Positions 1 through 64,000 of a stretch of DNA of 64,000 bases are shown here, one piece after another. The stretch's first letter is position 1. Each line of letters starts with the position of its first letter. Under the pieces are notes generated by a model, which was not told where the DNA came from, did not search any database, and saw only the letters and a list, made by a program, of their open reading frames with translations. Both the position numbers and the translations under genes were made by a program. Location of the stretch: IMG/VR virus record IMGVR_UViG_3300034104_005687, positions 285,370-349,369 of that record; one strand, given 5' to 3'.

Positions 1-1
1 C

Positions 2-793
2 GAGCAAGGTGTGGCGGAAGGCGTTCCTCAACCTGGTAAATCATCTGGCAAACCTATATCCTGGATTGATCCTACCAAAGTTGTAACAGAATATCTAACG
101 CTAGATGAGATATTCAAGTCAGTATCAGGCATACCATACTATAACAATGTTGTAACAGATAGAGATAATAAAGACTTTACTTGGGGAGTAACTAAAAGAG
201 TAATTCAATATGCAAAAGAATTAGTCATACGACCCGATGCCTATAAAAACTGGCCTCCTATAATAGTTTTAGATGGCAAATTACAAGACGGGGCACATCG
301 CATATCCACTATATACTTGATGCAACAAAGAGTTCAGCCAAATAACCCAATTTGGAAAAACGCTAAACTAAAAGTAGAATTTGGTACATCAGATAATGTA
401 AAGCAAGGTGTGGCGGAAGGCAACGATGATATCTGGGGACCGCAAGGAAACTTTGCTGGAGATATCAAAATAGATGTTGGCACAGCAAGCATGAAAAAAA
501 TACAAGCTGGTGATACTGTAAAGTATTTTGGAGAAACAGCACAAGTAATTGAACTAGATCCAGACAAAAACTATGCTCGAATCTCAGCCAATGGCAAGAC
601 TCTGAATGTGCGTTTATCTGACTTAAAACAGTTAGGTCGAGGTGTAGGCGAAAACCAAGGTTGGGCTGCTACCTTTACCAACGAAGACGACTACATAGAA
701 GAAAAGTGGAGCAGCAAGTACAAAAACAGCATCAACTGTGCTGCACCACGAGGATTCAGTCAACGTGCTCACTGTGCTGGCCGCAAAAAATAA
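2..793 (+). CDS. 3' part of a modular (probably virion-internal) polyprotein: ParB/Srx-like cassette, KOW/SH3-like module, basic Cys-containing tail; open at window edge
   Basis: Frame open from position 2; PPIIV..DGAHR ParB-like motif; modules delimited by QGVAEG, QGVAEG, RGVGEN. Confidence 0.75.
   Translation, partial: EQGVAEGVPQPGKSSGKPISWIDPTKVVTEYLTLDEIFKSVSGIPYYNNVVTDRDNKDFTWGVTKRVIQYAKELVIRPDAYKNWPPIIVLDGKLQDGAHRISTIYLMQQRVQPNNPIWKNAKLKVEFGTSDNVKQGVAEGNDDIWGPQGNFAGDIKIDVGTASMKKIQAGDTVKYFGETAQVIELDPDKNYARISANGKTLNVRLSDLKQLGRGVGENQGWAATFTNEDDYIEEKWSSKYKNSINCAAPRGFSQRAHCAGRKK
3..21 (+). repeat. 19-bp repeat AGCAAGGTGTGGCGGAAGG copy 1
   Basis: Exact match to 402-420, 8621-8639, 8975-8993. 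Confidence 0.97.
402..420 (+). repeat. 19-bp repeat copy 2
   Basis: Exact copy 399 bp (133 codons) after copy 1. Confidence 0.97.
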
Positions 794-876
794 TTGATTT
801 TTGTTTCAAAACCACTAGAAAAATTTTGTCAGGCCGTGTATAATCTGTAAATATTAGCACATTTTACGGAGATACC

Positions 877-1779
877 ATGGCAGACATTCAACCCACAACC
901 ACCCCACCTAGCAACACTGATCCCGCTCAAGTACAGATTCAAGTTGATCTAGATTACTTGCGCACTACTCGTGTTCATATCTGCATGCCATGCTACGGCG
1001 GCATGATGACTGAACAAACATTCATGAGCTTTATCAAATGGGGCAATACTTGTCGCCAATTGGGCATTGACTGGACTGTGGAAACCATGACCAATGAAAG
1101 CTTAATCAGTCGTGCACGAAACACACTCACAGCCAAGTTCTTGAACACACCCGAAAGCACTCACTTGATGTTTATCGACGCAGACATTGGCTGGGAACCC
1201 TGGCACCTGTTGGTCATGATCAATGCTCGCAAAGACGTGATCGGCGGCTTGTACCCCATGAAGAGTTTGCCTGTGAAATGGTGCGTCAACGGCATCCCGG
1301 GCAAAGAAGAAGGCACACCCGAACAACCACACTTGGTAGAAGTCAGCAAAACTGGCACAGGTTTCTTGTTGATCAAGCGCGATGTGTTTGAAAAGCTGAA
1401 TCAGCACCCTGCTACTCGTCCGTTCAACAACGACATTGGCTTGCCCGAAGAACTCAATCCTTACATGAAAACCTACTTTGACACAGCAGTGCGTGAAAAT
1501 CGTTACTACTCCGAAGACTGGACATTCTGTGAAAACTGGCGTGATCTAGGCGGGGAAGTGTACGTGGACAAACGTGTGCTGTTGCGTCACGTGGGCACCT
1601 ATGTGTTTGACGGTCAAACACAAGACAAACTGTATCAGGACCTTGCTGCTCTGGTCAAAGGTCCCACACATCAGATTCCTAGCCAGTTGCCGCCTGCGGC
1701 TACAGAGGCTGCACCTGCTGCAGAGCCTGAAGTGTTTGCATCTAGCCAAACCCCCGAAACAACTTCTACAGCTCCGTAA
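877..1779 (+). CDS. GT-A fold glycosyltransferase-like protein
   Basis: ARN..T..FL, FIDADIGW (DxD), GTGFLLIKR, SEDWTFC; GGAG RBS. Confidence 0.7.
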   Translation: MADIQPTTTPPSNTDPAQVQIQVDLDYLRTTRVHICMPCYGGMMTEQTFMSFIKWGNTCRQLGIDWTVETMTNESLISRARNTLTAKFLNTPESTHLMFIDADIGWEPWHLLVMINARKDVIGGLYPMKSLPVKWCVNGIPGKEEGTPEQPHLVEVSKTGTGFLLIKRDVFEKLNQHPATRPFNNDIGLPEELNPYMKTYFDTAVRENRYYSEDWTFCENWRDLGGEVYVDKRVLLRHVGTYVFDGQTQDKLYQDLAALVKGPTHQIPSQLPPAATEAAPAAEPEVFASSQTPETTSTAP

Positions 1780-1782
1780 CGG

Positions 1783-1788
1783 TAAATA
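1783..1788 (+). promoter_or_regulatory. T4-like late promoter core TAAATA (representative of many copies)
   Basis: TAAATA/TAAGTA recurs 4-8 nt before many ATGs, e.g. 8084, 15420, 31254, 40321, 57252. Confidence 0.65.
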
Positions 1789-1793
1789 CACTC

Positions 1794-4700
1794 ATGAACC
1801 TCCATGAGTTAGATTCCTACAACCTTGCAGATGCAGTAAAATTCCACAATCGCCTTAACCCGCGGTTGTGGGACAAAACTGAACATCTGTTGCCCGAAGT
1901 ACACAACAAACTGCTGGAAATAGCAGCCGATTTTCAAGAATTTTTGGGTGTGCCTGATCTAGACGTAGTGGATGTCACAGTGTCAGGATCCAATGCAGCC
2001 TACAGTTATACCCCACACAGTGACATTGACCTGCATCTTGTGGTGCAAATGCCAGAGCAAAACAGCGAAGTATTTCAAGAACTTTTCAACGCCAAAAAAT
2101 ATCAGTACAACGATGAACACGACATACGCATAGGGGGTGCTGATGTTGAACTCTATGTTCAACCTGCGGATCAAAAACATCATAGTCTAGGAATCTACAG
2201 TGTCAAAAACAATGACTGGGTCCAGGTACCACGCAGACGCAAAATAGAACTAGACGACCAGTGCGTGGCTCATAAAACTGAAGATCTGGCAGCCAGGATT
2301 GATCAAGCTGTGGCATCCGGCAGCGAAGAAACCATGCAGCGTTTGTGGGACAAAATTAAGACCATGCGTCAGACTGGGCTAGAGCAAGCCGGCGAGTTTG
2401 GCTGCGATAACTTGGTATTCAAAATGCTGCGTCGTTCTGGACACATCGAACGTTTAACGCAAGCCAAGACACAGGCTCATGATCGTGAGCTCAGTCTCAC
2501 AGAAAAGAAAAAACGCAAGAAGGCCAAAAAGAAATTTACCTATGGTGCGTTTGGTGGCTGGTTCTATCCAGGCTACAACTTTGGCGCAGGCGAAACCGGT
2601 GATGCTGGTGGCGGAGACGGCGGTGGAGAAAGTGTACGCGAAGTTGATTCAGGCATTGCACAAGGCAGCGCCATTGGTGACGCTGGTGCACAAAGCACAT
2701 GGGACGGGGTAAGTCCTGACACTGACGAATATCTCAGTGAAGAAGCCGAAGCCGAAAGCATTGTGCGTGATTTCATTAGAGACACTGCTCGCCGACTGAA
2801 CATTCAGAAACTACCGCGTGTGCGACTACACAATGATGACAGCTGGAGCGAAAATGCCGGCAGCTTTGGCAGATACGTACCTGAAACACACGAACTACAT
2901 GTGAACATGGCCGATCGCCACATCATGGACATATTGCGTACCACTGCACACGAATTGGCACATTGTAGACAGCACGAACTGTCGCCGTTGCCTGCTGATG
3001 CTGGCAACACTGGCAGTCGTTGGGAAAATCAAGCACATGCCACAGCTGGTGTGATCATGCGTGATTATGCTGATGCACATCCAGAAATGTTTGACAAATC
3101 TGCTGTAACTGAAAGCTCAGGTTACATTCCCACTGACGCAGAAAAGAACGATCCACGCTTTGTGATGGCCTTGAGTCCAGATGTTCGTCCAGGCGCAACA
3201 GGCAAGAATGCCAACAAGATGGCGTTGAGGACCAATGCACAAGGTCAGCCACAATTGGCCAAGACCAATGGCCTAGTAGAAAGCCTGCGTCGAGAGTTTG
3301 CTCTCCTAGAGGATGAATTTCTAGGCGAAATCAAAATGACCAGCAAGAATCTGCGAGCTGAAGCCGCCAAGACTGGTGCTATAGCTGGCATGGAATTTGA
3401 AATGATTGTGCCCAACACTGAAGGCAACGATGACGGTGACTTGGAACCCGACTATGACGCAGACCAACGCTGCCGTAGCATAGATGATGCTGTGGAGTTT
3501 TTCTATGACGGCGACTACAATGGCCGTAGAGATGTTGAAAACCTACGTGCAAGAATGAACAACGATTTCCAGGAATGGCGTGATGATAAAATTGGCAATG
3601 ATTGGGATACGGATGGGGATGATTATGTGCGTGAGTGGGTTGCCAACAATGTAGACGAATCAGAATGGAACAACAATGAAGATGATCCTGAAGCTTCGCG
3701 TGAAGAAAAATTAGACAACTTTGCTGCTAATGTTTACAATGATCCCGGCAGTAATTACCATCAACAAGCATTTGATGAGTTCCGAGAAGAAAATCAAGAC
3801 TCATATGACGAAAGTGACTGGTTAGACGCTGAAGACCTAGATCGCATGAGCGGTGTTGAAAACGCCTATGATATTTCTTGGCCGCACTGGACCAGCGGTG
3901 GCGGCGGTGGCGAAGCCAGTATTGAAGATGTAGCACAAGAGTTTGAAAATGCCATAGGCCGTGACGTTCGAGCCAGTGGCAGCTATCATTCAGGACGAGT
4001 ACAAAGACCCAGCCCTACACAACAACACTATGTGGTCGAGCCCGATGGCAGTTTGGAGCCGGATGATACCAATGATCAAGGCCTGGAGTTTGTAAGTCCG
4101 CCCCTGCCCATTGACGATATACTAAGTGACTTGAACAAAGTCAAGGCCTGGGCCAAAGAATATGGCTGCTATACCAACGACTCAACAGGCTTGCACATCA
4201 ACATCTCAGTGCCCAACTACAGCAGAGAAAACTTGGACTTTGTAAAGTTAGCATTGTTAATGGGCGACGAGTATATCCTGGACTTGTTTGGTCGTGTTGG
4301 CAATACCTACGCTAAGTCAGCCATGAAGCTGGTCAAGGAAAAAGTACGTGAAAATCCAGATGCAGCAAAACAGTTGCTGGACAAGATGAAGGGTAACTTG
4401 GATGCACTTGCTACCAAGGCCATCCACTCAGGTATTACCAGCAAGTACACCAGCATCAACACCAAGGACGGACACATTGAATTCCGCTCACCTGGTGGTG
4501 ACTGGCTGGATGACAACTTTGACAAGATTGAAAACACCCTGTTACGATTCACAGTGGCCATGAGTGCGGCACTGAATCCGGATGCTTATCGTCAAGAGTA
4601 TCAAAAGAAACTTTACAAATTGTTGACTGCGGACCAAAAGGATTCAGACACAATCAAGTATTTTGCACAATATGCTGCTGGTGAGCTACCCAAGGCTGCC

Positions 4701-6020
4701 TTGCGTAGTTTTGTTAAGCAAGCACAACTAGAGCGCAAGGTAAAACGCGGCGAAACAATCAATCAAAAAATGTGGTGGAGCGTTACCAATCCCCCGCAAA
4801 GTTCTGCCGGTATAGAAGTTGTTGCTACCTCTAAAGAAGAAGCCATTGCCCAAGCCCTGGGACCAGATGGCTATCCTGGCTGGGCCAACACACGACAATC
4901 AGTTGTGGCCAAGCCTTTGCGTCCATTTGAAGACACCAGTTTGGACAAACCTTTTGTATGGAAAGTTCAAGGCACTGATTCTCCATATCAAAGACAAGGT
5001 ATAGAAGTTGTTGCTTTTAGTGAGCTCGAAGCAATGCAAAAAGCCAGACGACGATGGAATTTAAACATAGGTACAACCCCAGAACAAGAATTCTTTAGAA
5101 CCAACCGTTGGATTGCTACCACTGTTCGTCCTGCTGAAGAACCTGAACAAGATCAAGACAGTGCAACAACTGGCAACTGGGGAGCTTATGTAACGGTGCT
5201 TGATCGGTTTGCAGAATTCAACGACCAAGGTACCACCCGTACTAGGAGATTCAGAGACCAGGCAGCAGCTGAGTCCTGGATACAGAATTATAATATAAGG
5301 TACCCTAGAAATGATCTTGAATTGACTGCTCGAGAGCTTGAACCTTCTGAACAAGCGCCGCAGTCTGGCCGTGCTGCCACAAGCCCAACAGGACAGTGGA
5401 AAATGGTTGATGGTTTAAATCGTGAAGTATATCGTTTCCGTCCTGCAGAGAATACTAGAGCCAAAGCCAATGAGTTAGCCTCACTATGGGCACGGGAAAA
5501 CAACTTTGATGGCAATTATCAAGTTGAACCTGCGGAAGATACTGCACAAACAGATACGAACCCACTAACACCAACAGGCTCTGGACCCTGGGAAGTAGCC
5601 AGCAGAAGCAACAATCAAGTTTATTACAACCCACCAAGCAGTAATCCTATTGAAGCAGAGTCACAATCAAGAACGTGGTTAAGACAAAACGATCACAACG
5701 AATCAGACTTTGAAGTACGAACTCGAGAAGGTGTTGGTGGCACAGACACAGCACAAGGTGGTATCATTGATATTGAACCAGATATATCACAATACAATGC
5801 ACCACAAACACTGACCCGCCCTGGGCAAGATCAGCAGGTGTTTACAGGCCAATGGAAAGTAACACTCGATGGCGAAGAGATTCATCGCTTTGGCGGCATT
5901 GGTAACAATCAAATGGATGCAAATCGTGTTGGCCGTGAATGGGCACGTAATCAAATACGTCAAGGATTATTATATCCTGCGGGCGATATCGAAGTCTTTC
6001 CAGTAATGGGAAATGCCTAA
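1794..6020 (+). CDS. Polyvalent protein: Pol-beta-type nucleotidyltransferase + HExxH metallopeptidase-like domain + amidoligase + C-terminal repeats
   Basis: GSNAAY..SDIDLHL; HELAH; GMEFE..EPDGSL..GLEFVSPP..TGLHINIS..IEFRSPG. Confidence 0.8.
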   Translation: MNLHELDSYNLADAVKFHNRLNPRLWDKTEHLLPEVHNKLLEIAADFQEFLGVPDLDVVDVTVSGSNAAYSYTPHSDIDLHLVVQMPEQNSEVFQELFNAKKYQYNDEHDIRIGGADVELYVQPADQKHHSLGIYSVKNNDWVQVPRRRKIELDDQCVAHKTEDLAARIDQAVASGSEETMQRLWDKIKTMRQTGLEQAGEFGCDNLVFKMLRRSGHIERLTQAKTQAHDRELSLTEKKKRKKAKKKFTYGAFGGWFYPGYNFGAGETGDAGGGDGGGESVREVDSGIAQGSAIGDAGAQSTWDGVSPDTDEYLSEEAEAESIVRDFIRDTARRLNIQKLPRVRLHNDDSWSENAGSFGRYVPETHELHVNMADRHIMDILRTTAHELAHCRQHELSPLPADAGNTGSRWENQAHATAGVIMRDYADAHPEMFDKSAVTESSGYIPTDAEKNDPRFVMALSPDVRPGATGKNANKMALRTNAQGQPQLAKTNGLVESLRREFALLEDEFLGEIKMTSKNLRAEAAKTGAIAGMEFEMIVPNTEGNDDGDLEPDYDADQRCRSIDDAVEFFYDGDYNGRRDVENLRARMNNDFQEWRDDKIGNDWDTDGDDYVREWVANNVDESEWNNNEDDPEASREEKLDNFAANVYNDPGSNYHQQAFDEFREENQDSYDESDWLDAEDLDRMSGVENAYDISWPHWTSGGGGGEASIEDVAQEFENAIGRDVRASGSYHSGRVQRPSPTQQHYVVEPDGSLEPDDTNDQGLEFVSPPLPIDDILSDLNKVKAWAKEYGCYTNDSTGLHINISVPNYSRENLDFVKLALLMGDEYILDLFGRVGNTYAKSAMKLVKEKVRENPDAAKQLLDKMKGNLDALATKAIHSGITSKYTSINTKDGHIEFRSPGGDWLDDNFDKIENTLLRFTVAMSAALNPDAYRQEYQKKLYKLLTADQKDSDTIKYFAQYAAGELPKAALRSFVKQAQLERKVKRGETINQKMWWSVTNPPQSSAGIEVVATSKEEAIAQALGPDGYPGWANTRQSVVAKPLRPFEDTSLDKPFVWKVQGTDSPYQRQGIEVVAFSELEAMQKARRRWNLNIGTTPEQEFFRTNRWIATTVRPAEEPEQDQDSATTGNWGAYVTVLDRFAEFNDQGTTRTRRFRDQAAAESWIQNYNIRYPRNDLELTARELEPSEQAPQSGRAATSPTGQWKMVDGLNREVYRFRPAENTRAKANELASLWARENNFDGNYQVEPAEDTAQTDTNPLTPTGSGPWEVASRSNNQVYYNPPSSNPIEAESQSRTWLRQNDHNESDFEVRTREGVGGTDTAQGGIIDIEPDISQYNAPQTLTRPGQDQQVFTGQWKVTLDGEEIHRFGGIGNNQMDANRVGREWARNQIRQGLLYPAGDIEVFPVMGNA

Positions 6021-6562
6021 TGCGAGCTAATGAGTTTGTTGTTGAAGCACACGTTCCACCTATACGTGATCAGATTCGTGCTGACGTGAAAAAGAATGGT
6101 CCTGGTGAATATTTTGTGCGTGTAACTGCTGTAGACCAACTGGGATTTAGTGCCAGGCAAAAGTTTGGTCGATCGCCCGACATGGATGATCCCAACTTTG
6201 ATGTAGACTACATTGGTGCAGGCCGAGGACGTCCTGCACTTTGGTTCTACCCAGTTAACGAATATCTCAAAAACAAAGACTTGTACGCAACAGAAAATCC
6301 TTATGTTTGGCTAGTTAAACTAAAAGACACAGCTTGGCTACAACCTGCTCGTCGTGGTGATTCAGGTGTGGCTAATCCGCCGCAGGGTAAACAACGTGTG
6401 GGTATTATGCGTATGAGTAATCCTCCGGCTGCTATATTCTTCCAGCCAGGATTTGATGTTGTAGGACGTTACTATGACTATGCAGGACAACACAAGCGTC
6501 ACGGCGAAGTCAAGGGTCGTCCTGATCCTAGCTGGTTTGATCGTGTTAGAGGTCAATCATGA
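6020..6562 (+). CDS. Hypothetical protein with capsid-targeting-like N-terminus MRANEFVVE
   Basis: TAATG coupling; N-terminal motif shared with neighbours. Confidence 0.75.
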   Translation: MRANEFVVEAHVPPIRDQIRADVKKNGPGEYFVRVTAVDQLGFSARQKFGRSPDMDDPNFDVDYIGAGRGRPALWFYPVNEYLKNKDLYATENPYVWLVKLKDTAWLQPARRGDSGVANPPQGKQRVGIMRMSNPPAAIFFQPGFDVVGRYYDYAGQHKRHGEVKGRPDPSWFDRVRGQS

Positions 6563-7041
6563 GAGCACAAGAGTTTGTAGGCGAAAAAGTTTCTCCAGAA
6601 ACTGCACAAGACGGTTTTCTTGATCAGCAGCTGGTCAACAACGGAGAATGGACAATCAAAGCCACGGGCGATACACGACGCTATGGTGACACAGTTGCCA
6701 ATGTGTTGCATGTAAAGGTGTTTGATACCAACACCAATGAAGAACTGGCCTGGGTCGATTTTCTTGTAAAAACTCGTAGAGAAGATGGAGAGCGATACAT
6801 GGAGTCAGCATACACTTATGTAAATCCTCGATACCGCGGCAAGGGACTGGCCAAGTTAATGTATCAGTATGCCAATAGCTTGGGCAACGACATTCAACCA
6901 AGTCAAATGCAAACTGACATGGGCAAAGGTATGTGGAAAGGACTCAACAAGGCTGTGAAACAACCTCCTTTGCTGCCTACTGTGTCTGTGCCCGAGAAAC
7001 CGCCCAGTGTGTGGCAGCGTTTGCGAAAGGCCGTGGTATGA
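6559..7041 (+). CDS. GNAT acetyltransferase, N-terminus MRAQEFVGE
   Basis: YVNPRYRGKGLAKLMY acetyl-CoA motif A; ATGA overlap. Confidence 0.8.
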   Translation: MRAQEFVGEKVSPETAQDGFLDQQLVNNGEWTIKATGDTRRYGDTVANVLHVKVFDTNTNEELAWVDFLVKTRREDGERYMESAYTYVNPRYRGKGLAKLMYQYANSLGNDIQPSQMQTDMGKGMWKGLNKAVKQPPLLPTVSVPEKPPSVWQRLRKAVV

Positions 7042-7586
7042 GAGCAAATGAATTTACACAACCACGGGCTGCTGGCTGTATAATAGTAGCTGAGGACACA
7101 GGTCGTTGGTGTTTACAGCAACGCAGTGACACAGTGAGTGATCCTGGCCTGTGGTCAACCTGGGGTGGCGGCTGTGAACTAGGAGAAACACTGGAACAAT
7201 GTGTGCGTAGAGAGCTGGCAGAAGAAGGTGGATATGTAGGCCCACTCCAGTTGGAACCACTCAGCAGCAACAGTCAGTATGCCACCTTTATTGGTCGTGT
7301 GCCACATGAATTTGAACCCAAAATCAATCGTGAATCAAAAGACTGGTGCTGGTGTGAGTCAGATCAACTGCCTGAACCCATGCATCCAGGACTTGCACAA
7401 GCGTTGAGTGAAAACTTTGCTGACGGCAAAGTAAAAGGAAAAAGCAGACCTGGGCGTGTAAAACGTGCAGGTGCCAGCTGCAATGGAAGTGTAACAGATC
7501 TAAGAGCAAGAGCCAAACGTGCATCAGGAGAAAGAGCCCGTATGTACCACTGGTGTGCCAACATGAAATCAGGACGTAAAAAATAA
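7038..7586 (+). CDS. NUDIX hydrolase with basic Cys-containing C-terminal module, N-terminus MRANEF
   Basis: Nudix box GGGCELGETLEQCVRRELAEEGG; start moved to the ATGA overlap at 7038. Confidence 0.85.
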   Translation: MRANEFTQPRAAGCIIVAEDTGRWCLQQRSDTVSDPGLWSTWGGGCELGETLEQCVRRELAEEGGYVGPLQLEPLSSNSQYATFIGRVPHEFEPKINRESKDWCWCESDQLPEPMHPGLAQALSENFADGKVKGKSRPGRVKRAGASCNGSVTDLRARAKRASGERARMYHWCANMKSGRKK

Positions 7587-7624
7587 GAGGCGGTCTCCTG
7601 TAACTTAAACTTATTTCAAAAACA

Positions 7625-8075
7625 AACAGCACAAGGTTGGCGGGCCGAATATAATACCGCTGGTGAATCCGCTCTGATGTGTGGCGGTAGCCAATTCTGT
7701 CCGCTGTTAACAGGCTTCTGTTCTCTACCCCTGTGCCGCAGGGATGCCCAGAGAAAACGTCTGCCCTGTGGCAGTAGCGTTAGAACAGTCGTACGGGTTG
7801 AGCGTAGCGCAAGCTAGCTTATTGTCAGATACTGTCATAGATCCAATTGACACCGAGGGATCTTTAAAAGTCGTAGCAGGTAGGGTAAGGTACAGAGCCC
7901 AGAACAGTAGACAACACAAATACCTGCTGTCATAAGTGTGGCTGAGCAACTCAGCGAATGTCTTGGCGCCCTGTTTCAGGGTGTCGTATGGCGTCACAAT
8001 CTAGCGAAATATCTCTTGTGTATTTGTATAAACAAAGCGAGCTGACAAGCGAAGCTTAGGATTGCGTAGCAATCC
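7625..8075 (+). ncRNA. Putative large structured non-coding element (RNA or ssDNA)
   Basis: About 510-bp gap in a gene-dense region with many nested inverted repeats; strand uncertain. Confidence 0.5.
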
Positions 8076-8097
8076 GATCAGACTAAATACAAATACT

Positions 8098-9228
8098 ATG
8101 CTATTCAACGAACTCTTTAACTCTAGCCCTGAACCCCTTGCTGAGGGTGTATTGGATAACCCTGGGCAAGAACACAGCCCGGTTGCGTCTGCTATTATTC
8201 GTCGTATCTTGCTACAGCGTACAGACTTATTGAGCAAGTACGGTCCTGAGCGAGTGGGTGCAGCAGTTGACGATGTTGCTGACTTTGTGGGTGACACGGA
8301 CGAAATTGGCAGTAGCGATGTATCCGGTTGGGTTCGCCAAGTTGAACAGATGTTGGGCAACATGACAGAAGCTGGATACAAGCGTGATGCGTATCAAAGA
8401 GATTACGACAATAGTGTTGCAGGCATGAGCAAACGTGACTCTTACGCCTACAGTCAAGACGGTGGTGGCAACGATGAACGCCACGATCTAGATCCCACTG
8501 AGTGGTACATTGTCAAAGATGGCAAAATGTTCAAAGCAACTGTGTATCCTACCCAAGTACAGTCAGCAATGTCACAGGGCTTTAGTCCCAGCAGAGAAGA
8601 AGCCAAAGCCAGAGCTGACCAGCAAGGTGTGGCGGAAGGCTCAGATTTTTTTGCAGGTAGCAAATTTGCCGACGAAGATGGCAATACATTTAGTGTAGAA
8701 AAAATAATAGCCTTTGCCAAAAAAAATCCAAAATATTTTCATAAAGATTTTCCATTATCAAAAATAAAACATGATCTTTCATGGTGGCAAGGAAATAAAG
8801 AAAGAATGATGAATGCTGATACAAGTTTTCCACTGTTAGTAATTCAAAATGATGATGGACATCTTGGTGTTGCTGATGGGCTTAATCGCATGAAAAAAGC
8901 AGTTGATGTTGAGAAGAAAACAACTATTGATGTTTATCTAGTTCCAAAAAAAGATATTATGAAGTTCTCTGAAAAGCAAGGTGTGGCGGAAGGTGATATC
9001 GGTCAGTTAGAAAAAGATATTGCTGCTGCACCAGTTGAGCCTATTGCCAACATGGAAGGCTCCAACGAAAAGATTGGCAATATGGATGCTGATGCGTTTG
9101 ATTCTGCCATGGCACGCCTTAAAAAGCTAGCAGGTGCAGGGCCAATGAAAACTGTGTGGGATCCTACCAAACGTGTTTACCGCAACATGCCCACAGCAGT
9201 TCAACCTCCTCAACAGCCCAAAAAATGA
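8098..9228 (+). CDS. Modular polyprotein with repeat-flanked ParB/Srx-like cassette
   Basis: ATG follows TAAATA at 8084; modules separated by LAE/MTE/VAE/NME; PLLV..DGLNR motif. Confidence 0.8.
   Translation: MLFNELFNSSPEPLAEGVLDNPGQEHSPVASAIIRRILLQRTDLLSKYGPERVGAAVDDVADFVGDTDEIGSSDVSGWVRQVEQMLGNMTEAGYKRDAYQRDYDNSVAGMSKRDSYAYSQDGGGNDERHDLDPTEWYIVKDGKMFKATVYPTQVQSAMSQGFSPSREEAKARADQQGVAEGSDFFAGSKFADEDGNTFSVEKIIAFAKKNPKYFHKDFPLSKIKHDLSWWQGNKERMMNADTSFPLLVIQNDDGHLGVADGLNRMKKAVDVEKKTTIDVYLVPKKDIMKFSEKQGVAEGDIGQLEKDIAAAPVEPIANMEGSNEKIGNMDADAFDSAMARLKKLAGAGPMKTVWDPTKRVYRNMPTAVQPPQQPKK
8621..8639 (+). repeat. 19-bp repeat copy 3
   Basis: Exact copy. Confidence 0.97.
8975..8993 (+). repeat. 19-bp repeat copy 4
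   Basis: Exact copy 354 bp (118 codons) after copy 3. Confidence 0.97.
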
Positions 9229-9491
9229 GAGCCAGCGAGTTCATTGGCACCGTTGCCAAACGTAATGCTCGCGTAGGCTCCAGACATCAACGTGGGCACA
9301 CTCCGCTGCCCAGATATCGTTACAGCAATGATCAAAAATTGGATGAACTCAGTTTCCTGGGTTCTGAATGCACCAAGGACTGTTCAGGACATCGTGCTGG
9401 CTACGACTGGTACAAGAAACGTGGCTATGAACCAGCCAGCTGGAGCAACAGCTTCAACCGTGGTGCTGCCTTGGCTGCTGCTGGCAAATAA
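9225..9491 (+). CDS. Small basic protein, N-terminus MRASEF, with CTKDCSGHRAGY module
   Basis: ATGA overlap; shared N-terminal motif. Confidence 0.7.
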   Translation: MRASEFIGTVAKRNARVGSRHQRGHTPLPRYRYSNDQKLDELSFLGSECTKDCSGHRAGYDWYKKRGYEPASWSNSFNRGAALAAAGK

Positions 9492-9524
9492 CAACTCACA
9501 ATCACAGCTAGCATACATACGTGC

Positions 9525-10364
9525 ATGATTGATATTTGCACTGTTGTATTCCAACAAGAAATTCCTGTGCTGAAATTACAGGCTCAAAGCATAGATTTGT
9601 ACTGCCACGACATTGGCGTAAACTGCATTTATGTTGTGGTCAACGATCACGACTCAGTTGTGCAACTGATTGATCCTGCATGGTGGGGCAGTATGAGCCA
9701 TTTGGTTCGAGTCATACCCAGATCTGTGTTTTCAACTGACTTTGTGGACAATGGATGGGTCAGTCAGCAAGTACTCAAACTACTGGTGCCCGCCATGAGC
9801 TACAATCAGTGTACCATGGTATTGGATGCCAAAACTGTATTTGTTCAACCTGTGACATTGTCACAACTGTTTGATTCCACAGGCAAGATTGCCACAGGAA
9901 CCCTGGAGCTGTATCCAGTGTTTGATGCTGCTAGACAAATTGTCAATGCCACATACAACATTGACCTACAGCATCAAATTGGACCCGGCGGCGTGCCGTT
10001 TGTGTTCAACAACAACACAGTGAGAATGATGATTGCAGATACCACTGCACTGACTCAGCAGAACTTCCCTGAATGGTTTCAATCGCAAGGCATGCTCACA
10101 GAGTTTGTGCTGTATTCTGGTTATGTGCAATACCGACATGGTTCATTGACCAGTTTGTACACTACAGATCAACCATCAATACGGCCGGTAAACATGTGTC
10201 ACAGTGAGGTTGCATTAGCGGATCGTATACTAGATCATATGCAGCAGGCCACCACAGTGAGCATACACCGAAACGCCTGGCCGCAGCTCACTGTGAGTCA
10301 GCAACAACAGTATCGTGATTTGCTGATCGACAAAGGAATTACTCAAGCATGGGCACTAAAATAA
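9525..10364 (+). CDS. Glycosyltransferase-like protein (DUF6492-like)
   Basis: GWVSQQVLKL, VLDAK, TEFVLY; paralog of 12729-13745. Confidence 0.6.
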   Translation: MIDICTVVFQQEIPVLKLQAQSIDLYCHDIGVNCIYVVVNDHDSVVQLIDPAWWGSMSHLVRVIPRSVFSTDFVDNGWVSQQVLKLLVPAMSYNQCTMVLDAKTVFVQPVTLSQLFDSTGKIATGTLELYPVFDAARQIVNATYNIDLQHQIGPGGVPFVFNNNTVRMMIADTTALTQQNFPEWFQSQGMLTEFVLYSGYVQYRHGSLTSLYTTDQPSIRPVNMCHSEVALADRILDHMQQATTVSIHRNAWPQLTVSQQQQYRDLLIDKGITQAWALK

Positions 10365-10873
10365 ACGCACTGTGCATGGTTGCACACCCTGATGACTGTG
10401 TGATTTTTGCCTATAGTTATATTCACAATCATCCAGAAATGAATTGGACCATTGGATACCTGACCTATACTGAACAAGACCCACGAGGTGCAGAGCTTGC
10501 TGCTTTTTGGCGCCGCCGAGGTATTGATACTGTGTTCTTGGGATTTGAAGATCATTGGCACGACAATGAACAAAAACAATTCACTAGATGGACAGAGGAA
10601 CGTGCCGAACGAGCCTGTTGGGAGTTGGCAAAGAATTTTGATCTGGTGTTGACACATGATGAATTTGGCGACTACGGACACATACATCATGTGTTGGTAC
10701 ACAATTCAGTGCAATGGCATCCGCGTCTGGTCACATTTGCGCCACCAGGCCAAGGTACCACATACACTGTGCCTGCAGGTACATACAACCTCAATGAGTT
10801 GCCCATGCACGGTGAAATTGTGCAAGGCTTTCATCACAGTGAACACCGCAACAGTTACAAGGAAACAAAATGA
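10349..10873 (+). CDS. PIG-L/LmbE-family deacetylase
   Basis: VAHPDD and THDEFGDYGHIHH motifs. Confidence 0.8.
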   Translation: MGTKINALCMVAHPDDCVIFAYSYIHNHPEMNWTIGYLTYTEQDPRGAELAAFWRRRGIDTVFLGFEDHWHDNEQKQFTRWTEERAERACWELAKNFDLVLTHDEFGDYGHIHHVLVHNSVQWHPRLVTFAPPGQGTTYTVPAGTYNLNELPMHGEIVQGFHHSEHRNSYKETK

Positions 10874-11682
10874 AATTAATGGTAGCAGGATGTAGTTATT
10901 CAGCAGTGAGTCAGCGCATGCCTGGCACCAGCTGGAGTGAGTTGCTGGCTCAACAACTAGGCTGGGACCTGACGAATCTAGCACGACAGGGTTGCAGCAA
11001 CGGGGGCATACGTGTGCAGATTGATGAAATACTGAGGCAACGTCCTGACTTTGCTGTGATCACTCCCACGTTCTGGGACAGAATGGAAATACCAGCTTCG
11101 GCAGCACCATTTGATTGGAAAAAAAGCACAGGTGGATGGAATCCAGAAATACAGCGTCACTTGCAAGATCGCACATTAAAAAATGGCTATAATCGTGACG
11201 ATGGCATCAACAACGTCAACTACGGCAACAACAACTACAACATGATCTGCGAGACTATCTACACCTTAGCAGAAAACTTTGATCATCCTTATCGTTCAGG
11301 GCTGATCAGCAAAACATCTCAGACTGCTGTACGACACTACATAGATGGTATATATGATTCAGAATGGAAACGGCAACAAGACGAATGGATTGTTAAGTCG
11401 GGCATTTTTGAACTGCATCATGCTGGCATTGACTTTTTGTTTGTGCCTGTGTTGTTGTGGCCCTTTGATCCTGCGTTGGGGGCAACTCAATGGCGCAAAT
11501 CAATCAGTACTGCTGTGCCTGACCGCAACGTGATGTTTGACGAACGAGAATCAATATTGCCGTTGTGTGGCAACAATCCGTTTGAAGGAGAAGATCCTGG
11601 TTACCATTCGGGTGCCCGGGGCCAACAACTCATTGCTGACAACTACTATCGCAGAATCACACAAGATTTTGGATTAGCGTAA
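10870..11682 (+). CDS. SGNH-hydrolase-like protein
   Basis: AGCSYS, NLARQGCSN, C-terminal DPGYH. Confidence 0.55.
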   Translation: MKLMVAGCSYSAVSQRMPGTSWSELLAQQLGWDLTNLARQGCSNGGIRVQIDEILRQRPDFAVITPTFWDRMEIPASAAPFDWKKSTGGWNPEIQRHLQDRTLKNGYNRDDGINNVNYGNNNYNMICETIYTLAENFDHPYRSGLISKTSQTAVRHYIDGIYDSEWKRQQDEWIVKSGIFELHHAGIDFLFVPVLLWPFDPALGATQWRKSISTAVPDRNVMFDERESILPLCGNNPFEGEDPGYHSGARGQQLIADNYYRRITQDFGLA

Positions 11683-12732
11683 ATGTGGCTCAATCATGCG
11701 CTGCATTTCGGAGTATTTTTCTTGACGAAACTCATATAGCCTGTGATGATTGTGGTCCAGGATGGATCGAGCTTGCAGTAGTATTTTCTGATGGTCTTGT
11801 TGACTCAACCATTTTACTTGCTCAAATGCAGCTTGCCAACGATCAATGTCACGTTCAATGCTGTCATAGCTTTCGTCCAGTATGGAATCAAAAGTCTTGA
11901 ATCCAAAGGATCGAAGTTTTTTCAACCAGTGTGCTACGCCAAAGTGCACAAACAGTCTACGAGCATGTAGGCATTTGCCAATCTTTTCTGCCATGAGATA
12001 GCAGTCTCCAGATCCCAGTGTTTCTACCAAGATGCTGTAGTATGTGCGATTGTATATTTCCCAGGGTTCGATGCTGCTGATAGAGTTGTCAAGATGTTCT
12101 CTTACCTCCCATGCAGGATCTAGATTTGGACTCACATAAGGCCACACAATTTTTTGATCAGGAAATTGTTGTTGTACTTTGTCAGTGGTTTCGGTGATGT
12201 TGCCACCTACAAAAATGTCTCGGTAGGTAGCAATACTGTGATTCAGCAGTCCTGATTTTTCAAGACTCAGCATCACATAGTCTCGATGTTCTCTGCGTGT
12301 GCCACACAAACAGTCAAACAAATAAGGACGTGACAGTGGAAAATCATCACGTGGTGGGTTCCACTGTAGGAAAGTAAAACTCCACCATGGACGATACACT
12401 GTACGATGAGTCAAAGTTTCAGAAGCATACAGTCCTGCTACACTCAACAGCCAGTTGTTGGCATCGGTGGTATCAATCCAGTTGATCAACTCTGTCTGCG
12501 ATCTAAACTCAATATCAGTAAACAACACCAGGTCAAACTGACTCAATTGTAGATTTTCAAATTCTGGTTTGTAAGAAAATTCTGTGGGTCGATTAAAGTA
12601 CACTGGCAATACTGCAATCTTGGTAGGCTGTGCCAGTGCAGTGGCTAGATCCACTATCTGTGGATAATCAAAACCCCAATCTATGGCTTGGTAGCCCGGG
12701 CTATAAATTTTGAGTTGCGAGAAATCTGTCAT
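11674..12732 (-). CDS. Putative GT-B-like phage protein (ET..EK..GF.TF..DESYD family)
   Basis: Motif shared with 27532, 39352 and 42995 ORFs. Confidence 0.6.
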   Translation of the reverse strand: MTDFSQLKIYSPGYQAIDWGFDYPQIVDLATALAQPTKIAVLPVYFNRPTEFSYKPEFENLQLSQFDLVLFTDIEFRSQTELINWIDTTDANNWLLSVAGLYASETLTHRTVYRPWWSFTFLQWNPPRDDFPLSRPYLFDCLCGTRREHRDYVMLSLEKSGLLNHSIATYRDIFVGGNITETTDKVQQQFPDQKIVWPYVSPNLDPAWEVREHLDNSISSIEPWEIYNRTYYSILVETLGSGDCYLMAEKIGKCLHARRLFVHFGVAHWLKKLRSFGFKTFDSILDESYDSIERDIDRWQAAFEQVKWLSQQDHQKILLQARSILDHNHHRLYEFRQEKYSEMQRMIEPHLR

Positions 12733-13745
12733 GGTTTCCAGGCCTTGTAAGTGTTACCAAACTTTTGAGTTAGGTGTTGGTCGTCTGCAGCACTGCGTCC
12801 TAACCAATGTTGATCAGGCTGTCCAGGGCATATTTCTTCCATAATTGAAGTCTTGATCACACCCGTAGCTTCAGAAAGCCTTTGCCGTATCTGATCCATC
12901 CACTGATCAAAGTTCTCAATTTCTTTTTTATCCCAATCAAATCGCACACTGCGGTTAAGATCGGGCACAGCATCACAGATTGCTGTGTGATAGTCAGGAT
13001 CAAACCCGCCAATCTTGGTCATATCATCATACATGTACCTGTGCTGTGGCTCTGTAGAGATCTCTCTGCGACTCATGGTCCAGTTGCCCAGTAATTCGTA
13101 CTCAGACAACCAGCGTATGAGTTCACCTTTGCCCCAGGGTGGCACAGTGGCTTCTCCTGGACAGTTGTCCACAATGGCGTCTAACCATTTGATGTGATGA
13201 CGTTGTTCCAGGAACAGTCGTAGATCAGTGATGTCTTGTTTGAGTACAGGCACATATTCAGAAATAAAGCAGTGAGGTGTTTGTCTTTCAATTCCCAAAG
13301 CGTTTTTGATAGTTTCGTAGTAACCCCAGCTGTGTCGTTGATTTTCCAGTACCATGTAATTCAACTTGCCGTTCTTGAACGGTTCATAATCGCGAATCAA
13401 GATACAGTCAGGGTCGTTCATGACCATGAGATCATAATCTAGGTAATCCAAAAAAGCCATCTTGATGGCCTGTTGTCGCAGCCACCAACCCCGATAGTCA
13501 TCTTCAAACACCCAGTTGTTGACTTCGGGATACAGTCTGTAGATTTCTGAGTCGGGCGCATAATCAAAGTTAGTGGTATCAATGCCGTATTTTTCAAATA
13601 CGGGCCATAGTTCTTCTTTGGGCACAGGACTGGCAATACAGGTTCTGTCTACACCAATCAGGTGCCGGCTAAACTCTGATTGCAACGCCATCACAGCGTG
13701 CGGCACACGATAACGTGCAAGGTATACAATTTTTGCTGATGTCAT
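12729..13745 (-). CDS. Glycosyltransferase-like protein (DUF6492-like)
   Basis: GWWLRQQAIK, DPD, SEYELLG. Confidence 0.6.
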   Translation of the reverse strand: MTSAKIVYLARYRVPHAVMALQSEFSRHLIGVDRTCIASPVPKEELWPVFEKYGIDTTNFDYAPDSEIYRLYPEVNNWVFEDDYRGWWLRQQAIKMAFLDYLDYDLMVMNDPDCILIRDYEPFKNGKLNYMVLENQRHSWGYYETIKNALGIERQTPHCFISEYVPVLKQDITDLRLFLEQRHHIKWLDAIVDNCPGEATVPPWGKGELIRWLSEYELLGNWTMSRREISTEPQHRYMYDDMTKIGGFDPDYHTAICDAVPDLNRSVRFDWDKKEIENFDQWMDQIRQRLSEATGVIKTSIMEEICPGQPDQHWLGRSAADDQHLTQKFGNTYKAWKP

Positions 13746-14341
13746 AATATTTCTTTGAATTGATCACGATGCCACAACGACATGTTGTTGGCATCACAGT
13801 CTGTGACCTGATCCAGCGGGACAGGAAAGTTCCAGGGTGGCAACTGCCAGTTGACACCAGATGATGGAAAATGTTCTGCAGAGTATTCAATATCAACGTT
13901 TTGACCAATGTATGTTTGGTGTGTGATAAGAATCCAAGGAACACTGCTGTTGTACCAGTTGAGCCATAATTGACGACAATCATGATTGTTGAGATGTATA
14001 GCAACATCTCTCACAAACAGCAAATCAACTTTGGGTATGGGATCTGTGGTCACATCGTGTAACACAACATCAAGCTCAGGATGGCGATGCCAAGCATCTG
14101 CAACCATGGCCAAACTGATATCGCCCCCTTGGTACTGCACAAACTGTCCCACTCTCTTCATCCAATTGCAGTCGTTACACCCAGCATCAAAAATACTGGA
14201 TATATTATGTTTCTTAAAAAGTTCAATAATGTTGTCACGTAAGCGTTGTGTACCGGGCACACTACTGGCCCCTGTTAAATTGCCAGCAGTATGAGTTGGT
14301 GAATACAACTTTGAAAATATTTTTTGTAAGGTTAGATTCAT
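13742..14341 (-). CDS. Class I SAM-dependent methyltransferase
   Basis: IFDAGCND, GGDIS, DLLFVRDVAIHL. Confidence 0.75.
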   Translation of the reverse strand: MNLTLQKIFSKLYSPTHTAGNLTGASSVPGTQRLRDNIIELFKKHNISSIFDAGCNDCNWMKRVGQFVQYQGGDISLAMVADAWHRHPELDVVLHDVTTDPIPKVDLLFVRDVAIHLNNHDCRQLWLNWYNSSVPWILITHQTYIGQNVDIEYSAEHFPSSGVNWQLPPWNFPVPLDQVTDCDANNMSLWHRDQFKEIL

Positions 14342-15390
14342 ATCTTGTTGCAGGTTTTAACGCACTGGTATGTTCTACCTTGTGCTATGCTATTTAATTG
14401 CCATGTTTGTTCCACACGATCAAACCATTCAAGACATTGAGTCAATGGATATTCCAGTGCGTTGTTTTGATGTATCAGCGTGGCCAGTTCTTGATTACCA
14501 GGATGATTCATTTGTCCCGGATAGAATCCCAAAAAGCAACAAGGGTACACAGATCCGTTGGCGGCCACATAGATTTCTCGGTTGCGTTTGTGAATACACT
14601 GTATGTCAAGATCGGGCGTGTCCTTGGCTTCTTTGACAGTTTTGGAATCGTACCAAGTAACATGATTTTCTAACAAGGGTTTGATATCTCTAGGAGTCCC
14701 GTTGAATCCAGGATCGTTACCAATTTGATGACTAAACTCTCCAGTGCGTGTAAATGCAGGGCCGTTGTCTCTGCCGTCGTATATGTTTTCAAACTTGGCA
14801 AACCCAAGCTGTTGTGCCATGTTTCTACAGGCCTGTTCTTGATGACGATTATGTTCAAATGGAACAAATCTCCATACTGCACGACCGCCTGCTTGGATAA
14901 AGGCAGAGGCATGTTCAATGATTCTATGCCAGTCAGTGTCTTGACGATATAAAGAATGAGTATCTGCTAGTCCGTCAATTGCCCAACCAATTTCTACTCC
15001 TGACATAGCCAATCGAGCCCACCATTCAGAGTTGCGCACACTGCCATTGGTATTGATTGCCACAGGCACGCCGTGGTCAACTAGATACTTGACTATTTCT
15101 GCGCCGTCTCGCGCTGATCCAAAATCCCCAAGATTACCGTTGAAAGAAAATCCGTGCGAGAATCCATATGACACAGGAACACGCCCGTTGACAGGAGGAT
15201 CAGGCTGCATGATACTGGCCAATATTTCAGGAGTAAAAATTTGTTGAAATTGAACTAAGTTGAGTTCACACACAGGATAACCTGAATTAAAATCCATGCC
15301 TCTATAGTTGCGCATGCACATAGGACAACGAGCATTGCATCTTGTGGTTAACTCAACGTGGACTCTACGTATCTGATTTAGTTTTAACAT
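14338..15390 (-). CDS. Radical SAM protein with SPASM/twitch domain
   Basis: CNARCPMC, NTNG, GSVYPCC. Confidence 0.9.
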   Translation of the reverse strand: MLKLNQIRRVHVELTTRCNARCPMCMRNYRGMDFNSGYPVCELNLVQFQQIFTPEILASIMQPDPPVNGRVPVSYGFSHGFSFNGNLGDFGSARDGAEIVKYLVDHGVPVAINTNGSVRNSEWWARLAMSGVEIGWAIDGLADTHSLYRQDTDWHRIIEHASAFIQAGGRAVWRFVPFEHNRHQEQACRNMAQQLGFAKFENIYDGRDNGPAFTRTGEFSHQIGNDPGFNGTPRDIKPLLENHVTWYDSKTVKEAKDTPDLDIQCIHKRNREIYVAANGSVYPCCFLGFYPGQMNHPGNQELATLIHQNNALEYPLTQCLEWFDRVEQTWQLNSIAQGRTYQCVKTCNKI

Positions 15391-15397
15391 TGTAGAA

Positions 15398-15425
15398 TAT
15401 TTATAGGCGTAGTTTTTGATAAATA
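15398..15425. promoter_or_regulatory. Divergent late promoters (TATAAATA minus, TAAATA plus)
   Basis: tatttata 15398-15405 and taaata 15420-15425 between divergent ATGs. Confidence 0.65.
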
Positions 15426-15430
15426 TTCTT

Positions 15431-15727
15431 ATGAAAAGTCAGTTTGTCAAATTGGTGTTCGATGTATACTGTCGTTGGAGTGACACTCCTCCACGATATC
15501 GTTGCTATGTTGAAGACGAGTTGTTTGCTGAACGAACATGGACATGGCAAGGTGTTCATCTTGAAGAAGCATTTCAGATACAGGCACCGCCGGGTCGATA
15601 CAAAATAAGATATGAGTTGTTGGATACTGAAAAAGCAGAACTGCGTCTGCGCAACGGCAGAGTAGAAGTGGGATCAGCTGTGTTGCACAAAGGTGATGTG
15701 TTGGAGATAATCAATGAAAATGCGTGA
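15431..15727 (+). CDS. Hypothetical protein
   Basis: ATG 5 nt after TAAATA. Confidence 0.7.
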   Translation: MKSQFVKLVFDVYCRWSDTPPRYRCYVEDELFAERTWTWQGVHLEEAFQIQAPPGRYKIRYELLDTEKAELRLRNGRVEVGSAVLHKGDVLEIINENA

Positions 15728-15911
15728 AATTATGGAAACGGCCAGTGGTGGTGCCAGTGCAGGTGTTACATCAGCTGGCAGTATGGCTCCGGCTATAGGC
15801 AACATGGGCATGTTGTCAAGAACAGGCTCAGGCCTACTGACAGGTAAATATACATCAGAGCCGACGCCTAACACGCCGGCCAAATACAAAAGGAAAAAAC
15901 GTGCTAGTTGA
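15714..15911 (+). CDS. Small protein with targeting-like N-terminus MKMREIME
   Basis: GGAG RBS; Gly/Ala-rich with basic tail. Confidence 0.65.
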   Translation: MKMREIMETASGGASAGVTSAGSMAPAIGNMGMLSRTGSGLLTGKYTSEPTPNTPAKYKRKKRAS

Positions 15912-16344
15912 TGATTTAAAAACACTGTTGGCCACCCAATATGCTTATGTGCTCAAGGCACAGTTGTTTCATTGGAACGTTGAAGGCCCAGACTTTGCCC
16001 AACTACACAAATTTTTTGGCAAGATATACGAAGAAGTGTACGAAAATTCTATAGATCAAACCGCAGAATTTATTCGCATACTTGACGACTACACCCCAGG
16101 CAGCTTTGAACGTTTTGCTGAACTCAGTTTGATTCCTGGTCAAACCAAAATCCCGCGTGCTCGACTCATGATTGAAGAACTGTTCAATGACTCAGAGCAA
16201 TTGATTGCATTGTTGAATCAGTGTTTTGATGTGTCTGAAGCCGAAGATCAACAAGGCATTTGTGATTTCCTTGCTGGTCGTATTGATGCCATGGGCAAGC
16301 ACCGTTGGATGCTGAGAAGTTTCTTGAAAGACCAACGAGCATGA
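15901..16344 (+). CDS. dps: Dps/ferritin-like protein
   Basis: HWNVEGPDFAQLHKFF, D..AE.IR, K..WML. Confidence 0.9.
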   Translation: MLVDDLKTLLATQYAYVLKAQLFHWNVEGPDFAQLHKFFGKIYEEVYENSIDQTAEFIRILDDYTPGSFERFAELSLIPGQTKIPRARLMIEELFNDSEQLIALLNQCFDVSEAEDQQGICDFLAGRIDAMGKHRWMLRSFLKDQRA

Positions 16345-17090
16345 CCGTAGATATTCGCACCATATTGCAACGCATTACAGCCATTGAAGAAGGTGCAACC
16401 ACACCAGCTGTGGTCAAGCACGGGCTAAATCCTCAACAGAAGTCAGTGCCGCAGTTGCCTGCATTGTTCAAGCCTAGATCTATCAAAGCATTGGGTGCAA
16501 AGACTGATCCGCAGCATCCCATGAAAGGGTATGCTGTGGGTGCAGATGAAAGTGCAGAGTCCAAGAAGTCTGCCTTGGAAGAAGCCATGGCCCAGGTAGA
16601 AGAAGACATGCTGAGCAAAGTCAAAGCTGATCTCAACAGCTACCTAGACAGATTAGAAAACAAATTGGCCGGTGATGATGGCCAGCGCGACAAAGGCACA
16701 CCTGACTTGGATCGTCTAGAAAAGAAAACTCGCATCGACCGAGACCTAATAGACAAGGCTGTGAATGCTATTGAAAAAGGCCAGGCTGAAAGCGACCAAG
16801 CAGTTGCAGAAGATCCCACACAACAAGACTCTATGTCTGCGGCGCCACCTGTGCCTGTTGAAGATCCTGTGTTGCCTGAATCAGCAGGTCCTGTGTTCAC
16901 AGTGGAAATGAGTGACGGATCATGTTTAGAATGTTGGGGCGACGAAGGACGCGGTTTTGAAGTACGCAGACAAGGTCGTTCTATGCCTAGTCGTTTCCCC
17001 AAAGTTGATCATGCTAAGATGGCCATGGACCTGTTTAGGAATCAGTGGGAACGACAAGACCGTGGGCAGGATTACATAGAGGAACACTGA
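16341..17090 (+). CDS. Hypothetical acidic protein, possibly head-internal
   Basis: ATGA overlap; several hydrophobic-x-E junctions. Confidence 0.7.
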   Translation: MTVDIRTILQRITAIEEGATTPAVVKHGLNPQQKSVPQLPALFKPRSIKALGAKTDPQHPMKGYAVGADESAESKKSALEEAMAQVEEDMLSKVKADLNSYLDRLENKLAGDDGQRDKGTPDLDRLEKKTRIDRDLIDKAVNAIEKGQAESDQAVAEDPTQQDSMSAAPPVPVEDPVLPESAGPVFTVEMSDGSCLECWGDEGRGFEVRRQGRSMPSRFPKVDHAKMAMDLFRNQWERQDRGQDYIEEH

Positions 17091-17127
17091 AATACTGCCG
17101 ATGAAATATCAGTAGCAAACAAGAACA

Positions 17128-17210
17128 CCCTTAGGACCGCACTTGTTGCGAGGGCGCCCGGCTGCTGGGCGTGGTAATCCGATTCGCTACCGGAACCCAC
17201 TAAGTGAGCA
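17128..17210 (+). ncRNA. Putative structured RNA with pseudoknot
   Basis: Three stacked hairpins; loop TTCGCT complementary to downstream AGTGAG. Confidence 0.4.
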
Positions 17211-17228
17211 AATACCCTCAACAGAGGC

Positions 17229-17257
17229 TTGACTTCGGCCGCTGTTTCATTTATACT
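17229..17257 (+). promoter_or_regulatory. Sigma70-type promoter
   Basis: TTGACT-17-TATACT. Confidence 0.75.
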
Positions 17258-17280
17258 AGTGTTTTAAACAGGAGTATTGT

Positions 17281-17541
17281 ATGGAACAAAAAACATTCAA
17301 CGGTGAACAAAAGATCAAACTGATTCAAATCATCAACGAAGGTATGCAGGTCACTCAAGAAATTGAAACTCTAACCGGCGGCCTCAATGACACCATCAAG
17401 GCTGTGGCCGAAGAACTGGAAATCAAACCAGGTGTACTGAAAAAAGCCATCAAGCTGGCACACAAGGCCGAATTTGGCAAAGCCAAACAAGACCACGAAC
17501 TGCTGGAAACAATTTTAGAAACTGTTGGCAAGACCTTATAA
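17281..17541 (+). CDS. T4 DsbA/GapR-like dsDNA-binding protein
   Basis: 86-aa helical protein with IK.VAEELEIKP.VLKKAIKL pattern; AGGAG RBS. Confidence 0.6.
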   Translation: MEQKTFNGEQKIKLIQIINEGMQVTQEIETLTGGLNDTIKAVAEELEIKPGVLKKAIKLAHKAEFGKAKQDHELLETILETVGKTL

Positions 17542-17613
17542 ATATCTGTTTCAACAGCGAGTCGCTACCGTAAGCAGCATGAATCACGGCCTTCCGGCCA
17601 TAAACGGAGAACA

Positions 17614-20280
17614 ATGAGTTATATTGACGCACTATTTGATCGTGAGCACGATCGCATTCATGTTGTAGAACGCCGCGATGGCATTCGCAAATATCAAGAG
17701 TACCCTGCAAATTACGTTTTTTACTACGACGATGCTCGTGGCAAATTTCGCAGTATCTACGGCAATCCAGTTTCAAGATTCAGTTCCAAAAACAACAAAG
17801 AATTTCGCAAAGAAGTGCGACAGCACAGCCACAAGCAGTTGTATGAAAGCGATATCAACCCAATCTTTCGTTGTCTAGAAGACAACTACAAGGGTCAAGA
17901 TGGTCCCAAGCTACAAACAGCATTTTTTGACATTGAAGTAGCATTTGACAAAGAGCGTGGGTTTTCACCTACCACAGATCCTTTCAATCCTATCACAGCA
18001 ATATCAGTGTACCTGGACTGGCTGGATCAACTGATTACTATGGCAGTGCCGCCGCGAGGGTTGAGTTGGGAAACTGCACAGGAACTGGTAGCAGAGTTTG
18101 ACAACACATTTTTGTTTGAACGTGAAGAAGACATGATCAAGATGTTTCTTGACATCATCGATGATGCTGATGTGTTGAGTGGTTGGAACTCCGAGGGCTA
18201 TGATATACCTTACACAGTAAACCGTACCACACGGGTGCTCAGCAAGGATGACACTCGCAAGTTTTGCTTGTGGGGACAGTTGCCCAAAAAACGCATGTTT
18301 GAACGTTTTGGTGCAGAGAACGAAACATACGACTTGATTGGTCGAGTGCATATGGACTATATGCAACTGTATCGCAAGTACACTTACGAAGAACGTCACA
18401 GTTATAGCCTAGATGCCATTGCTGAATACGAACTAGGCGAACGCAAGACACAGTTCGAAGGCACACTGGATCAGTTGTATAATCAACACTTCAAGAAGTT
18501 TATTGAATACAACCGTCAGGACACTGCACTGATCGGCAGACTGGACAAGAAGCTGAAGTTCTTGGATCTGGCCAACGTGTTGGCACATGAAAACACTGTG
18601 CTGTTGCAGACCACCATGGGTGCTGTGGCAGTGACTGAGCAAGCTATTATTATCGAAGCCCACGAACGTGGAGTTGTTGTTCCTAACCGCAAAGAAAGAC
18701 TCGCAGATGAAGACACACAAGCCGCAGGTGCCTATGTTGCTTACCCCAAAAAAGGCATCCATGAATACATTGGCAGTATTGACATCAACTCGCTCTATCC
18801 CTCGGCTATTCGTGCGCTCAACATGGGGCCAGAAACCATTGTTGGTCAACTCAGACCCACGGCAACTGATAAATTGATTCGTGACAACATGTCTCAAGGG
18901 CAAAGCTTTGCTGCTGCCTGGGAAGGCTTGTTTGCCAGCATAGAGTATACTGCTGTGATGGAACAGAATCGCGGCAGCGAAATCACCATTGACTGGCAAG
19001 ATGGCACAGAAAGCACACACTCAGGTGCTGAAATTTGGCACATGATTTTTGATTCTAACCAGCCCTGGATCATGAGCGCCAATGGCACTATTTTCACTTA
19101 TGAACGTGAAGCAGTGATTCCAGGCCTGCTGAAACGTTGGTATGCTGAACGCAAACAAATGCAGGCCAAACTCAAAGAGTGCATTGACTCAGGAGACAAA
19201 GCTGCCGAAGAGTATTGGGACAAGCGTCAATTGGTCAAGAAGATTAACTTGAACAGCTTGTATGGTGCTATTTTGAATCCAGGATGTAGATTCTTTGACA
19301 AACGTATTGGACAGAGTACCACACTCACAGGCCGTAGTATTGCTAAACACATGGATGCGTATGTCAACGAATGTATCACAGGCAAATATGATCATGTGGG
19401 CGAGACCATCATCTATGGCGACACAGATTCGTGTTATTTCTCGGCCTGGCCAGTGTTGCAGAAGTCTGTGGAAGCTGGCGAAATGGAATGGAACAAAGAA
19501 ATTTGCATTCAGCTGTATGATTCAATTGCTGATCAAGTCAACGAAAGCTTTCCTGGATTTATGGAGCAAGCATTTCATTGTCCCAGGGAAATGGGTTCAG
19601 TGATCAAGGGCGGTCGAGAAGTTGTGGCATCAAAAGGACTGTTTATTACCAAAAAGCGATATGCTGTGATGATTGTGGACAAAGAAGGCAAACGTCAAGA
19701 CATCAATGGCAAGCCGGGCAAGGTCAAAGCCATGGGGCTGGATCTAAAACGCAGCGATACTCCCAAAGTGATTCAAGACTTCTTGAGTGATGTATTGCAC
19801 GATGTGCTAACAGATGCCACACGCGATGCTGTGGTTGAAAAAATACGCACATTCAAATATGTGTTTTCAGAACGTCCAGCCTGGGAAAAAGGTTCACCCA
19901 AGCGTGTCAACAATTTGACCAAGTATGGTGCTGCCGAGGCTGCGCAAGGCAAAGCCAATATGCCAGGACATGTGCGAGCAGCACTGAACTGGAACACACT
20001 GCGTCGCATGAACAGCGACAACTATTCAATGCAGATTGTGGATGGCATGAAAACCATTGTGTGCAAGTTAAAGTCGAATGCATTGGGCTGGACATCAATT
20101 GGTTATCCCACTGACGAGCAGAGACTGCCCGCCTGGTTCACAGAATTGCCTTTTGATGACGGGCTCATGGAAGCCACTGTGGTTGACGGCAAAGTTGACA
20201 ACTTGTTGGGTGTGTTGGACTGGGACTTGGCAGCAGCCACCAACACTGAAAACACATTTACCTCACTGTTTAGCTTCTAA
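17614..20280 (+). CDS. Family B DNA polymerase (gp43-like)
   Basis: FFDIEV exo I, DINSLYPS, KINLNSLYG, YGDTDS, KKRYA. Confidence 0.97.
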   Translation: MSYIDALFDREHDRIHVVERRDGIRKYQEYPANYVFYYDDARGKFRSIYGNPVSRFSSKNNKEFRKEVRQHSHKQLYESDINPIFRCLEDNYKGQDGPKLQTAFFDIEVAFDKERGFSPTTDPFNPITAISVYLDWLDQLITMAVPPRGLSWETAQELVAEFDNTFLFEREEDMIKMFLDIIDDADVLSGWNSEGYDIPYTVNRTTRVLSKDDTRKFCLWGQLPKKRMFERFGAENETYDLIGRVHMDYMQLYRKYTYEERHSYSLDAIAEYELGERKTQFEGTLDQLYNQHFKKFIEYNRQDTALIGRLDKKLKFLDLANVLAHENTVLLQTTMGAVAVTEQAIIIEAHERGVVVPNRKERLADEDTQAAGAYVAYPKKGIHEYIGSIDINSLYPSAIRALNMGPETIVGQLRPTATDKLIRDNMSQGQSFAAAWEGLFASIEYTAVMEQNRGSEITIDWQDGTESTHSGAEIWHMIFDSNQPWIMSANGTIFTYEREAVIPGLLKRWYAERKQMQAKLKECIDSGDKAAEEYWDKRQLVKKINLNSLYGAILNPGCRFFDKRIGQSTTLTGRSIAKHMDAYVNECITGKYDHVGETIIYGDTDSCYFSAWPVLQKSVEAGEMEWNKEICIQLYDSIADQVNESFPGFMEQAFHCPREMGSVIKGGREVVASKGLFITKKRYAVMIVDKEGKRQDINGKPGKVKAMGLDLKRSDTPKVIQDFLSDVLHDVLTDATRDAVVEKIRTFKYVFSERPAWEKGSPKRVNNLTKYGAAEAAQGKANMPGHVRAALNWNTLRRMNSDNYSMQIVDGMKTIVCKLKSNALGWTSIGYPTDEQRLPAWFTELPFDDGLMEATVVDGKVDNLLGVLDWDLAAATNTENTFTSLFSF

Positions 20281-21221
20281 TGAAACTGAGTGATTTGGTT
20301 GCCTATAGAAACTTGTTGGAAGAATATTCCCTGGCGGATATTCACCAACAGTCTCGCGGTCAGCTCAATGCTGTGATGCATCAAGTGGTCAACCATGGAC
20401 TACAATTCAAACAGTTCAGCAGGGAACTGGGGCAGGATGCTGCCGCAATTGATTCAGCATTTGTCAAATTTGGTACCACTATCAACGACATCAAACAACA
20501 CCTAGATGTGTTGATTGAGCAACAATATCCCGACATGCTTAGAGAAAGCCTGCGTTGGTTTGAACACGAAAGCATATACGAGGCCACTGACTATGTGCTG
20601 AATCGCAAACTGCATCTTGATCCAGCTAGTCAGGAATTGTTGTTGGGTCGAGTATTGAGATACACTGATTGGCGATTGCCTGGGTTGTGTTTTAGACCTG
20701 GATTAGAAAAATGGGTAGAACACTTGGTACCCTTGGATCCGTTGTATCTGGTAGACCACAACACTGAGTTATTGGCACCAGCAGTGGCAGGGTTTCACGA
20801 GCAGTATCAGCGCAGACTGAGATTGTATACCATTAATGATTGCAACAACAATCAGGCTATTTTATCACAACTACCCAACAATCAATTTGGTTATGTGTTT
20901 GCCTACAACTGGTTCAATTTCAAACCATTGCAGGTAATCGAGCAGTACCTACGTGAACTGTGGCACAAGGTACGACCTGGCGGTACAGTGTTGATGACAT
21001 TCAATGACTGCGATTATGCACATGGTGTTGCACTAGCCGAACGCAATTTTATGTGCTTTACCCCGGGCACACGCATCATGAAGGCTGCCGAAACAGTGGG
21101 GTTTGACACCCTGGATCGACATCGCGGGCTAGGTGATGTAGCCTGGTTAGAATTCCAAAAGCCCGGAAAAATTTACAGCCTGCGCGGCGGCCAAACATTG
21201 GCCAAAATAATTGAGAAATAA
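20280..21221 (+). CDS. Methyltransferase-fold protein
   Basis: KVRPGGTVLMTF motif; translationally coupled to polymerase. Confidence 0.55.
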   Translation: MKLSDLVAYRNLLEEYSLADIHQQSRGQLNAVMHQVVNHGLQFKQFSRELGQDAAAIDSAFVKFGTTINDIKQHLDVLIEQQYPDMLRESLRWFEHESIYEATDYVLNRKLHLDPASQELLLGRVLRYTDWRLPGLCFRPGLEKWVEHLVPLDPLYLVDHNTELLAPAVAGFHEQYQRRLRLYTINDCNNNQAILSQLPNNQFGYVFAYNWFNFKPLQVIEQYLRELWHKVRPGGTVLMTFNDCDYAHGVALAERNFMCFTPGTRIMKAAETVGFDTLDRHRGLGDVAWLEFQKPGKIYSLRGGQTLAKIIEK

Positions 21222-21232
21222 TATCAATTTAG

Positions 21233-21261
21233 TTGAAAAATCTAAATATATCCTGTATAAT
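21233..21261 (+). promoter_or_regulatory. Sigma70-type promoter with embedded TAAATA
   Basis: TTGAAA-17-TATAAT. Confidence 0.7.
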
Positions 21262-21278
21262 TGTTTAAAGGAGAAATC

Positions 21279-22001
21279 ATGAGAGACCATTTGTTAGACC
21301 TAGTACAACACAGCATTGACCTTGGCTGTATCGACATGTTGAAAATTGAGGGCACTGAGACCGAGACCAAAATCATTGGTGTAGGCAATGATCAAAGTGT
21401 GGTGATTGATGGTGTATTCCATCATCCAATTGCTGAGTTTGTGGGATCGTTTGGCATGCCTAATCTGCCCAAACTCAAAACTATTTTGAATCTTGATGAG
21501 TACAAACAAGATGCCAACTTGACCATGAGCCGCAACAACAGCGGTGATCTTGACGGCATTGAATTTGCCAACAAGTCTGGAGACTTTCGCAACACCTATC
21601 GATTCATGGTAGCAAATGTTGTGGCCAGCAAAGTGCCCACACCTAAGTTCCGTGGAGCCAACTGGCACGTTGAATTCCAGCCAGCCGCTGCCAACATTCA
21701 ACGCCTGAAATGGCAAATGAGTGCCAATGCTGAAGAACCCAACTTTCAAACCAAAGTTGAAAACGGCGATTTGAAGTTCAGCTTTGGTGCAGCGGCCACA
21801 CACGCTGGCAACTTTGTGTTTCAATCAGCAGTGACAGGAACACTCAAACGCAGTTGGAATTATCCTGCCGCACAGATTGCCAGCATTTTAGGCAGCAGTG
21901 GCGACAAAACCATGAAACTCAGTGACGATGGTGCTATGCAGATCACTGTGGATTCAGGACTGGCTGTTTACAACTACATCATCCCTGCTCAGACCAAGTA
22001 A
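21279..22001 (+). CDS. Sliding clamp (gp45/PCNA-like)
   Basis: 240 aa, FGMPNLPKLKTIL and YNYIIPA clamp-like patterns, near polymerase; AAGGAG RBS. Confidence 0.7.
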   Translation: MRDHLLDLVQHSIDLGCIDMLKIEGTETETKIIGVGNDQSVVIDGVFHHPIAEFVGSFGMPNLPKLKTILNLDEYKQDANLTMSRNNSGDLDGIEFANKSGDFRNTYRFMVANVVASKVPTPKFRGANWHVEFQPAAANIQRLKWQMSANAEEPNFQTKVENGDLKFSFGAAATHAGNFVFQSAVTGTLKRSWNYPAAQIASILGSSGDKTMKLSDDGAMQITVDSGLAVYNYIIPAQTK

Positions 22002-23635
22002 TGACTGATTCTATTGTTCAAGACAATCTCACAGCCAAGCAGTCAGACTATGCTGTGTTTTTACCAGCTATCTCAGGCTTCTATGCTACCTTTGTAGGAA
22101 AACAAAGGAACGAGCACTATGTGGATCCTGCACGTTTCCCTGCTGGGCTCACAGACATGGAACAGATGAATTGGCTCAACAGCCAAAAAGCCTTGTTTCC
22201 GTATCGTTGGAGTCTGTATTCTGGTGGGCATGCCAACTTGGACTTGAACAAGCAGGACTGGTCAGAGGACATGGTTCGCAACCGAGAGCCCGGCACGTTC
22301 ATCCTAGGCGACTCAGGTGGATTTCAAATTGCCAAAGGCCTGTGGGAAGGCGATTGGAAAGCCAACTCGGGTTGTCCAAAAGCACAAAAGAAACGTGAGT
22401 TGATTCTAAACTGGCTAGACACAGTGGCTGACTACGGAATGATTCTTGATATTCCAACTTGGGTCATTCACGACAAGAAAGCATCAGAAGCCTGTCAGAT
22501 TACCACATTGCAAGAAGCCGTGGATGCCACCAAGTTCAACAACGAATACTTCATGCGTCACCGCAAGGGTGTAAAGAATGGTGGTGCCAAGTTCTTGAAC
22601 GTGTTGCAGGGAGACAACCACACCAGTGCGGATGCATGGTACGAGACCATGAAGGAATATTGTGATCCTGCAAAATATCCAGACACACATTTTGATGGGT
22701 GGTCAATGGGTGGTCAGAACATGTGCGATGTTCATTTGGTGTTGCGACGACTGGTGGCTTTGCGATACGACAACTTGCTGCAACAGGGAGTACATGACTG
22801 GATGCACTTCTTGGGCACATCAAAACTAGAGTGGGCGGTGTTGCTCACTGTTATTCAGAGAGCTGTGAGAAAATATGTCAACCCTGCTTTTACTATCTCT
22901 TTTGATTGTGCTAGTCCATTCCTTGCAACGGCGAACGGGCAAGTCTATTTTGAAAACGTTTTTGAGCACGATTCTAAGTGGTCGTACAGAATGGCGCCGT
23001 CGGCAGACGACAAAAAGTACTCAACAGACACCCGCAAGTGGTCAGACGGAGTAGTACAAGACGGTGTCTATCCACGTTGGGAAGACTCACCAATCAGCAA
23101 CATGCTGAAGATGAAAGACATCTGTATCTACAAGCCAGGTGTGCCCAAAGCAGGTGTTGTTATCACAGAAGAAAACTTCCGTGATCCAGAAATGTATGAT
23201 GTATTGCCTGATGTCAACAAGAACAGCAAGTGGGGTAAGACATCCTGGGACAGTTTCAGTTATGCCTTGCTGATGGGTCACAACGTTTGGATGCATTTGA
23301 CTGCGGTGCAAGAAGCCAACCGACGCTTTGATGCTGGTGAACATCCTGCTATGATGCAACGTTCGGGAGGTGATTACGCCAAGTTTGCGGACATTGTAGA
23401 AGCTATCTTTGCAGCACCAGACCGTGACAGTGCAGAAGCCATAATTGAACACTATGACACATACTGGATGGAGATTGTGGGCACACGCGGATTCAAAGGC
23501 AAAAAGACCAAAAACGCACGTACACAGTTCAACGCATTGTTCAGTTTGGACGAACCCGAGGTTGCACAATCCAATGACGACAGTGTACAATTAGACAACA
23601 ACAAACTCGATCAACTAGAGCAGGATCAACAATGA
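22001..23635 (+). CDS. dpdA: TGT-fold guanine transglycosylase, DpdA-like
   Basis: DSGGFQ, LDIP, NVLQG, HFLG, SFDCAS; folE/queD/queE nearby. Confidence 0.75.
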   Translation: MTDSIVQDNLTAKQSDYAVFLPAISGFYATFVGKQRNEHYVDPARFPAGLTDMEQMNWLNSQKALFPYRWSLYSGGHANLDLNKQDWSEDMVRNREPGTFILGDSGGFQIAKGLWEGDWKANSGCPKAQKKRELILNWLDTVADYGMILDIPTWVIHDKKASEACQITTLQEAVDATKFNNEYFMRHRKGVKNGGAKFLNVLQGDNHTSADAWYETMKEYCDPAKYPDTHFDGWSMGGQNMCDVHLVLRRLVALRYDNLLQQGVHDWMHFLGTSKLEWAVLLTVIQRAVRKYVNPAFTISFDCASPFLATANGQVYFENVFEHDSKWSYRMAPSADDKKYSTDTRKWSDGVVQDGVYPRWEDSPISNMLKMKDICIYKPGVPKAGVVITEENFRDPEMYDVLPDVNKNSKWGKTSWDSFSYALLMGHNVWMHLTAVQEANRRFDAGEHPAMMQRSGGDYAKFADIVEAIFAAPDRDSAEAIIEHYDTYWMEIVGTRGFKGKKTKNARTQFNALFSLDEPEVAQSNDDSVQLDNNKLDQLEQDQQ

Positions 23636-24129
23636 ATCGCAAAGGACACGACCATGTGAATTTTTTCACTGGTACAGAAGTAGAAAAAACTCCTGCATTT
23701 GGCAAACAAACACTGTTTGTGGTAGGTGTGCAAAGTGTCGAAAGTGTTGCACTGAATTTACAAGGCTGCGAACATATCTTTTTTGGAGCCAATCACAGCT
23801 TTGATCCCAAAGACAATCTAGAGTGGGCACGTTGGGAAGGCATGATCGGATACTTTCTTGAGCGTGGTTATTTGTGCAGTTTGGATATTCCCACAAGTGC
23901 TGTAGAGCAATTCAATGACTCGGGCTTGTGCGAATATCGCAACTTTGTGCCACAGATTCGTGTGAGCATTCCGTATATTAAATTGTGGAACTACAACACC
24001 ATGATCAAGATTGACGACAACGATTTTGACGCAACCAATCCCGGCGTATGGACGCACAGCTTGCACAGCCTAATGTCAAAGCGAACGTTCACAGACTGGG
24101 ATCAATACAACAAGGACCAACCTATATGA
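23632..24129 (+). CDS. Hypothetical protein
   Basis: Coupled ORF in operon. Confidence 0.75.
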   Translation: MNRKGHDHVNFFTGTEVEKTPAFGKQTLFVVGVQSVESVALNLQGCEHIFFGANHSFDPKDNLEWARWEGMIGYFLERGYLCSLDIPTSAVEQFNDSGLCEYRNFVPQIRVSIPYIKLWNYNTMIKIDDNDFDATNPGVWTHSLHSLMSKRTFTDWDQYNKDQPI

Positions 24130-24569
24130 ATCAACAACAAAGAGAAACAGTAGAACGCATTATGACTGCGGCAGAGCGTAAAATTTGGATCACGTTTCGC
24201 AAGGAAGGCATTCACTGCTATCCTGCAGCCGCAACTGATCCTGCACTGGCCACAGGCGACGAGTATGATGTGAGCTTTCTTGGCACACCACACCGTCACA
24301 TCTTTCACTTTCGTGTTTGGATCGACGTGATTCACAATGATCGAGACATTGAGTTCATCCAGTTCAAACGCTGGTTAGAGAATCTTTACAGAGACAGTAT
24401 TCTACAGTTGGATTACAAGAGCTGTGAAATGATGGCAGATGATCTATATCTACAGATTGCTGCAAAGTATCCAGATCGTGCGGTCTGGATTGAGGTTGCC
24501 GAAGATGGTGAAAACGGCGCCCTTATAAAGTACGAAACTTACCGCCCTCAACTCAGTGTTAACATTTAA
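24126..24569 (+). CDS. dpdL: QueD-like T-fold protein, DpdL-like (candidate CDG decarboxylase)
   Basis: LGTPHRHIF matches LxxxHRHxF; SCEMMA; EDGENGA. Confidence 0.65.
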   Translation: MNQQQRETVERIMTAAERKIWITFRKEGIHCYPAAATDPALATGDEYDVSFLGTPHRHIFHFRVWIDVIHNDRDIEFIQFKRWLENLYRDSILQLDYKSCEMMADDLYLQIAAKYPDRAVWIEVAEDGENGALIKYETYRPQLSVNI

Positions 24570-24578
24570 GGAAGTATC

Positions 24579-24806
24579 ATGGCCAAGCCTACATTCAAAC
24601 CCAACCAGCGCCTGACTGAGATCTTTGAAGATCTCGAAGTGTTCTTGGAATTCTGCCAAGACTACGGGTATCGTTACAACGAGAGCGATCTCTACAACTT
24701 CAAAAGCTATGCTTGGCAACAGTTTACCAAGTACAGCACCGGCAAGAACGCCAAGAACATGTGGTGGGAAGATGCACGCCGCTTTGCAGGATACCGCCCA
24801 GCATGA
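24579..24806 (+). CDS. Hypothetical protein
   Basis: AAGGA RBS, 75 aa. Confidence 0.7.
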   Translation: MAKPTFKPNQRLTEIFEDLEVFLEFCQDYGYRYNESDLYNFKSYAWQQFTKYSTGKNAKNMWWEDARRFAGYRPA

Positions 24807-26017
24807 GAAAGCTGTTCTACATGGGCTTGGAGAGCTACGAAGCCCGTTACACACTACAGCTCACAGAGTGGAACCGGCGTGTTTTTGAACGCCGTGGCTT
24901 AGACGTTGTGTATGTACCCGGCAACACCATTGACAACACACAGGCCATCTCAGTGGGTCAAGTGTTGGATGCACATGGTCGCAGTTACTTTGCCATGAGC
25001 CAGATGATGAATTTGGTTCAGATGATGAAGAACGGTGATGTCACAGGTGACGATGTGATCTACTTTGAAGACATGTTCCAGCCAGGCTTTGAAAGTCTTG
25101 GCTATATCATGAATCAGATTCCACGTGAACAATGTCCCAAAATCTATGTGCGTTGTTTGGCACAGGCCATTGACCCTGATGACTTTGTGCATGTATGGGG
25201 TATGGCAAAGTGGATGAACTTGTATGAACAAATGGTCAATGAAATGGTGGCTTTCTCGGGGGGTGCAGTATTGGCTACCAATGAGGAAATGGTCGCGCAC
25301 ATGCGCATTGCTGGATGGACTGCTCCAATCTACAACATTTCTGGTCTTGCATTTGGAAAGGCGGAAGTACTGGAGCGGATCGGTGGACTGGAAAAAATCC
25401 AACCGTTTAATCAGCGTTCCCGGAGGGTGGGTTTCGCAGCAAGGTTTGACCAAGAAAAGCAACCTGGCTTCTTTATGGATCTCATTGAAATGTATGGCGA
25501 GCTTACCACGGAGCCATGTGAGTTTGCAATTTACAGTGGCGGACCTTTGCGATCCAACAATCCAGAGTATGTTGAACGTGCCCGCCGTATGGAGGCAGAA
25601 GGCAAACTCCAGATCTATGACAACATAAGCAAGAACGAATACTATGCTCACCTTAACAATACTCGTGTGCTGTTTAATTGTGCTCTACAAGACTGGGTCT
25701 CTAACACAGTTTCCGAGGCTGACACTCTTGGCTGCAATGTTCTTTATCCTGCCTATCGCAGTTTCCCCGAAACTTTTGCAAACGATCCAAACAGGCTTTA
25801 TGTCCCTTGGAGTATAGACGATGCCTACCACAAAATGCAACTACTCTTACGAGAACCGCATCACAACATGGGACTTATTAGCGATTGGAACAATGCCACT
25901 GTGGATCGTGTTGTTGATATCGTTACTGGCATGGGTGAGCAGTGGAATCGAGCGGGCAATCGCTATCGTGACCATGCTGCTCACGAAAAATATCAAGTTG
26001 TAAAGATTGAATCATGA
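24803..26017 (+). CDS. GT-B (GT4-like) glycosyltransferase
   Basis: ARFDQEKQP, EADTLGC..LYP. Confidence 0.75.
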   Translation: MRKLFYMGLESYEARYTLQLTEWNRRVFERRGLDVVYVPGNTIDNTQAISVGQVLDAHGRSYFAMSQMMNLVQMMKNGDVTGDDVIYFEDMFQPGFESLGYIMNQIPREQCPKIYVRCLAQAIDPDDFVHVWGMAKWMNLYEQMVNEMVAFSGGAVLATNEEMVAHMRIAGWTAPIYNISGLAFGKAEVLERIGGLEKIQPFNQRSRRVGFAARFDQEKQPGFFMDLIEMYGELTTEPCEFAIYSGGPLRSNNPEYVERARRMEAEGKLQIYDNISKNEYYAHLNNTRVLFNCALQDWVSNTVSEADTLGCNVLYPAYRSFPETFANDPNRLYVPWSIDDAYHKMQLLLREPHHNMGLISDWNNATVDRVVDIVTGMGEQWNRAGNRYRDHAAHEKYQVVKIES

Positions 26018-26958
26018 ATGTTGTAGTAACAGGCGCTGCTGGCTATATTGGCGGCCAAGTGGCATTGCAGTTGCAAGATGCAGGCCACTCTGTAACAGGC
26101 ATTGACCGCAGACCTTTGCCACAACACCTTCGAGGTATAATGAAGTTTGTGCAAGCAGACTTTGACAGCGACGAGTCCTATAAATTGTTGTTGGATGTGC
26201 AGCCCAATGCTATTGTACATTGTGCCGGTACTAGCCTGGTTGGGCCCAGCATTAAAAAACCTTCAGATTACTACAACAACAATGTGGCCAAGACCCTGCA
26301 CCTGCTTAATTTTATAACACAGGCTTTGCCTCGAACTAGATTTATTTTTAGTTCAAGCGCAGCAGTATACGGTGAACCTATTATGACACCATGTCACGAA
26401 GTTGATCCTTTGCAACCTATCAGTCCCTACGGTCAAAGCAAATTGATGACAGAAATGATCTTGGAGAGCTATCATTGTGCTTATGGGCTGGACTATGTGG
26501 CATTCCGCTACTTCAATGCCTGCGGTGCCGACAGCCAAGCTAGGCATGGACAAGAGACAGGTGCCACGCACATCATTGCCAGGGTGCTGGAAAGCATTAG
26601 AGATCAACAAGATTTTGTGCTCAACGGCATTGACTATGCCACCCCCGACGGAACCTGTGTGCGTGACTATGTGCATGTGGAAGACATTGCTAGAGCACAT
26701 GTCATGGCATTGGATCAGACAGTTCCTGCTGGAGTATACAATCTTGGATCCAACACAGGAACCAGCAACAGAGAAATTATTGACACAGCACAACAGGTCA
26801 CTGGCAGTGCTGTGGTAATTCAAGTAGGCAAAAAGCGAGCAGGCGATCCTCCTGTGCTCACAGCCAGCGCCGCTAAGTTTGAATTGGTTGTAGGTAATTG
26901 GAAACAACACAGCTTGACTGACATGATTCGTCATGCATGGGCCTGGTACAATGTTTGA
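26014..26958 (+). CDS. galE: UDP-glucose 4-epimerase
   Basis: GAAGYIG, FSSSAAVYG, YGQSK, RYFNACG, RDYVHV. Confidence 0.92.
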   Translation: MNVVVTGAAGYIGGQVALQLQDAGHSVTGIDRRPLPQHLRGIMKFVQADFDSDESYKLLLDVQPNAIVHCAGTSLVGPSIKKPSDYYNNNVAKTLHLLNFITQALPRTRFIFSSSAAVYGEPIMTPCHEVDPLQPISPYGQSKLMTEMILESYHCAYGLDYVAFRYFNACGADSQARHGQETGATHIIARVLESIRDQQDFVLNGIDYATPDGTCVRDYVHVEDIARAHVMALDQTVPAGVYNLGSNTGTSNREIIDTAQQVTGSAVVIQVGKKRAGDPPVLTASAAKFELVVGNWKQHSLTDMIRHAWAWYNV

Positions 26959-27535
26959 TAAGATCTTAAAATTTGAACAAGAGTTGGCCGAGTTTACCGG
27001 CGCACCTTATGCCATCATGACCGACTGTTGCACACATGCTATCGAACTGTGCTTGCGACATGACCGGGTGCGTGAAGTGGTGATGACTCCATATACCTAT
27101 CTCAGCATACCTATGACCATGCACAAGTTGGGCATCAAGTATTACTACAAAGAAGAAGAATGGACGGGCGAATATCGTTTTCACGGTACTAGAATCTGGG
27201 ACTCAGCACGAAGACTTGAAAAAGATATGTATCGTGCTGGATCAATGCAGTGCTTGAGTTTTGGATACACCAAGCCCTTGCACATAGGTCGTGGTGGCGC
27301 TATCTTGTTGGACGATTTAGCCGCATACAAAACTATAATTCGTCAACGCTACGATGGTCGAGATCTTGATATCTCGCCCTGGCAAACTCAAAAAACATTT
27401 CATGTGGGCTATCACTACAAACCCACGCCCGAAGAAGCAGAAATTGGCAGTGCGTTGTTGGTAGGTCTGCGGGAAAGCAAACCCAACCCTGTGCCAGTAC
27501 TTTACCCTGACTTACGCAATATAACTATTGTATGA
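26951..27535 (+). CDS. DegT/DnrJ-like sugar aminotransferase (short)
   Basis: CTHAIEL, DSA, SFGYTKPL..GRGG. Confidence 0.75.
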   Translation: MFDKILKFEQELAEFTGAPYAIMTDCCTHAIELCLRHDRVREVVMTPYTYLSIPMTMHKLGIKYYYKEEEWTGEYRFHGTRIWDSARRLEKDMYRAGSMQCLSFGYTKPLHIGRGGAILLDDLAAYKTIIRQRYDGRDLDISPWQTQKTFHVGYHYKPTPEEAEIGSALLVGLRESKPNPVPVLYPDLRNITIV

Positions 27536-28548
27536 ATTGTATACGTCGACAACATTCAGGGTTGCTGCATTATGGTGCATTGCATCTTGCCCCAGGTCAT
27601 ATTGACACTGTGGAACAAGTTGAATCTATAGTGCTCAGAGATCTCAATGACAGTGGTCTAACCATTGATGATTTAAAATCCAATACTTTGTTGTTGGACT
27701 TTAGGTGCGAAGGACAATGTGACAAACTTGTCAAGAATATAATCACATATTTTCGCAGTGTTCCAGTGATGGATATAGCCGTGATATTCAATGCCAAGGT
27801 CAATGTTGATGAGTTAGATTATCTCGCAGTGTCAGATCCCGAAACTCTGGTAGATCATCAACAATGGTTTACTTTGCTAAAACAACATGCATTGATTCAG
27901 GACACAGACTGTGACTTTTTGTGTCTAATGCGTAGACCCAGTCATACCAGGGCAAAACTGGCCAGTCGACTTTTAAAAGAAGTTGGTAGTTTAAGAATCA
28001 GTTTTGGATCTATGTACCAGTCGCCGGGTTGGCTTGTTGACTATCAACATTATTTTTCTGACCACTCATTGCCGTTGTTGTTGGATGGTATAACTGTTAG
28101 AGATCACCGCAAACTGGAGTATCAAGTTGACAGTGCACTATTTAGAAAGTGTGCTGTAAATATCATTGTTGAAAGTTCCAGTCAGACAGGTACAGATAGT
28201 TGGCACAGTATTTTTGTCACAGAAAAAACGTTCAAGGCTTTTGGAATGCTGCAATTGCCAATTTGGTGGGCAGTACCCGGAGTGGTAGACTGTGTGCGAA
28301 ACATGGGATTTGATGTGTTTGACGACATAATTGATCACAGTTACGACCAAGAACACAATGAAGATCTAAGATTTGAAATGTTGATCAAACAGATCAAACA
28401 GTTGGAATCTAAAAATCTTGCACAACTCAGAACTGAATTGATGCCTCGCCTCATAGCCAATTGGGAAACACTTGATCATAAATGCAATGCTAATTTTGGG
28501 CAATTTCGACGCATATTAAAAGATTTAAATCTTGACACTGCAATCTAA
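27532..28548 (+). CDS. Putative GT-B-like phage protein (ET..EK family)
   Basis: FVTEKTFK, GFDVFDDIIDHSYD. Confidence 0.6.
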   Translation: MNCIRRQHSGLLHYGALHLAPGHIDTVEQVESIVLRDLNDSGLTIDDLKSNTLLLDFRCEGQCDKLVKNIITYFRSVPVMDIAVIFNAKVNVDELDYLAVSDPETLVDHQQWFTLLKQHALIQDTDCDFLCLMRRPSHTRAKLASRLLKEVGSLRISFGSMYQSPGWLVDYQHYFSDHSLPLLLDGITVRDHRKLEYQVDSALFRKCAVNIIVESSSQTGTDSWHSIFVTEKTFKAFGMLQLPIWWAVPGVVDCVRNMGFDVFDDIIDHSYDQEHNEDLRFEMLIKQIKQLESKNLAQLRTELMPRLIANWETLDHKCNANFGQFRRILKDLNLDTAI

Positions 28549-28560
28549 ATACATTACAAT
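28532..28560 (+). promoter_or_regulatory. Sigma70-type promoter
   Basis: TTGACA-17-TACAAT. Confidence 0.75.
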
Positions 28561-28599
28561 AGCACAAAGACATCCACGTCATTAACTCGGAGAACTGAA

Positions 28600-29421
28600 T
28601 TGACAAAAAACTTTATCCCGCATCCAATCATCCATGCGGATTCAAAAAACAAATTTATACCCAAAAATTACAACATTCCGCTTGAAGAAACAGGCCTAGA
28701 TGCAATGGCAGGCGATGGTGGATACCGAGAAGAAAAGTATCTTGGAAATTACCTTCGTGCAAAGATGAAGCGTGACGGCAAAAGATTTTGGGCAGGTGAC
28801 AACATCAGTGAGTATGTTAACGAACAAGACAAAGAGCAACTGATCGACGAAGCCACAGAAGCATTTGAACTAGTGCTTGACCGTTTGCTGATTGATCGAG
28901 AAACAGATCCCAACTCAAAAGGCACAGCAAGACGACTGGCCAAAATGTACTTTAACGAAATCATGGAAGGTAGATATGAGCCAGAACCAGACGCAACCGC
29001 TTTTCCCAATGACTCAGCGGATCGATATGAAGGAATGCTTGTGGTGCGCAGTGAGCTTCGCAGTATGTGCAGTCATCACCACCAACCTGTCAGTGGCGTT
29101 GCTTATATCGGGATTATTGCCGCTCAAAAGCTCATTGGTCTTAGCAAGTACACTCGTATTGCTCAGTGGTGTGCTCGTCGTGGCACACTACAGGAAGAAC
29201 TTTGTAATGACATTGCCCGCGAGATTTGCAGGGCCACCGATTCAGAAAGCGTAGCAGTATACATTCAGGCCACACACGGTTGCTGTGAGAATCGCGGCAT
29301 TATGGCTCACAGTAGCCTCACACAAACCACAGTACTAAGAGGCGCCTTCAAACAAGACCAAAGTGTCAAGAAGGAATTCTTTGACAACATCAAACTACAA
29401 CAGGACTTTGCACCACGATGA
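28600..29421 (+). CDS. folE: GTP cyclohydrolase I
   Basis: SMCSHHHQP, IGLSK, LQE, HGC..RG. Confidence 0.93.
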   Translation: MTKNFIPHPIIHADSKNKFIPKNYNIPLEETGLDAMAGDGGYREEKYLGNYLRAKMKRDGKRFWAGDNISEYVNEQDKEQLIDEATEAFELVLDRLLIDRETDPNSKGTARRLAKMYFNEIMEGRYEPEPDATAFPNDSADRYEGMLVVRSELRSMCSHHHQPVSGVAYIGIIAAQKLIGLSKYTRIAQWCARRGTLQEELCNDIAREICRATDSESVAVYIQATHGCCENRGIMAHSSLTQTTVLRGAFKQDQSVKKEFFDNIKLQQDFAPR

Positions 29422-29813
29422 CCGATCTTGAACAAGCACAAGCTGCGGGAATCGCCCCGTGGGATTTAAAAGTTGTCGACCTTAGTGATTTTCATGTGAC
29501 TGTGTTTGAAGATCGATATCCTGTTGCTGTTGGGCATCTACTGTTTGTACCCAACTACAACACTCCTACAGTGATAGTAGATGCGTTTGAATCTGCGTTG
29601 GCTCAGGGTAATCGTATGGTGGCCGCGAGCAAATGCGATGCATTTAACATTGGAATCAACATGGGATCAGCAGCAGGTCAGACTGTGATGTATCCGCATG
29701 TGCACTTGATTCCGCGACGCACCGGAGACTGTGCCGACCCTGTGGGCGGAGTGCGTGGCGTAATTACTGGGCAAGCCAACTACAAGCAATCAGGCTATCG
29801 TCAACCTGGATAA
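29418..29813 (+). CDS. HIT family hydrolase
   Basis: GHLLFVP, AGQTVMYPHVHLIPR. Confidence 0.9.
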   Translation: MTDLEQAQAAGIAPWDLKVVDLSDFHVTVFEDRYPVAVGHLLFVPNYNTPTVIVDAFESALAQGNRMVAASKCDAFNIGINMGSAAGQTVMYPHVHLIPRRTGDCADPVGGVRGVITGQANYKQSGYRQPG

Positions 29814-29823
29814 GTACTATCTC

Positions 29824-29862
29824 AGCGGCCTTTCCGGCATTCATCCCGCTATACAAACTCTG
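29824..29862 (+). promoter_or_regulatory. preQ1-I-like riboswitch candidate upstream of queD
   Basis: AGCGG/CCGCT stem, loop ending CATC, A-rich tail ATACAAACT. Confidence 0.4.
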
Positions 29863-29896
29863 CAGGCCTATGCTATAATATACATAGGAGAACACA

Positions 29897-30421
29897 ATGG
29901 CAAAATATCTTTCAACAAAAACTTACGGCAACGACCGCGGACTTTCATGCTGTTTTAGACAGTGGCGCAGTGCTCACAGTCACTGTAGTCTACTGCACGG
30001 ATACTCAATCGGAATCAAGTTGGTGTTTGAATCGGAAACACTAGATGATCGAAACTGGGTCATGGACTTTGGTGGACTCAAGGCATTCAAAGAGTGGAGT
30101 GAATGGCAATTTGATCATACCACTGTGATTGGTCATGATGATCCTCATCTGGCAAAGTTCAAAGAACTGGCTAAGTTGGGCAAGCAGGCAGAAGGCGGTG
30201 TACTAGATCTACGTATTGTAGAAGCAGTAGGTTGCGAAAAGTTTGCCGAACTAGCTTATCGTACAATGGCAGAAATTCTAGAAGCATATCAGCAAGGACA
30301 GGGTTGGACACACCCAGATGGTCGTGTGTTTGAAGCACGTTATCCTGTGGGCGCAGGTGTTAGATTGCGCAGTGTGGAAGTGTTTGAACATGCTGGTAAC
30401 TCAGCAACCTACGAAGGGTGA
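29897..30421 (+). CDS. queD: 6-carboxytetrahydropterin synthase
   Basis: CSLLHGY, VMDFG, FDH, EH..NSATY. Confidence 0.88.
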   Translation: MAKYLSTKTYGNDRGLSCCFRQWRSAHSHCSLLHGYSIGIKLVFESETLDDRNWVMDFGGLKAFKEWSEWQFDHTTVIGHDDPHLAKFKELAKLGKQAEGGVLDLRIVEAVGCEKFAELAYRTMAEILEAYQQGQGWTHPDGRVFEARYPVGAGVRLRSVEVFEHAGNSATYEG

Positions 30422-31260
30422 ACATGAAACCTAAATTTGACATAGCCCTTCTACTGCCCACTCGTGGGCGTACTGAAGCATTGATCACCAGTGTGAAAAG
30501 TGTGTTTGAATTGGCAGACATTCCTGATCGCTTACAGATGCTGTTTGCGTTTGATCGAGATGACGAAATTGGTAAAAAGTTTTTCCAAGATGAAATCCAA
30601 CCTTGGCTGGACGAGAAGAAGTATCACTATACAGCCATGTTGTTTGATACCATGGGCTATGTTGGTCTGCATCGTTACAACAACAAACTGGCAGAAAAAA
30701 CAGACGCCCGGTGGTTGGTAATCTGGAACGATGATGCTATCATGGAAACTCAGGGATGGGATACGGAAATCATGAAGCATCAAGGTGATTTCAAACTGCT
30801 GGCATTTCATACACACAATGATCATCCCTACAGCATCTTTCCTATTTTGCCACGAGAGTGGTACGAATTGCTGGGATATATTAGTCCGCATCCCACACAA
30901 GATGGCTGGCTCAGTCAACAGGCATACATGCTAGACATATGGGAGCGTATTCCTGTGTGGGTCACGCACGATCGACACGATCTTACTGGAAACAATCTCG
31001 ACGAAACTTATAAGAATCGTGTGATGTACGAGGGAAAACCCAATGATCCTCGAGATTTCCACAGTGTGGAACAACTGAGCCTACGTCATCAAGACTGCTT
31101 CAAACTTGCTGCGCATCTTAAACAGAACTACAACAAAGACATGACATTTTTTGAAAACGTATTCAAAGGCACACAAGATCCTTGGGAAAAATTAGCACAG
31201 AACGATGTCAATCAACAGATGGTGCAATTTGACAATCCGCACAAACATTTTAGTAAATAA
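30418..31260 (+). CDS. GT2-like glycosyltransferase
   Basis: LLPTRGR, WNDD. Confidence 0.7.
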   Translation: MNMKPKFDIALLLPTRGRTEALITSVKSVFELADIPDRLQMLFAFDRDDEIGKKFFQDEIQPWLDEKKYHYTAMLFDTMGYVGLHRYNNKLAEKTDARWLVIWNDDAIMETQGWDTEIMKHQGDFKLLAFHTHNDHPYSIFPILPREWYELLGYISPHPTQDGWLSQQAYMLDIWERIPVWVTHDRHDLTGNNLDETYKNRVMYEGKPNDPRDFHSVEQLSLRHQDCFKLAAHLKQNYNKDMTFFENVFKGTQDPWEKLAQNDVNQQMVQFDNPHKHFSK

Positions 31261-31263
31261 CGG

Positions 31264-33261
31264 ATGAAAACAAAAATTGCATGGGTTCAACCCAATTTCC
31301 AACAAGGTCCCAAAGAATTCAACGCATACTACCTACCTTATTCAGCAGGTGTAGTATGGAGTTACAGCCTTCATGATTCTGCCATACGCGATCAGTTCGA
31401 AGTTACCGAGTGGATATGGCGTAGAGAAGCCATTGAGGAAACAGCACAGCGTCTAGCAAAAAATGACATTATAGCATCCAGTGTATATGTATGGAATCAT
31501 CGTTATAACTATGCCCTGTGCAAACGAATAAAAGAAATCAATCCCAACGTGTTGATTGTGATCGGCGGGCCCGAGCCAGCAATCACAGACCCTAAATTGT
31601 TTCTTGACAATCCTTGGATGGACCTGGTAGTGTGCTACGAAGGCGAAATAACTTTCAAGCGTTTGCTACAACATTATCATAACAAAGACTGGGAGTCAGT
31701 GCCGGGCTTGTTGATCAACCAGAACGGCGAAGCAGTAAAAACCCAAGACTCTGAACGTATTGAGGAACTAGGAGATGTTCCTAGTCCGTACCTGGCCGGA
31801 ATTTTTGATGACTTGATAGCTAAACATCCTGAGATCACTTGGCAAGGTACACTGGAAACCAATCGTGGTTGTCCATATGCTTGTACATTCTGTGACTGGG
31901 GCAGTTTGACCTATAACAAAGTCAAAAAGTTTGGCCTGGAGCGTGTGTACGCTGAATTAGAGTGGATGGCACGACGCAACTTTGACTGGATCTCAATCAC
32001 CGACGCCAACTTTGGTATGTTTCCCGAGCGCGATGGTTTGATTGCCGACAAGATCATTGAGTGCCAAGAAAAATACGGATCACCACGTACATTCTCTGTG
32101 GCCTGGGCCAAGAATCAAAAGAAAGAAGTAATTGACATTGTCAAAAAGTTGCTGGACAGCAAAGGCTTCAATCAAGGACTTACACTGAGTGTGCAAAGTC
32201 TTGACTTGGATGTATTAGAAAACATCCGACGCAAAAACATGGAAATGAACAAGCTAGAAGAAGTATTCAGCTTGTGTGACCAACGCAACATTCCTGCCTA
32301 TACAGAATTGATCCTTGGGTTGCCTGGGGAGACCATGGAGACTTGGAAGAAAAACTTTTATGCCTTGTATGATCTAAATCAGCACACTGGCATCACTGTT
32401 TTCCAGGCGCAGTTGTTGGAGAATGCTGAAATGAACTTGCTGCAAAAAAAGCTGTTCAAGATCACTAGCCAACCAGTCACTGACTATTTTGCCGGCAGCT
32501 ACAGTGTAGAACACATTGAAGAAAGCATTGACGTAATCACTGGCACCAAAGATATGCCTACTCCAGTCATGCTGGATGCACAAATTTTTAGTTGGTTTCA
32601 GACTACATTTCACATCAATGGGTTTGCTACCTTGATTGCTAGATTTGTAAACAAGCATCTGGGCATCAGCTACAACGACTACTACGAAGATCTGTTTGCA
32701 TACTGCAAATCAAATGCGTGGATTGCCAAAGAAGAGGCTGAAGCTAGGCAGTATTTTGGAAACTGGATGACCACTGGAAAAATTGATCACCCCAAAATTG
32801 GTGTTGAGATACATGGCTGGAACATTATTCATCGTACCAGCATGAACATGCACAGCGAAAACAAAACTGATGAATTGTATGATTTCATTGAAACATTTTT
32901 GCAAAGATACAATTTGCCACAGGATCTGATTGACAGTGTGATGAAACTGCAACGTTCGTACTATATCAAGTACGATGCTCGAAATCACTATCCAATGGTG
33001 TTGGAACTAGACTACAATATTTGGGATTTTCTCAGCTTTGACCAGCCATTGACCAAGGCCAAAACTCAATACAAATTGGATTTTCCTGAAGACAAAACCA
33101 TGAGTTTCAACAGATTTCTAGAGTTGTTTTATTTTGCTCGTCGTCGAAACTTTGGCAAAGCCACTGTGGACCTTGTGGGCACAACAAGTACCAAGGGAGC
33201 ACAACGTGGTGCAGGCGCAGCAAAAGCACAAGGATCATTCTCAATCAAACAACTGTCATGA
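31264..33261 (+). CDS. B12-binding radical SAM protein
   Basis: IVIGGPE, EGE, RGCPYACTFC, DANFG. Confidence 0.9.
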   Translation: MKTKIAWVQPNFQQGPKEFNAYYLPYSAGVVWSYSLHDSAIRDQFEVTEWIWRREAIEETAQRLAKNDIIASSVYVWNHRYNYALCKRIKEINPNVLIVIGGPEPAITDPKLFLDNPWMDLVVCYEGEITFKRLLQHYHNKDWESVPGLLINQNGEAVKTQDSERIEELGDVPSPYLAGIFDDLIAKHPEITWQGTLETNRGCPYACTFCDWGSLTYNKVKKFGLERVYAELEWMARRNFDWISITDANFGMFPERDGLIADKIIECQEKYGSPRTFSVAWAKNQKKEVIDIVKKLLDSKGFNQGLTLSVQSLDLDVLENIRRKNMEMNKLEEVFSLCDQRNIPAYTELILGLPGETMETWKKNFYALYDLNQHTGITVFQAQLLENAEMNLLQKKLFKITSQPVTDYFAGSYSVEHIEESIDVITGTKDMPTPVMLDAQIFSWFQTTFHINGFATLIARFVNKHLGISYNDYYEDLFAYCKSNAWIAKEEAEARQYFGNWMTTGKIDHPKIGVEIHGWNIIHRTSMNMHSENKTDELYDFIETFLQRYNLPQDLIDSVMKLQRSYYIKYDARNHYPMVLELDYNIWDFLSFDQPLTKAKTQYKLDFPEDKTMSFNRFLELFYFARRRNFGKATVDLVGTTSTKGAQRGAGAAKAQGSFSIKQLS

Positions 33262-33959
33262 CACGACTGTTTACATTTGGATGTAGCTACACTAACTATC
33301 GGTGGAGCACGTGGGCAGACTGCCTTGCCCCAGAATTTGATTACTTTGAGAACTGGGGTCAAGGCGGTGGCGGCAATCATTACATATACAACAGCGTAAT
33401 GGAGGCTGATCAGCGTCATTGTTTTGGTGCAGGCGACACTGTAATTGTATGCTGGTCTACTTTTATGAGAGACGATAGATATGTACAAGGTCGTTGGCAT
33501 ACTCTAGGTGGTATGTTTACTACTCCAATATATCAATCCGAATACTTGAAATCTCATGTAGATGAGCGAGGGTATGTTATACGTGACCTTGCGTTTATTA
33601 AAGGTGTAAAATCATTGTTAGAAACTAAACCTAATCTAACATGGAAATTTCTTAGTCTAGCCAATCTCAAGCTGGGCACTAGGTGCGAGACGGCGCCTGG
33701 CGAACCCAAAGATGTGATGGAAGTGTATGCAAATGTGCTAGATACAATATTGCCCAGCTACCAGGAAACAATATTTAAAAACGGATGGAAACAGGCAGAA
33801 GATCCTCACCCATCTCCCGAAGAACACTTAGCCTATCTGGATACAGTTTTGCCAGGCTGGGTGACAAAACAATCTACTCGTGTTAAAATGTGCGAAGAGA
33901 GTATCAATCTAAATAAAAATCCCCGCAAGCCGGGACTAGCAAAGGTAAAAAGACTATGA
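33258..33959 (+). CDS. SGNH-like hypothetical protein
   Basis: FGCSYT, NWGQGGGGN, DPHP. Confidence 0.55.
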   Translation: MTRLFTFGCSYTNYRWSTWADCLAPEFDYFENWGQGGGGNHYIYNSVMEADQRHCFGAGDTVIVCWSTFMRDDRYVQGRWHTLGGMFTTPIYQSEYLKSHVDERGYVIRDLAFIKGVKSLLETKPNLTWKFLSLANLKLGTRCETAPGEPKDVMEVYANVLDTILPSYQETIFKNGWKQAEDPHPSPEEHLAYLDTVLPGWVTKQSTRVKMCEESINLNKNPRKPGLAKVKRL

Positions 33960-34801
33960 AATTCAAAGTTAGTGAATTATTTTATTCAGCGCAGGGCGAA
34001 GGTCGCTATGTGGGAGTGCCCAGTGTGTTCCTTCGCATGTTTGGCTGCAACTTTACCTGTTCGGGATTTGGCTGCAAGCCTGGAGAAAAAAGCACCGAAG
34101 CAGATGAGGTAGCAAAAACTGTTGAACTGTACAAAACGTTTGAAGAACTACCCTTGGTGAACACTGGCTGCGACAGCTATGCCAGCTGGCATCCTGCGTT
34201 CAAGCACTTGAGCCCAACATATACTGCCGAAGAACTTGTGGACAAAATGGCAGCGATATTGCCCAATGGAGTGTGGCAACAACCCAATGGCAATCCTGTG
34301 CACTTGGTAATCACGGGTGGTGAACCCTTGCTGGGTTGGCAACGTGCTTATCCAGAACTGCTGGACCTGTTGCACGAACGTGGTCTGCGCCACATCACAT
34401 TTGAAACCAATGGTACCCAAGAACTTGGTGCAGAATTCAAACAGTACTTGTTGAATTGGTTTGGTGAGATTACATTTAGTGTAAGTCCAAAGTTGAGTGT
34501 GAGTGGCGAAAGCTGGGATGATGCCATCAAGCCTGATATTGTGTGGGACTACGAAACATACGGCATCACCTACATGAAGTTTGTGGTAGAAAAGATTGCA
34601 GACTTTGATGAACTGGATCGTGCAGTACATCAGTATCGACTGCGTGGGTTTGCTGGTCCTGTGTTTGTGATGCCCGTGGGCGGGGTAGTCAGTGTGTACG
34701 ATGGCAACCGTATCAATGTTGCTGACGAAGCACTGCGTCGAGGTTACTGGTACAGTCCAAGATTGCATGTGGATCTTTGGGGCAATGGTTGGGGGAAATA
34801 A
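33956..34801 (+). CDS. queE: 7-carboxy-7-deazaguanine synthase
   Basis: FYSAQGEG, FLRMFGCNFTC, TGGEP, ETNGT, SPK. Confidence 0.92.
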   Translation: MKFKVSELFYSAQGEGRYVGVPSVFLRMFGCNFTCSGFGCKPGEKSTEADEVAKTVELYKTFEELPLVNTGCDSYASWHPAFKHLSPTYTAEELVDKMAAILPNGVWQQPNGNPVHLVITGGEPLLGWQRAYPELLDLLHERGLRHITFETNGTQELGAEFKQYLLNWFGEITFSVSPKLSVSGESWDDAIKPDIVWDYETYGITYMKFVVEKIADFDELDRAVHQYRLRGFAGPVFVMPVGGVVSVYDGNRINVADEALRRGYWYSPRLHVDLWGNGWGK

Positions 34802-35224
34802 ATGTTTGATCAAATCAAAGCATTGTTTGGTGCAAACGCCAACGTAAATCCTAAACCCACTGTACTAAAGCCTGAGCCGCCGCCTGCTCCGCCCAAGAAA
34901 AAAGCACCTGAAAAGTCAGCCAAAGAATTGGCCACCGAAAGTGGCGAACCTTATGTGGCCGTGCTCAGCATGGATGTAGACCCAGACAATCTGCACCAAG
35001 GCGCATTTGAACTAGACTGGAATGACATCTTTGTGGCTCGTCTGGTCAAGGCCGGCTACATGATGAAACCCACAGATACCGATGCTGACATTGTGGATCG
35101 CTGGTTCCAGAATGTGTGTCGTCATGTTGTGATGGAAACTTGGGAACAAGAACAAGCCATCAAACAATCGGGTATCTATGTACAAACCAAACCTCTAGGC
35201 AACGGCAGGAGCGAAGTGTCATGA
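34802..35224 (+). CDS. Hypothetical protein
   Basis: Abutting ORF in operon. Confidence 0.7.
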   Translation: MFDQIKALFGANANVNPKPTVLKPEPPPAPPKKKAPEKSAKELATESGEPYVAVLSMDVDPDNLHQGAFELDWNDIFVARLVKAGYMMKPTDTDADIVDRWFQNVCRHVVMETWEQEQAIKQSGIYVQTKPLGNGRSEVS

Positions 35225-35697
35225 TTTTTAACCACATCAAAGAACTCAAATCCCAAGGCAAAAAAATTGGCATTACATTCAGCACCTTTGACATGTTGCA
35301 TGCTGGACACATTGCCATGCTGAGCGAAGCTCGAAATTATTGTGATTACCTTATTGCCGGACTTCAAACTGATCCCACTACTGATCGTCCTGACACCAAA
35401 AACAAACCAATTCAAAGTGTAGTCGAACGTCAGATACAGCTGGCCGCTTGTCGTTACGTAGATGAAGTTGTTGTTTATCAAACAGAACAAGATCTTGTTG
35501 ACTTACTGTTGATCTTACCAGTGGACGTTCGTATCCTTGGGGTAGAATACGAAGGCAAAGACTTCAGTGGCCAACACGAATGTTACATGCGAAACATTGA
35601 AATTGTGTTTAACGGCCGAGATCATTCATTTAGTAGCAGTAGTTTGCGCAAGCGAGTTGTTGCCGCAGAAATAGAAAAAGAACTAATCAAAAAATGA
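35221..35697 (+). CDS. Cytidylyltransferase (TagD/RfaE-like)
   Basis: FDMLHAGH (HxGH), YVDEV, SSSSLR. Confidence 0.88.
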   Translation: MIFNHIKELKSQGKKIGITFSTFDMLHAGHIAMLSEARNYCDYLIAGLQTDPTTDRPDTKNKPIQSVVERQIQLAACRYVDEVVVYQTEQDLVDLLLILPVDVRILGVEYEGKDFSGQHECYMRNIEIVFNGRDHSFSSSSLRKRVVAAEIEKELIKK

Positions 35698-36464
35698 TAT
35701 TGTATGTCAACGGCGATAGCCATGCCGCGGCTGCTGAAGCTGTGGTTCCACATGCCTGGGCACAAGACGACGGGCTTCTTTGGGGCATGGGCCAGAAACC
35801 GCATCCCGCCAACGTTCGTGCCAGTTTTGGCTGCGAACTTGCCAATCACTTGTTTGCTATACTAGATCTAGATGCCCAAGCAGGTGGAAGTAACGCCCGT
35901 ATTATGCGCACCACCAGAGATTGGATCAAACGTAATCATGCTGATTTAGATAACACGTTTATGTTGATACAGTGGAGCACCTGGGAACGAGAAGAATGGT
36001 TTTATGACAACGAGTGGTGGCAAGTAAACGCATCCGGTATTGATCATGTGCCTCCGGAACTGGAACAACGTTACAAACAGTTTGTGGTTGATATAGACTG
36101 GCCTGCATGTACTCGAAAAGCACATGAAGAAATCTGGCAGTTTCATTGTGAGTTAGATCAACAAGGTATTAGACATTTGTTTTTTAATGCCAACAGTCAT
36201 TTTGCTATGCCAGTACTAAATGATCAAAATCTTCAAGAACCAGTTATTTTACCACAAGATCAAAAACCATGGGGCGCCAGCTATATTGGCCCATATGACC
36301 CTCAACTGACCTACAACAGTGTGCTAAAAAACAACGGATTTGACTATAAAAATCCTGCAAGTTATCATTTTGGTGCGGATGCCCATTGCTTTTGGGGCGA
36401 ATATCTGTTACAATACATCAAGACCAATCAACTCTTAAGGCCTGATGAAATACCTACTTATTGA
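35694..36464 (+). CDS. SGNH-like hypothetical protein
   Basis: NGDSH, GGSN, YHFG. Confidence 0.55.
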   Translation: MILYVNGDSHAAAAEAVVPHAWAQDDGLLWGMGQKPHPANVRASFGCELANHLFAILDLDAQAGGSNARIMRTTRDWIKRNHADLDNTFMLIQWSTWEREEWFYDNEWWQVNASGIDHVPPELEQRYKQFVVDIDWPACTRKAHEEIWQFHCELDQQGIRHLFFNANSHFAMPVLNDQNLQEPVILPQDQKPWGASYIGPYDPQLTYNSVLKNNGFDYKNPASYHFGADAHCFWGEYLLQYIKTNQLLRPDEIPTY

Positions 36465-37503
36465 TACCAGCAACATGTTCTTTCGTGCTCGTCATCAAGC
36501 ACACAGAGCAGCAGACACTTGGACCAAGCTGGGCTTTGCATTGCACTTGACCATCATGAGCGCCAACAAAGTAGCACGTGATTTAGGTGCAGACCATGTG
36601 GTATTTGCACTAGAAGGGCGTAGCTGGCGCAAAGATTACTACAAGCCCTACAAGGCCAATCGTGCTGTGGCCCGTGGTGACATGAGCGAAACAGAAGCAG
36701 AAGAAGACAAGCTGTTCTGGGAAACCTATGATGAGCTGACTAAATACTTGTCTACAAAAACCAATTGCAGTGTGATTCGTTGCGCAACAGCCGAAGCGGA
36801 TGATGTGATTGCACGTTGGATAGCTTTACACCCCCAAGATGAACACACTATCGTAAGCACAGATTCTGACTTTGTTCAGCTGGTGGCCCCCAATGTGCGT
36901 CTCTACAACGGCGTCAATGATCACTTGTTTACTGTGGATGGTGTAGCTGATGGCAAAGGTAAAAAATTGGCATTCACTGTTGAAAGCAACTCAAAGATCA
37001 AAGTTGGCAAACCCAATGCCGACTTTGTGCCTCCTGTGGACTATCACAAGTGGGCACTGTTCTTGAAATGTGTTCGCGGCGATCCCGGCGACAATGTGTT
37101 CTCGGCATATCCCGGTGCTCCGGTTAAAGGCACAAAGAATCGTGTGGGCATCACAGAAGCATTTGAAGATCGTGGCCGTCGGGGCTATGCCTGGAACAAC
37201 ATGATGTTGCAACGTTGGGTCGACCACGAAGAGGCCGAACACCGAGTACTGGACGATTATGAACGCAACGTGACCTTGATCGATCTTACCGCACAGCCAC
37301 AGGCCATCAAAGACACAGTAGACACAGCTATCCGCGAACAAGTCAGCCACAGAGACGTGGGCATGGTAGGTGCTCACTTTTTAAAGTTCTGTGGTCGATA
37401 CGAACTGACCAAACTCAGCGACCATGCAGATGCAGTGGGTCGCTGGTTGAACAACACATACAAAGGAGCGTTAGATGATACTAGCCAAACCGGTAATAGC
37501 TAA
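36445..37503 (+). CDS. rnh: T4-type RNase H / 5'-3' flap exonuclease
   Basis: LIDTSN, YKANR, EADD, STDSD, GDPGDN. Confidence 0.9.
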   Translation: MKYLLIDTSNMFFRARHQAHRAADTWTKLGFALHLTIMSANKVARDLGADHVVFALEGRSWRKDYYKPYKANRAVARGDMSETEAEEDKLFWETYDELTKYLSTKTNCSVIRCATAEADDVIARWIALHPQDEHTIVSTDSDFVQLVAPNVRLYNGVNDHLFTVDGVADGKGKKLAFTVESNSKIKVGKPNADFVPPVDYHKWALFLKCVRGDPGDNVFSAYPGAPVKGTKNRVGITEAFEDRGRRGYAWNNMMLQRWVDHEEAEHRVLDDYERNVTLIDLTAQPQAIKDTVDTAIREQVSHRDVGMVGAHFLKFCGRYELTKLSDHADAVGRWLNNTYKGALDDTSQTGNS

Positions 37504-37921
37504 TCGTTATTGGATACTGAAAAAAGACGATCAAAAAGTAGGCATCGTTGAAGCAGTAGACGACGGATACGACATCAAACTAGAAGACAAAAAACTCAAC
37601 TACAAAACTATTCCCATGATCAGTCGTAGGGAAAATATTTTGTTTGAGAATCCGATCAAGCCCGCCGAGATACCCAAAAACATTGTACACGGATTTGAAG
37701 TTGCAGGCCGTGTGCATAATCCACTGTGGGACGTCAAACATCGATTGCCGCTGTTTACACGAGATACCAAAAGCAAATCGTGGTACGCCGCCGGATGGTA
37801 TATGGTCAAACAGCACCGCGCTTGGCGAGTTGTACAAAATCCCAAACTTATTACCTTGCAACGTTATGCGTATCAAGGTCCGTTCCATACTCGAGAAGAA
37901 GCAAATGAATCCATTTCGTGA
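37475..37921 (+). CDS. Hypothetical protein
   Basis: AAGGAG RBS. Confidence 0.7.
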   Translation: MILAKPVIANRYWILKKDDQKVGIVEAVDDGYDIKLEDKKLNYKTIPMISRRENILFENPIKPAEIPKNIVHGFEVAGRVHNPLWDVKHRLPLFTRDTKSKSWYAAGWYMVKQHRAWRVVQNPKLITLQRYAYQGPFHTREEANESIS

Positions 37922-38267
37922 CCAAGAAAAATTTATGCGAGCTTGTGATCAAAGCGTAGATCAGTTCAATGAAAAACAATACTTAATGTATGTCAAACTT
38001 ATCAACGAAGAACATCAAGAATTGTTAGAAGCCACGTTGTCAGAAGATCGAGTAGAACAATTAGATGCGTTGATTGATATATTAGTTGTTACCATTGGAG
38101 CAATACATAGCTTTGGAGCAGATGCCGAGGGTGCCTGGAAAGAAGTTATGCGAACTAACTTTGCCAAGATTGACAAAGAGACGGGCAAGGTTCGCAAGCG
38201 TGAAGATGGCAAAGTTCTCAAGCCAGTGGGCTGGACACCGCCCAATCTTAAACCTTTTGTGAAATGA
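37905..38267 (+). CDS. All-alpha NTP pyrophosphohydrolase (MazG/PRA-PH-like)
   Basis: EEHQEL, DALIDI, N.AK, DGKVLKP. Confidence 0.8.
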   Translation: MNPFRDQEKFMRACDQSVDQFNEKQYLMYVKLINEEHQELLEATLSEDRVEQLDALIDILVVTIGAIHSFGADAEGAWKEVMRTNFAKIDKETGKVRKREDGKVLKPVGWTPPNLKPFVK

Positions 38268-38431
38268 ACAACATGAAACTGATCAACGACCAGTACAATG
38301 ACTGGTGGGTATGGGTAGAAGATCACAACGAAGATCTGGTACTCAGCCCGCATTTTGACTACGAAGAAGATGCTGTTCAGTGGCGTGATAGAATGATCAA
38401 AGAGGTACACAATGTCAAAAATAATGGTTGA
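38264..38431 (+). CDS. Small hypothetical protein (55 aa, absent from ORF track)
   Basis: ATGA overlap; MNNMKLINDQYNDWWVWVED... Confidence 0.55.
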   Translation: MNNMKLINDQYNDWWVWVEDHNEDLVLSPHFDYEEDAVQWRDRMIKEVHNVKNNG

Positions 38432-38464
38432 CATCGATATTGCACCCTACATGGAGTTCAAACA

Positions 38465-38686
38465 ATGAGCCTGCACATACATAGATTTGTTGATGCTGTC
38501 AAAGCTGCCGAGTCTCGTGGTCAACGAGACCTACAAATGACCTTGCGAGACGCCAAAGACCTGCATGCTGACATTACCAAGCTGTTGATTACCCTGGAAC
38601 AGATGCGCAAATTGCCCGAATCAGGCACGGCCGCAGACGATGTTATAACGGTTGAGCTCACTGGCGGAACATTTAAAAACCCCTAG
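38465..38686 (+). CDS. Hypothetical protein
   Basis: GGAG RBS. Confidence 0.7.
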   Translation: MSLHIHRFVDAVKAAESRGQRDLQMTLRDAKDLHADITKLLITLEQMRKLPESGTAADDVITVELTGGTFKNP

Positions 38687-38716
38687 TTATTGACATAAAT
38701 AACAGTGGAGTTTGCA

Positions 38717-39016
38717 ATGTCAAGACCTAAACCACAAGTACTCATAGAACACACTCACCGACAAACCTACAAGACCGAACAAGTGTTGGCATCTGAAGGA
38801 GTGTGGGCAGTGTTTTATGATGGGCAGCCTATCAACCTTAAAACGTTTAATATACTGACACAATATCCAGGACCCAAGTATAAAAAAGTCAGCTTTTCAA
38901 ATCCTGGACATGCCAAGAACTTGGCCAAAAAACTCAACATACAGTTCAAGTCAGACAAATTCACAGTGGTGTTGTTGACACAAGGGGCGCAAGTGTACCC
39001 CAATGAACAGAAGTGA
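38717..39016 (+). CDS. Hypothetical protein (MSRPKP...)
   Basis: TAAATA and GGAG upstream. Confidence 0.7.
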   Translation: MSRPKPQVLIEHTHRQTYKTEQVLASEGVWAVFYDGQPINLKTFNILTQYPGPKYKKVSFSNPGHAKNLAKKLNIQFKSDKFTVVLLTQGAQVYPNEQK

Positions 39017-39368
39017 TTTTACTCAACAGTGCTGGCAGCAATTGCCAGAAGCCGTACGTCAAACCCGCACCCTAGATCAAACCACTGTGGACTGGTGGCA
39101 TGATGCCAGAGAAGACGGAGGATGGCGACTCAGTTGGGCTGGCTTGGTTGATCTCACAGACTTGCTGAATCAGGAATCCTGGGACTTTGAATTTGTGAAT
39201 CAAGATATACAGCCCTGGGCCTTGCTGAAGTTGAAAAAACATCTTGTTGTGCCCTACTACATTGTGCAAAATCGCAAGCATACCAAAATCACCGTACTAG
39301 ACAGCAAACATGCCATGATGATTGGGTTGTATGGTCAGGTAGAGAACTGGGTCAAGTCGTTGTGCTGA
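39003..39368 (+). CDS. Hypothetical protein
   Basis: Overlapping operon ORF. Confidence 0.65.
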   Translation: MNRSDFTQQCWQQLPEAVRQTRTLDQTTVDWWHDAREDGGWRLSWAGLVDLTDLLNQESWDFEFVNQDIQPWALLKLKKHLVVPYYIVQNRKHTKITVLDSKHAMMIGLYGQVENWVKSLC

Positions 39369-40308
39369 ACAGTTGACTCGCTCGCTGAACAAAATTGGTT
39401 CTGTACCAATCTGTTAAATTGTTCAACACATAATGACTTTGATCTGCTAAACGTTGCTGCAGATGATCAATGGGTATTTTGCCCATTATGAGATCTTGAT
39501 TTCGCAACAGTGCTTGTTCCACACGTTGGTCGTTGGGCAAAAAGTCGTAGGATGTGTCTACCACGTCGTCGAACACATCTAGCCCCATGTCTTTGCAATC
39601 AGCCACAATGCCCGCAGATCCTATGATGATGGGAATCTGTCCAGCTGCCATTGCAAACAGAGTTTTCTCACATACCAATCCTGGCACATGGTCGTACACA
39701 GTTTCAGTCACAATGTTCACTGCGGCTGACCCATATATTGGCAACAATCTCACAAAGTTTTCATCGTTCTCAGTTCCGCGATAGGTATCGTATGCCCACT
39801 GAGGCAATTTTATTTCGGTGCCGTAACTGAGCCAACCGTTGGGCCATGCCTGCAATATGTCCGCTGCTCGTCTACGATGAGCACACATTCTGCCGTTTAG
39901 GCACTGCCATGCATAGGTACGAGATTGATTCAGTGCAGGCTCACATTCATGCCACCGTGCAGCCAATCTTGCCATTTCTCTGCAGTTGTGATTGCTGTAT
40001 TCAATCAGCTTGATAGGACCATGATAAACTTTTTCCAATCCATGATGCATGTGAGTTACCAAAATTTGATCAGAGTTGCTGCCATAGAATTGTTCTAACC
40101 GCTCTAGCTCTACAATTTTGCCTTGATCAAATGTTACAAAATCTTGAAAGTGCATCACCAGCACAGTCTTTGGCCCAAACTCAACTGTGGGCAATTTAAG
40201 AGGCCATCCCGATCGAGCATTGTAAGGTGGGTCGTATGCATTCCAAACACCGTGTACATCCAGTCCTAGGTTGCTGAGTGTGTGTTGAAAAAATTCAGTA
40301 TATTCCAT
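39352..40308 (-). CDS. Putative GT-B-like phage protein (ET..EK family)
   Basis: NIVTET, CEKT, GLDVFDDVVDTSYD. Confidence 0.6.
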   Translation of the reverse strand: MEYTEFFQHTLSNLGLDVHGVWNAYDPPYNARSGWPLKLPTVEFGPKTVLVMHFQDFVTFDQGKIVELERLEQFYGSNSDQILVTHMHHGLEKVYHGPIKLIEYSNHNCREMARLAARWHECEPALNQSRTYAWQCLNGRMCAHRRRAADILQAWPNGWLSYGTEIKLPQWAYDTYRGTENDENFVRLLPIYGSAAVNIVTETVYDHVPGLVCEKTLFAMAAGQIPIIIGSAGIVADCKDMGLDVFDDVVDTSYDFLPNDQRVEQALLRNQDLIMGKIPIDHLQQRLADQSHYVLNNLTDWYRTNFVQRASQLFSTTT

Positions 40309-40331
40309 GATTGTATTTACTAAGTAGTTGC

Positions 40332-41036
40332 ATGGAATACTGGAATAATCCCTTGCACACTGTCAGGGTGCGCGACTACAAATATGATCCTGTGATCAGC
40401 AGTTTTCACAATGGACGTCATTGTTTGTTTTGGAATCCTGCCAGCAAGTTCGACAACATTGTTACCAATCAACGGCTAGACGATTTGATCAAGTGGGCCA
40501 ACGAATGGTTAGAGACAGATGGTGTGGATGGGTTCGAAAAAGAGGCACGCAACCATTACGATATAGCAAACTTAACCAAACTCAATATGTGGGTCAATGA
40601 CATTCGGCAGCAAGGTATTGTAAAACCTTGGCTGTTGCAAGATCAAGGCAATGGAACGTTTGTGGCAGGCACTGGTGACAGCCGACTTCGCTGCCTGGAA
40701 GTTATGCCTGAAATTGCCACAGTGCCAACGTTTGTGTCTACCACAACGGATCGTGCACATCTTTACGCAGACTTAGAACCAGTAACTGATTTTGCACACT
40801 TTGCTAAATTATGCAAAGCCGAGCCCGAAGTGGAGTTTATTTTCCGTCTCACTGAACCAACTGCACCGTATGGCATGTACTGGTATGAATACACCACCAA
40901 CCGAACTCGGGCAGTCACTCCTGGTCAAGATCAAGCAGTATGTATGTTTTTGAATTATGCACGTTCAGTGCCAAATTTTCGAGTCAGCAGGGACTGGTTT
41001 ACCAAGCCAATTGTGTGGACCAATTACACACTGTAG
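40332..41036 (+). CDS. Hypothetical protein (weak ParB-like motif)
   Basis: GIVKPWLL..GDSR; TAAGTA upstream. Confidence 0.65.
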   Translation: MEYWNNPLHTVRVRDYKYDPVISSFHNGRHCLFWNPASKFDNIVTNQRLDDLIKWANEWLETDGVDGFEKEARNHYDIANLTKLNMWVNDIRQQGIVKPWLLQDQGNGTFVAGTGDSRLRCLEVMPEIATVPTFVSTTTDRAHLYADLEPVTDFAHFAKLCKAEPEVEFIFRLTEPTAPYGMYWYEYTTNRTRAVTPGQDQAVCMFLNYARSVPNFRVSRDWFTKPIVWTNYTL

Positions 41037-41578
41037 GTCCAGTAGTTGATTTGCAATGCACGCCTTACACAATCAAACGTGGTTTTGGGGTAACTGTGCC
41101 AGGTATCAGTGCTGGGCACAAAAAACATACATCTGTTGTCCCGCGCTTCTACCACATGATCGTCTCCGATAGTGGTGCCAGGCCATAAGTGCTCGTGGTC
41201 GGTGTACACCAAAGCAGTAAGACGTTTTTCCAACAGATCGTGATGACGTTCCAGCTCAAACTCGCCAATGTCACTGATTACTTCTATGCGCGGAAACAGT
41301 CCTGAATAGCGTTGTTTGGTGTAGTGTTCAAAGTACTGTTGAGTGGCACCGTTGTGCATATCACGCCACAGTGCATGCAGATGCGGATATTGGTGCTGTA
41401 CGTCATCGTCAATGAACAGTCGACCCTGTCCTACTCTTTTGCCCGCAGTGTTCTGATGACGCTGATGAGGTATAGACTTTACCTCAGCCAGTGTTTGTTC
41501 GTTCAAAAAGTTATCAGCAATCCAGTGCTGCCACGGCTCACGATGCTGCTGTGTAATTACTAAATGTCTGTTGTACAA
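41024..41578 (-). CDS. 2OG-Fe(II) oxygenase; start uncertain
   Basis: HHD..LVY..WH..R pattern. Confidence 0.7.
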   Translation of the reverse strand: MYNRHLVITQQHREPWQHWIADNFLNEQTLAEVKSIPHQRHQNTAGKRVGQGRLFIDDDVQHQYPHLHALWRDMHNGATQQYFEHYTKQRYSGLFPRIEVISDIGEFELERHHDLLEKRLTALVYTDHEHLWPGTTIGDDHVVEARDNRCMFFVPSTDTWHSYPKTTFDCVRRALQINYWTYSV

Positions 41579-42995
41579 TTTGTTTCCAATCTTGATATCT
41601 GTCGCCAGAGGGCACAATATTTACGTCAAGCCATGGCAAGCTGTCGTTGGCGTGACCAGCGAACCCCTGTTTGGGCTGAACTGGTTTGTTTATTTTGCGT
41701 TCAAAAAAAGTTCTCAGCAACTGTTTGGGTTGTGCACCCACTCGCAAATGCCACGGCAAGTTCAATGCAAAAGTCATCACAGACTTCAACAAAAACGGAT
41801 TGCGTGTTTCGCGCCCCCATTGTCCGCCCAGTCGGTCCAGTCCGGGTGCATCCACTCCTACGACCTGGTACCAGTAGTCCATCAGCAGTGTTGCAGGCCT
41901 GGGATCGCCGTGATATCGATCCAAACAACGATGCCACAACTGATCGTGATCGTGCTGACTGTAAGGACTGTTACTGCCCAATACATCATAGGTCAGATTC
42001 TGATACAGGTCGTAGCCCCCAAACAATTCATCGGCACCTAGGCCAGTGAATATCACGCGGGTTGCAGCATGTTTGGCTATCAACCATTTGCCCACATAAC
42101 TCCAGGTCTGTGCCGGCATCTTGGTCTGCACTGTGAGATTTTGATAGTGCTGTGCCCATTGTTCAGGGTCTACTTGAATTTTCTTGCAGGTCAATTGGTC
42201 CACAATGGGATCTTTGCCCGTGACATCTATTGCCAACAGTTCAAGATTGGCAATGTATTTGGCAATCAGTTCGCTGTCGATGCCGCCACTGTAGCTCAGG
42301 GTAGCTGGTTGCTCGGGACGAGTGATAGAACATGCTGCGGTCCACACACGATTAAATTCTTCAACGGCTTGGTCCAGGGTCAGTTGCTGCGGTTCAGTGA
42401 TCCAATCAAACACACTGTCCAACTGCTGATCAGGTTTGCCGTCTCGATACAAGCGACCAGGTTCACAGCGAACAATACCTGTCCAAGGTGTCTGACCAAT
42501 CATGGTCCAGCACTTGTTGGCATAAGGCAGTGTAGACCGTGCACAATCAACATAGTGCAGTATGGCAGCAACTTCGCTGGCCACAATCAAGATGTTGTCG
42601 TCCTGATAGTGATACAAACAGCGTTCACCTTGTGGATCACTGGCATACAGCACAGTATCAAAGTTGGTGTATGCCCAAGCCCACGGACCTTCAAAGTAAC
42701 GAATTTTTCTCAGGTCCGACGTCACTGCATGATGCATTGCTTCAGTATCTGAACTGTAGTTGCCAAACCATTTGTAGTTGTAGATTTCACCGTTGTAGCT
42801 CAAAAAATCCTGATGAGGTCTTTGATAGTAGTCATCAGTGCCAGTGATACGCAACACAGTCTGAGCAATAAACGTGTTGCCTTGATGTTGATACCTTGTA
42901 AAATCAGGGCCGCGTGGTTGTAGAATTTTTGTTGCCTGTAGATGTTGTTCCAGAGGTATGGCACTGGTACTACGAACATACAGCACTCCGCACAT
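41538..42995 (-). CDS. Asparagine synthase-like amidotransferase
   Basis: MCG N-terminus, RGPD, NGEIYN, SGGIDS, GADELFGGY. Confidence 0.88.
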   Translation of the reverse strand: MCGVLYVRSTSAIPLEQHLQATKILQPRGPDFTRYQHQGNTFIAQTVLRITGTDDYYQRPHQDFLSYNGEIYNYKWFGNYSSDTEAMHHAVTSDLRKIRYFEGPWAWAYTNFDTVLYASDPQGERCLYHYQDDNILIVASEVAAILHYVDCARSTLPYANKCWTMIGQTPWTGIVRCEPGRLYRDGKPDQQLDSVFDWITEPQQLTLDQAVEEFNRVWTAACSITRPEQPATLSYSGGIDSELIAKYIANLELLAIDVTGKDPIVDQLTCKKIQVDPEQWAQHYQNLTVQTKMPAQTWSYVGKWLIAKHAATRVIFTGLGADELFGGYDLYQNLTYDVLGSNSPYSQHDHDQLWHRCLDRYHGDPRPATLLMDYWYQVVGVDAPGLDRLGGQWGRETRNPFLLKSVMTFALNLPWHLRVGAQPKQLLRTFFERKINKPVQPKQGFAGHANDSLPWLDVNIVPSGDRYQDWKQIVQQTFSNYTAAS

Positions 42996-44056
42996 CAGGC
43001 TATCCGTTGTACTACGCTGGGCCACCATGCAGCAAAATCTGCAGGCCAACTCGATTGCATGCGGGTCAGCACAGATTGATTTGTTGCAGCGGCCTGTGCG
43101 GCACGTTCAGACACAGTGCTGATATCCATGTGTTCAATTGCGTCAGCACCCTCAAACAAGAAGTCCACCATTTTGTCGCCATAGGCCGCAGTTTTATTTT
43201 CAAACATGCCGTCATACCGGTGTTGTACCACATCACTCATGGTGTCAAATCCCATGCTGTTGAGATATGCCACAGTGTGGCGACCACAATAAACCATCCA
43301 GGGCACAGGCAAGCACAAGGCTCTAAACGTTTTTTCGCTTAAGGCCACTGTGGTATCGCTGCTGTAGGTTTCCATAACCACGTTTAAATGTGCTTGAGTA
43401 TGACACTGCTCATGTGTAAGTGTGTGATTGCGAAACGGAACGTTGGGCAACACTCTATGGTATGTGCTATCATACACATCTTGAAATGTTTGTTCCAACT
43501 GTTGAAATTGACGTTGAAAATTTTGCTGCAGGCCTTCGGTGCTGCTGTTGTCACCGTCCCAGCTCCAGCAATTGAAATTCACATAGTCCAGATTGTGTGC
43601 ATTGGGCATGTACTGACAGCGCAGTTGCAGTTCCAAAAACAGCAACAGTCGTTTGGCATCCAATCTGTTGACACTGAAGTTAAAACGTCGATCAGGCTGC
43701 CAGGCAGCATGGTCGGGTCGATGTGCATAGATGCCAAAGAAGCTGTCGGGCAGTTGACACACTTGATATTGTGTGGGCACGTTAACACGATTGTCTGTGA
43801 TTACCACAGTGTGTCGATCAAACAAGTAAGGCAGAGTTTTTGAATAGTCCTCGGCACAGGTGCTGAAATCATCTACCAAACACACAACCACTGTTTGATG
43901 CCCGCGTTGCCAAACTTTATTGTTGGGATTGATACTTTGATATCCCAGTGTAGTTAAATTACTGCGAAAAAAATCCAACAATGTATTTTCATGCCAGATG
44001 CAATTGCTTTTTTTAAAGATTTCGTTTTCGTAAATTGCGTGATATAGGTCAACCAT
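42995..44056 (-). CDS. Putative GT-B-like phage protein (ET..EK family)
   Basis: NVVMET, SEKTFR, GFDTM; TAAGTA upstream. Confidence 0.6.
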   Translation of the reverse strand: MVDLYHAIYENEIFKKSNCIWHENTLLDFFRSNLTTLGYQSINPNNKVWQRGHQTVVVCLVDDFSTCAEDYSKTLPYLFDRHTVVITDNRVNVPTQYQVCQLPDSFFGIYAHRPDHAAWQPDRRFNFSVNRLDAKRLLLFLELQLRCQYMPNAHNLDYVNFNCWSWDGDNSSTEGLQQNFQRQFQQLEQTFQDVYDSTYHRVLPNVPFRNHTLTHEQCHTQAHLNVVMETYSSDTTVALSEKTFRALCLPVPWMVYCGRHTVAYLNSMGFDTMSDVVQHRYDGMFENKTAAYGDKMVDFLFEGADAIEHMDISTVSERAAQAAATNQSVLTRMQSSWPADFAAWWPSVVQRIA

Positions 44057-44175
44057 GCTGTTACTTATAAACAACACTTTTAGTGGGTCAAATATCCCAA
44101 ATTGTTGTGTAAAAACAACACTTTTTGCCCTAAAAAGTAATGCTTTTGTAGTACTATTTTTCATGTGCAAAACGG

Positions 44176-44204
44176 TTGACCAAAAATTGCCAATTTGCTA
44201 TAAT
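44176..44204 (+). promoter_or_regulatory. Sigma70-type promoter
   Basis: TTGACC-17-TATAAT, 6 nt before ATG. Confidence 0.75.
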
Positions 44205-44210
44205 ATACAC

Positions 44211-44549
44211 ATGAACACAAAAACAGTAGCCCGTAAAAAGCGTACCGATCGCACTCATATCATTTACATGATTGAGTCGGGCACAGACTTCTATATTGGC
44301 GTTACTGCCAAGACAGAAAGCACTGTTAAGAAAAGTGTGATTACTCGTTGCCGCAAGCACTTCTATCGTATGCGTTCTGAAGACAAGGGCTGGATGCTGT
44401 ACGACACCATGCGTGAGCGTGGTGTGGAAGAGTTCACTGTGCGAGTGGTCACTGTGGTTCGAGGCAAGAGCGAGGCTCACCGCACGGAACGTACCCTGAT
44501 CCGTGAATTGAAGCCAAATTTAAACACTGACACAAGAGGAGTTTTGTAA
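44211..44549 (+). CDS. Small GIY-YIG nuclease-like protein
   Basis: IIY..FYIG.T, R..H, E..LI....P.LN. Confidence 0.75.
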   Translation: MNTKTVARKKRTDRTHIIYMIESGTDFYIGVTAKTESTVKKSVITRCRKHFYRMRSEDKGWMLYDTMRERGVEEFTVRVVTVVRGKSEAHRTERTLIRELKPNLNTDTRGVL

Positions 44550-44692
44550 TGCGTGGTTATAATGTTCGAGTATTTCTCAGCGAAAGCCGTTGGACTGATA
44601 CTGTTATCTATGCCGACACTTGGTTCAATGCTCAGAGCCTGGGTCAAGGTCAAAGCCCTATCTCCAAGGCTGTTTTTCTCAGCGAAGCCTGA
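44549..44692 (+). CDS. Small hypothetical protein (47 aa)
   Basis: GAGGAG RBS, TAATG coupling. Confidence 0.6.
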   Translation: MRGYNVRVFLSESRWTDTVIYADTWFNAQSLGQGQSPISKAVFLSEA

Positions 44693-44704
44693 TCAGTAGC
44701 GGTC

Positions 44705-45070
44705 ATGAACGAAACGCTGTGGTTGATCCTGGCATTGGTGACCAAACACTTTGTGGTGGACTTTCCACTGCAGACACAATATCAGTGGAGCAACAAAGGT
44801 ACCTACGGACACCCGGGTGGCATGTTGCATGCGTCACTGCACGGCCTTGGTACATATCTAAGTTTTGCATGGTACGCACCCATGGCCGCGGTTTATTTGT
44901 GTTTAGCCGACACAGTGATTCACTATCACATTGACTGGGCCAAAATGAAACTGAACCGGTGGTTTGGCTGGGCTCCTAACACACACGACCAGTTCTGGTG
45001 GTTGTTGGGACTGGATCAATACCTGCATGTTTTGACCTATATTGTTTTTGTTGCCACAGTGGTTGTATGA
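44705..45070 (+). CDS. DUF3307-like membrane protein
   Basis: HFVVDFPLQ, HYHIDWAK, DQYLH. Confidence 0.75.
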   Translation: MNETLWLILALVTKHFVVDFPLQTQYQWSNKGTYGHPGGMLHASLHGLGTYLSFAWYAPMAAVYLCLADTVIHYHIDWAKMKLNRWFGWAPNTHDQFWWLLGLDQYLHVLTYIVFVATVVV

Positions 45071-45138
45071 ACACAAATTATCAGGCGCAGAAGGCACCAT
45101 GTGCTTGCTGAAAAAAATTGTGGCTAAGTAATCATACA

Positions 45139-47088
45139 ATGGATACACCACGCAAGATAATACCAATACAAACTATACAAGCGCCAAACCCCGAACCACA
45201 AAGTTTAAACCTAGATCCACATGTGGTTCTAGCAGAGATGTACATGGCGGAGAACCGTCCGCGACTTGAAAGTCGTAAACAAAAGAATCTAACAGAAGTT
45301 GTGCAATACACTGATGCCACACGCAAAAATCGTGTGGCCTTGATAGTTGCTCCGGAATGGACGCAATTGGCGCCACCATATGGTATTGCTAGAATGAGTG
45401 CGTTGTCCAAACACGGCGGCTGGCCTACCCGTGTATGGGACATAAACATTCTTACCAAACATGAGGCCGGAGTGCCCGAACTATGGACCGCATACGAAGA
45501 CTGGAAATGGACCGACCCCAACTACAGTAAAAATGTACATCCTGTTATTGAGCCCACTTTGCTCAAGTACATGGCCCAGGTAGTTGAGTGGGGACCTACT
45601 GTTATTGGATTTAGTACATGGTATACCAACGATACTTGTACCATGTGGATGGCCCGAGAATTTAGACGTCTTATACCCGGTGTTAAGATCATCATAGGCG
45701 GTGCCAATGCCACACAGCTAAAAGTCAGCGACCCCGCAGTGGCAGACCATGTGGTGTCAGGCGAAGGCGAACTATGGTTTGTTCGTATACTTGAAAACTT
45801 AGAAAATCCCACAGAAGAAATTCCGCATATTTGCATACAAAGCAAAGACCAAAGAGTAGATCTTGATTCAATGCCTCCGGCTGATTACACAGACATAAAC
45901 ATTAGTTTGTACGACAGCAAAGGCATCAGTTGTGAGTTCAGTCGTGGATGTATTGCCAACTGTGTTTACTGCAACGAAACAGTTTTCTGGAGGTTTAGGG
46001 CCAGGCAGGCAAGTCGTGTACTAGAAGAAATTGAAATAGTATATCGACAACAAAAGATTCAATCTGTATGGTTTATTGATAGCTTGCTCAACGGTAACCT
46101 GCGTGAACTAGAAGCATTTGCGTTAGGACTGATCGACAGGAACATTCGTGTCAATTGGAATGGGTACAGCCGCATCGACGGCAAAATGGACAGAGATTTT
46201 TGGCGGATGTTGAAGCGGTCAGGAGCCAGTGGTTTTGCATTTGGGGTCGAGTCTGGATCACAAAAAGTGCTAAACTTGATGAAGAAGAACTGCAAGACTG
46301 AATGGATTGAACAAAATTTCAAGGATCTTGCTGGGGTTGGTATGACCAATAACTTTGCCACATGGTTTACAGGATTCCCTGGAGAAGAACTAACAGACGT
46401 GGCACAGACATTAACAATGATGTGGCGCTTGCGAGTATCCGGCATGGGCGGGCTGAGTTCGGGAACCTGCGGCCTAGGTCACGGAACACCGTTGGATCTT
46501 GAACGTGGACAATTTGGTGTTGGACAAGACTGGTGCTACGGCTGGGCAACTACTGATGGCAAGAACACTGGCTTCAATAGATTTGTACGGTGGAAGACCA
46601 CAAACATCTTGATAGAACATTTTAGATTGCATAATGTGCCGGATTGGCTGAGTCCAGTGAAGCAGTATCCTACTCTAGAGAATCATTATAGCTTGGAGTA
46701 CGATCCCGCAAACTGGCAAGATCCTATTCCCTGGGAAAAGGATTTTGACTACTACATAATCAAAGAAGATATCAATCCTGTTGCCAACCACTTGGTCAAT
46801 GAGATATGGCCTTTGTTGCGTGTTTTATGGCTAGCAATGGGCCCGTTTAAACTTCATTTAGAGTTTGATCCAGATCGGGATCTGACGGAGTTTGGATATC
46901 TGCGTTATCCAAGAGGCGGTGAACATAGATTGTGGGCACAGTATGATTTTGACATTGCAGCCGACGGCCAATGGAATGCTGATTTTGATATCAAAATGCA
47001 GGGCGAGCCATGGAACGGCAAAGATGTTGATTTTCACCTAGAATGGAAACACTCAGATACCTGGTCCAGGCCTGTCGAACAAGGTTGA
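45139..47088 (+). CDS. B12-binding radical SAM protein
   Basis: PPYG, IIGGANAT, GEGE, RGCIANCVYC, GVESGS. Confidence 0.9.
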   Translation: MDTPRKIIPIQTIQAPNPEPQSLNLDPHVVLAEMYMAENRPRLESRKQKNLTEVVQYTDATRKNRVALIVAPEWTQLAPPYGIARMSALSKHGGWPTRVWDINILTKHEAGVPELWTAYEDWKWTDPNYSKNVHPVIEPTLLKYMAQVVEWGPTVIGFSTWYTNDTCTMWMAREFRRLIPGVKIIIGGANATQLKVSDPAVADHVVSGEGELWFVRILENLENPTEEIPHICIQSKDQRVDLDSMPPADYTDINISLYDSKGISCEFSRGCIANCVYCNETVFWRFRARQASRVLEEIEIVYRQQKIQSVWFIDSLLNGNLRELEAFALGLIDRNIRVNWNGYSRIDGKMDRDFWRMLKRSGASGFAFGVESGSQKVLNLMKKNCKTEWIEQNFKDLAGVGMTNNFATWFTGFPGEELTDVAQTLTMMWRLRVSGMGGLSSGTCGLGHGTPLDLERGQFGVGQDWCYGWATTDGKNTGFNRFVRWKTTNILIEHFRLHNVPDWLSPVKQYPTLENHYSLEYDPANWQDPIPWEKDFDYYIIKEDINPVANHLVNEIWPLLRVLWLAMGPFKLHLEFDPDRDLTEFGYLRYPRGGEHRLWAQYDFDIAADGQWNADFDIKMQGEPWNGKDVDFHLEWKHSDTWSRPVEQG

Positions 47089-47134
47089 CACTATCTGGCA
47101 TAGTTGCTATAATAATTTATCACTAAAGACACAT

Positions 47135-47548
47135 ATGGAATTCTTACCTGTACTTGAACTAATTGATCGACTGTGCATTGCCAGAGTCAAACACGAACGC
47201 ACCAAAGGTGCCAACCAGGACGAATTGGACTGGTACGAAGACAAATACCGTCAGCTGATATTGACTCTCGACCATGATCAACGTGGTACCTTGGATCACA
47301 ATATCTCAGAGATCACTGTGATACATAACCGTATCTGGGATCTAGAATGGCAATTGAAATCTGGCGTAGAGCACTTGTTGACCATGGACGAAATTGGACG
47401 CAGGGCCATTGCTATCCGTGACTGGAACAACCGGCGCATTACCTACAAGAACTCCATTGCTGAACTGTTTGGCCTAAAGATGCGTGAAATCAAAACGGAC
47501 CACCTAAGCGATCCTGAGCAGTTGTTTAAAACTGTTGACACTAAATAA
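47135..47548 (+). CDS. Hypothetical protein
   Basis: Follows TTGACA-17-TATAAT at 47085-47113. Confidence 0.7.
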   Translation: MEFLPVLELIDRLCIARVKHERTKGANQDELDWYEDKYRQLILTLDHDQRGTLDHNISEITVIHNRIWDLEWQLKSGVEHLLTMDEIGRRAIAIRDWNNRRITYKNSIAELFGLKMREIKTDHLSDPEQLFKTVDTK

Positions 47549-47571
47549 AAACCCTGTTACAATGGGGTTAT

Positions 47572-47646
47572 GGGGCTATAGCTTAATGGTAAAGCAGTGA
47601 ACTCATAATTCATTGAGTCTAGGTTCAATTCCTAGTGGCCCTACCA
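47572..47646 (+). tRNA. tRNA-Ile2/Met (CAT)
   Basis: Cloverleaf with CCA; promoter TTGACA-17-TACAAT at 47535-47563. Confidence 0.88.
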
Positions 47647-47652
47647 TTTTTA

Positions 47653-47727
47653 CTGGGGTTCGTATAATGGATAATACACGGGTCTTCTAAGCCCTTTATA
47701 GAGGTTCGATTCCTCTACCCCGGACCA
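47653..47727 (+). tRNA. tRNA-Arg (TCT)
   Basis: Cloverleaf, GGTTCGATTCC, CCA. Confidence 0.88.
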
Positions 47728-47734
47728 CATAGTC

Positions 47735-47783
47735 ATTGATGTTTTCTATGGTCATCATAAAAACAATTTCAGGCAAAAATTAT
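47735..47783 (+). promoter_or_regulatory. OxyR-like operator upstream of ahpC
   Basis: ATTG-N7-CTAT-N7-ATAA just upstream of TTGATT-17-TACACT. Confidence 0.45.
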
Positions 47784-47868
47784 GATTTTTCTTGATTTCA
47801 TTGCTATATACTATTACACTAAACACTCAGTACAAACACTGAGATACTTTTTAACCTAAGGAAATTTT

Positions 47869-48408
47869 ATGAAAACAGTTGGCGACAAAATTGAATCTTT
47901 TACCGTTACCGGTGTCAAACCAGGGCAACCCGATAATGCATTTTTTGACATCACAGCAACCAGCTTTCACGGCAAGTGGAAGGTTATTGTGTACTATCCC
48001 AAGGACTTTACATTTGTTTGTCCTACAGAAATCGTGGCATATGACAAGTTGGCTCAGGATTTCGAAGATCGTGACGCAGTGCTGCTCACAGGATCAACAG
48101 ACAATGAGTTCTGCAAAGTGGCATGGCAAACAGCTCACGCTGATTTGAAACAAATCAAGCACTACCAGTTTGCTGACACACAGCGCGGCGAGAATAGTTT
48201 GATCGAACAGTTGGGTGTGTTCTACGCTCCAGCAGGTGCCGCACTTCGCGCAACATTCATTGTTGACCCGGAAAACGTTATCCAACACGTAACTGTGAAC
48301 AATTTGAACGTTGGTCGTAGCCCCGAAGAAACATTGCGTATTCTTGACGCATTGCAAACTGGCGAACTGTGTGCCTGCAATCGCACCGTTGGTGGTGAGA
48401 CACTGTAA
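47869..48408 (+). CDS. ahpC: Peroxiredoxin AhpC
   Basis: YPKDFTFVCPTE, GR...E.LR, GELC. Confidence 0.95.
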   Translation: MKTVGDKIESFTVTGVKPGQPDNAFFDITATSFHGKWKVIVYYPKDFTFVCPTEIVAYDKLAQDFEDRDAVLLTGSTDNEFCKVAWQTAHADLKQIKHYQFADTQRGENSLIEQLGVFYAPAGAALRATFIVDPENVIQHVTVNNLNVGRSPEETLRILDALQTGELCACNRTVGGETL

Positions 48409-48584
48409 TGTTCAAGCTTCAACGAGGTATTGATACATTACGACAACCTGATCGCAATCCCAGATGTTATGAAATGACAGAACAGGAACGATCGGATCGC
48501 GTTCGTGAATGGAATAATCGCAATGTTTGGAACACTCCAGAACTTGCCGATGAAGATGAATTAAATTTCTACCAAGGAGCATGA
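48408..48584 (+). CDS. Small hypothetical protein (58 aa)
   Basis: Coupled at both ends (TAATG and ATGA). Confidence 0.55.
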   Translation: MFKLQRGIDTLRQPDRNPRCYEMTEQERSDRVREWNNRNVWNTPELADEDELNFYQGA

Positions 48585-49276
48585 CTATGTTAGAAACAAC
48601 TTATGAAAGCGGAACATCGTATCGTTCTGCCAGTGAAATCAACTCAGCAATGGGTCGTGTGTATGGACACATGAGTCTTGCTGTACTTGTATCAATGTTT
48701 GTGAGTTACTTTGTGGGCACCAGTCCAGAGTTGCTGGCATTCTTTTTTACAGGCTGGACGAAGTGGATTGTGATCTTTTCACCACTGGTGGCAATTTTTG
48801 GTGTTGCAATGGTACTAGCCAATAACCCAAGTAAAAGTGTAGCACAGTTATGCTTGCATGGCTTTGCGGCCTTGATGGGCTTGAGCTTTGCCACAATCTT
48901 TGCTGTGTTCACCATGGGCAGTATTGTGTCAGCATTCATGGGTGCGGCCATCCTGTTTGGTGTAATGAGTGTATATGGTTACTTTACCAAACAAAGTTTA
49001 GATAGTGTTGGTAAGTTTATGTTTGTGGGACTGATTGCTATCATCATTGCCAGCATTGTGAACATCTTTATTGGATCAACTGTGATGCAGATGGTGATTA
49101 GTGCTTTGGCAATTATTATCTTCCTTGGATTGACTGCTTATGACACACAAAAGATCCGTGAAGAACTCAGCATGGAAACCAGTGACAGCGCAGAAGTCCG
49201 TGGTGCATTGACACTATACATGGACTTCATTAACTTGTTTATTAACCTGTTACAACTGTTTGGTGATAGAAAATAA
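48581..49276 (+). CDS. Bax inhibitor-1/YccA family membrane protein
   Basis: About 7 hydrophobic segments, AYDTQKI, ALTLYMDFINLF. Confidence 0.92.
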   Translation: MTMLETTYESGTSYRSASEINSAMGRVYGHMSLAVLVSMFVSYFVGTSPELLAFFFTGWTKWIVIFSPLVAIFGVAMVLANNPSKSVAQLCLHGFAALMGLSFATIFAVFTMGSIVSAFMGAAILFGVMSVYGYFTKQSLDSVGKFMFVGLIAIIIASIVNIFIGSTVMQMVISALAIIIFLGLTAYDTQKIREELSMETSDSAEVRGALTLYMDFINLFINLLQLFGDRK

Positions 49277-49908
49277 TGAGTTATATTGTAGGATCGTTAC
49301 CGCCTGTCAAATGTTTTGTCAAACGAGAGTTTCTCTATAACTTTGAAAAGGGTCACGGAGAATTAGAACCTGCAATATGGGTCAGTCTCAAAGCCCTACG
49401 TGGACAAGTGTTTCGTATTGAATCATTACTGCCCAACTACGGAGCACTCTACGACAAACTACCTATTCATGCTTATGTGTGGCAAGAAGACTACTCGGGC
49501 AATTTGCCCGTAGATACACTACAGCTTTGGGACTGCATGGGTTATCGCTTTACTATCATTGAAAAAATAGGCCTGCGTAATCTAGGTGTTAAGTTTCTGG
49601 GCAAAGATCGGGAATGGCATCACGGAACCTATTTGTTTACAGTGGATTTTTGTGCTGACGGCATGGATGTAGACACAGGCTTTACTGAGGTCGCGGAAGA
49701 ACACAAATCGTTTAATTTTATTCGACTGGAAAACGGTCAGTTTGCCTGCCAACCCAACAATCGATGCTTGTGGTACGATCAAAGTTTGATTTCTGGCAAT
49801 GTTAAGTTTCCAGATTTCAAAGCCGCACAGACCATATTCACAGTGGATGGCACACGCAAGTGGTCAGCAGGAGATGATTGGTTTTATTCAATTGAGGAAA
49901 GAAAATGA
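49276..49908 (+). CDS. Hypothetical protein
   Basis: Coupled ORF. Confidence 0.75.
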   Translation: MSYIVGSLPPVKCFVKREFLYNFEKGHGELEPAIWVSLKALRGQVFRIESLLPNYGALYDKLPIHAYVWQEDYSGNLPVDTLQLWDCMGYRFTIIEKIGLRNLGVKFLGKDREWHHGTYLFTVDFCADGMDVDTGFTEVAEEHKSFNFIRLENGQFACQPNNRCLWYDQSLISGNVKFPDFKAAQTIFTVDGTRKWSAGDDWFYSIEERK

Positions 49909-50411
49909 GTTTTATTGAAACAGTAAAAGGCGCATTGCCAGACTATGCCAAAGACACCAAGTTGAATCTTGATGCTGTGCTACTGCGTAGTACTTTAGAT
50001 GCAGATGTGGCCCTGGGCTGTGCTGTGGCTGCACTGGCTGCAACTGGCAACGGAAAGGTACTGGCTGTGTTGTTGGCAGATGCTCCTGAGTTTGCCGACA
50101 GTGCAATGACAGCCGCAAGCATTATGGCTCAGAACAATACCTGGTATCCTTACATTGAAATGGCAGAAGATCCTGCATTAAAAGGGTTGCCGGCACAGTT
50201 GCGTATGAACGCTATTGCCAGCCACGGTGGCACAACCAAGGCCAACTTTGAAGCATTCAGTTTGGCAGCCAGCATTGTGGGCAAGTGCCATTTCTGTGTA
50301 AAAGCACACTATGACACCTTGAAGACAGAAGGCTACACAGTGGAACAACTTCGTGACATTGGACGTATTGCCAGTGTTATGAATGCCGTGGCCAAGGTTC
50401 TCAACAGCTGA
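49905..50411 (+). CDS. ahpD: Alkyl hydroperoxide reductase AhpD
   Basis: LPDYAKD.KLNL, CHFCVKAH. Confidence 0.92.
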   Translation: MSFIETVKGALPDYAKDTKLNLDAVLLRSTLDADVALGCAVAALAATGNGKVLAVLLADAPEFADSAMTAASIMAQNNTWYPYIEMAEDPALKGLPAQLRMNAIASHGGTTKANFEAFSLAASIVGKCHFCVKAHYDTLKTEGYTVEQLRDIGRIASVMNAVAKVLNS

Positions 50412-50487
50412 TCAAACAGGTTGACTGCTCTACTCAAAGTCCTGTATAATGTGCATACAGGACTTTTTTACGATGTAAATAAACAAC

Positions 50488-50571
50488 GCGACTGTGGTGG
50501 AATGGTATACACAGCAGACTTAAAATCTGCCGCCTACGGGATTGAGGGTTCAAGTCCCTCCAGTCGTACCA
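50488..50571 (+). tRNA. tRNA-Leu (TAA)
   Basis: Type II cloverleaf, CCA. Confidence 0.9.
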
Positions 50572-50582
50572 ACTTGGTATTC

Positions 50583-51149
50583 ATGATGATTAGTTCAAGC
50601 CCCTCCCGTAATACCTTTCAAAAAGAAAAGTATATCGAACGCTGTAAGGAACAAGGCAAAGTGCCCAACAAAGCATATATCAAAATGTACGAACAACACA
50701 ACATTGATAAGTTAGAACGAGAAGAAAATCCAGAATGGCAAAAGAACAATATGGAGTTTGATCTCCGTAGTACCGATTGGATTCTAGCCAAAGTTCGTGC
50801 GTCCGAAGCCTACGCACAGAATCTTTATGCTGCCATGTGCAACCGCGAATTTCAAAAGAATGAAGTATGGCCCTTGTTGAAAAATCAAACCTGGGGTGCC
50901 AGTTGGCGATATGCCGGCGGCATTATCGCCGACATGCGTGGCGAGGGAGACTACATAGACTGGTACTGTTCGGGCATTCAAGGCGGAGTCTCGGAAGCAG
51001 AACTGGCAGAAATGACTGCAGAGCAGCAGGAACGACACCACTGGTATGAAAAAAACTTTGTACCCGAAGGCGTGGTCACTGACGAGATTCGTGCAGACCT
51101 GTTGAAGTTGGGATGGCTAGTAGTGGATGAAAAACAAGACCTTGCGTAA
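50583..51149 (+). CDS. Hypothetical protein
   Basis: Start placed after tRNA-Leu. Confidence 0.7.
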   Translation: MMISSSPSRNTFQKEKYIERCKEQGKVPNKAYIKMYEQHNIDKLEREENPEWQKNNMEFDLRSTDWILAKVRASEAYAQNLYAAMCNREFQKNEVWPLLKNQTWGASWRYAGGIIADMRGEGDYIDWYCSGIQGGVSEAELAEMTAEQQERHHWYEKNFVPEGVVTDEIRADLLKLGWLVVDEKQDLA

Positions 51150-51242
51150 TTTTACATAAATATTGTTACCATCTGCTCAGATGTGTTATTTTTATTCATC
51201 AGAATAAAATTCATTAACCAAACAAAATTTTCAAGGATATCA

Positions 51243-52151
51243 ATGAAAAAAATTATTTCAGCATTGGCCATTGCTTTGGCATGTTTTTCAGCATCGGCTA
51301 CTCCTACCGCACCGCAAACTGTACAACTAGTTTGGCCTTTTGCTGTTGGGGGTATGGGAGCGATGACCCGAAGTCTTATGGATATTGCCAATCAACAACA
51401 AAGCACATATCAATTTGTGTTTACTCATAAACCAGGTGCCGGCAGCACAGTTGCTGCCAACTATGTGTTGTCTTCAACGTCGTTGACAGTGTTTGCAAAC
51501 TCTGATGGAATGTACACCAGACCACTGATGTACAACGAAAGTCACGATCCGGCTCAATTCCAATTGGTGAGTGCAACGTGCACAAACATTCCATTGGCAA
51601 TCTACAGCCGTCGATACGCATCTGTGGACAACTTAAAAAACAAAGATGTCAGCGTGGGTATTATCCCCGGAACTGCAACTCAATTGTTCACACGCTTGCT
51701 GTCGGCCAACAATCCTGATTTAAAATTCACCGACGTGCCATACAAAGGTATTCCTGAATCAACTGTTGATGTGTTGGGCGGACATGTTGACGCCAATGTT
51801 GCCTTTCTTGGCAAAACAGGCTCTGCGCTGGCTTCAGGAGACGTATCACTTCTTGGTATTTCAGGAACTCGTAGTTTTCCTGGTGCGCCCACTTTTGCAA
51901 GTTTAAAAGTAAAAGGTGTTGAACAATTGACCAATGGTTACTATATCTTTGTTCCACGAACTGTTGATGCAAAAATAGCACAAGACCTCAATAGAATATT
52001 CAACAATGCTGCCAATTCAGATGCTTTCAAAGAAATTTGCACAGGAGAACGCGGGACTGTAGAGTCTGTGACATTTGGACAAACAGAAAAAATGCATCAA
52101 TCCAACATACAGCAATGGACTCGATTCACCCGCGGTATTGCAAAACAGTAA
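51243..52151 (+). CDS. Bug/TctC substrate-binding protein
   Basis: Signal peptide, WPFAVGG, KPGAG, VPYKG..DVLGGHVD. Confidence 0.85.
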   Translation: MKKIISALAIALACFSASATPTAPQTVQLVWPFAVGGMGAMTRSLMDIANQQQSTYQFVFTHKPGAGSTVAANYVLSSTSLTVFANSDGMYTRPLMYNESHDPAQFQLVSATCTNIPLAIYSRRYASVDNLKNKDVSVGIIPGTATQLFTRLLSANNPDLKFTDVPYKGIPESTVDVLGGHVDANVAFLGKTGSALASGDVSLLGISGTRSFPGAPTFASLKVKGVEQLTNGYYIFVPRTVDAKIAQDLNRIFNNAANSDAFKEICTGERGTVESVTFGQTEKMHQSNIQQWTRFTRGIAKQ

Positions 52152-52205
52152 TTTTGGATAGTTACAGAACTCACCAACAAAAGTACATTTTTATGAATTA
52201 TTTGT

Positions 52206-53477
52206 ATGTACCCACCAGCAGATAAAAATCGTTATGGATACTACACTGTTGGTGATTTCAAAACTTACAGCAAACTGGAAGCCATAGAACTCAGCGGAAA
52301 AATCAAACAACCTCTACAATGGAGATTCAACCAGCCCAAATTTGAGCAGTTTGACTGGACGCACGAACCTCCGGGTAGTTTGGAATTTTGGTACAAACAA
52401 CGGGCACAGCAGCTGAGAGAACAATATGATTATATTGTTATATGGTATTCTGGCGGCGCTGACAGTCACAATGTTCTTATGAGTTTTGTGAGAAACAATA
52501 TTTTTGTCGACGAGATTGCACAATACCACAATCTCAACGGTGACAAAGGCAACAAAAATACATATCTCAACGAAGAAGTATTTGCCACCTCCGCTCCTAT
52601 CACTCAGGATCTAATTGCAAACAATCCACTGTATCGTCATACCAAACACAGATTGGTAGATCTGTCAGACATACAAATGAAGATTCTTAAAGAAGACAGC
52701 AACAAATGGGACTATGTTTACAAAGTAGGAACCCATCCAAGCCCCAATGCACTGGCCAGAAGCTATCTTCGAGAAGTTATACCTGATTATGTTTCTTTAA
52801 TTGAACAAGGCAAACGTGTTTGTTTTTTGTTTGGCGCCGAAAAACCACTGGTACAATATCACAACGCTGATTGGTACGTGGCATTTCAGGACATGCTGGA
52901 CAATGCAGTGAGCCCAAGAACACAGATGTTGAATAGAGCATGGGAACATGACGAACTGTTTTACTGGAGCGATACCATGCCTCAATTGGCTGCAAAACAA
53001 GCTCATGTAGTAAAACGTTTTTTAAGTGGGCTCTCCCCAGAATTAGTTGACAATGTGCATGTTTCTTCTTACAATAAGTTATATGACGAATATGGCAGGA
53101 AAAAAGTAAATTCCTGGTGTGCCAATATTGACGTGAGCGGAATCAAATATCAATTGTTGCCCGATGGCCTTCATCGTTTGATCTACCCTGACTGGAATCC
53201 AATGTCTGTTGTTGCCAATAAGCCTCCGAGTACTTTGTATACTCCAAGAGATACCTGGATGTTTAACTCTGCAGCCCCCGATATTGGACAAAAATACTAT
53301 CATCACGGGTTATTGCATTTGCGACAGTTGGTCAAAAAGGCAGCCCCAGAATATTGGTGGGAATTCAAATATGATCCCGAATCAGGCATGCCATATGTTG
53401 GTGGATTAACGGCATGCTACAATAGGTACTGTCTGACGCCGAAATCAGGAATTGCCCAACCCACAACAATCAAATGA
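52206..53477 (+). CDS. PP-loop (adenine nucleotide alpha hydrolase-like) protein
   Basis: YSGGADS. Confidence 0.7.
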   Translation: MYPPADKNRYGYYTVGDFKTYSKLEAIELSGKIKQPLQWRFNQPKFEQFDWTHEPPGSLEFWYKQRAQQLREQYDYIVIWYSGGADSHNVLMSFVRNNIFVDEIAQYHNLNGDKGNKNTYLNEEVFATSAPITQDLIANNPLYRHTKHRLVDLSDIQMKILKEDSNKWDYVYKVGTHPSPNALARSYLREVIPDYVSLIEQGKRVCFLFGAEKPLVQYHNADWYVAFQDMLDNAVSPRTQMLNRAWEHDELFYWSDTMPQLAAKQAHVVKRFLSGLSPELVDNVHVSSYNKLYDEYGRKKVNSWCANIDVSGIKYQLLPDGLHRLIYPDWNPMSVVANKPPSTLYTPRDTWMFNSAAPDIGQKYYHHGLLHLRQLVKKAAPEYWWEFKYDPESGMPYVGGLTACYNRYCLTPKSGIAQPTTIK

Positions 53478-54703
53478 ACCATTACAATACTCAATTTTTT
53501 GATGTAACGCTGGAACAAAATTTCAAGTTAGGATATTATCAAGTTGGCAATCAAATTTATGTCAGCAAAGTCCAAGCCTTGATGGAAGCCACCAAAACCA
53601 ACCAGTTTCCACATTGGAATTTCAACAACGAAGTTTTTTCCAAACAGGCCTGGACTGCGGAGCCTGAAGTCAATATAAGAGAACTGTATAGACTGCGAGC
53701 TCAGCAACTGCGTGACAAGTATGACTACATCAGAATTGAATGCAGCGGCGGCGGAGACAGCACACAGGTAGTCTACAATTTTTTGCTCAACAACATTCAT
53801 GTTGACGAAATTTTGGTTCGATATCCCAAGGCCGGCGAACACAACATCAAAAAAGACCCCTTCAACTTCAGAGTAGAAAATCATCTCAGTGAATATGAAT
53901 ATGCTGCTCGACCACTGTTGAACTGGGTCAAAACAAATTTTCCCAAAGTAAAAATCACTGTCCATGACTACAGTGAAGACATGTTGAACGACACAGACCG
54001 TGACGAATCTTGGGTGTATGCTGCCAAGGACTTTTTGCAACCAGCACACGTGACCAAGTTCACCACATATCATACCATGGATCAACGAACCCTGGTGGAC
54101 CAAGGCAAAAAGATTTGCATATTGTACGGTATTGACAAACCCAAAATTTGCCACAAAGACGGCAAATGGTATTTGTATTTTATAGATTTTCAAGCCAACT
54201 ATGCCAATTCGGATGTTGGAGAATACAACAATATCACCAATGAATATTTTTTCTGGACTCCAGATTTCCCTGAGATACTGTTGAAGCAAGCACACATCAT
54301 TGTGAAATGGTTTAATCAACCAGCCAACCGTCATTTACAGTATCTGGCCAGATGGCCTAATCACAGTAATTTACAACGCACAGCATACGAAGCCTGTGTC
54401 AAACCCCTGATTTATGTAGATTACGATCCTGCCACTTTTCAGGTAGCCAAGCCTATTACTAATTTTTACAGTGAAATGGACCATTGGTTCTATACCAATT
54501 TCAAGGATCACAAACTGTACAGTAGTTGGAAAGCAGGCATTGACTTTGTTGAACGCACCATAGACAACAAATATTTCAACAAAGAATTCGGACGCAATAT
54601 CGGATTTATTGGATTCTTGAGTCCCTTCTACTATATCAGAGACGTAGAGCACGGCCAGGATCAACACATCAAGTTAGCAACAAATAACTTTGACAGATTT
54701 TGA
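53474..54703 (+). CDS. PP-loop protein, paralog of preceding gene
   Basis: RAQQLR..YD, SGGGDS, KQAH shared. Confidence 0.7.
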   Translation: MNHYNTQFFDVTLEQNFKLGYYQVGNQIYVSKVQALMEATKTNQFPHWNFNNEVFSKQAWTAEPEVNIRELYRLRAQQLRDKYDYIRIECSGGGDSTQVVYNFLLNNIHVDEILVRYPKAGEHNIKKDPFNFRVENHLSEYEYAARPLLNWVKTNFPKVKITVHDYSEDMLNDTDRDESWVYAAKDFLQPAHVTKFTTYHTMDQRTLVDQGKKICILYGIDKPKICHKDGKWYLYFIDFQANYANSDVGEYNNITNEYFFWTPDFPEILLKQAHIIVKWFNQPANRHLQYLARWPNHSNLQRTAYEACVKPLIYVDYDPATFQVAKPITNFYSEMDHWFYTNFKDHKLYSSWKAGIDFVERTIDNKYFNKEFGRNIGFIGFLSPFYYIRDVEHGQDQHIKLATNNFDRF

Positions 54704-54889
54704 CTCACTAAGTACAAAGCAACGCCGCACTGCCGACGTCGGACAACATATTGACGCTTGAGGTACAAAAACCTCTTTACTGCTGTGATACATGCAGAAC
54801 GCCAATTCCCGTAAGTAGAAAATCTACCAGCCAAACATCATTGACAAATTCACACAGAATTTGTATAATTTTACATTGGAGAAACAAAC

Positions 54890-55798
54890 ATGAAAAAACT
54901 TTTAACTGCTGTGGTTCTGTCCATGGCCGCACTGAGTGCAAATGCCAAAGAAACCATTCAAATCATCTATGGGTTTGGAGCCGGTGACAACAGCACCAAC
55001 TATGCTCGCAACATGGCCGCAGAAGCCAACAAAATTCAAAACAAATACAATTTTGTGTTTGACGTCAAGTCCGGCGGCGGACAAGTCGTGGCCTTTAACT
55101 ATGTGAAAAATACGTCAGGTGCAATTTTTATGACATCGGGTGCATATTGGCTGCGACCCAATTTCTATCCCACAGCAAGTTATGATGTCAACGAATTTCG
55201 CACCATCATGACACAATGCAGTGTGCCGTTTGCTGTGGCATCCAAGAAGCATGCCAACTGGGCCAGTGTGCCCAAAAATCAGCCAATTACCATTGCCACC
55301 TCGGGGCTGGGAGTGGTCAGTCATTTGACAGCATTGCAAATTCAAAAGATATATCCCAACTCCACTATTGTGCCATACAAGAGCACTTCCGAAGCATTGG
55401 TTGCCACAATGTCAGGACAAGTTGATCTTGTAGTGGGTTTTGTAGGCGACATCGAAAAATACACACAAGAAGGATTTGCTGGAAAACTAACTACCTTGGG
55501 CACCACCGGTCCCAAGTTTGTGGGCAACTATCCTAACTTGACCAGTCAGGGATTCCCTGCACCGCTGGCCAAGATGAATACTCCCTACAACTTGATGGTG
55601 CCACGATCTTTTCCTGAAGACAAAGCCAAAGAAATTCGTGAAATCTTGTTGTCGGTGGAAAACAAAAAATCAGTACGTGATGCATATGCACTGGACCATT
55701 GCCAGCCTTTCCAAGTACCTGCAAAGGATCTTGGCACCTGGTGGAACGAGCAAAATCAATACTGGTCTGGTTTGACTGTTGGCGTCAAGATTGATTAA
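54890..55798 (+). CDS. Bug/TctC substrate-binding protein
   Basis: Signal peptide, VPYKS..SGQVD. Confidence 0.8.
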   Translation: MKKLLTAVVLSMAALSANAKETIQIIYGFGAGDNSTNYARNMAAEANKIQNKYNFVFDVKSGGGQVVAFNYVKNTSGAIFMTSGAYWLRPNFYPTASYDVNEFRTIMTQCSVPFAVASKKHANWASVPKNQPITIATSGLGVVSHLTALQIQKIYPNSTIVPYKSTSEALVATMSGQVDLVVGFVGDIEKYTQEGFAGKLTTLGTTGPKFVGNYPNLTSQGFPAPLAKMNTPYNLMVPRSFPEDKAKEIREILLSVENKKSVRDAYALDHCQPFQVPAKDLGTWWNEQNQYWSGLTVGVKID

Positions 55799-55808
55799 AT
55801 AAAAGTTA

Positions 55809-56176
55809 TTGCTGTATGAAGCAAAGAGAAAAGTGTCTTGGACGGGGGTGCGAATCCCCCCAGGTCCACCAATAAGGATGATTATGAACGTTACACAAAC
55901 ATTAAAAGTTACAGGCTATCTAGTAGGTGCATACATTGCTTACAAGTTAGGTCTTGAAGTGTGGTGTGTTGTTTATGGACTGCTTTATTGATGGGCCTGA
56001 CCTAGATTCGACAGGGCAACAAGTAAATTAGTGGACAGCTCGGCAATGTGAAAGCCGTTAGGGTTGGGAGAACTCGGCCGTAGAAGCAAAAAAAGTAACC
56101 GCAAACGACTCACAGTTCGCATTGGCAGCTTGAACAAGGCTACCTAGGGTAAGACATACCTCGTAACAGAAACTCC
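55809..56176 (+). ncRNA. ssrA: Circularly permuted two-piece tmRNA, tag ANDSQFALAA; outer ends approximate
   Basis: T-arm + CAGGTCCACCA (ends 55871) precedes GGGCCTGA..GATTCGAC (55993); G3-U70 pair; tag 56101-56133. Confidence 0.9.
55884..55991 (+). CDS. 35-aa hydrophobic ORF inside the tmRNA intervening segment
   Basis: AAGGA RBS; fills the spacer almost exactly. Confidence 0.45.
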   Translation: MNVTQTLKVTGYLVGAYIAYKLGLEVWCVVYGLLY

Positions 56177-56203
56177 AAAAAGGCGTCAAAATACGCCTTT
56201 TTT
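56177..56203 (+). terminator. Intrinsic terminator
   Basis: AAAAGGCGT..ACGCCTTTTTT. Confidence 0.8.
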
Positions 56204-56278
56204 GTTGACTTAGTTAGTAAAACCACTATATACTTGTCTATGGTCGACTTTGATCATACTTTCTAAAGGAAAAATCTA

Positions 56279-57160
56279 ATGAAGAAAATTTTAGTTACAG
56301 CCGCTTTGTTGGCTACTTGTGCTCTGGCTTCTGCACAAACTACTGTGTACGGTCGGATGAACGCCACAGTTGACAACACCAAAACAGGTGCCAGCACTGT
56401 CAACAGCATCGCCAACGATATCAGCCACATTGGCTTTCGTGTACAAGAAAATATCGGCAAGGGCTTGACAGCTCGTGCTGTGATCGAAACTGGCATTAAC
56501 AGCCAAGATCCCACCGGTGGTACAGACACACAGCTGGGCAATCGCCACAGCACTGTGGGTCTTGTTGCCAAAGCAGGTAGCCTGGACCTAGGACGTAGAA
56601 CTCACGGCATCTTTACCACTGCTGCCGACAATGATTCTTTTGGCGCACTGTACGGCAGTATTGCTGGTGATGTACACAATCTACGTGGCAATCGACTCAG
56701 CAACGGCGTGTTTGCTCGTGTTACTGCTTTTCCCGGTGTAGCATTGGGTGCTGACCGTACTCATACTGCTGCCGGTCAAGAAGTCACTGTATACAGTGCC
56801 GGCGCCAAGTTTGGCATTGTCAACACCAGTGTTGCTCAATTTGATCAAGGTGCCGAAAAGAGCACAATGCTTGGCGCCAATGCCAAGTTTGGTGCAACCA
56901 CTGTGTTTTACAGCCACAGTGACAATCAAGGCGTTGTTGCCAACAAAGGCAACTTGGTTGGCGCTGCTCAAAAAGTAGGTGCTTACACCCTCAAGGCCAG
57001 CTATGGCAAGACCAACGCCGATGTTGAAGCCTACAATGTTGGTGCTGAGTATGCACTCAGCAAACGTACTGATCTCTTGGTCAGCTATCGCAACGTTGAC
57101 AAAACAGGTTCTGTCAACGACGTCAAACAGGTTGGCGTAGGCGTTACACATCGCTTCTGA
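56279..57160 (+). CDS. Gram-negative general porin
   Basis: Signal peptide, TVYG, GAEYALSKRT, terminal HRF. Confidence 0.9.
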   Translation: MKKILVTAALLATCALASAQTTVYGRMNATVDNTKTGASTVNSIANDISHIGFRVQENIGKGLTARAVIETGINSQDPTGGTDTQLGNRHSTVGLVAKAGSLDLGRRTHGIFTTAADNDSFGALYGSIAGDVHNLRGNRLSNGVFARVTAFPGVALGADRTHTAAGQEVTVYSAGAKFGIVNTSVAQFDQGAEKSTMLGANAKFGATTVFYSHSDNQGVVANKGNLVGAAQKVGAYTLKASYGKTNADVEAYNVGAEYALSKRTDLLVSYRNVDKTGSVNDVKQVGVGVTHRF

Positions 57161-57178
57161 TTTCAGTAGTGTACTAAC

Positions 57179-57206
57179 AAAACCCGCCGAGGCGGGTTTT
57201 CTTTTT
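57179..57206 (+). terminator. Intrinsic terminator
   Basis: AAAACCCGCC-GA-GGCGGGTTTT. Confidence 0.85.
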
Positions 57207-57222
57207 GATTAAATTGTCGGGT

Positions 57223-57240
57223 CTGTAACAAAATTGTAAC
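57223..57240 (+). promoter_or_regulatory. Pho box
   Basis: CTGTAAC-AAAA-TTGTAAC, 11-bp period. Confidence 0.7.
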
Positions 57241-57261
57241 AGTCTTCGTCTTAAATAATAG

Positions 57262-58143
57262 ATGAAGACATATCGCTCAATCTTTGTCAGTGATGTCCAT
57301 CTTGGAACCAAAGATTGTCAAGCCGATCGTCTCAATAACTTTCTCAAACACAACACCTGTGACACACTGTATCTAGTAGGCGATATTATCGATGCCTGGA
57401 AGATACAACAAAACAAATGGCGCTGGAAACAAAGCCATACCAACGTGGTACGCAGAGTACTGGGTCATGCCAAGCGCGGAACCCGTGTAGTATTCATAGC
57501 AGGCAATCACGATGAATTCCTTAGGCCCATGATACCTTATGGTTTCAGTTTTGGTTTAATAGAAATACACAATCAAACGGAACACATAGGCGCAGATGGT
57601 AAGCACTACTTAGTTGTTCACGGTGACTTGTTTGACGGCATCACCCGCCTAGCACCATGGATAGCATTCTTAGGAGATAAAGCATATGATGTTGTTCTTG
57701 CACTCAACAATAAATTTAATTGGATTCGTCGTCGCATGGGTTTTGGGTACTTTAGCCTTAGCCGGTATCTTAAGTACAAAGTTAAAAAAGCAGTAGACTT
57801 TGTGTTCAAGTTTGAAGAGAATTTAGCCAACTACTGCAAAAAGCGTGGCTTTGATGGAGTCATCTGCGGACACATACATCACGCAGAAATAAAAGAAATC
57901 AACGGTGTCGCATACATGAATGATGGCGACTGGGTTGAATCGTGTACAGCACTTGTAGAACATCACGATGGCCGTTGGGAAATCGTAACTTGGACCAAGG
58001 AGAGCGACCATGTGGATACTGATAATACTGGCAGTGCATCTAAACAATCCAAAAGACATTCCAGGACGGGTAATGATAGAATTTCCTACCCTCCAGGACT
58101 GCGAGCGAGCTCGGTCAACAATGACCAGTTGGCTAAAATTTGA
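57262..58143 (+). CDS. plcP: PlcP-like metallophosphoesterase (LpxH-related phospholipase C)
   Basis: SDVHLG, LVGDIID, GNHD, HGD, GHIH, NDGDWVES; Pho box and downstream GT. Confidence 0.7.
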   Translation: MKTYRSIFVSDVHLGTKDCQADRLNNFLKHNTCDTLYLVGDIIDAWKIQQNKWRWKQSHTNVVRRVLGHAKRGTRVVFIAGNHDEFLRPMIPYGFSFGLIEIHNQTEHIGADGKHYLVVHGDLFDGITRLAPWIAFLGDKAYDVVLALNNKFNWIRRRMGFGYFSLSRYLKYKVKKAVDFVFKFEENLANYCKKRGFDGVICGHIHHAEIKEINGVAYMNDGDWVESCTALVEHHDGRWEIVTWTKESDHVDTDNTGSASKQSKRHSRTGNDRISYPPGLRASSVNNDQLAKI

Positions 58144-58183
58144 TAACTTCAAGGTGGTAGCAGAATGCAAGAAACAACTCTAA
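58010..58183 (+). CDS. 57-aa ORF overlapping the plcP tail
   Basis: AAGGAG RBS; MWILIILAVH... Confidence 0.5.
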   Translation: MWILIILAVHLNNPKDIPGRVMIEFPTLQDCERARSTMTSWLKFDNFKVVAECKKQL

Positions 58184-58884
58184 GCGACACAATTACCATA
58201 GTGGTACCCTGTAAGAATGAGGAGAACTATATTGCACATTTATTAATGCACCTACGCCAGCAGTCAATAGGTCGTACTAGAATTATCATTGCCGACTGTT
58301 CAACAGACCGCACTCGAGAAGTTATAGAAATAATGAAAGGTGAATTGAATGTTGAAATCATTGAGGGCGGGCCTGTTTCTACTGCCAAGAACCGTGGAGC
58401 ACAACTGGTCACCACTCCCTACATCTTGTTCGTTGACGCTGATGTACGTTTCTTCAAAGACACAGTCATCCGTGATGCTGTTGACCTAATAGAGTCTAAA
58501 AACCTAGATCTTATCGGCCTGAATATCAAATGCTATGACAAGGACCTACGAGCAAAGATTGGATTCACTGCATTTAATTTAATCAATCATGCATTAAAAT
58601 ACTTTTCGCCATTTGCTGTAGGAGCGTTCATGCTGACCCGCAGAGATCGTTTTGAAGAGTATGGCGGCTTTCCTGAACAATTTTCCACCAGCGAAGACTT
58701 CTTCTTGTCAAGAAAGTACAATCCTCGAAAGTTCAAAATTGTAAAACATTACTTTGGACAGGATAGTCGTAGATTTAAGAAGATGGGTTATTTTGGGATG
58801 GGCAAATACCTAATAAAGAACTTTGTTAATCGCAACAACCAGGCATATTGGAACCGTTTGGACGGATCCAAATACTGGTCATAA
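58165..58884 (+). CDS. GT2 glycosyltransferase
   Basis: VVPCKNE, STDRT, FVDAD, GGF..SED. Confidence 0.88.
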   Translation: MQETTLSDTITIVVPCKNEENYIAHLLMHLRQQSIGRTRIIIADCSTDRTREVIEIMKGELNVEIIEGGPVSTAKNRGAQLVTTPYILFVDADVRFFKDTVIRDAVDLIESKNLDLIGLNIKCYDKDLRAKIGFTAFNLINHALKYFSPFAVGAFMLTRRDRFEEYGGFPEQFSTSEDFFLSRKYNPRKFKIVKHYFGQDSRRFKKMGYFGMGKYLIKNFVNRNNQAYWNRLDGSKYWS

Positions 58885-58904
58885 TTTTGTAACAAAATTG
58901 TAAT
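58876..58904 (+). promoter_or_regulatory. Pho box with three half-sites
   Basis: TGGTCAT/TTGTAAC/TTGTAAT at 58876, 58887, 58898. Confidence 0.75.
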
Positions 58905-58946
58905 ATTATTCTACTTAAATAATTTTGTCACAACAAGGAGAACCCA

Positions 58947-59951
58947 GTGAACAAACTACTAGCAATTTTATTAGCCGCAGTAACGGTGTCAGCACAAGCT
59001 GCAGACATCACAGGCGCAGGCGCCACTTTCCCGTTCCCAATCTATGCCAAGTGGGCTGAAGCCTACAAGAAAGAAACAGGCATTGGGCTCAACTATCAAT
59101 CAATTGGATCATCGGGCGGCATTAGACAAATCAATTCCAGGACTGTGACGTTTGGCGCAACAGACGCACCTGTTAAGGGCGAAGATCTTGACAAGAATGG
59201 TCAAGTGCAGTTTCCGGCCATCATTGGTGGTACTGTGCCTATTGTTAACTTAGATGGTTTCAAGCCAGGCGAACTACGCATCACAGGACCTGTTATGGCT
59301 GAAGTGTTCATGGGCAACATCTCTAAATGGAATGACCCTAAACTAACAGCATTGAATCCAGGTAAGAATTTACCTAACGAACCAATCACAGTGGTTCACC
59401 GCGCTGATGGTTCAGGCACAACATTCAACTGGACTGACTATCTAAGCACAGTCAGCAAAGAGTTCAATGATAAAGTAGGAAAAGGTGCCGCAGTTAAATG
59501 GCCGGCTGCCACTTCAATTGGTGGCAAAGGCAATGAAGGTGTTGCTGCCAACGTCAACAGAGTTAAGGGCAGTATTGGTTATGTAGAGTATGCTTATGTT
59601 AAGAAAAACAACATGACGTTCCTACAACTACAAAACAAGTCAGGAAAGTATGTTAGCCCAGATGACTTAACATTTGCCGCAGCCGCAGATGGCGCCGATT
59701 GGTTCTCAGTACCTGGCATGGGATTAAGCATTGTTGATCAACGTAATCCTAATGCTTGGCCAGTGAGTTCAGCCAGTTTCATCATCATGTACAAGACTCC
59801 TGCTAACAAAGCCAATAGCGATGAAGTGTTAAAGTTCTTTGACTGGGCATTCAAGAACGGCAAGAAAGATGCTGTAGATTTAGACTACGTGCCATTGCCT
59901 GATGCTCTAACAAAGCAGATCCGTGAACGTGTTTGGACTCAGATCAAGTAA
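58947..59951 (+). CDS. pstS: Phosphate ABC transporter substrate-binding protein
   Basis: GAGATFP, YQSIGS, RADGSGTT, GYVEY. Confidence 0.97.
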   Translation: MNKLLAILLAAVTVSAQAADITGAGATFPFPIYAKWAEAYKKETGIGLNYQSIGSSGGIRQINSRTVTFGATDAPVKGEDLDKNGQVQFPAIIGGTVPIVNLDGFKPGELRITGPVMAEVFMGNISKWNDPKLTALNPGKNLPNEPITVVHRADGSGTTFNWTDYLSTVSKEFNDKVGKGAAVKWPAATSIGGKGNEGVAANVNRVKGSIGYVEYAYVKKNNMTFLQLQNKSGKYVSPDDLTFAAAADGADWFSVPGMGLSIVDQRNPNAWPVSSASFIIMYKTPANKANSDEVLKFFDWAFKNGKKDAVDLDYVPLPDALTKQIRERVWTQIK

Positions 59952-59997
59952 ATCGACCACAACGATAGAGTGGCGCTGGAACTCGTAACCAGCATGC

Positions 59998-60023
59998 AAA
60001 AAGGCTACTTTGATAGCCTTTTT
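59998..60023 (+). terminator. Intrinsic terminator
   Basis: AAAAAGGCTA..TAGCCTTTTT. Confidence 0.8.
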
Positions 60024-60025
60024 CT

Positions 60026-60207
60026 TTGACTTTTTTGTTGCAGGCATATATAATGCACTATGATGACAGCAATCGCATTCACCGTGAAAAACATACCGGC
60101 CATTTGTGAGCAGGCCTATGAGCATGATTACCCGCGAGGTCTTTGTCGTTGTAGTTAACAAAAGTACTACATTCTGCAAAGACCCGCACACTAGGCGGGT
60201 TTTTTTA
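60026..60207 (+). promoter_or_regulatory. Attenuator-like unit 1: promoter, 32-aa leader ORF (60060-60158), antiterminator, terminator
   Basis: TTGACT-17-TATAAT; 60138-60146 pairs with 60176-60184, overlapping terminator 60181-60207. Confidence 0.6.
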
Positions 60208-60311
60208 TGGCGGTAGACACAATATTCACAATTTGCTACAATAGAAACAAGTTAGGAAATACAGCAAAGTTTGCAAAGACCCTACAAATTGAAGGGCTTT
60301 TGCAAAACAAG

Positions 60312-60393
60312 TTGACCAGTAAAACACAAGATGTTATACTAGAGACTAGTTAGGAAATAGTAGATCGAGACTGTTTTCAAAGTTCGTTAAAAA
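60312..60393 (+). promoter_or_regulatory. Sigma70 promoter and boxA-like element for tRNA array
   Basis: TTGACC-17-TATACT; GTTCGTTAAAAA at 60382. Confidence 0.55.
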
Positions 60394-60429
60394 ATTCAAG
60401 TTTGTATAGTGTACTCGGGCTTGCTCGGG

Positions 60430-60696
60430 CACTATATGTAAACACATTAAGGTTACCTACACTGTTAGGGGTGAACGAAAAGGCGTTGAAGAAGTACTTC
60501 GGTACACGGCCTTGATACCCATGAAGCAGGAAGCCCGAAATAGATACCTGAGCCTATACCAAAGGCAACGAGCGGTTGAAATAGGGAACAACTTCTGGGA
60601 ATGCGACAGGCTAAACAGTAGGCTGTAATGAGAAAAAATGTAAACTAACAGGTGGTGCTGAGTTTATATCCTCCCTTAATGTTTTTTCATATAGTG
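60430..60696 (+). ncRNA. Stem-closed putative small RNA
   Basis: CACTATATG.AAACACATTAAGG pairs with CCTTAATGTTTTTTCATATAGTG. Confidence 0.5.
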
Positions 60697-60704
60697 ATTT
60701 TTTT

Positions 60705-60780
60705 GGTCTTAAAGTGTTCATGGACGCACGATGGCTTGTCACGCCATAAGAGTGGGGATCGTTACCCCCTAAGACCGCCA
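60705..60780 (+). tRNA. tRNA-Asp (GTC)
   Basis: Cloverleaf, atypical T loop, CCA. Confidence 0.82.
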
Positions 60781-60859
60781 AGTTTTGAGAGCCACATCGC
60801 CCTGATACTTCCCTCGGTAACGAGGCACTAGGTCTTGCAACCGTGGCTCTCCTCTTTTT

Positions 60860-60934
60860 GCTGGGTTCGTCTATCGGTTAGGACACAAGCCTTTCACGTT
60901 TGTAAGACGGGTTCGATTCCCGTACCCAGTACCA
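60860..60934 (+). tRNA. tRNA-Glu (TTC)
   Basis: Cloverleaf, CCA. Confidence 0.9.
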
Positions 60935-60938
60935 TTTT

Positions 60939-61024
60939 GGAGATGTAGGAAAATTGGTAACCCCAGTGGACTGTAAATCCGCCGCCTTACGGCACTACTG
61001 GTTCGACTCCAGTCGTCTCCACCA
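60939..61024 (+). tRNA. tRNA-Tyr (GTA)
   Basis: Type II cloverleaf, CCA. Confidence 0.9.
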
Positions 61025-61231
61025 ATGAACGTTCCGGGTGTCTCCGGATAGTGTGACCCACACGATGAGAAGTTGAGTGACATCAACGGGTGGTAGTCTT
61101 TGAACCCAAAGGCCGCTGGCAATGCGAGAACGGTCCCTGTCGGGAAGCGGGTGGAAGGTACGTGTGATGGGTACGATAGCGTCGTATCTTGATGTACTAC
61201 AATTACCGCCGGGGGATGCAGAGCATTTTTG

Positions 61232-61389
61232 TTTTTATAGTCAAGCATCGATACAGGTATCGTGACAGGACGCTGTCACTATTCGGGCCTAACTGTGCGA
61301 GGAACAGGTCCTGACATAACTGCTATTCGCTTGTCAGTGTTAGCTACATTGTTGACAAATCGGCATCTCTCGGTGCTTGACTATAAAAA
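61232..61389 (+). ncRNA. Stem-closed putative small RNA
   Basis: 20-bp closing stem 61232-61251 / 61370-61389. Confidence 0.5.
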
Positions 61390-61392
61390 TAT

Positions 61393-61470
61393 GTAGGGGT
61401 GGCAGAGTGGTCAAATGCAACGGATTGCAAATCCGTAAAGCCGTGAGTTCAAATCTCACTCCCTACTCCA
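61393..61470 (+). tRNA. tRNA-Cys (GCA)
   Basis: Cloverleaf, U73, CCA. Confidence 0.88.
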
Positions 61471-61557
61471 TTGATAAACACATTCACAGATCCGCCCTGT
61501 TACCTAGGGAGTCAGCGAGTAACCGCTTATGGACTGTTCAAGAGTGTGTTTTTCAAT

Positions 61558-61649
61558 GGGAGTGAGACTTGGTAGTCAGAGAGGTCTTATATACCTTTTA
61601 GCGCCAGATTAGCGTTCTTGAGAGAGTTCGATCCTCTCCACTCCTACCA
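61558..61649 (+). tRNA. Atypical tRNA with TAT anticodon and long variable arm
   Basis: GGGAGTG/CACTCCT acceptor, GAGGT-CTTATAT-ACCTT, T arm, CCA. Confidence 0.65.
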
Positions 61650-61659
61650 TAAATAATGG

Positions 61660-61735
61660 CGCAGTGTGTTAGAAGCGGTATCTGGCAAGGCTCATAACCT
61701 TGAGGTCGGGGGTTCGATTCCCTCCACTGCAACCA
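61660..61735 (+). tRNA. tRNA-fMet-like (CAT)
   Basis: C1xA72 mismatch, CCA. Confidence 0.82.
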
Positions 61736-61793
61736 ATTTGAGTCGTGTGATATAAATATCACACAAGAGCTTCTTGAGGTCAACCTCAAGAAG

Positions 61794-62004
61794 TAAATAA
61801 AGTACAATAGGACTTATGATGCAAACAATCATTCATTCACAGTTAAAATCCGCAATGTGCCCCCAGACACTGGTCTGGTCACGCGGCTTTACATCTGCGA
61901 ATAGTATTCCAGGGTCACCTGGGTCCTTTGAAGGCGAGAAGATTCTAAAAGTCTAACTCGCACAAATTCAAAAGGACCCCGGGACTAAAAACCCCGGGGT
62001 TTTT
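61794..62004 (+). promoter_or_regulatory. Attenuator-like unit 2: 46-aa leader ORF (61816-61956), antiterminator, terminator
   Basis: 61921-61932 pairs with 61967-61979, overlapping terminator 61976-62004. Confidence 0.6.
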
Positions 62005-62186
62005 CTTTTAGTGCAACGGCAACGCGAGCCGGCAACACTCTAAACTGCAAATGGGCGGCCTGTAGGATGGAGCACTTCTTCTAGTGTGAAAAATTACAGC
62101 GTATTAAAGCATTCTTTAAGAACAGGCAGCCTAAGTATTTTAGAGTGCTTTAATACACACATTCCTAAGAGTGTGTTTGAAAATTT

Positions 62187-62261
62187 GGGCTGATAGTGAT
62201 AATGGGAGCACAGTGGCTTTGCAAGCCTCGGGTCGGGGTTCGATCCCCCGTCGGTCCACCA
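62187..62261 (+). tRNA. tRNA-Ala (TGC)
   Basis: G3-U70, CCA. Confidence 0.9.
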
Positions 62262-62266
62262 AATAG

Positions 62267-62340
62267 GTATCCATAGTGTAATGGCAGCATCGCGGTCTCC
62301 AAAACCGTCAGTCTAGGTTCGAGTCCTAGTGGGTACGCCA
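62267..62340 (+). tRNA. tRNA-Trp (CCA)
   Basis: Cloverleaf, CCA. Confidence 0.9.
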
Positions 62341-62348
62341 AGTTTTGT

Positions 62349-62422
62349 TCGGGTATAGTGTAATGGTAACACCACAGACTTTGACTCTGTTATTCTAGGT
62401 TCGAGCCCTAGTACCCGTGCCA
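62349..62422 (+). tRNA. tRNA-Gln (TTG)
   Basis: Cloverleaf, CCA. Confidence 0.9.
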
Positions 62423-62430
62423 GTTTCGTT

Positions 62431-62504
62431 GCTCGGTTAGTTAAATGGTATAACGGACGCTTGATAAGCGTTTATTACAAGTTCAATTCTTGTACTGAGC
62501 ACCA
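62431..62504 (+). tRNA. tRNA-Ile (GAT)
   Basis: Cloverleaf, CCA. Confidence 0.9.
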
Positions 62505-62549
62505 ATTTTTGTAGGCGGTCACAGAGCCGTCTATAAGTAAAAAGTTCAT

Positions 62550-62639
62550 GGTGCGGTCCTATAATGGTATTAGAGCGGATTGCTAATCCGTCGCTCGGTG
62601 AAAGCCGGGTTCTGAGTTCGAGTCTCAGTCGCACCGCCA
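62550..62639 (+). tRNA. tRNA-Ser (GCT)
   Basis: Type II cloverleaf, CCA. Confidence 0.9.
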
Positions 62640-62645
62640 GAATAT

Positions 62646-62721
62646 TCCCCAGTAGCACAGCGGTAGTTGCACTTGACTGTTAATCAAGGTGTCCGTGGTT
62701 CGATCCCACGCTGGGGAGCCA
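62646..62721 (+). tRNA. tRNA-Asn (GTT)
   Basis: Cloverleaf, CCA. Confidence 0.9.
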
Positions 62722-62726
62722 AGTTT

Positions 62727-62800
62727 GCCCTATTAGTATAATGGTATTACACCTGTTTTGTAATCAGGTTACGGCAGTTCGATTCTGTCATGGGGCACCA
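62727..62800 (+). tRNA. tRNA-Thr (TGT)
   Basis: Cloverleaf, CCA. Confidence 0.9.
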
Positions 62801-62807
62801 AAACAAC

Positions 62808-62881
62808 GCGGGATTAGTTTAATGGTCAAACGAAACCTTGCCAAGGTTTAGTCAGGAGTTCGATTCTCCTATCCCGCTCCA
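62808..62881 (+). tRNA. tRNA-Gly (GCC)
   Basis: Cloverleaf, CCA. Confidence 0.9.
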
Positions 62882-62885
62882 TCTT

Positions 62886-62959
62886 GCTCCTATAGTATAA
62901 TGGTAATACACGCCCTTGGTAAGGGCGAGCCGCAAGTTCAATTCTCGCTAGGAGCACCA
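62886..62959 (+). tRNA. tRNA-Thr (GGT)
   Basis: Cloverleaf, CCA. Confidence 0.88.
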
Positions 62960-63014
62960 TTTACAAGTCTACACTCTCCCTTGACGAGCTAGGTCCCTGG
63001 ACTTTTGTTTCACT

Positions 63015-63092
63015 GCGTCTCTAGTTCAACTGGATAGAACACCGGCCTACGAAGCCGTGAGGTTGGGGATTCGAATTCCTCGGGACGCACCA
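63015..63092 (+). tRNA. tRNA-Arg (ACG)
   Basis: Cloverleaf, CCA. Confidence 0.85.
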
Positions 63093-63100
63093 AACAGCAG

Positions 63101-63129
63101 TTGACAACATTCTGTGATTGTTGTATAAT
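63101..63129 (+). promoter_or_regulatory. Consensus sigma70 promoter inside tRNA array
   Basis: TTGACA-17-TATAAT. Confidence 0.85.
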
Positions 63130-63239
63130 AATATTTTTGACACAAAGAGGTAATGACATGAAACGAGGTAAACTCTAGTGTCATCCTAGACCCCGTATGG
63201 TCCTGGATGGCACGATAAAGACAATTCTTTACGATCCAT

Positions 63240-63314
63240 CCCTTCGAGATGTTATGGTAGCATAGCGGACTCTTAATCCGACAAGCGTCAGTTCGACTCT
63301 GACCGGAGGGACCA
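63240..63314 (+). tRNA. tRNA-Lys (CTT)
   Basis: Cloverleaf with A8, CCA. Confidence 0.8.
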
Positions 63315-63317
63315 TAT

Positions 63318-63392
63318 GGGGGTATAACTTAACGGCTAAAGTAGTAGGCTTTTAACCTATTAATCAGAGTTCGATTCTCTGTGCCCCTACCA
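63318..63392 (+). tRNA. tRNA-Lys (TTT)
   Basis: Cloverleaf, CCA. Confidence 0.9.
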
Positions 63393-63474
63393 TATAAAAA
63401 CACATTACAAGCGGTATCGCTTTTCGGCAAAGCCCGTGCCAAAGTAGTCAGTCTAGGATAGTGTGTTTCTATAT

Positions 63475-63549
63475 GGTGTCCATAGTTTAGTGGTAAAACC
63501 GCGGGTTGTGATTCCGCTATCACGAGTTCGATTCTCGTTGGATACCCCA
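63475..63549 (+). tRNA. tRNA-His (GTG)
   Basis: G-1:C73, CCA. Confidence 0.9.
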
Positions 63550-63559
63550 AAATATTTTG

Positions 63560-63634
63560 GGTTGTATGACATAGACGGATGTGTACCGGCTTCATAAGCC
63601 GAGGAGGTTGGATCGATACCAACTACAACCACCA
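63560..63634 (+). tRNA. tRNA-Met (CAT)
   Basis: Cloverleaf, CCA. Confidence 0.82.
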
Positions 63635-63635
63635 A

Positions 63636-63710
63636 GGGCCTTTAGTTCAACGGATAGAATGCCATGCTTCGAACTTGGCGATGTGGGTTCGATTCCTGCA
63701 GGGCCCGCCA
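63636..63710 (+). tRNA. tRNA-Arg (TCG)
   Basis: Cloverleaf, CCA. Confidence 0.88.
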
Positions 63711-63711
63711 G

Positions 63712-63882
63712 TTAGATGTTTTCGATAAAATTCAATGCGTCTTCCATGTTGGTAAAATATCGCATGGTCAGGCGTTCGTTGTAAATATCGTTGACAAAGA
63801 TGTAGCACACAGATGCATCGTGGTTGACGGATAGGTGTATATGAGCCCATCCGTTGGCAGCAAAGAAGTCACGTTGTTGCAT
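63712..63882 (-). CDS. 56-aa hypothetical protein antisense between two tRNAs
   Basis: Minus-strand TAAATA at 63887-63892, 4 nt before ATG; fills the spacer exactly. Confidence 0.55.
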   Translation of the reverse strand: MQQRDFFAANGWAHIHLSVNHDASVCYIFVNDIYNERLTMRYFTNMEDALNFIENI

Positions 63883-63894
63883 CAAGTATTTATT

Positions 63895-63968
63895 GCGGGG
63901 TTCGTATAGTGGTAATACCTTAGCCTTCCAAGCTAAAGCGAGGGGTTCGATTCCCCTACCCCGCTCCA
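63895..63968 (+). tRNA. tRNA-Gly (TCC)
   Basis: Cloverleaf, CCA. Confidence 0.92.
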
Positions 63969-64000
63969 AAGGATTATAACATGATAATTGAAAGCACATC

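Follow-up and report, generated by a model that had tools for sequence, protein, structure and literature searches.

The DNA analysed here, referred to as the window, is the final 64 kb of a 349,369-bp virus genome in IMG/VR, which is 97% complete as estimated by CheckV. The tmRNA locus described below belongs to an uncultured lake-water jumbo phage and not to a bacterium. A total of 24 tRNA genes were found in the window by ARAGORN, and the tmRNA gene, which is the only one in the phage genome, is flanked by genes for a TctC-family binding protein, a Gram-negative porin and a metallophosphoesterase. No match to SmpB (PF01668) was found anywhere in the 349-kb genome and the SmpB partner of this tmRNA is presumably supplied by the host, the absence being one of the partner and having no bearing on the membership of the RNA in its family. 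The DNA of the locus is present in 20 lake-water metagenomes, and no RNA run was found to contain it. Among cultured phages, the peptide described below gave no match by tblastn, and the sole match to the locus by blastn was the acceptor piece of Xanthomonas phages X1 and BUDD, where the intervening segment (IVS, or spacer) is 125 nt long and has no ORF.

A single permuted tmRNA was called in the window by ARAGORN (55779-56224, tag ANDSQFALAA). The Rfam model RF04321 (tmRNA_permuted) is covered in full by a match at 55810-56133 with 112 bits against a cut-off of 47, and RF01850 (beta_tmRNA) is passed marginally, with 91.6 bits against a cut-off of 84, over 55759-56203 including its lineage-specific 5' and 3' parts. 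Both of the permuted models require an insertion of about 100 nt at the IVS, which amounts to 103 nt in the RF01850 alignment. The coordinates of all the features are collected in Table 1. The mature 5' G of the coding piece is at 55993, and in the acceptor stem the strand GGGCCUG pairs with CAGGUCC (55861-55867), which is followed by ACCA, with G3 placed opposite U. The G3-U70 alanine identity pair, the discriminator A and the CCA are all present. The gene is an intact circularly permuted (two-piece) tmRNA gene and, by analogy with known two-piece tmRNAs, the IVS would be missing from its mature RNA. The T-loop UGCGAAU was considered as a mark of a phage-specific tmRNA lineage and was rejected, the same T-arm pattern being found in 89 of 120 sampled loci, which are standard tmRNAs of many bacterial phyla.

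Table 1. Positions of the features annotated at the tmRNA locus, numbered from the first letter of the window.
Feature	Position	Strand	Description
Promoter-like site	55772-55800	+	-35 TTGACT (55772-55777), 17-nt spacer, -10 TTAAAT (55795-55800); function inferred
Acceptor piece	55810-55871	+	5' leader helix strand, T-arm (loop UGCGAAU), 3' acceptor strand, ACCA end; RF04321 match starts at 55810
3' tRNA-like domain	55833-55871	+	ARAGORN domain map; CCA at 55869-55871
IVS (spacer), 121 nt	55872-55992	+	Between the 3' and 5' tRNA domains of ARAGORN
IVS closing helix, 5' strand AUAAGG	55872-55877	+	Overlaps the Shine-Dalgarno; pairs with 55983-55988 (MFE: spacer positions 1-6 with 112-117)
Shine-Dalgarno-like AAGGA	55874-55878	+	5 nt before ATG at 55884
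35-codon ORF and TGA	55884-55991	+	TGA at 55989-55991; single T at 55992 before the mature 5' G at 55993
IVS closing helix, 3' strand CUUUAU	55983-55988	+	MFE fold; last two sense codons (Leu-Tyr) of the ORF
Conserved UGAU	55989-55992	+	UGA is the stop of the ORF; inferred RNase P site after 55992
Coding piece	55993-56176	+	Acceptor strand GGGCCUG (55993-55999), tRNA-like 5' domain to 56019, then pseudoknot and mRNA-like part; ARAGORN, Rfam
Tag frame	56101-56133	+	GCA resume codon, ANDSQFALAA (ALAA-type end), UGA; ARAGORN
Terminator-like hairpin	56177-56204	+	Stem GGCGU / ACGCC flanked by runs of A and U; the terminal hairpin of RF01850 aligns here

The upstream TctC-like gene ends inside the putative -10, so that its stop codon overlaps the promoter-like site; this site ends 9 nt before the conserved TGCTG at the start of the tmRNA gene. 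At three related loci with unrelated upstream DNA (L095, L101 and L023), TTGAC[AT]-17-T[AT]TAAT was observed at the same distance from TGCTG, and these are better matches than that of the window. The 5' promoter part of the RF01850 model is also aligned at this site. A consensus scanner did not call a promoter at the window tmRNA, as the second base of the -10 is not A, and a simple terminator scanner made no call at the downstream hairpin. Because the gene has a promoter-like site and a terminator-like hairpin of its own, one primary transcript would hold the acceptor piece, the IVS and the coding piece, and the ORF in the spacer is inferred to lie inside an apparently single tmRNA transcription unit.

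The ATG of this ORF is at spacer position 13, with the 5-nt spacing to the Shine-Dalgarno that is typical of its family. Initiation at a further in-frame ATG (55878) would yield a product of 37 aa, although this codon overlaps the Shine-Dalgarno; the second methionine, from which the 35-aa product starts, is kept in homologues as M-x-M. A 60-aa frame starting with TTG (55809-55991) was rejected, as it is the same ORF read back through the tRNA-like domain and the homologues start at M-x-M. In shuffled versions of the spacer, 15% were found to hold an ORF of this length (P 0.15), and the ORF taken alone is within chance. The first-pass annotation, made from the sequence alone, had described a CCA-ending piece upstream of the 5' acceptor strand and tag ANDSQFALAA, and a 121-nt spacer holding AAGGA and a 35-aa hydrophobic ORF that ends 1 nt before the mature 5' end. 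The former claim held to the base in ARAGORN, Rfam and the sequence, the latter features were all found in place, and the two programs that had been proposed as a check both call a permuted tmRNA. Its bacterial framing, which named alphaproteobacteria and some beta- and cyanobacteria, is corrected for the host, a jumbo phage.

The evidence that takes the window ORF beyond chance comes from its relatives. A phmmer search with the 37-aa translation against 1.84 billion representatives returned proteins of 34-49 aa with 57-76% identity (E 1e-10 to 5e-4), and a profile search led by a 49-aa member of the family gave at least 49 clusters of proteins of 33-66 aa. Eight columns (Y, K, L, E, W, C, Y and G) are invariant in an alignment of 45 family sequences, where they form the core YK..LE.WC..YG in the C-terminal half, and all eight are present in the window protein. 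In the phage's own genome the profile matches with an E of 2.7e-22, the spacer copy being the only one in 349 kb. Between the window and P0002, changes were found at 10.5 of 25.8 synonymous sites and 11.5 of 85.2 non-synonymous sites (w 0.25, Fisher p 0.01), and between the window and P0003 at 18.1 of 24.8 and 19.9 of 86.2 sites respectively (w 0.10, Fisher p 2e-5). The dN/dS of the peptide family ranges from 0.10 to 0.28 with synonymous sites near saturation; in more distant pairs these sites are saturated, with a pN of 0.23-0.33. The closest relative residing in an IVS (L161) differs by only 3 nt, and selection within the slot was measured mainly against P0002. The window ORF is a genuine small protein-coding gene that is conserved and under purifying selection, whereas its translation is inferred.

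The window peptide is hydrophobic and rich in aromatic residues, with a best 17-aa Kyte-Doolittle mean of 1.46 where the cut-off used was 1.8, and its conserved K and E fall inside the hydrophobic stretch. AlphaFold, run with a small alignment, returned one continuous helix with a pLDDT of 78. Neither Pfam nor PHROG gave a match for the peptide, S23p being also not matched, and the ESM Atlas offered no named look-alike. We infer that the peptide is most likely a membrane-associated single helix; its hydrophobicity is moderate, the term membrane protein is not secure and the biochemical role is unknown. The first-pass annotation had proposed that the spacer may double as an mRNA for a small membrane protein, to be checked by dN/dS and to be refuted should the ORF be neither conserved nor translated. 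The substitution counts against P0002 and P0003 show purifying selection, so that the part concerning conservation came out as conserved; conservation supports the gene, and translation and membrane location remain inferred only.

The homologues of this peptide were observed in several positions relative to tmRNA genes. Members of the YK..LE.WC..YG family lie inside the IVS in the window, in L161 and in a group of four loci (L344-347) that carry P0002. The tmRNA of this group is a clearly different permuted one, with T-loop UUCGAAU, acceptor GGGCCAG and tag ANAANDEVYALAA, and its layout is the same as that of the window, in which CCA is followed by 6 nt, then by ATG and the rest of the ORF up to TAT TGA T, and then by GGG. 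Two further proteins inside the IVS (P0011 and P0019) are over-extended gene calls that begin with the translated T-arm. Family homologues are also found directly upstream of the tmRNA gene at L348, L148 (7 nt) and L055/L090 (3 nt), at 0.2-1 kb upstream of it at five loci, and with no tmRNA within the fetched flanks at ten loci where they are free-standing. As homologues exist as free-standing genes, the peptide is a gene and not a structural by-product of the spacer. Two other cargo families likewise occur both in the spacer and just upstream of a tmRNA. As side observations, a NUMOD3 gene abuts the tmRNA at one of the loci with a distant upstream homologue (L386), and a tRNA was found 14 nt upstream of the tmRNA at two other loci.

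The content of the spacer appears to change readily. Close tmRNA relatives of the window, with 89-93% identity in the mature parts, have unrelated spacer content, and in lake metagenomes many contigs share the mature pieces and then diverge right after CCA into other cargo ORFs, which indicates that cargo turnover is fast relative to the RNA. At L348 the tmRNA 5' leader is present as 38-nt direct repeats on either side of an ArsC gene, which shows that partial duplications occur at the tmRNA locus. It is possible, although this is speculation, that an upstream gene enters the spacer when the acceptor piece is duplicated upstream of the adjacent gene and a deletion follows.

The architecture of the spacer was analysed in two sets of viral tmRNAs, one collected with a pattern for the T-arm and 3' acceptor strand that is blind to the Shine-Dalgarno (at least 120 viral contigs, nearly all of them permuted tmRNAs by ARAGORN) and the other with a pattern requiring AAGGA after CCA (at least 119 further contigs). 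The contigs are up to 364 kb long and their spacers range from a few nt to 531 nt; as metagenome viral contigs are perhaps partly redundant, our counts are of distinct spacers and not of independent phages. The first 11 positions of the spacer are paired with positions -5 to -15 (i with -(i+4)) in 82-99% of the 135 distinct viral spacers compared, and the columns of this closing helix show several pair types each, indicating covariation, while slid registers pair far less. The last four bases of the spacer are T, G, A and T in 132, 123, 127 and 113 of the 135 respectively, and this UGAU is kept also in ORF-less spacers of 28-90 nt. The UGAU faces ACCA with three Watson-Crick pairs and one C-A mismatch, so that the acceptor stem and the helix of the spacer are continuous in the precursor as a single long helix. 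Since UGAU is general in the family, ORF-less spacers included, the stop placed 1 nt before the mature 5' end, which had been read as a feature of the window ORF, is a structural motif reused by ORFs and not special to this one. The stability of the window spacer fold is ordinary (z = -1.3). In its MFE fold the Shine-Dalgarno is inside the helix and the AUG is paired, and it is possible that this arrangement blocks translation and does not time it.

ORFs were found to be a general property of the longer spacers. An ORF was counted here when its ATG or GTG start fell within the first 30 nt and at least 75% of the spacer was covered by it. By this definition, the scan blind to the Shine-Dalgarno found ORFs in 17 of the 27 distinct spacers that are 90 nt or longer, whereas 1000 shuffled controls gave 1.5 on average and never more than 6, and the antisense strand gave none; only two of the 37 spacers of 45-89 nt have one, and most spacers overall have none. 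A Shine-Dalgarno-like motif in the first 9 nt tracks the presence of an ORF (15/17 versus 2/47, Fisher p 1e-10), with ORF-less spacers starting with AAGCA or AAGTA and ORF-bearing ones with TAAGGA or AAAGGA. Of 62 distinct ORF-bearing spacers, 48 have their start codon at position 12 or 13, and the ORF commonly ends at the conserved UGA of UGAU or within a dozen nt of it; the window ORF fits this rule of Shine-Dalgarno, start and stop exactly.

The products of these spacer ORFs are 23-151 aa long, and a membrane-like hydrophobic stretch was found in 18 of the 30 products of 45 aa or less. Among the larger products, Pfam or PHROG matches identified a GNAT acetyltransferase, a CxxCxxCC metal-binding protein and, in L068, an HNH homing endonuclease. 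Selection was assessed in ten cargo families that have two or more diverged members. Most of the pairwise dN/dS values are between 0.06 and 0.35, examples being 0.06 for the 86-aa CxxCxxCC protein (dS saturated), about 0.1 for a 36-aa, 0.15 for a 101-aa and 0.14-0.2 for a 122-aa family. Values of about 0.7 were seen in a few pairs that differ by very few substitutions, and in one family the sole pair has a dN/dS above 1, which rests on a single synonymous change. The spacer cargo thus consists of protein-coding genes under purifying selection, and ORF-bearing IVSs are general in a large family of aquatic phage tmRNAs, with dozens of unrelated cargo families.

Our main reading is that the window holds an intact two-piece tmRNA gene whose IVS is occupied by a genuine small protein gene. 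We consider this likely, with a probability of roughly 0.72, translation, co-transcription, the processing sites and the membrane location being inferred. The IVS of this tmRNA family is a hairpin extending the acceptor helix, with a loop that carries an ORF in a large subset, where the 5' strand of the closing helix doubles as the Shine-Dalgarno (TAAGGA) with the start codon 5 nt later. In the mechanism that we infer, ribosomes would load on this Shine-Dalgarno during transcription, before the 3' strand of the closing helix exists, and the closing helix and acceptor stem would form after termination at UGA. RNase P would then cut after U 55992 and 3' processing would expose the CCA, leaving the two tmRNA pieces base-paired, so that the IVS would act both as a processing spacer and as a short mRNA. 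An earlier cut by RNase P would still leave a message that ends with UGAU, a four-base stop signal.

Two of the rival explanations deny either the gene or the RNA, and both are very unlikely. If the ORF were due to chance, the spacer would be a discarded processing hairpin and the frame an accident of U-rich sequence bounded by UGAU. In support of this, the length is reached by a notable share of shuffles (15%), the UGAU and the AAG start are kept also in ORF-less spacers, U-rich sequence yields hydrophobic codons by composition, and the spacer of phages X1 and BUDD has no ORF at a similar length of 125 nt. It is, however, contradicted by conservation, as at least 49 homologous small proteins share eight invariant residues, synonymous changes greatly outnumber non-synonymous ones, and free-standing homologues exist with no tmRNA nearby. 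The tmRNA could alternatively be a relic, that is, a decaying pseudogene split by an inserted real gene and without any dual use. The lack of SmpB in the phage, the G in the T-loop at a position that is usually U55 and the RF01850 score barely above its cut-off would agree with this. Against it, more than 200 viral contigs have both pieces conserved, with co-varying acceptor strands (GGGCCUG, GGGGGUG, GGGGAUG and others) and intact ALAA-type tags, the RF04321 score is far above its cut-off (112 bits against 47), G-containing T-loops are common in standard bacterial tmRNAs, and SmpB can be derived from the host.

The other two rivals accept a real ORF and dispute its relation to the tmRNA, and each appears unlikely to us. 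The gene might be expressed independently, through read-through from the TctC-like gene or from an internal start, with the IVS of the tmRNA precursor being merely degraded. The upstream gene ends inside the putative -10 with no terminator found by the scanner between the two, and long multi-gene transcripts are likely at this locus, given that relatives have the family ORF upstream of the tmRNA or a tRNA adjoining it. However, with the acceptor piece lying 12 nt before the ORF and the RNase P site 1 nt after it, any transcript of the ORF must include both and hence is a tmRNA precursor by construction; the gap of 2 nt between the CCA and the Shine-Dalgarno leaves no room for a separate promoter, and a promoter at a conserved distance precedes the tmRNA gene. 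The ORF might instead resemble a leader peptide, where translation opens the closing helix and controls tmRNA maturation while the peptide itself is irrelevant. This is favoured by the placement of the Shine-Dalgarno in the 5' strand and of the last codons and stop at the 3' strand next to the RNase P site, by the fact that a terminating ribosome would cover the acceptor stem, and by cargo that is extremely diverse with a fixed start position. It is opposed by the purifying selection on the amino-acid sequence in many cargo families, by cargo that includes enzymes with Pfam domains, by the presence of the same proteins away from any tmRNA, and by the ORF-less state of most spacers, which implies that the tmRNA matures without an ORF.

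The reading of a tmRNA gene with a protein gene in its IVS can be taken further. The IVS might be a dedicated and exchangeable expression slot, with a cassette of Shine-Dalgarno and start built into the closing helix, where translation would be co-transcriptional and self-limiting, being shut off by helix formation and RNase P, and the dose of the cargo would be coupled to tmRNA synthesis. Cargo would move back and forth between this slot and the site immediately before the tmRNA gene, as three families apparently did. We offer this bolder version tentatively and regard it as less likely than not.

Two-piece tmRNAs have been treated as pure RNA genes with a waste spacer, and the phage spacer encodes a conserved protein. 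For annotation, this means that RNA finders mask the spacer and that gene callers miss the ORFs or extend them through the tRNA-like domain, as happened with P0011 and P0019. For biology, the inferred transcript would be a natural bacterial mRNA punctuated by tRNA-type processing sites, on which translation and stable-RNA maturation may compete for one helix. For phage evolution, the spacer is a hot spot for the turnover of small genes and homing endonucleases.

It is established that permuted tmRNAs exist and arose by tandem duplication (PMC3978253), and two-piece tmRNAs are known from Alphaproteobacteria, a betaproteobacterial lineage and cyanobacteria (Keiler 2000; Sharkady and Williams 2004, cited in PMC3978253, PMC11915505). 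According to work on Caulobacter that PMC3978253 cites, processing of the precursor removes the IVS and yields two RNAs that remain base-paired. The window gene shares with the bacterial two-piece tmRNAs the order of an acceptor piece with CCA, an IVS and a tagged coding piece, the G3-U pair and the ALAA-type tag, and differs from them in being phage-encoded and in having an IVS that is 121 nt long and protein-coding. In 146 alphaproteobacterial genomes the full-model tmRNA span was mostly 185-260 nt, compared to 324 in the window, and the ARAGORN domain map of the twelve longest showed IVSs of 27-133 nt with no ORF led by a Shine-Dalgarno. This bacterial control is alphaproteobacterial only and includes one unpublished genome (G042), on which no claim depends. 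The 2025 paper on the tmRNA database noted only a tRNA gene or a repeat inside IVSs and no ORFs.

Among the closest known systems are the phage-encoded two-piece tmRNAs, which are known to be frequent in aquatic phages. In the study of Melnitz and pelagimyophages (PMC9004378), 53 of 133 unique phage tmRNAs were permuted and 50 of those were aquatic. These resemble the window in having a permuted ssrA, large myophage-like genomes, adjoining tRNA genes and no phage SmpB. They differ in that a glutamine riboswitch in the 3' domain was described and a coding IVS was not mentioned, whereas the IVS of the window family serves as a gene slot in which the positions of Shine-Dalgarno and start are fixed. 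No description of coding tmRNA spacers was found in the literature searched, and absence there is no proof; as far as that literature shows, this is the first protein gene slot found in a tmRNA permutation spacer.

Protein genes nested in or between stable-RNA genes have several precedents, of which the nearest to the coding tmRNA spacer are the homing endonuclease genes of tmRNA group I introns and the ORFs within the IVSs of 23S rRNA. Phage T4 has small ORFs or homing endonucleases between its tRNA genes. Homing endonuclease genes carried by group I introns in the T-loop of tmRNA are likewise protein genes nested in stable-RNA genes, whereas the phage spacer ORF has no ribozyme or splicing and sits in the permutation spacer. 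The IVS of 23S rRNA that carries an ORF (S23p; Coxiella, Leptospira and others; PMC4990558) is alike in that a helix-closed spacer excised from a stable-RNA precursor holds an ORF and the mature RNA is in pieces. It is unlike the tmRNA spacer in its processing, which is by RNase III there while RNase P and 3' trimming are inferred for the tmRNA, and in its content, as a single ORF family of doubtful translation (PMC4990558) is found in the 23S rRNA spacer and dozens of cargo families under purifying selection are found in the tmRNA IVS.

Three unrelated small-protein families were found at two positions: some phages carry them within the tmRNA spacer, whereas in other phages they lie 0-18 nt upstream of the tmRNA gene. 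Their occurrence in both places suggests that genes move between the spacer and the upstream position. The proteins encoded in the spacer also include a 152-aa HNH homing endonuclease (phrog_655, E 2.6e-15), which fills the 531-nt tmRNA spacer of one related locus, and at a second locus a NUMOD3-type gene lies between an ORF of the window family (YK..LE.WC..YG) and another permuted tmRNA. The spacer proteins of six further loci (L137, L141, L166, L176, L075 and L147; 101-151 aa) are unrelated to each other apart from a common N-terminus, MRI[NK]E[IL]..TES, and this sharing hints at a common 5' cassette or a recombination point. At the locus L348, 38-nt direct repeats of the 5' leader of the tmRNA gene flank an ArsC-family gene, and the window-family ORF extends right up to the first repeat.

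The tmRNA of the window is surrounded on both sides by host-like envelope genes within the phage genome, and the gene order TctC-tmRNA-porin was found again on related contigs. ARAGORN called 24 tRNA genes in the window, most of them in a single array at 60.7-64 kb; one additional tRNA was called by Rfam and missed by ARAGORN, and a 92-nt tRNA-Ile(tat) was called by ARAGORN alone. At two related loci (L042 and L115), a tRNA 3' end consisting of T-arm, acceptor and CCA lies 14 nt upstream of the start of the tmRNA gene, and therefore the tmRNA is a member of a tRNA array in some phages and is probably co-transcribed with it.

In four lake metagenomes, many contigs were recruited by the mature tmRNA pieces (summed depth up to ~900) and few by the spacer, and the population variants cluster near the end of the tag. 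The T-loop of the window tmRNA reads UGCGAAU, with G at the position of U55, which is near-universal in tRNAs. This variant was ruled out as a phage-specific trait because it is widespread in standard bacterial tmRNAs.

Positions of the features described in the text
Feature	Locus	Position
ArsC-family gene with flanking repeats	L348	1096-1606
HNH endonuclease	L068	2271-2726 (-)
NUMOD3-type gene	L386	2909-3514 (-)
Copies upstream of own tmRNA genes	L148, L092, L189, L048, L126, L055/L090	
Spacer copies used for comparison	window, L024, L052 and others	
tmRNA neighbours: TctC-family periplasmic binding protein; porin (Porin_4, E 6e-29); metallophosphoesterase	window	54890-58143
ARAGORN tRNA genes	window	47572-63968
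tRNA (Rfam)	window	63560-63631
tRNA-Ile(tat)	window	61558-61649
T-loop	window	55846-55852
Population variants (lake metagenome contigs)	window	55837-55838; 56130-56142
Permuted tmRNA, phage X1	L360	1478-1928
Permuted tmRNA, phage BUDD	L361	1477-1928

Among cultured phages, the 200-kb Xanthomonas phages X1 and BUDD each carry an unannotated permuted tmRNA with the tag VAANDADYSVARYA; in BUDD, a CDS annotated as 'hypothetical protein' runs across it. The spacer of these tmRNAs is 125 nt long and contains no ORF, and it has the same design as in the tmRNA family of the window, namely a closing helix with UGAU just before the mature 5' end.

Follow-up and report, generated by a model that had tools for sequence, protein, structure and literature searches.

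A predicted phosphate-stress lipid-remodelling gene cassette in a freshwater jumbo phage

A 349-kb freshwater jumbo phage genome (IMG/VR record IMGVR_UViG_3300034104_005687) carries, behind two host-type promoters with Pho-box-like (phosphate-starvation) repeats, genes for a PlcP-type metallophosphoesterase (MPE) predicted to be a phospholipase C, a glycosyltransferase of a mostly viral GT2 family, and the phosphate-binding protein PstS. From this arrangement we infer that the phage probably strips phosphate from the host membrane and boosts phosphate uptake when the host is starved. The analysis began from a 64,000-nt window (positions 285,370 to 349,369 of the record), in which a sequence-only reading had noted 11-bp-period Pho boxes before the MPE gene and before pstS, with a GT2 gene between them and a TAAATA hexamer after each box. 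That observation was confirmed. The interpretation attached to it, which was that phage PlcP and a partner glycosyltransferase remodel host lipids to release membrane phosphate for DNA synthesis under hybrid PhoB/late control, was supported only in part, as described below. Literature searches for phage or viral plcP found no paper that describes one. Virome surveys list such genes as "lpxH" under LPS biosynthesis.

Organization and promoters of the cassette

All features lie on the plus strand and are bracketed by intrinsic terminators, one at 57179-57200 after the upstream porin gene (9-bp stem, 5 GC pairs, T run) and one at 59998-60023 after pstS. The first direct repeat (TGTAAC-N5-TGTAAC, 57224-57240) sits where a -35 element would be, and is followed after exactly 11 nt by TAAATA (57252-57257), which is 4 nt before the ATG of the MPE gene (57262-58143, 293 aa). 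There is no Shine-Dalgarno sequence there, so the mRNA is probably leaderless. The GT2 gene (58165-58884, 239 aa) has its own Shine-Dalgarno sequence (AAGGTGG, 58151-58157) and starts 21 nt after the MPE stop codon, which fits co-transcription. The second repeat (TGTAAC-N5-TGTAAT, 58888-58904) is again followed after 11 nt by TAAATA (58916-58921), and then by a 25-nt leader with the Shine-Dalgarno sequence AAGGAG (58935-58940) and pstS (58947-59951, 334 aa, GTG start). Two direct repeats with an 11-bp period, replacing the -35 element about 10-11 nt upstream of a -10 element, are the architecture expected of a Pho box, although the half-site TGTAAC differs from the textbook TGTCAT. Neighbouring genes have ordinary TTGACA-17/18-TATAAT-type promoters instead.

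The composite element TGTAAC-N5-TGTAAY-N11-TAAATA was found twice in the window and in 0 of 100 shuffles, and twice in the whole 349,369-bp genome and in 0 of 20 Markov simulations. It therefore occurs only before the two phosphate-related transcription units, out of about 368 genes. The bare repeat pattern alone is weaker evidence, with 2 observed against 0.35 expected and 8 of 100 shuffles reaching 2. The hexamer TAAATA was found upstream of 69 of 367 genes against 4 expected, a 17-fold enrichment, and precedes baseplate, sheath, fibre and portal genes, indicating that it is the structural-gene (late) promoter motif of this phage. A hybrid PhoB/late promoter, as the sequence-only reading suggested, is thus reasonable at the level of sequence.

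It is possible that the repeats are not PhoB sites but an operator for a phage-encoded regulator, or simply a duplicated phage promoter module, in which case expression would follow the late program regardless of phosphate. The two copies share an identical 16-mer that occurs exactly twice genome-wide, as a duplication would give, TAAATA alone precedes the MPE gene in some related phages that lack any repeat, and Pho boxes predicted in phages have failed experimental tests before (PMC10976474). We consider this alternative unlikely, because before the MPE and pstS genes of diverged related phages the half-sites and the 11 + 11 spacing are kept while the intervening letters differ, and some copies read TGTCAC or TGTCAT. 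In addition, the pstS genes of the bacteria with the closest PstS are preceded by TGTCAY/TGTAAY repeats of the same period, including TGTAAT-N5-TGTAAC, and a Methylotenera pstS shows TGTCAT-N5-TGTCAT-N10-TAGAAT. The region upstream of a Methylotenera MPE gene lies within coding sequence and was uninformative.

The phosphoesterase groups with PlcP-type proteins and not with LpxH

The MPE matched Pfam Metallophos (42.9 bits), and its metal-binding motifs (DxH, GD, GNHD, HGD, GHxH) are intact, with D11, H13, D41, N82, H83, H120, H204 and H206 invariant across phage and bacterial homologues. Against the curated LpxH equivalog models it scored well below cut-off (46.4 bits against 134 for NF003743 and 35.1 against 190 for TIGR01854). 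Five bacterial genomes each hold a true LpxH at 280-333 bits, and four of them (G001, G003, G004 and G005, of which G004 is a Methylotenera genome) also give a weak second hit of 27-54 bits, which is the PlcP-like locus. In a maximum likelihood tree a branch with 100% SH-aLRT support splits LpxH from all 7 phage MPEs and 80 bacterial PlcP-like proteins, 21 of which are encoded directly upstream of a GT4 Agt-like gene. The tree left out the experimentally characterised PlcPs (SMc00171, MED193_17359, PB7211_983, PA3219 and BCAL2364), so the PlcP clade in it is defined by operon context only. Grouping with LpxH had been named beforehand as part of what would count against the PlcP reading, and it was not observed.

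A blastn search of the region against 50,697 phage records gave no match, and only protein-level relatives were found there, at 49% identity in Pelagibacter phage Mosig and 35% in S-SRM01. Bacterial proteins of the PlcP type are 50-58% identical. The predicted structure has low confidence in the cap region (pLDDT below 50 at residues 129-181), and residues from about 251 to 293 form a disordered tail. In fold searches the 23 best distinct PDB entries (ranks 1-25) are all LpxH, at E about 1e-11, with the next classes at about 1e-7. A DNA-repair or nuclease-type phosphoesterase was rejected, as LpxH outranks Mre11/PolD-type folds by about four orders of E-value and the bacterial relatives are PlcP-type proteins.

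The glycosyltransferase belongs to a mostly viral GT2 family

The sequence-only reading presented the glycosyltransferase as a PlcP partner of the kind that builds phosphorus-free glycolipids, but it is not a homologue of Agt, the glycosyltransferase partner of characterised PlcPs, which is GT4 with a GT-B architecture (Glyco_transf_4 plus Glycos_transf_1). The phage protein matched PF00535 (69.5 bits), has a D91-x-D93 motif that is invariant in its family and a conserved basic/aromatic C-terminal motif, and its AF2 model (pLDDT 92) matches GT-A enzymes. It belongs to a mostly viral family of about 240 residues. No Agt homologue was found in the phage genome, where this is the only PF00535 gene, and none of the 80 bacterial plcP loci has this GT2 nearby, so an acceptor cannot be transferred from Agt by orthology. 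Its best NCBIfam hit, TIGR04283, scored 64 bits against a cut-off of 182, and no named glycolipid or carrier-lipid synthase family (MgdA-like, GtrB/ArnC/DPMS-like) matched above cut-off. There is no hydrophobic segment (maximum KD19 of 1.1), unlike the carrier-lipid enzymes of the GtrB/ArnC type, which have C-terminal transmembrane helices. Sequence and fold searches against solved structures returned only generic GT-A enzymes (TarS/TarP, AvpGT, PcManGT, chondroitin and hyaluronan synthases) and no acceptor assignment, and the source names of its relatives are uninformative ("glycosyltransferase involved in cell wall biosynthesis").

The two genes are tightly linked in viruses. Of 80 viral loci with the GT2, the MPE gene is immediately upstream in 68, immediately downstream in 3 and about 1 kb away in 3, and pstS lies within 4 kb in 16. 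The pair also occurs in distant phages whose GT2 is only 43-45% identical. Four viral loci have the GT2 without an adjacent MPE, one of them inside a ribonucleotide reductase cluster, while Mosig, in which the MPE gene is divergent from pstS, and S-SRM01 carry the MPE without this GT2. Bacterial relatives of the GT2 sit next to an LpxL-like acyltransferase, a sphingomyelinase-like phosphodiesterase, or a VTT/DedA membrane protein, contexts that suggest a lipid acceptor.

It could be that the PlcP assignment is right but that the GT2 is not its chemical partner, the phospholipase releasing phosphate or weakening the membrane, possibly aiding lysis, while the GT2 glycosylates a carrier lipid, a small molecule or a protein and the genes travel together only as a mobile accessory island. 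The loci that hold one gene without the other, and fold matches that include teichoic-acid, oligosaccharide and polysaccharide enzymes, leave room for this. We think it improbable, however, since the linkage survives divergence down to 43% identity and even an inversion of gene order, the genes are separated by 21 nt here or overlap elsewhere, which suggests co-translation, every known PlcP operon pairs it with an enzyme that consumes diacylglycerol (PMC4796936), and the sphingomyelinase-like phosphodiesterase occupies the same position before a bacterial GT2 relative.

A further possibility is modification of the envelope, with the MPE acting like LpxH on a lipid A precursor or another pyrophosphate-linked lipid and the GT2 decorating LPS core, lipid A or a polyprenyl-phosphate carrier, so as to change the cell surface, for example to exclude superinfecting phages, rather than to save phosphorus. 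LpxH is the only solved structural neighbour of the MPE, databases as well as viromes annotate such genes as lpxH, one bacterial GT2 relative follows the LpxL-like lipid A acyltransferase, and others pair with VTT/DedA proteins, which are linked to lipid-carrier flipping. Phage GT2 enzymes also alter O-antigen. This explanation seems unlikely given the separation from LpxH, the grouping with proteins that head plcP-agt operons, the absence of transmembrane helices in the GT2, and the promoters, pstS linkage and host-type synteny, which point to phosphate economy.

PstS and its bacterial counterparts

The PstS protein scored above the cut-offs of two equivalog models (NF008171, 392.9 against 339; TIGR00975, 367.6 against 205) and has an N-terminal hydrophobic signal segment, consistent with a periplasmic phosphate-binding protein. 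In the bacterial genomes with the closest PstS (79 and 76% identity) the locus order is PGM, plcP-like, (GT4 Agt-like), OlsB-like, pstS, pstC, an order that the phage cluster mirrors. The PstS relatives, a beta-type tmRNA, the porin and a TctC-like gene suggest no more than a Betaproteobacteria-like host.

A proposed model for phosphate acquisition from host membranes

We propose, with moderate confidence, that this is an auxiliary cassette for phosphate stress. In a phosphate-starved betaproteobacterial host, phosphorylated PhoB would bind the two repeats and switch on two promoters whose -10-like element is also the structural-gene promoter motif of the phage, so that the genes would be made late in any case, and earlier or more strongly under starvation. 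The PlcP-type phospholipase C would cleave the phosphorylated head group from membrane glycerophospholipids, yielding diacylglycerol and a soluble phospho-alcohol whose phosphate could feed nucleotide synthesis for a 349-kb genome. The co-transcribed peripheral GT2 would glycosylate the diacylglycerol, or another membrane-lipid acceptor. Because GT2 enzymes invert configuration the product should be a beta-linked phosphorus-free glycolipid, which would keep the bilayer intact until lysis. Extra PstS from the second promoter would raise phosphate capture. What the analysis itself establishes are the gene identities at family level, the split from LpxH, the uniqueness and conservation of the promoter architecture, the linkage of MPE and GT2 in phages, and the synteny with host-type plcP-agt-olsB-pstS loci, whereas the enzyme activities, the donor and acceptor of the GT2, PhoB binding with phosphate-dependent transcription, and the benefit to the phage are inferred. 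The building of phosphorus-free glycolipids and the mining of membrane phosphate for DNA synthesis, both part of the sequence-only reading, rest on gene linkage and analogy.

Where a phage gets phosphorus for its DNA in phosphate-poor water is an open question, for which the known viral answers are uptake genes (pstS, phoA) and host DNA breakdown. A phage-borne PlcP-type phospholipase with its own glycosyltransferase would add the host membrane as a phosphorus store, tapped on the host's own starvation signal. By a rough estimate, the membrane phospholipid of a small cell holds phosphorus for a few 349-kb genomes, which is substantial for a jumbo phage with a small burst. The finding also offers a new, compact GT2 family that may be a glycolipid synthase, a correction to the routine "lpxH" annotation of viral genes, and a clean natural example of a promoter that joins a host activator site to a phage late element. 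A bolder and more tentative reading, which we regard as possible but somewhat less likely than not, is that PlcP and this viral GT2 form a phage-specific two-enzyme lipid-renovation cassette, widespread in freshwater and marine phages (more than 500 IMG/VR contigs), that converts host phospholipids into a beta-linked glycosyl-diacylglycerol the host itself does not make, under direct control of the host's PhoB. If so, many viral auxiliary genes listed as lpxH in virome surveys are misnamed PlcP genes, and viral infection would be a distinct driver of the phospholipid-to-glycolipid shift, and of phosphorus recycling, in phosphate-poor waters.

Comparison with known systems

T4-type late promoters (TATAAATA at -10, no -35) resemble the phage motif in that a short A/T-rich -10-like element without a -35 element precedes structural genes, but the core here is TAAATA, in 24 genes it lies only 4-7 nt from the start codon, and in two cases it is combined with a Pho-box-like activator site. 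LpxH (UDP-2,3-diacylglucosamine diphosphatase) shares the superfamily and fold of the MPE, with a helical cap inserted in the metallophosphoesterase core, but the phage protein falls below the equivalog cut-off in a separate, fully supported clade, and bacteria carry both paralogues. Cyanophage pstS and phoA are under control of the host PhoBR system (Zeng & Chisholm 2012, as cited in PMC10976474; S-PM2d study, PMC10976474), a precedent for a phage-borne pstS that responds to host phosphate status through Pho boxes in phage promoters. The host group (Betaproteobacteria-like) and the box sequence differ here, and the cassette adds a predicted membrane-lipid branch (PlcP plus GT2) that is not described for cyanophages in the papers we found.

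The host-type plcP-agt-olsB-pstSCA loci of two bacterial genomes (G028 and G301, with the same order as G004) share with the phage the order of a PlcP-like gene, one or more lipid-synthesis genes and then pstS, with direct-repeat Pho-box-like sites before plcP and before pstS, and encode PstS proteins that are 76-79% identical and MPEs that are 50-54% identical to those of the phage. The host locus uses GT4 Agt and/or an OlsB-like acyltransferase and continues into pstC and pstA, while the phage keeps only pstS and uses its own GT2. In the bacterial PlcP-Agt lipid renovation pathway (Sinorhizobium SMc00171; Phaeobacter MED193_17359; SAR11 PB7211_983/960; P. aeruginosa PA3219/PA3218; B. cenocepacia BCAL2364-2366), which is under Pho control, a PlcP-type metallophosphoesterase is likewise followed in the same operon by a glycosyltransferase, with a Pho box upstream and linkage to phosphate-starvation genes (PMC4796936; PMC8528852; PMC13691135). 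The cassette described here differs in being encoded by a phage, in having an inverting GT2 with a GT-A fold from a mostly viral family in place of the retaining GT4 Agt with a GT-B fold, in lacking dagK, btaAB and olsB, and in carrying the late-type TAAATA element of the phage in its promoters.

Genomic setting

The cassette is carried by a single 349,369-bp virus record that is rated 97% complete, within the 64 kb at its end. The genome has a GC content of 45.7%, and a simple ORF call predicted about 368 genes, among which baseplate wedge, tail sheath, tail fibre and portal genes were recognisable, identifying it as a tailed jumbo phage. Also found in the window were 24 tRNA genes, located at 47572-50571 and 60705-63968 (+), 21 of them in one array directly downstream of the cassette, where the array is preceded by three sigma-70-like promoters at 60026-60054, 60214-60242 and 60312-60340. 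A permuted, Betaproteobacteria-type tmRNA (55759-56203, +; Rfam tmRNA_permuted 112 bits, beta_tmRNA 91.6 bits), for which ARAGORN predicted the tag peptide ANDSQFALAA, lies between genes for a TctC/Bug-type periplasmic binding protein (54890-55798, +) and a short, 293-residue Gram-negative porin (56279-57160, +), and hints at a betaproteobacterial host. Together with pstS, the TctC-like and porin genes form an island of host envelope and uptake genes. Related jumbo phages carry superoxide dismutase, peroxiredoxin, a CMD-domain protein and NifU/Fe-S assembly genes around the same cassette (related phage contigs L006, 7652-9837 and 10727-11737, and L010, 1452-4170), suggesting a larger stress-response AMG island.

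Promoter architecture

The sequence-only reading had described Pho boxes of 11-bp period before a metallophosphoesterase (MPE) gene and before pstS, with a GT2 glycosyltransferase gene between them, and this observation holds. The MPE gene is at 57262-58143, the GT2 gene at 58165-58884 and pstS at 58947-59951. TGTAAC-N5-TGTAAC (57224-57240) precedes the MPE gene and TGTAAC-N5-TGTAAT (58888-58904) precedes pstS, and each repeat is followed after exactly 11 nt by TAAATA. The composite pattern matched twice in the window and in none of 100 shuffles, and twice in the whole genome and in none of 20 Markov simulations, and the shared 16-mer occurs only at these two places. The repeat pattern without TAAATA was not significant on its own (2 observed, 0.35 expected, with 8 of 100 shuffles reaching 2). 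Terminators at 57179-57200 and 59998-60023 bracket the unit, and none was found between the GT2 gene and pstS. The neighbouring TctC-like and porin genes have ordinary, near-consensus sigma-70 promoters, TTGACA-17-TATAAT and TTGACT-18-TATACT, respectively, but the two promoters of the cassette lack a -35 element and carry the repeats in its place.

This architecture is conserved in related phage contigs, where flanks and spacers differ but the half-sites (TGTAAY or TGTCAY), the 11-bp period and the 11-nt distance to TAAATA recur, before the MPE gene in L006, L010, L115, L134, L162, L168, L169, L173, L180 and L183, and before pstS in L010, L168, L169, L173, L180, L181 and L183. The background rate of the repeat pattern in these loci is about 0.005 per 90 nt. 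In a few loci the distance is lengthened by about one helical turn (21-22 nt), while others have TAAATA alone or a different conserved element. One subgroup of related phages lacks the TGTAAY repeats; upstream of the MPE gene (L133, L135, L145, L149, L150, L156, L167 and L170) it has a different conserved element, an inverted repeat GGTCAC-N8-10-GTGAC, followed by CTGGA-N-CCGTAACCAGA, and upstream of pstS (L135, L149, L156, L170 and L172) it has TGTGAC-N5-CGTTAC, which may be a Pho box of another host group or a different regulator site.

The repeats resemble host Pho boxes. A search of 401 genomes of the order that holds a Methylotenera genome revealed a distinct group with PstS at 68-79% identity to the phage protein, the rest reaching at most 62%. 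The pstS genes of that group are preceded by direct repeats of the same period, for example TGTCAT-N5-TGTCAC and, in locus L218, TGTAAT-N5-TGTAAC, and the Methylotenera pstS has TGTCAT-N5-TGTCAT-N10-TAGAAT. PhoB binding is inferred from sequence alone, and a cyanophage study warns that predicted phage Pho boxes often fail in gel shifts (PMC10976474), so a rival possibility is that the repeats serve a phage regulator rather than PhoB.

TAAATA was the most enriched hexamer upstream of genes, present before 69 of 367 genes against 4 expected, with no conserved -35 partner. It precedes baseplate wedge, tail sheath, tail fibre, portal and virion protein genes, indicating that it is the structural-gene promoter motif, and at the level of motifs this supports the earlier suggestion of a hybrid of PhoB and late control. 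The gap between TAAATA and the start codon is bimodal across the genome (e.g. C1:81697, 142354 and 287163; window 57252-57264). In 24 genes, including portal and other virion genes and the MPE gene, the motif ends only 4-7 nt before the start codon and there is no Shine-Dalgarno sequence, suggesting leaderless late mRNAs, while a second group has a gap of 16-20 nt; pstS has a 25-nt leader with AAGGAG.

The metallophosphoesterase is PlcP-type, not LpxH

The MPE scored 46 bits on the LpxH equivalog model, whose cut-off is 134. Five bacterial genomes each have a true LpxH at 280-333 bits, and four of them also gave a weak second hit of 27-54 bits, which is their PlcP-like gene. In a maximum-likelihood tree of 93 proteins, comprising E. 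coli LpxH, five other LpxH proteins, 80 bacterial relatives and 7 phage proteins, but not the characterised PlcPs themselves, LpxH split from everything else with 100% SH-aLRT on a long branch, and all phage proteins lay on the other side. The tree came from a quick search, with long branches for several phage sequences. On the side of the phage proteins, 21 of the 80 bacterial genes are followed directly by a GT4 Agt-like gene, which is the canonical plcP-agt arrangement (PMC4796936), and the clade of the window's protein is sister to a Methylotenera protein (SH-aLRT 90). Bacterial relatives are 46-58% identical by best aligned segment, and the metal ligands are invariant. In the AF2 model the core is confident and the helical insert is weak; its 23 best distinct PDB entries (ranks 1-25) are all LpxH, at E about 1e-11, against about 1e-7 for Mre11- or PolD-type enzymes. 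Grouping with LpxH had been named beforehand as part of what would refute the lipid-remodelling reading, and it was not observed. Envelope or LPS modification is a rival explanation for the cassette.

A GT2 family linked to PlcP-like genes in phages

The glycosyltransferase is a new partner and is not related to Agt, as it is a GT2 with a GT-A fold (by structural model), whereas Agt is GT4 with a GT-B fold. It belongs to a sharply defined family of 235-245 residues with an invariant DxD motif and a conserved basic/aromatic C-terminal motif, the nearest clusters being mostly viral. The protein has no transmembrane segment and is basic overall. At least 514 IMG/VR contigs encode relatives. Among the best 80 loci (55 distinct genes), the PlcP-like gene is immediately upstream in 68, immediately downstream in 3, about 1 kb away in 3 and absent in 4, with two loci too short upstream to tell. 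The pair recurs, with overlapping genes, in unrelated phage contexts where the GT2 is only 43-45% identical.

None of the bacterial plcP loci examined has this GT2, and its bacterial relatives are rare, found in 5 of 401 Pseudomonadota genomes. In each of these five (loci L235-L239; 135-141 bits) the gene is followed on the same strand by a membrane protein with VTT/DedA and LssY_C domains, a conserved pair. Elsewhere the gene follows an LpxL-like acyltransferase or a sphingomyelinase-like phosphodiesterase; the latter, an EEP phosphodiesterase, lies directly upstream of a GT2 family member (42% identity over the matched stretch) in the bacterial-looking contig L221 (3046-4726), and may be a non-homologous replacement of the PlcP step. 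These contexts point to a membrane-lipid acceptor but do not identify it, and it is also possible that a real PlcP is accompanied here by an unrelated GT2.

Proposed mechanism

The interpretation of the cassette as phage-driven lipid remodelling, in which PlcP removes phospholipid head groups and a partner glycosyltransferase builds phosphorus-free glycolipids, is partly supported. In the mechanism we propose, host PhoB would activate both promoters under starvation, the PlcP-type enzyme would remove phosphorylated head groups from phospholipids, and the GT2 would cap the resulting diacylglycerol with a sugar, for which a beta linkage is predicted, as GT2 enzymes use an inverting mechanism. 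Extra PstS would raise phosphate capture, and the late-type TAAATA element would secure expression late in infection even without starvation. The gene identities at family level, the separation from LpxH, the conserved promoter architecture and the gene linkage are shown by the sequence analysis, but the enzyme activities, the GT2 acceptor, PhoB binding and expression are inferred. We hold the proposal as a whole with moderate confidence, which is higher for membership in PlcP and lower for the acceptor of the GT2.

Comparison with known systems

PlcP-Agt has been described in bacteria, and PhoB-controlled pstS in cyanophages, but our literature searches found no paper describing a phage plcP or this GT2. 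Virome surveys list 'lpxH' as an LPS-biosynthesis AMG, in one case among the commonest such genes at surface and subsurface depths of oligotrophic water (PMC10653327, PMC9611531), and it is possible that such entries are PlcP-type genes.

Pelagibacter phage Mosig independently places its PlcP-like gene back to back with pstS. The 150-nt region between these divergent genes (L001, 4851-5000) holds five TTAAC repeats, four of which read TTAACA, including TTAACA-N5-TTAACA with an 11-bp period, and a TAAATA just before the MPE start, making it a candidate shared regulatory region.

The cluster also mirrors a host-type locus. In the bacterial genome G028 (PstS 79% identical; locus L233, C1:469000-477000) the order is phosphoglucomutase-family gene, PlcP-like (50% identical), GT4 Agt-like, OlsB-like acyltransferase, pstS, pstC, and in genome G301 (PstS 76% identical; locus L234, C3:24500-31500) the order is the same without the GT4. 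Such bacterial loci, which join PlcP-like, GT4 Agt-like and OlsB-like (ornithine-lipid) genes directly to pstSCA, put glycolipid synthesis, aminolipid synthesis and phosphate uptake in one cluster, and repeat elements precede both plcP and pstS there. The phage arrangement (box, plcP, GT2, box, pstS) is thus a reduced copy of a bacterial phosphate-stress locus, with the lipid-synthesis step replaced by the phage's own enzyme, whose lipid acceptor is inferred.

What the first reader, a model, noticed from the sequence alone, without database searches (positions are those of the whole stretch)
60026..62004. Two leader-peptide attenuators positioned to gate the tRNA arrays
Seen twice with unrelated sequence: promoter, short ORF (32 aa at 60060-60158; 46 aa at 61816-61956), a segment in the ORF 3' end (GGTCTTTGT; GGGTCCTTTGAA) complementary to the left arm of a downstream intrinsic terminator, then a tRNA block. 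Neither peptide is enriched in one amino acid. Known: this geometry matches ribosome-coupled attenuation. Inference: complete translation masks the antiterminator so transcription stops, while general stalling (host tRNA cleavage or starvation) allows read-through into phage tRNAs. That would be a translation-health sensor. Caveat: additional promoters lie downstream of unit 1.
Basis: partly seen in the sequence, partly recalled or inferred. Interest (0 to 1): 0.8.

Follow-up and report, generated by a model that had tools for sequence, protein, structure and literature searches.

The report
Translation-coupled terminator switches in phage tRNA arrays
Two short, translated reading frames in the tRNA region of a 349-kb phage each end in a segment that competes with a downstream transcription terminator, a design kept in dozens of related phages, so ribosome progress may set how much of the phage's tRNA array is transcribed.

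Summary

Both units are conserved families in related IMG/VR jumbo-phage contigs: 35 distinct unit-1 sequences and 10 distinct unit-2 sequences, always at the same place in the tRNA region.
- The ORFs stay open, while the other two frames carry 1-5 stops.
- The ATG lies 5-7 nt after the -10 box (leaderless). Three unit-2 relatives have a 5'UTR instead, and there a Shine-Dalgarno site precedes the ATG.
- The peptides are weakly constrained (dN/dS 0.4-0.67, against 0.10 for pstS).
- In every lineage the best partner of the terminator's 5' arm lies near the ORF's 3' end, although the pairing sequence differs between lineages. It survives local frame changes.

- Unit 2 carries the only recognisable promoter for the next 10-16 tRNAs, and its transcripts must pass its terminator.
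- Unit 1 is always followed by another strong promoter, so it cannot gate the array.
- At equilibrium the switch is clear only in unit-1 subfamilies A and B.
- The two units share sequence and are probably paralogues.
- Neither peptide has a run of one amino acid.

This is a new variant of leader-peptide attenuation, and it has not been tested experimentally.

The parts
59998..60023 (+). Terminator hairpin of the upstream pstS gene. It closes the preceding transcription unit.
   Evidence: terminator scan. pstS is identified by Pfam PBP_like_2.
60026..60054 (+). Unit-1 promoter P1, TTGACT-17-TATAAT.
   Evidence: 11 of 12. The hexamers and the CACTATG junction are conserved in homologues.
60060..60158 (+). 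Unit-1 leader ORF, 32 codons. The ATG lies 5 nt after the -10 box and there is no SD site, so it would be leaderless.
   Evidence: The frame is open in 35 of 35 distinct homologues, while the other frames carry 73 and 110 stops. All indels are in-frame. dN/dS is 0.41-0.60.
60133..60146 (+). Unit-1 antiterminator 5' strand (GCGAGGTCTTTGT), covering codons 25-29.
   Evidence: It pairs with 60176-60187 in the MFE folds. Duplex energy is -17.9 kcal/mol, shuffle p=0.003.
60150..60171 (+). Inner hairpin TGTAGT/ACTACA, with the TAA stop codon in its loop.
   Evidence: It is kept in subfamilies A, B and C.
60176..60206 (+). Antiterminator 3' strand, overlapping the intrinsic terminator (5' arm 60180-60187, 3' arm 60195-60202, T-run to 60206).
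   Evidence: The stem shows compensatory changes.
60214..60340 (+). Two further sigma70-like promoters, P2 at 60214-60242 and P3 at 60312-60340, directly after the unit-1 terminator.
   Evidence: 10 of 12 each, both with TG. A promoter in this position was found in 7 of 8 representative homologues.
60705..61735 (+). tRNA block 1: Asp, Glu, Tyr, Cys, a long 'Ile-TAT'-like tRNA, and Met.
61780..61808 (+). Unit-2 promoter, TCAACC-17-TACAAT. It is weak in the window. Its -35 box sits in the loop of hairpin 61770-61793.
   Evidence: Read. The homologous promoter is TTGACA/TTGACC-17-TATAAT/TACAAT (11-12 of 12) in 9 of the 10 distinct unit-2 sequences.
61816..61956 (+). Unit-2 leader ORF, 46 codons. 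It is leaderless in the window. L087, L134 and L162 instead have a 47-48 nt 5'UTR with an AAGGAA Shine-Dalgarno site.
   Evidence: There are 0 in-frame stops against 1-5 in the other frames. dN/dS is 0.56.
61874..61913 (+). Conserved hairpin inside the ORF: TCTGG 61874-78 pairs with CCAGG 61909-13, with an inner stem 61882-86 / 61895-99. It may be a 1:2-type or pause hairpin.
   Evidence: alifold. The inner stem has compensatory pairs (GC in 5 sequences, CG in 3).
61914..61932 (+). Unit-2 antiterminator 5' strand (GGTCACCTGGGTCCTTTGAA).
   Evidence: In the nascent-RNA fold it sequesters the whole terminator 5' arm. Duplex energy is -19.7 kcal/mol, p=0.010.
61967..62009 (+). Antiterminator 3' strand, overlapping the intrinsic terminator (5' arm 61976-61983, 3' arm 61993-62000, TTTTTCTTTT to 62009).
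   Evidence: Four stem pairs show compensatory changes.
62010..62186 (+). Conserved structured spacer with no sigma70-like promoter.
   Evidence: One search lists no + strand promoter between 60340 and 63101. One search finds none in 9 of 9 homologues. One search shows covarying helices.
62187..63092 (+). tRNA block 2: Ala, Trp, Gln, Ile, Ser, Asn, Thr, Gly, Thr, Arg. It can be reached only by reading through the unit-2 terminator.

Best explanation
Both units are ribosome-dependent transcription attenuators. Each is a terminator switch coupled to translation, and the two are probably paralogues.

Proposed mechanism:
1. A host-type sigma70 promoter starts an mRNA at or next to the AUG of a 31-46-codon ORF.
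2. The last codons of the ORF form the 5' strand of an antiterminator helix. Its 3' strand is the 5' arm of an intrinsic terminator 21-37 nt beyond the stop codon.
3. If a ribosome has reached the end of the ORF when RNA polymerase makes the terminator, the antiterminator strand is masked, the terminator folds and the transcript ends after about 150-195 nt.
4. If the ribosome is absent, late or stalled further upstream, the antiterminator forms first and polymerase reads on.

For unit 2, reading on means transcribing the following 10-16 tRNA genes, which have no other recognisable promoter. For unit 1 it only adds P1 transcripts to a tRNA block that also has its own promoters.

Shown here: the anatomy, its conservation, maintenance of the ORFs, co-variation of the competing helices, and promoter presence or absence. 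Inferred: the transcription start sites, translation of the ORFs, the kinetic competition, and the physiological signal.
For: Distribution and position:
- There are 35 distinct unit-1 and 10 distinct unit-2 homologues. Unit 1 always lies upstream of the first Glu/Tyr/Asp tRNA block. Unit 2 always lies in front of the Ala/Trp/Gln... block, after tRNA-Met in most contigs.

Evidence that the ORFs are translated:
- There are no in-frame stops, against 2-3 per sequence in the other frames, and indels are in-frame.
- The ATG lies 5-7 nt after the -10 box. Three unit-2 relatives have a 47-48 nt 5'UTR instead, and there an AAGGAA SD site precedes the ATG.
- dN/dS is 0.41-0.67, against 0.10 for the neighbouring pstS. 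The frame matters more than the peptide sequence.

Evidence for the competing helices:
- In every homologue the best ORF partner of the terminator 5' arm lies close to the ORF's 3' end, between -26 and +2 of the stop codon in unit 1 and between -38 and -8 in unit 2. Shuffle p values run from below 0.004 (0 of 300 shuffles) to 0.1.
- The pairing sequence differs by lineage: GGGTCTTTG, AGCGGG, GGGAGG..., and AGAGGGTT opposite a CCCTTAGA arm.
- An ORF end pairs better with its own terminator arm than with arms from other lineages (-16.2 against -12.6 kcal/mol; none of 20,000 permutations was as favourable).
- The antiterminator nucleotides are kept through local frame changes in L090 and L165.
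- The stop-to-terminator spacing is conserved at 21-37 nt.

Folding:
- In the window's unit 1 the free RNA keeps the antiterminator. P(terminator) rises from 0.00 to 0.84 when a ribosome footprint at the stop codon is masked. Most of subfamily A behaves the same way, and B goes from about 0.6 to 0.94.
- In unit 2 the nascent RNA sequesters the whole 5' arm.

Promoters:
- No promoter follows the unit-2 terminator in 9 of 9 homologues, while unit 2's own promoter scores 11-12 of 12 in 9 of the 10 distinct sequences.
Against: - A conserved strong promoter follows the unit-1 terminator in 7 of the 8 representative homologues examined, so that terminator cannot decide whether the tRNAs are made.
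- At equilibrium the terminator wins whatever is masked in unit-1 subfamilies C, D and E and in the window's unit 2 (P about 0.9). In several unit-2 relatives it loses even with a ribosome at the stop codon.
- In unit 2 the antiterminator strand lies 21-37 nt before the stop codon, outside a ribosome parked there.
- There is no run of regulatory codons.
- The transcription start sites, translation of the ORFs and terminator efficiencies are all unmeasured, and the host is unknown.
- The shuffle and permutation statistics do not correct for relatedness among the sequences.
Confidence: 0.5

Rival explanations
1. The units are self-contained micro-genes. Each expresses a small early phage peptide from its own promoter and ends at an ordinary terminator. 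The complementarity between the ORF end and the terminator is only part of an extended 3' stem-loop that stabilises the short mRNA. The downstream tRNAs are made by terminator leakage or from promoters that were not recognised.
For: - The ORFs are clearly maintained and carry proper start signals.
- Some residues are conserved: AYE and GLC in unit 1, and W-S-[RH]-G-F..V-N-S-I-P-G in unit 2.
- Unit 1 is a closed promoter-to-terminator unit followed by its own next promoter.
- dN/dS below 1 allows some selection on the peptide.
- In the full-length MFE fold of the window's unit 2, part of the helix coexists with the terminator.
Against: - dN/dS is 4-6 times higher than for pstS.
- The conserved 'peptide motifs' coincide with RNA helices. 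W and IPG are the two arms of a covarying hairpin.
- GGGTC and GAGGTCTTTGT are kept even where the reading frame over them changes.
- No family match was found in Pfam or PHROGs, and only 6 hypothetical clusters turned up among 5.8 billion proteins.
- A consensus promoter with no other promoter before 10-16 tRNAs is hard to explain if the terminator is meant to be final.
Confidence: 0.28
2. The terminated 150-195 nt transcripts are the functional products. They would be small regulatory RNAs, possibly dual-function like attenuator-derived sRNAs that also encode a peptide, acting in trans on host or phage targets.
For: - Each unit has a strong promoter followed by a Rho-independent terminator.
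- The folds are much more stable than shuffled sequences (z = -3.8 and -4.9).
- Nucleotide-level conservation includes third codon positions, for example across subfamilies C and D.
- There is a precedent: the Sinorhizobium trp attenuator yields the sRNA rnTrpL and the peptide peTrpL (PMC6614838 and PMC7968998, listed).
Against: - Strict maintenance of the ORF and in-frame indels are not needed for a pure sRNA.
- No Rfam family matches.
- No target is known.
- This reading does not exclude attenuation and could coexist with it.
Confidence: 0.1
3. The arrangement is chance: short ORFs and complementary segments that happen to lie near ordinary terminators in an intergenic tRNA region.
For: - Short ORFs are everywhere (124 ORFs of at least 20 aa in 7 kb).
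- The number of terminator-like sites is not above the shuffle expectation.
- A weak Rfam Trp_leader hit is below threshold.
Against: The ORF, its start context, the stop-to-terminator spacing and the pairing are all conserved across 45 distinct homologues, while the pairing sequence itself turns over between lineages.
Confidence: 0.02

Closest known systems
Leader-peptide transcription attenuators of amino-acid biosynthetic operons (trpL, hisL, leuL, thrL, ilvL, pheL)
   Same: - A promoter-proximal short translated ORF.
- A segment near the end of the ORF that competes with the 5' arm of an intrinsic terminator.
- Ribosome position deciding between the two folds.
- In unit 2, an additional hairpin inside the ORF, which recalls the 1:2 pause structure.
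- In unit 2, no promoter between the terminator and the regulated genes.
   Different: - There is no run of codons for one amino acid.
- The ORFs are leaderless in most members.
- The regulated genes are tRNAs in a phage, not biosynthetic enzymes.
- Unit 1 is followed by its own promoters.
- The Rfam Trp_leader score is 21.6 bits against a gathering score of 41, so this is not a family member.
Stalling-sensing leader ORFs upstream of antibiotic-resistance genes (for example the mef/mel(msrD) attenuator, PMC4335068; erm/cat-type leaders from general knowledge)
   Same: A short leader ORF without an amino-acid run, in which general or drug-induced ribosome stalling prevents terminator formation and lets transcription continue.
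   Different: - Those elements control resistance proteins in bacteria and often rely on specific arrest peptides.
- Here the downstream genes are phage tRNAs, and no arrest motif has been shown.
Leaderless short-ORF attenuators of mycobacteria (Cys 'ribulon', bioRxiv 10.1101/834739)
   Same: A leaderless 5'-AUG short ORF as the first cistron, acting as a sensor of ribosome pausing for downstream genes.
   Different: [quoted passage not shown]
- Here there is no codon tract. The read-out would be intrinsic termination before genes that are not translated.
Phage tRNA-rich regions with their own strong promoters (T5 tRNA-Tyr region, PMC11555353)
   Same: tRNA arrays in large lytic phages driven by strong host-type promoters. 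The phage tRNAs serve to keep translation going when host tRNAs are attacked (PMC10264068, PMC11555353).
   Different: No leader ORF / terminator switch in front of phage tRNA blocks turned up in the literature searched.

Membership tests
Leader-peptide (ribosome-mediated) transcription attenuators | A short ORF directly downstream of the promoter that is translated. | tested here: met
   By sequence only. The frame is open in 35 of 35 and 10 of 10 distinct homologues, while the other frames carry stops, and indels are in-frame. The start is leaderless, or SD-led where a 5'UTR exists. No ribosome data are available.
Leader-peptide (ribosome-mediated) transcription attenuators | Mutually exclusive antiterminator and terminator helices that share the terminator 5' arm. 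| tested here: met
   The feature is conserved in all lineages while the sequence turns over. The equilibrium switch is clear only in unit-1 subfamilies A and B.
Leader-peptide (ribosome-mediated) transcription attenuators | Tandem regulatory codons for the sensed amino acid. | tested here: not met
   There is no run of codons and no enrichment of the relevant amino acids. Ratios for D, E and Y in unit 1 are 0.63, 0.99 and 1.32.
Leader-peptide (ribosome-mediated) transcription attenuators | The terminator lies between the leader and the regulated genes with no promoter in between (unit 2). | tested here: met
   No promoter scoring 9 of 12 or better lies between the terminator and the first tRNA in 9 of 9 homologues. 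Non-sigma70 promoters cannot be excluded.
Leader-peptide (ribosome-mediated) transcription attenuators | The terminator lies between the leader and the regulated genes with no promoter in between (unit 1). | tested here: not met
   One or two promoters scoring 9-11 of 12 follow within about 20-120 nt in 7 of the 8 representative homologues examined; L135 is the exception.
Leader-peptide (ribosome-mediated) transcription attenuators | An upstream 1:2 (anti-antiterminator or pause) hairpin. | tested here: inconclusive
   Unit 2 has a conserved, covarying hairpin inside the ORF whose 3' arm (TTCCAGG) can also pair with the terminator arm. No consensus equivalent was found in unit 1.
Leader-peptide (ribosome-mediated) transcription attenuators | Read-through responds to translation of the leader. 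| not testable with these tools
   This needs reporters, Term-seq or coupled in vitro transcription-translation.
Rfam Trp_leader (RF00513) | A covariance-model score at or above the gathering threshold. | tested here: not met
   21.6 bits against 41, E=0.48, at 60141-60208.
Leaderless short-ORF attenuators (mycobacterial type) | The transcript begins at the AUG of the short ORF. | tested here: inconclusive
   The ATG lies 5-7 nt after the -10 box in all unit-1 homologues and in 7 of 10 unit-2 homologues. The transcription start sites have not been mapped.
Leaderless short-ORF attenuators (mycobacterial type) | A poly-Cys (amino-acid) tract, and control through sequestration of the downstream ribosome-binding site. 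| tested here: not met
   There is no tract. The downstream genes are tRNAs and have no ribosome-binding site.
Ordinary small phage protein genes | Purifying selection on the amino-acid sequence, and homologues in other genomic contexts. | tested here: inconclusive
   dN/dS is 0.41-0.67 against 0.10 for pstS. Only 6 hypothetical clusters were found, and there are no Pfam or PHROG hits.

The most novel reading that the evidence does not exclude
The leaders are tRNA-demand sensors matched to the tRNA genes they precede.

In unit 1, the position-conserved A-Y-E-x-D (D-L-Y-A-Y-E-R-E-D in subfamily B) sits just 5' of the antiterminator strand. The first tRNAs downstream are almost always Glu, Tyr and Asp, plus Leu in the Leu-rich subfamily B and clade A2.

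In unit 2, the conserved Q-A..A-W and N-S-I codons precede a block that starts Ala, Trp, Gln, Ile, Ser, Asn.

Stalling at these codons, when the matching charged tRNAs are scarce (for instance after attack by an anticodon nuclease), would open the terminator and raise output of exactly those phage tRNAs. That would be a feedback loop.

The evidence is weak and post hoc:
- Overall composition shows no enrichment.
- The Leu association has a counter-example, L090.
- Cys does not track tRNA-Cys.
Probability: 0.1. Interest if true: 0.9.

Novelty: new variant of a known kind. Interest (0 to 1): 0.68.

Why it matters
Phage tRNA arrays are now seen as tools for keeping translation running when the host degrades or lacks tRNAs (PMC10264068, PMC11555353). 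How their expression is controlled is essentially unknown.

A conserved leader-ORF / terminator switch in front of a 10-16-gene tRNA block would be the first ribosome-mediated attenuator found to govern genes for non-coding RNA. It would link tRNA output directly to how well ribosomes are moving.

It also gives a compact element of about 200 nt, mostly leaderless, with 45 distinct natural sequence variants. Attenuation without amino-acid codon runs could be tested on it directly.

Tried and rejected
- INPHARED megablast of 59900-64000 found no relatives.
- Downstream regions of 80 pstS relatives: only L009 keeps unit 1 next to pstS. pstS is therefore not a useful anchor, and the units travel with the tRNA array rather than with pstS.
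- Pfam and PHROGs gave nothing for either peptide. The large protein search found 6 hypothetical clusters and no functional lead.
- Rfam gave only tRNAs and the tmRNA. Hits to Trp_leader and RsmY are below threshold and were rejected.
- RNAalifold on all 33 unit-1 sequences recovers only the terminator, because the antiterminator uses different registers in different subfamilies. RNAduplex with shuffles and own-versus-cross comparisons were used instead.
- Regulatory-codon idea: whole-leader composition shows no enrichment of D, E or Y. Cys codons do not follow tRNA-Cys, and Leu follows tRNA-Leu only imperfectly. The idea is kept only as the low-probability novel case.
- The conserved GGGCGG motif in the unit-2 spacer was tested as a possible phage-specific promoter. 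It is not repeated elsewhere in the window (9 matches against 7 expected), so this was rejected.
- The metagenome and genome scans were not used, because the viral collection already gave enough homologues.
Full report
**Setting.** The window is the last 64 kb of IMG/VR contig IMGVR_UViG_3300034104_005687, which is 349 kb long. It carries 25 tRNA genes and a permuted beta-type tmRNA. The genes just upstream of the finding encode a porin, a metallophosphoesterase, a family-2 glycosyltransferase, two TctC/Bug receptors and PstS, which points to a betaproteobacterial host. No sequenced phage in INPHARED is close.

**Checking the observation.**
- Unit 1: promoter TTGACT-17-TATAAT at 60026-60054 (11 of 12). 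ORF 60060-60158. GGTCTTTGT at 60138-60146 faces GCAAAGACC at 60177-60185. The terminator is AGACCCGC / GCGGGTTT plus a T-run, at 60180-60206.
- Unit 2: ORF 61816-61956. GGGTCCTTTGAA at 61921-61932 faces TTCAAAAGGACCC at 61967-61979. The terminator is ACCCCGGG / CCCGGGGT plus TTTTTCTTTT, at 61976-62009.
- Against dinucleotide shuffles of the ORF, the pairing with the terminator arm has p=0.003 (unit 1) and p=0.010 (unit 2).
- Both transcripts fold far better than shuffles, with z = -3.8 and -4.9.
- The window's own unit-2 promoter is weak (TCAACC-17-TACAAT), and the scan did not list it.
- Both ATGs lie 5-7 nt after the -10 box and have no Shine-Dalgarno site.

**Relatives.** pstS has 308 relatives in IMG/VR, but only one of them (L009) keeps unit 1 beside it. 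Pattern scans anchored first on the stem and then, independently, on the promoter/ATG junction gave 35 distinct unit-1 sequences. These fall into subfamilies A to E plus two outliers, L116 and L135. Scans for unit 2 gave 10 distinct sequences. Unit 1 always lies 200-800 nt upstream of the first tRNA block, which is Glu/Tyr/Asp, with Leu added in some contigs. Unit 2 always lies in front of the Ala/Trp/Gln/Ile/Ser... block, after tRNA-Met in most contigs.

**The ORFs are maintained.**
- Frame 1 has no stop in any homologue. Frames 2 and 3 have 73 and 110 stops over the same spans in unit 1, and 1-5 per sequence in unit 2.
- Indels between subfamilies are whole codons.
- L087, L134 and L162 have a 47-48 nt 5'UTR in unit 2, and there an AAGGAA Shine-Dalgarno site sits before the ATG.
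- The peptides themselves are weakly constrained. dN/dS is 0.41-0.67, against 0.10 for pstS in the same set of related contigs.
- No Pfam or PHROG family matches, and only six hypothetical clusters exist among 5.8 billion proteins.

**The competing helices are maintained.**
- In all 35 unit-1 and 10 unit-2 sequences, the best partner of the terminator 5' arm within the ORF lies close to the ORF's 3' end, between -26 and +2 of the stop codon in unit 1 and between -38 and -8 in unit 2.
- The sequence that does the pairing differs by lineage. Subfamilies A and B use (G)GGTCTTTG with CAAAGACC(C). Subfamilies C, D and E use (A)GCGGG(T) with (A)CCCGC(T). L116 uses AGAGGGTT with AACCCTT, and L135 uses GGGGGTGTC with GACGCCC.
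- ORF ends pair better with their own terminator arm than with arms from other lineages: -16.2 against -12.6 kcal/mol, and none of 20,000 permutations was as favourable. Relatedness inflates this figure.
- In L090 (unit 1) and L165 (unit 2) the reading frame over the antiterminator strand differs from that of the relatives, yet the nucleotides GAGGTCTTTGT and GGGTC are kept.
- The terminator stems carry compensatory changes.
- The distance from the stop codon to the terminator is 21-37 nt.
- Unit 2 also has a conserved hairpin inside the ORF, CCUGG:CCAGG with a covarying inner stem. Its 3' arm (the I-P-G codons, TTCCAGG) can also pair with the terminator arm CCCTGGAA. This gives a 1:2 / 2:3 / 3:4 layout and suggests that the conserved W and IPG residues reflect RNA constraints rather than peptide function.

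**Thermodynamics.**
- In the window's unit 1, the free RNA keeps the antiterminator and never forms the terminator. Forcing a ribosome-sized stretch at the stop codon to stay unpaired raises P(terminator) from 0.00 to 0.84. Most of subfamily A behaves the same way, and subfamily B goes from about 0.6 to 0.94.
- In subfamilies C, D and E the terminator dominates in every condition.
- In the window's unit 2, the nascent RNA sequesters the whole 5' arm, but the full-length RNA prefers the terminator (P=0.88). Any switch there would have to be kinetic.

**What lies downstream.**
- After unit 1, a sigma70-like promoter follows within about 20-50 nt in 7 of the 8 representative homologues examined, and the window has two, P2 and P3. 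The exception is L135, where an SD-led ORF follows and the next promoter lies about 290 nt downstream. Unit 1 therefore cannot gate the array. At most it adds or withholds the transcripts that start at P1.
- After unit 2, none of 9 homologues has a promoter scoring 9 of 12 or better before the first tRNA, while unit 2's own promoter scores 11-12 of 12 in 9 of the 10 distinct sequences.
- The 170-300 nt spacer is a conserved structured RNA. Its GGGCGG motif is not repeated elsewhere in the window, so it is unlikely to be a phage-specific promoter.
- Unit 2 thus has the classic layout of promoter, leader, terminator and then the regulated genes.

**Relation between the two units.** They are not unrelated. 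Their first 30 nt or so align (ATGATG.CA..CAATC..CATTCAC.GT.AAAA, z=3.9). The peptides both begin MMQ/T.I.., and both use a GGGTC / GACCC / GGGT-T5 core. They are probably diverged paralogues.

**Regulatory codons.** Neither leader is enriched for one amino acid, and overall composition does not favour the amino acids of the downstream tRNAs. A position-conserved A-Y-E-x-D sits just before the unit-1 antiterminator strand, in front of Glu/Tyr/Asp tRNA genes, and Leu-rich leaders mostly precede tRNA-Leu genes. L090 is a counter-example, Cys does not track tRNA-Cys, and the window of codons examined was chosen after seeing the data. This idea is kept only as the low-probability novel case.

**Comparison with known systems.**
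- The anatomy is that of leader-peptide attenuation, but without codon runs.
- The sensing logic would be closest to stalling-sensing leaders of resistance genes (PMC4335068).
- The leaderless start recalls the mycobacterial Cys short ORFs (10.1101/834739), which act on translation rather than on termination.
- The Rfam Trp_leader score is below threshold.
- The literature searches found no description of attenuators in front of phage tRNA genes.

**Verdict.** The attenuator architecture is well supported by comparison between relatives. The gating role is plausible for unit 2 and not for unit 1. The sensor physiology remains inference.

Noticed in passing
window 60440-60700; also L127 and L148 downstream of unit 1: A conserved structured RNA of about 250 nt lies between promoter P3 and the first tRNA. 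It is closed by AAACACATTAAGG (60442-54) pairing with CCTTAATGTTT (60675-87). Blocks such as GGTTACCTA..GTTAGGGGTGAACGAA..GATACCCATGAAGCAGGA are shared with relatives. No Rfam hit.
   Followed up: partly
window 61476-61551, 62155-62178, 63398-63468: A repeated hairpin module, AMACACATT ... AGTGTGTTT, ends 7-9 nt before the 5' end of a tRNA (at 61558, 62187 and 63476). AGTGTGTTT occurs 6 times in the window against 1.6 expected, and 3 of those are in this 4-kb region. It may be a pre-tRNA leader or processing structure.
   Followed up: partly
window 62010-62186; L104, L163, L165, L167, L087, L134, L162, L164: The spacer after the unit-2 terminator is conserved. Its helices covary (GCGTATTAAAGCA/TGCTTTAATAC in some contigs, GCGTATCGAAG/CTTCGATAC in others), and inserts of variable length sit in the loops. 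Function unknown.
   Followed up: partly
window 60243-60265 and 60341-60363: The tandem promoters P2 and P3 are followed by the same initial transcribed sequence, AGA(A/G)AC(A/T)AGTTAGGAAAT. Relatives have it too. The P2 transcript ends after about 55 nt in a CAAAGACCCT..AGGGCTTTTG hairpin that reuses the CAAAGACCC motif of unit 1.
   Followed up: no
window 63101-63239: A perfect consensus promoter (TTGACA-17-TATAAT, 12 of 12) is followed by an SD-led 6-codon mini-ORF (ATG at 63158, MKRGKL). Then come two mutually exclusive hairpins that share GGATG (CATCC with GGATG, or GGATGG with CCATCC), just before tRNA-Lys at 63240. There is no T-run, so this is not a terminator.
   Followed up: no
window 61770-61793; homologous sites in L104, L087 and others: An inverted repeat encloses the -35 box of the unit-2 promoter in its loop. 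The arms differ between relatives but stay complementary: CTTCTTGAGG/CCTCAAGAAG, TTCGAGG/CCTCGAA and TTTAGTG/CACTAA.
   Followed up: no
window 61558-61649, 60705-60780, 63560-63631: The tRNA callers disagree. ARAGORN calls a 92-nt 'tRNA-Ile(TAT)', which Rfam scores only as tRNA-Sec-like (29.9 bits, below the gathering score). ARAGORN's tRNA-Asp at 60705-60780 is not found by Rfam. Rfam finds a tRNA at 63560-63631 that ARAGORN misses.
   Followed up: no
L109 (about 1147 nt after unit 1) and L147 (about 1497 nt after unit 1): ARAGORN reports a tRNA with a CUA anticodon (labelled Pyl) in the arrays of two relatives. This could be an amber-suppressor tRNA.
   Followed up: no
window 61233-61251 and 61371-61389: A long-range inverted repeat (TTTTTATAGTCAAGCATCG / GGTGCTTGACTATAAAAA) brackets about 120 nt just upstream of tRNA-Cys. 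Read.
   Followed up: no
window 50421-59951 and 55759-56224: A cluster of host-like auxiliary genes (two TctC/Bug receptors, a porin, an LpxH-like phosphoesterase, a GT2 glycosyltransferase and PstS) lies next to a permuted beta-type tmRNA with tag ANDSQFALAA.
   Followed up: partly
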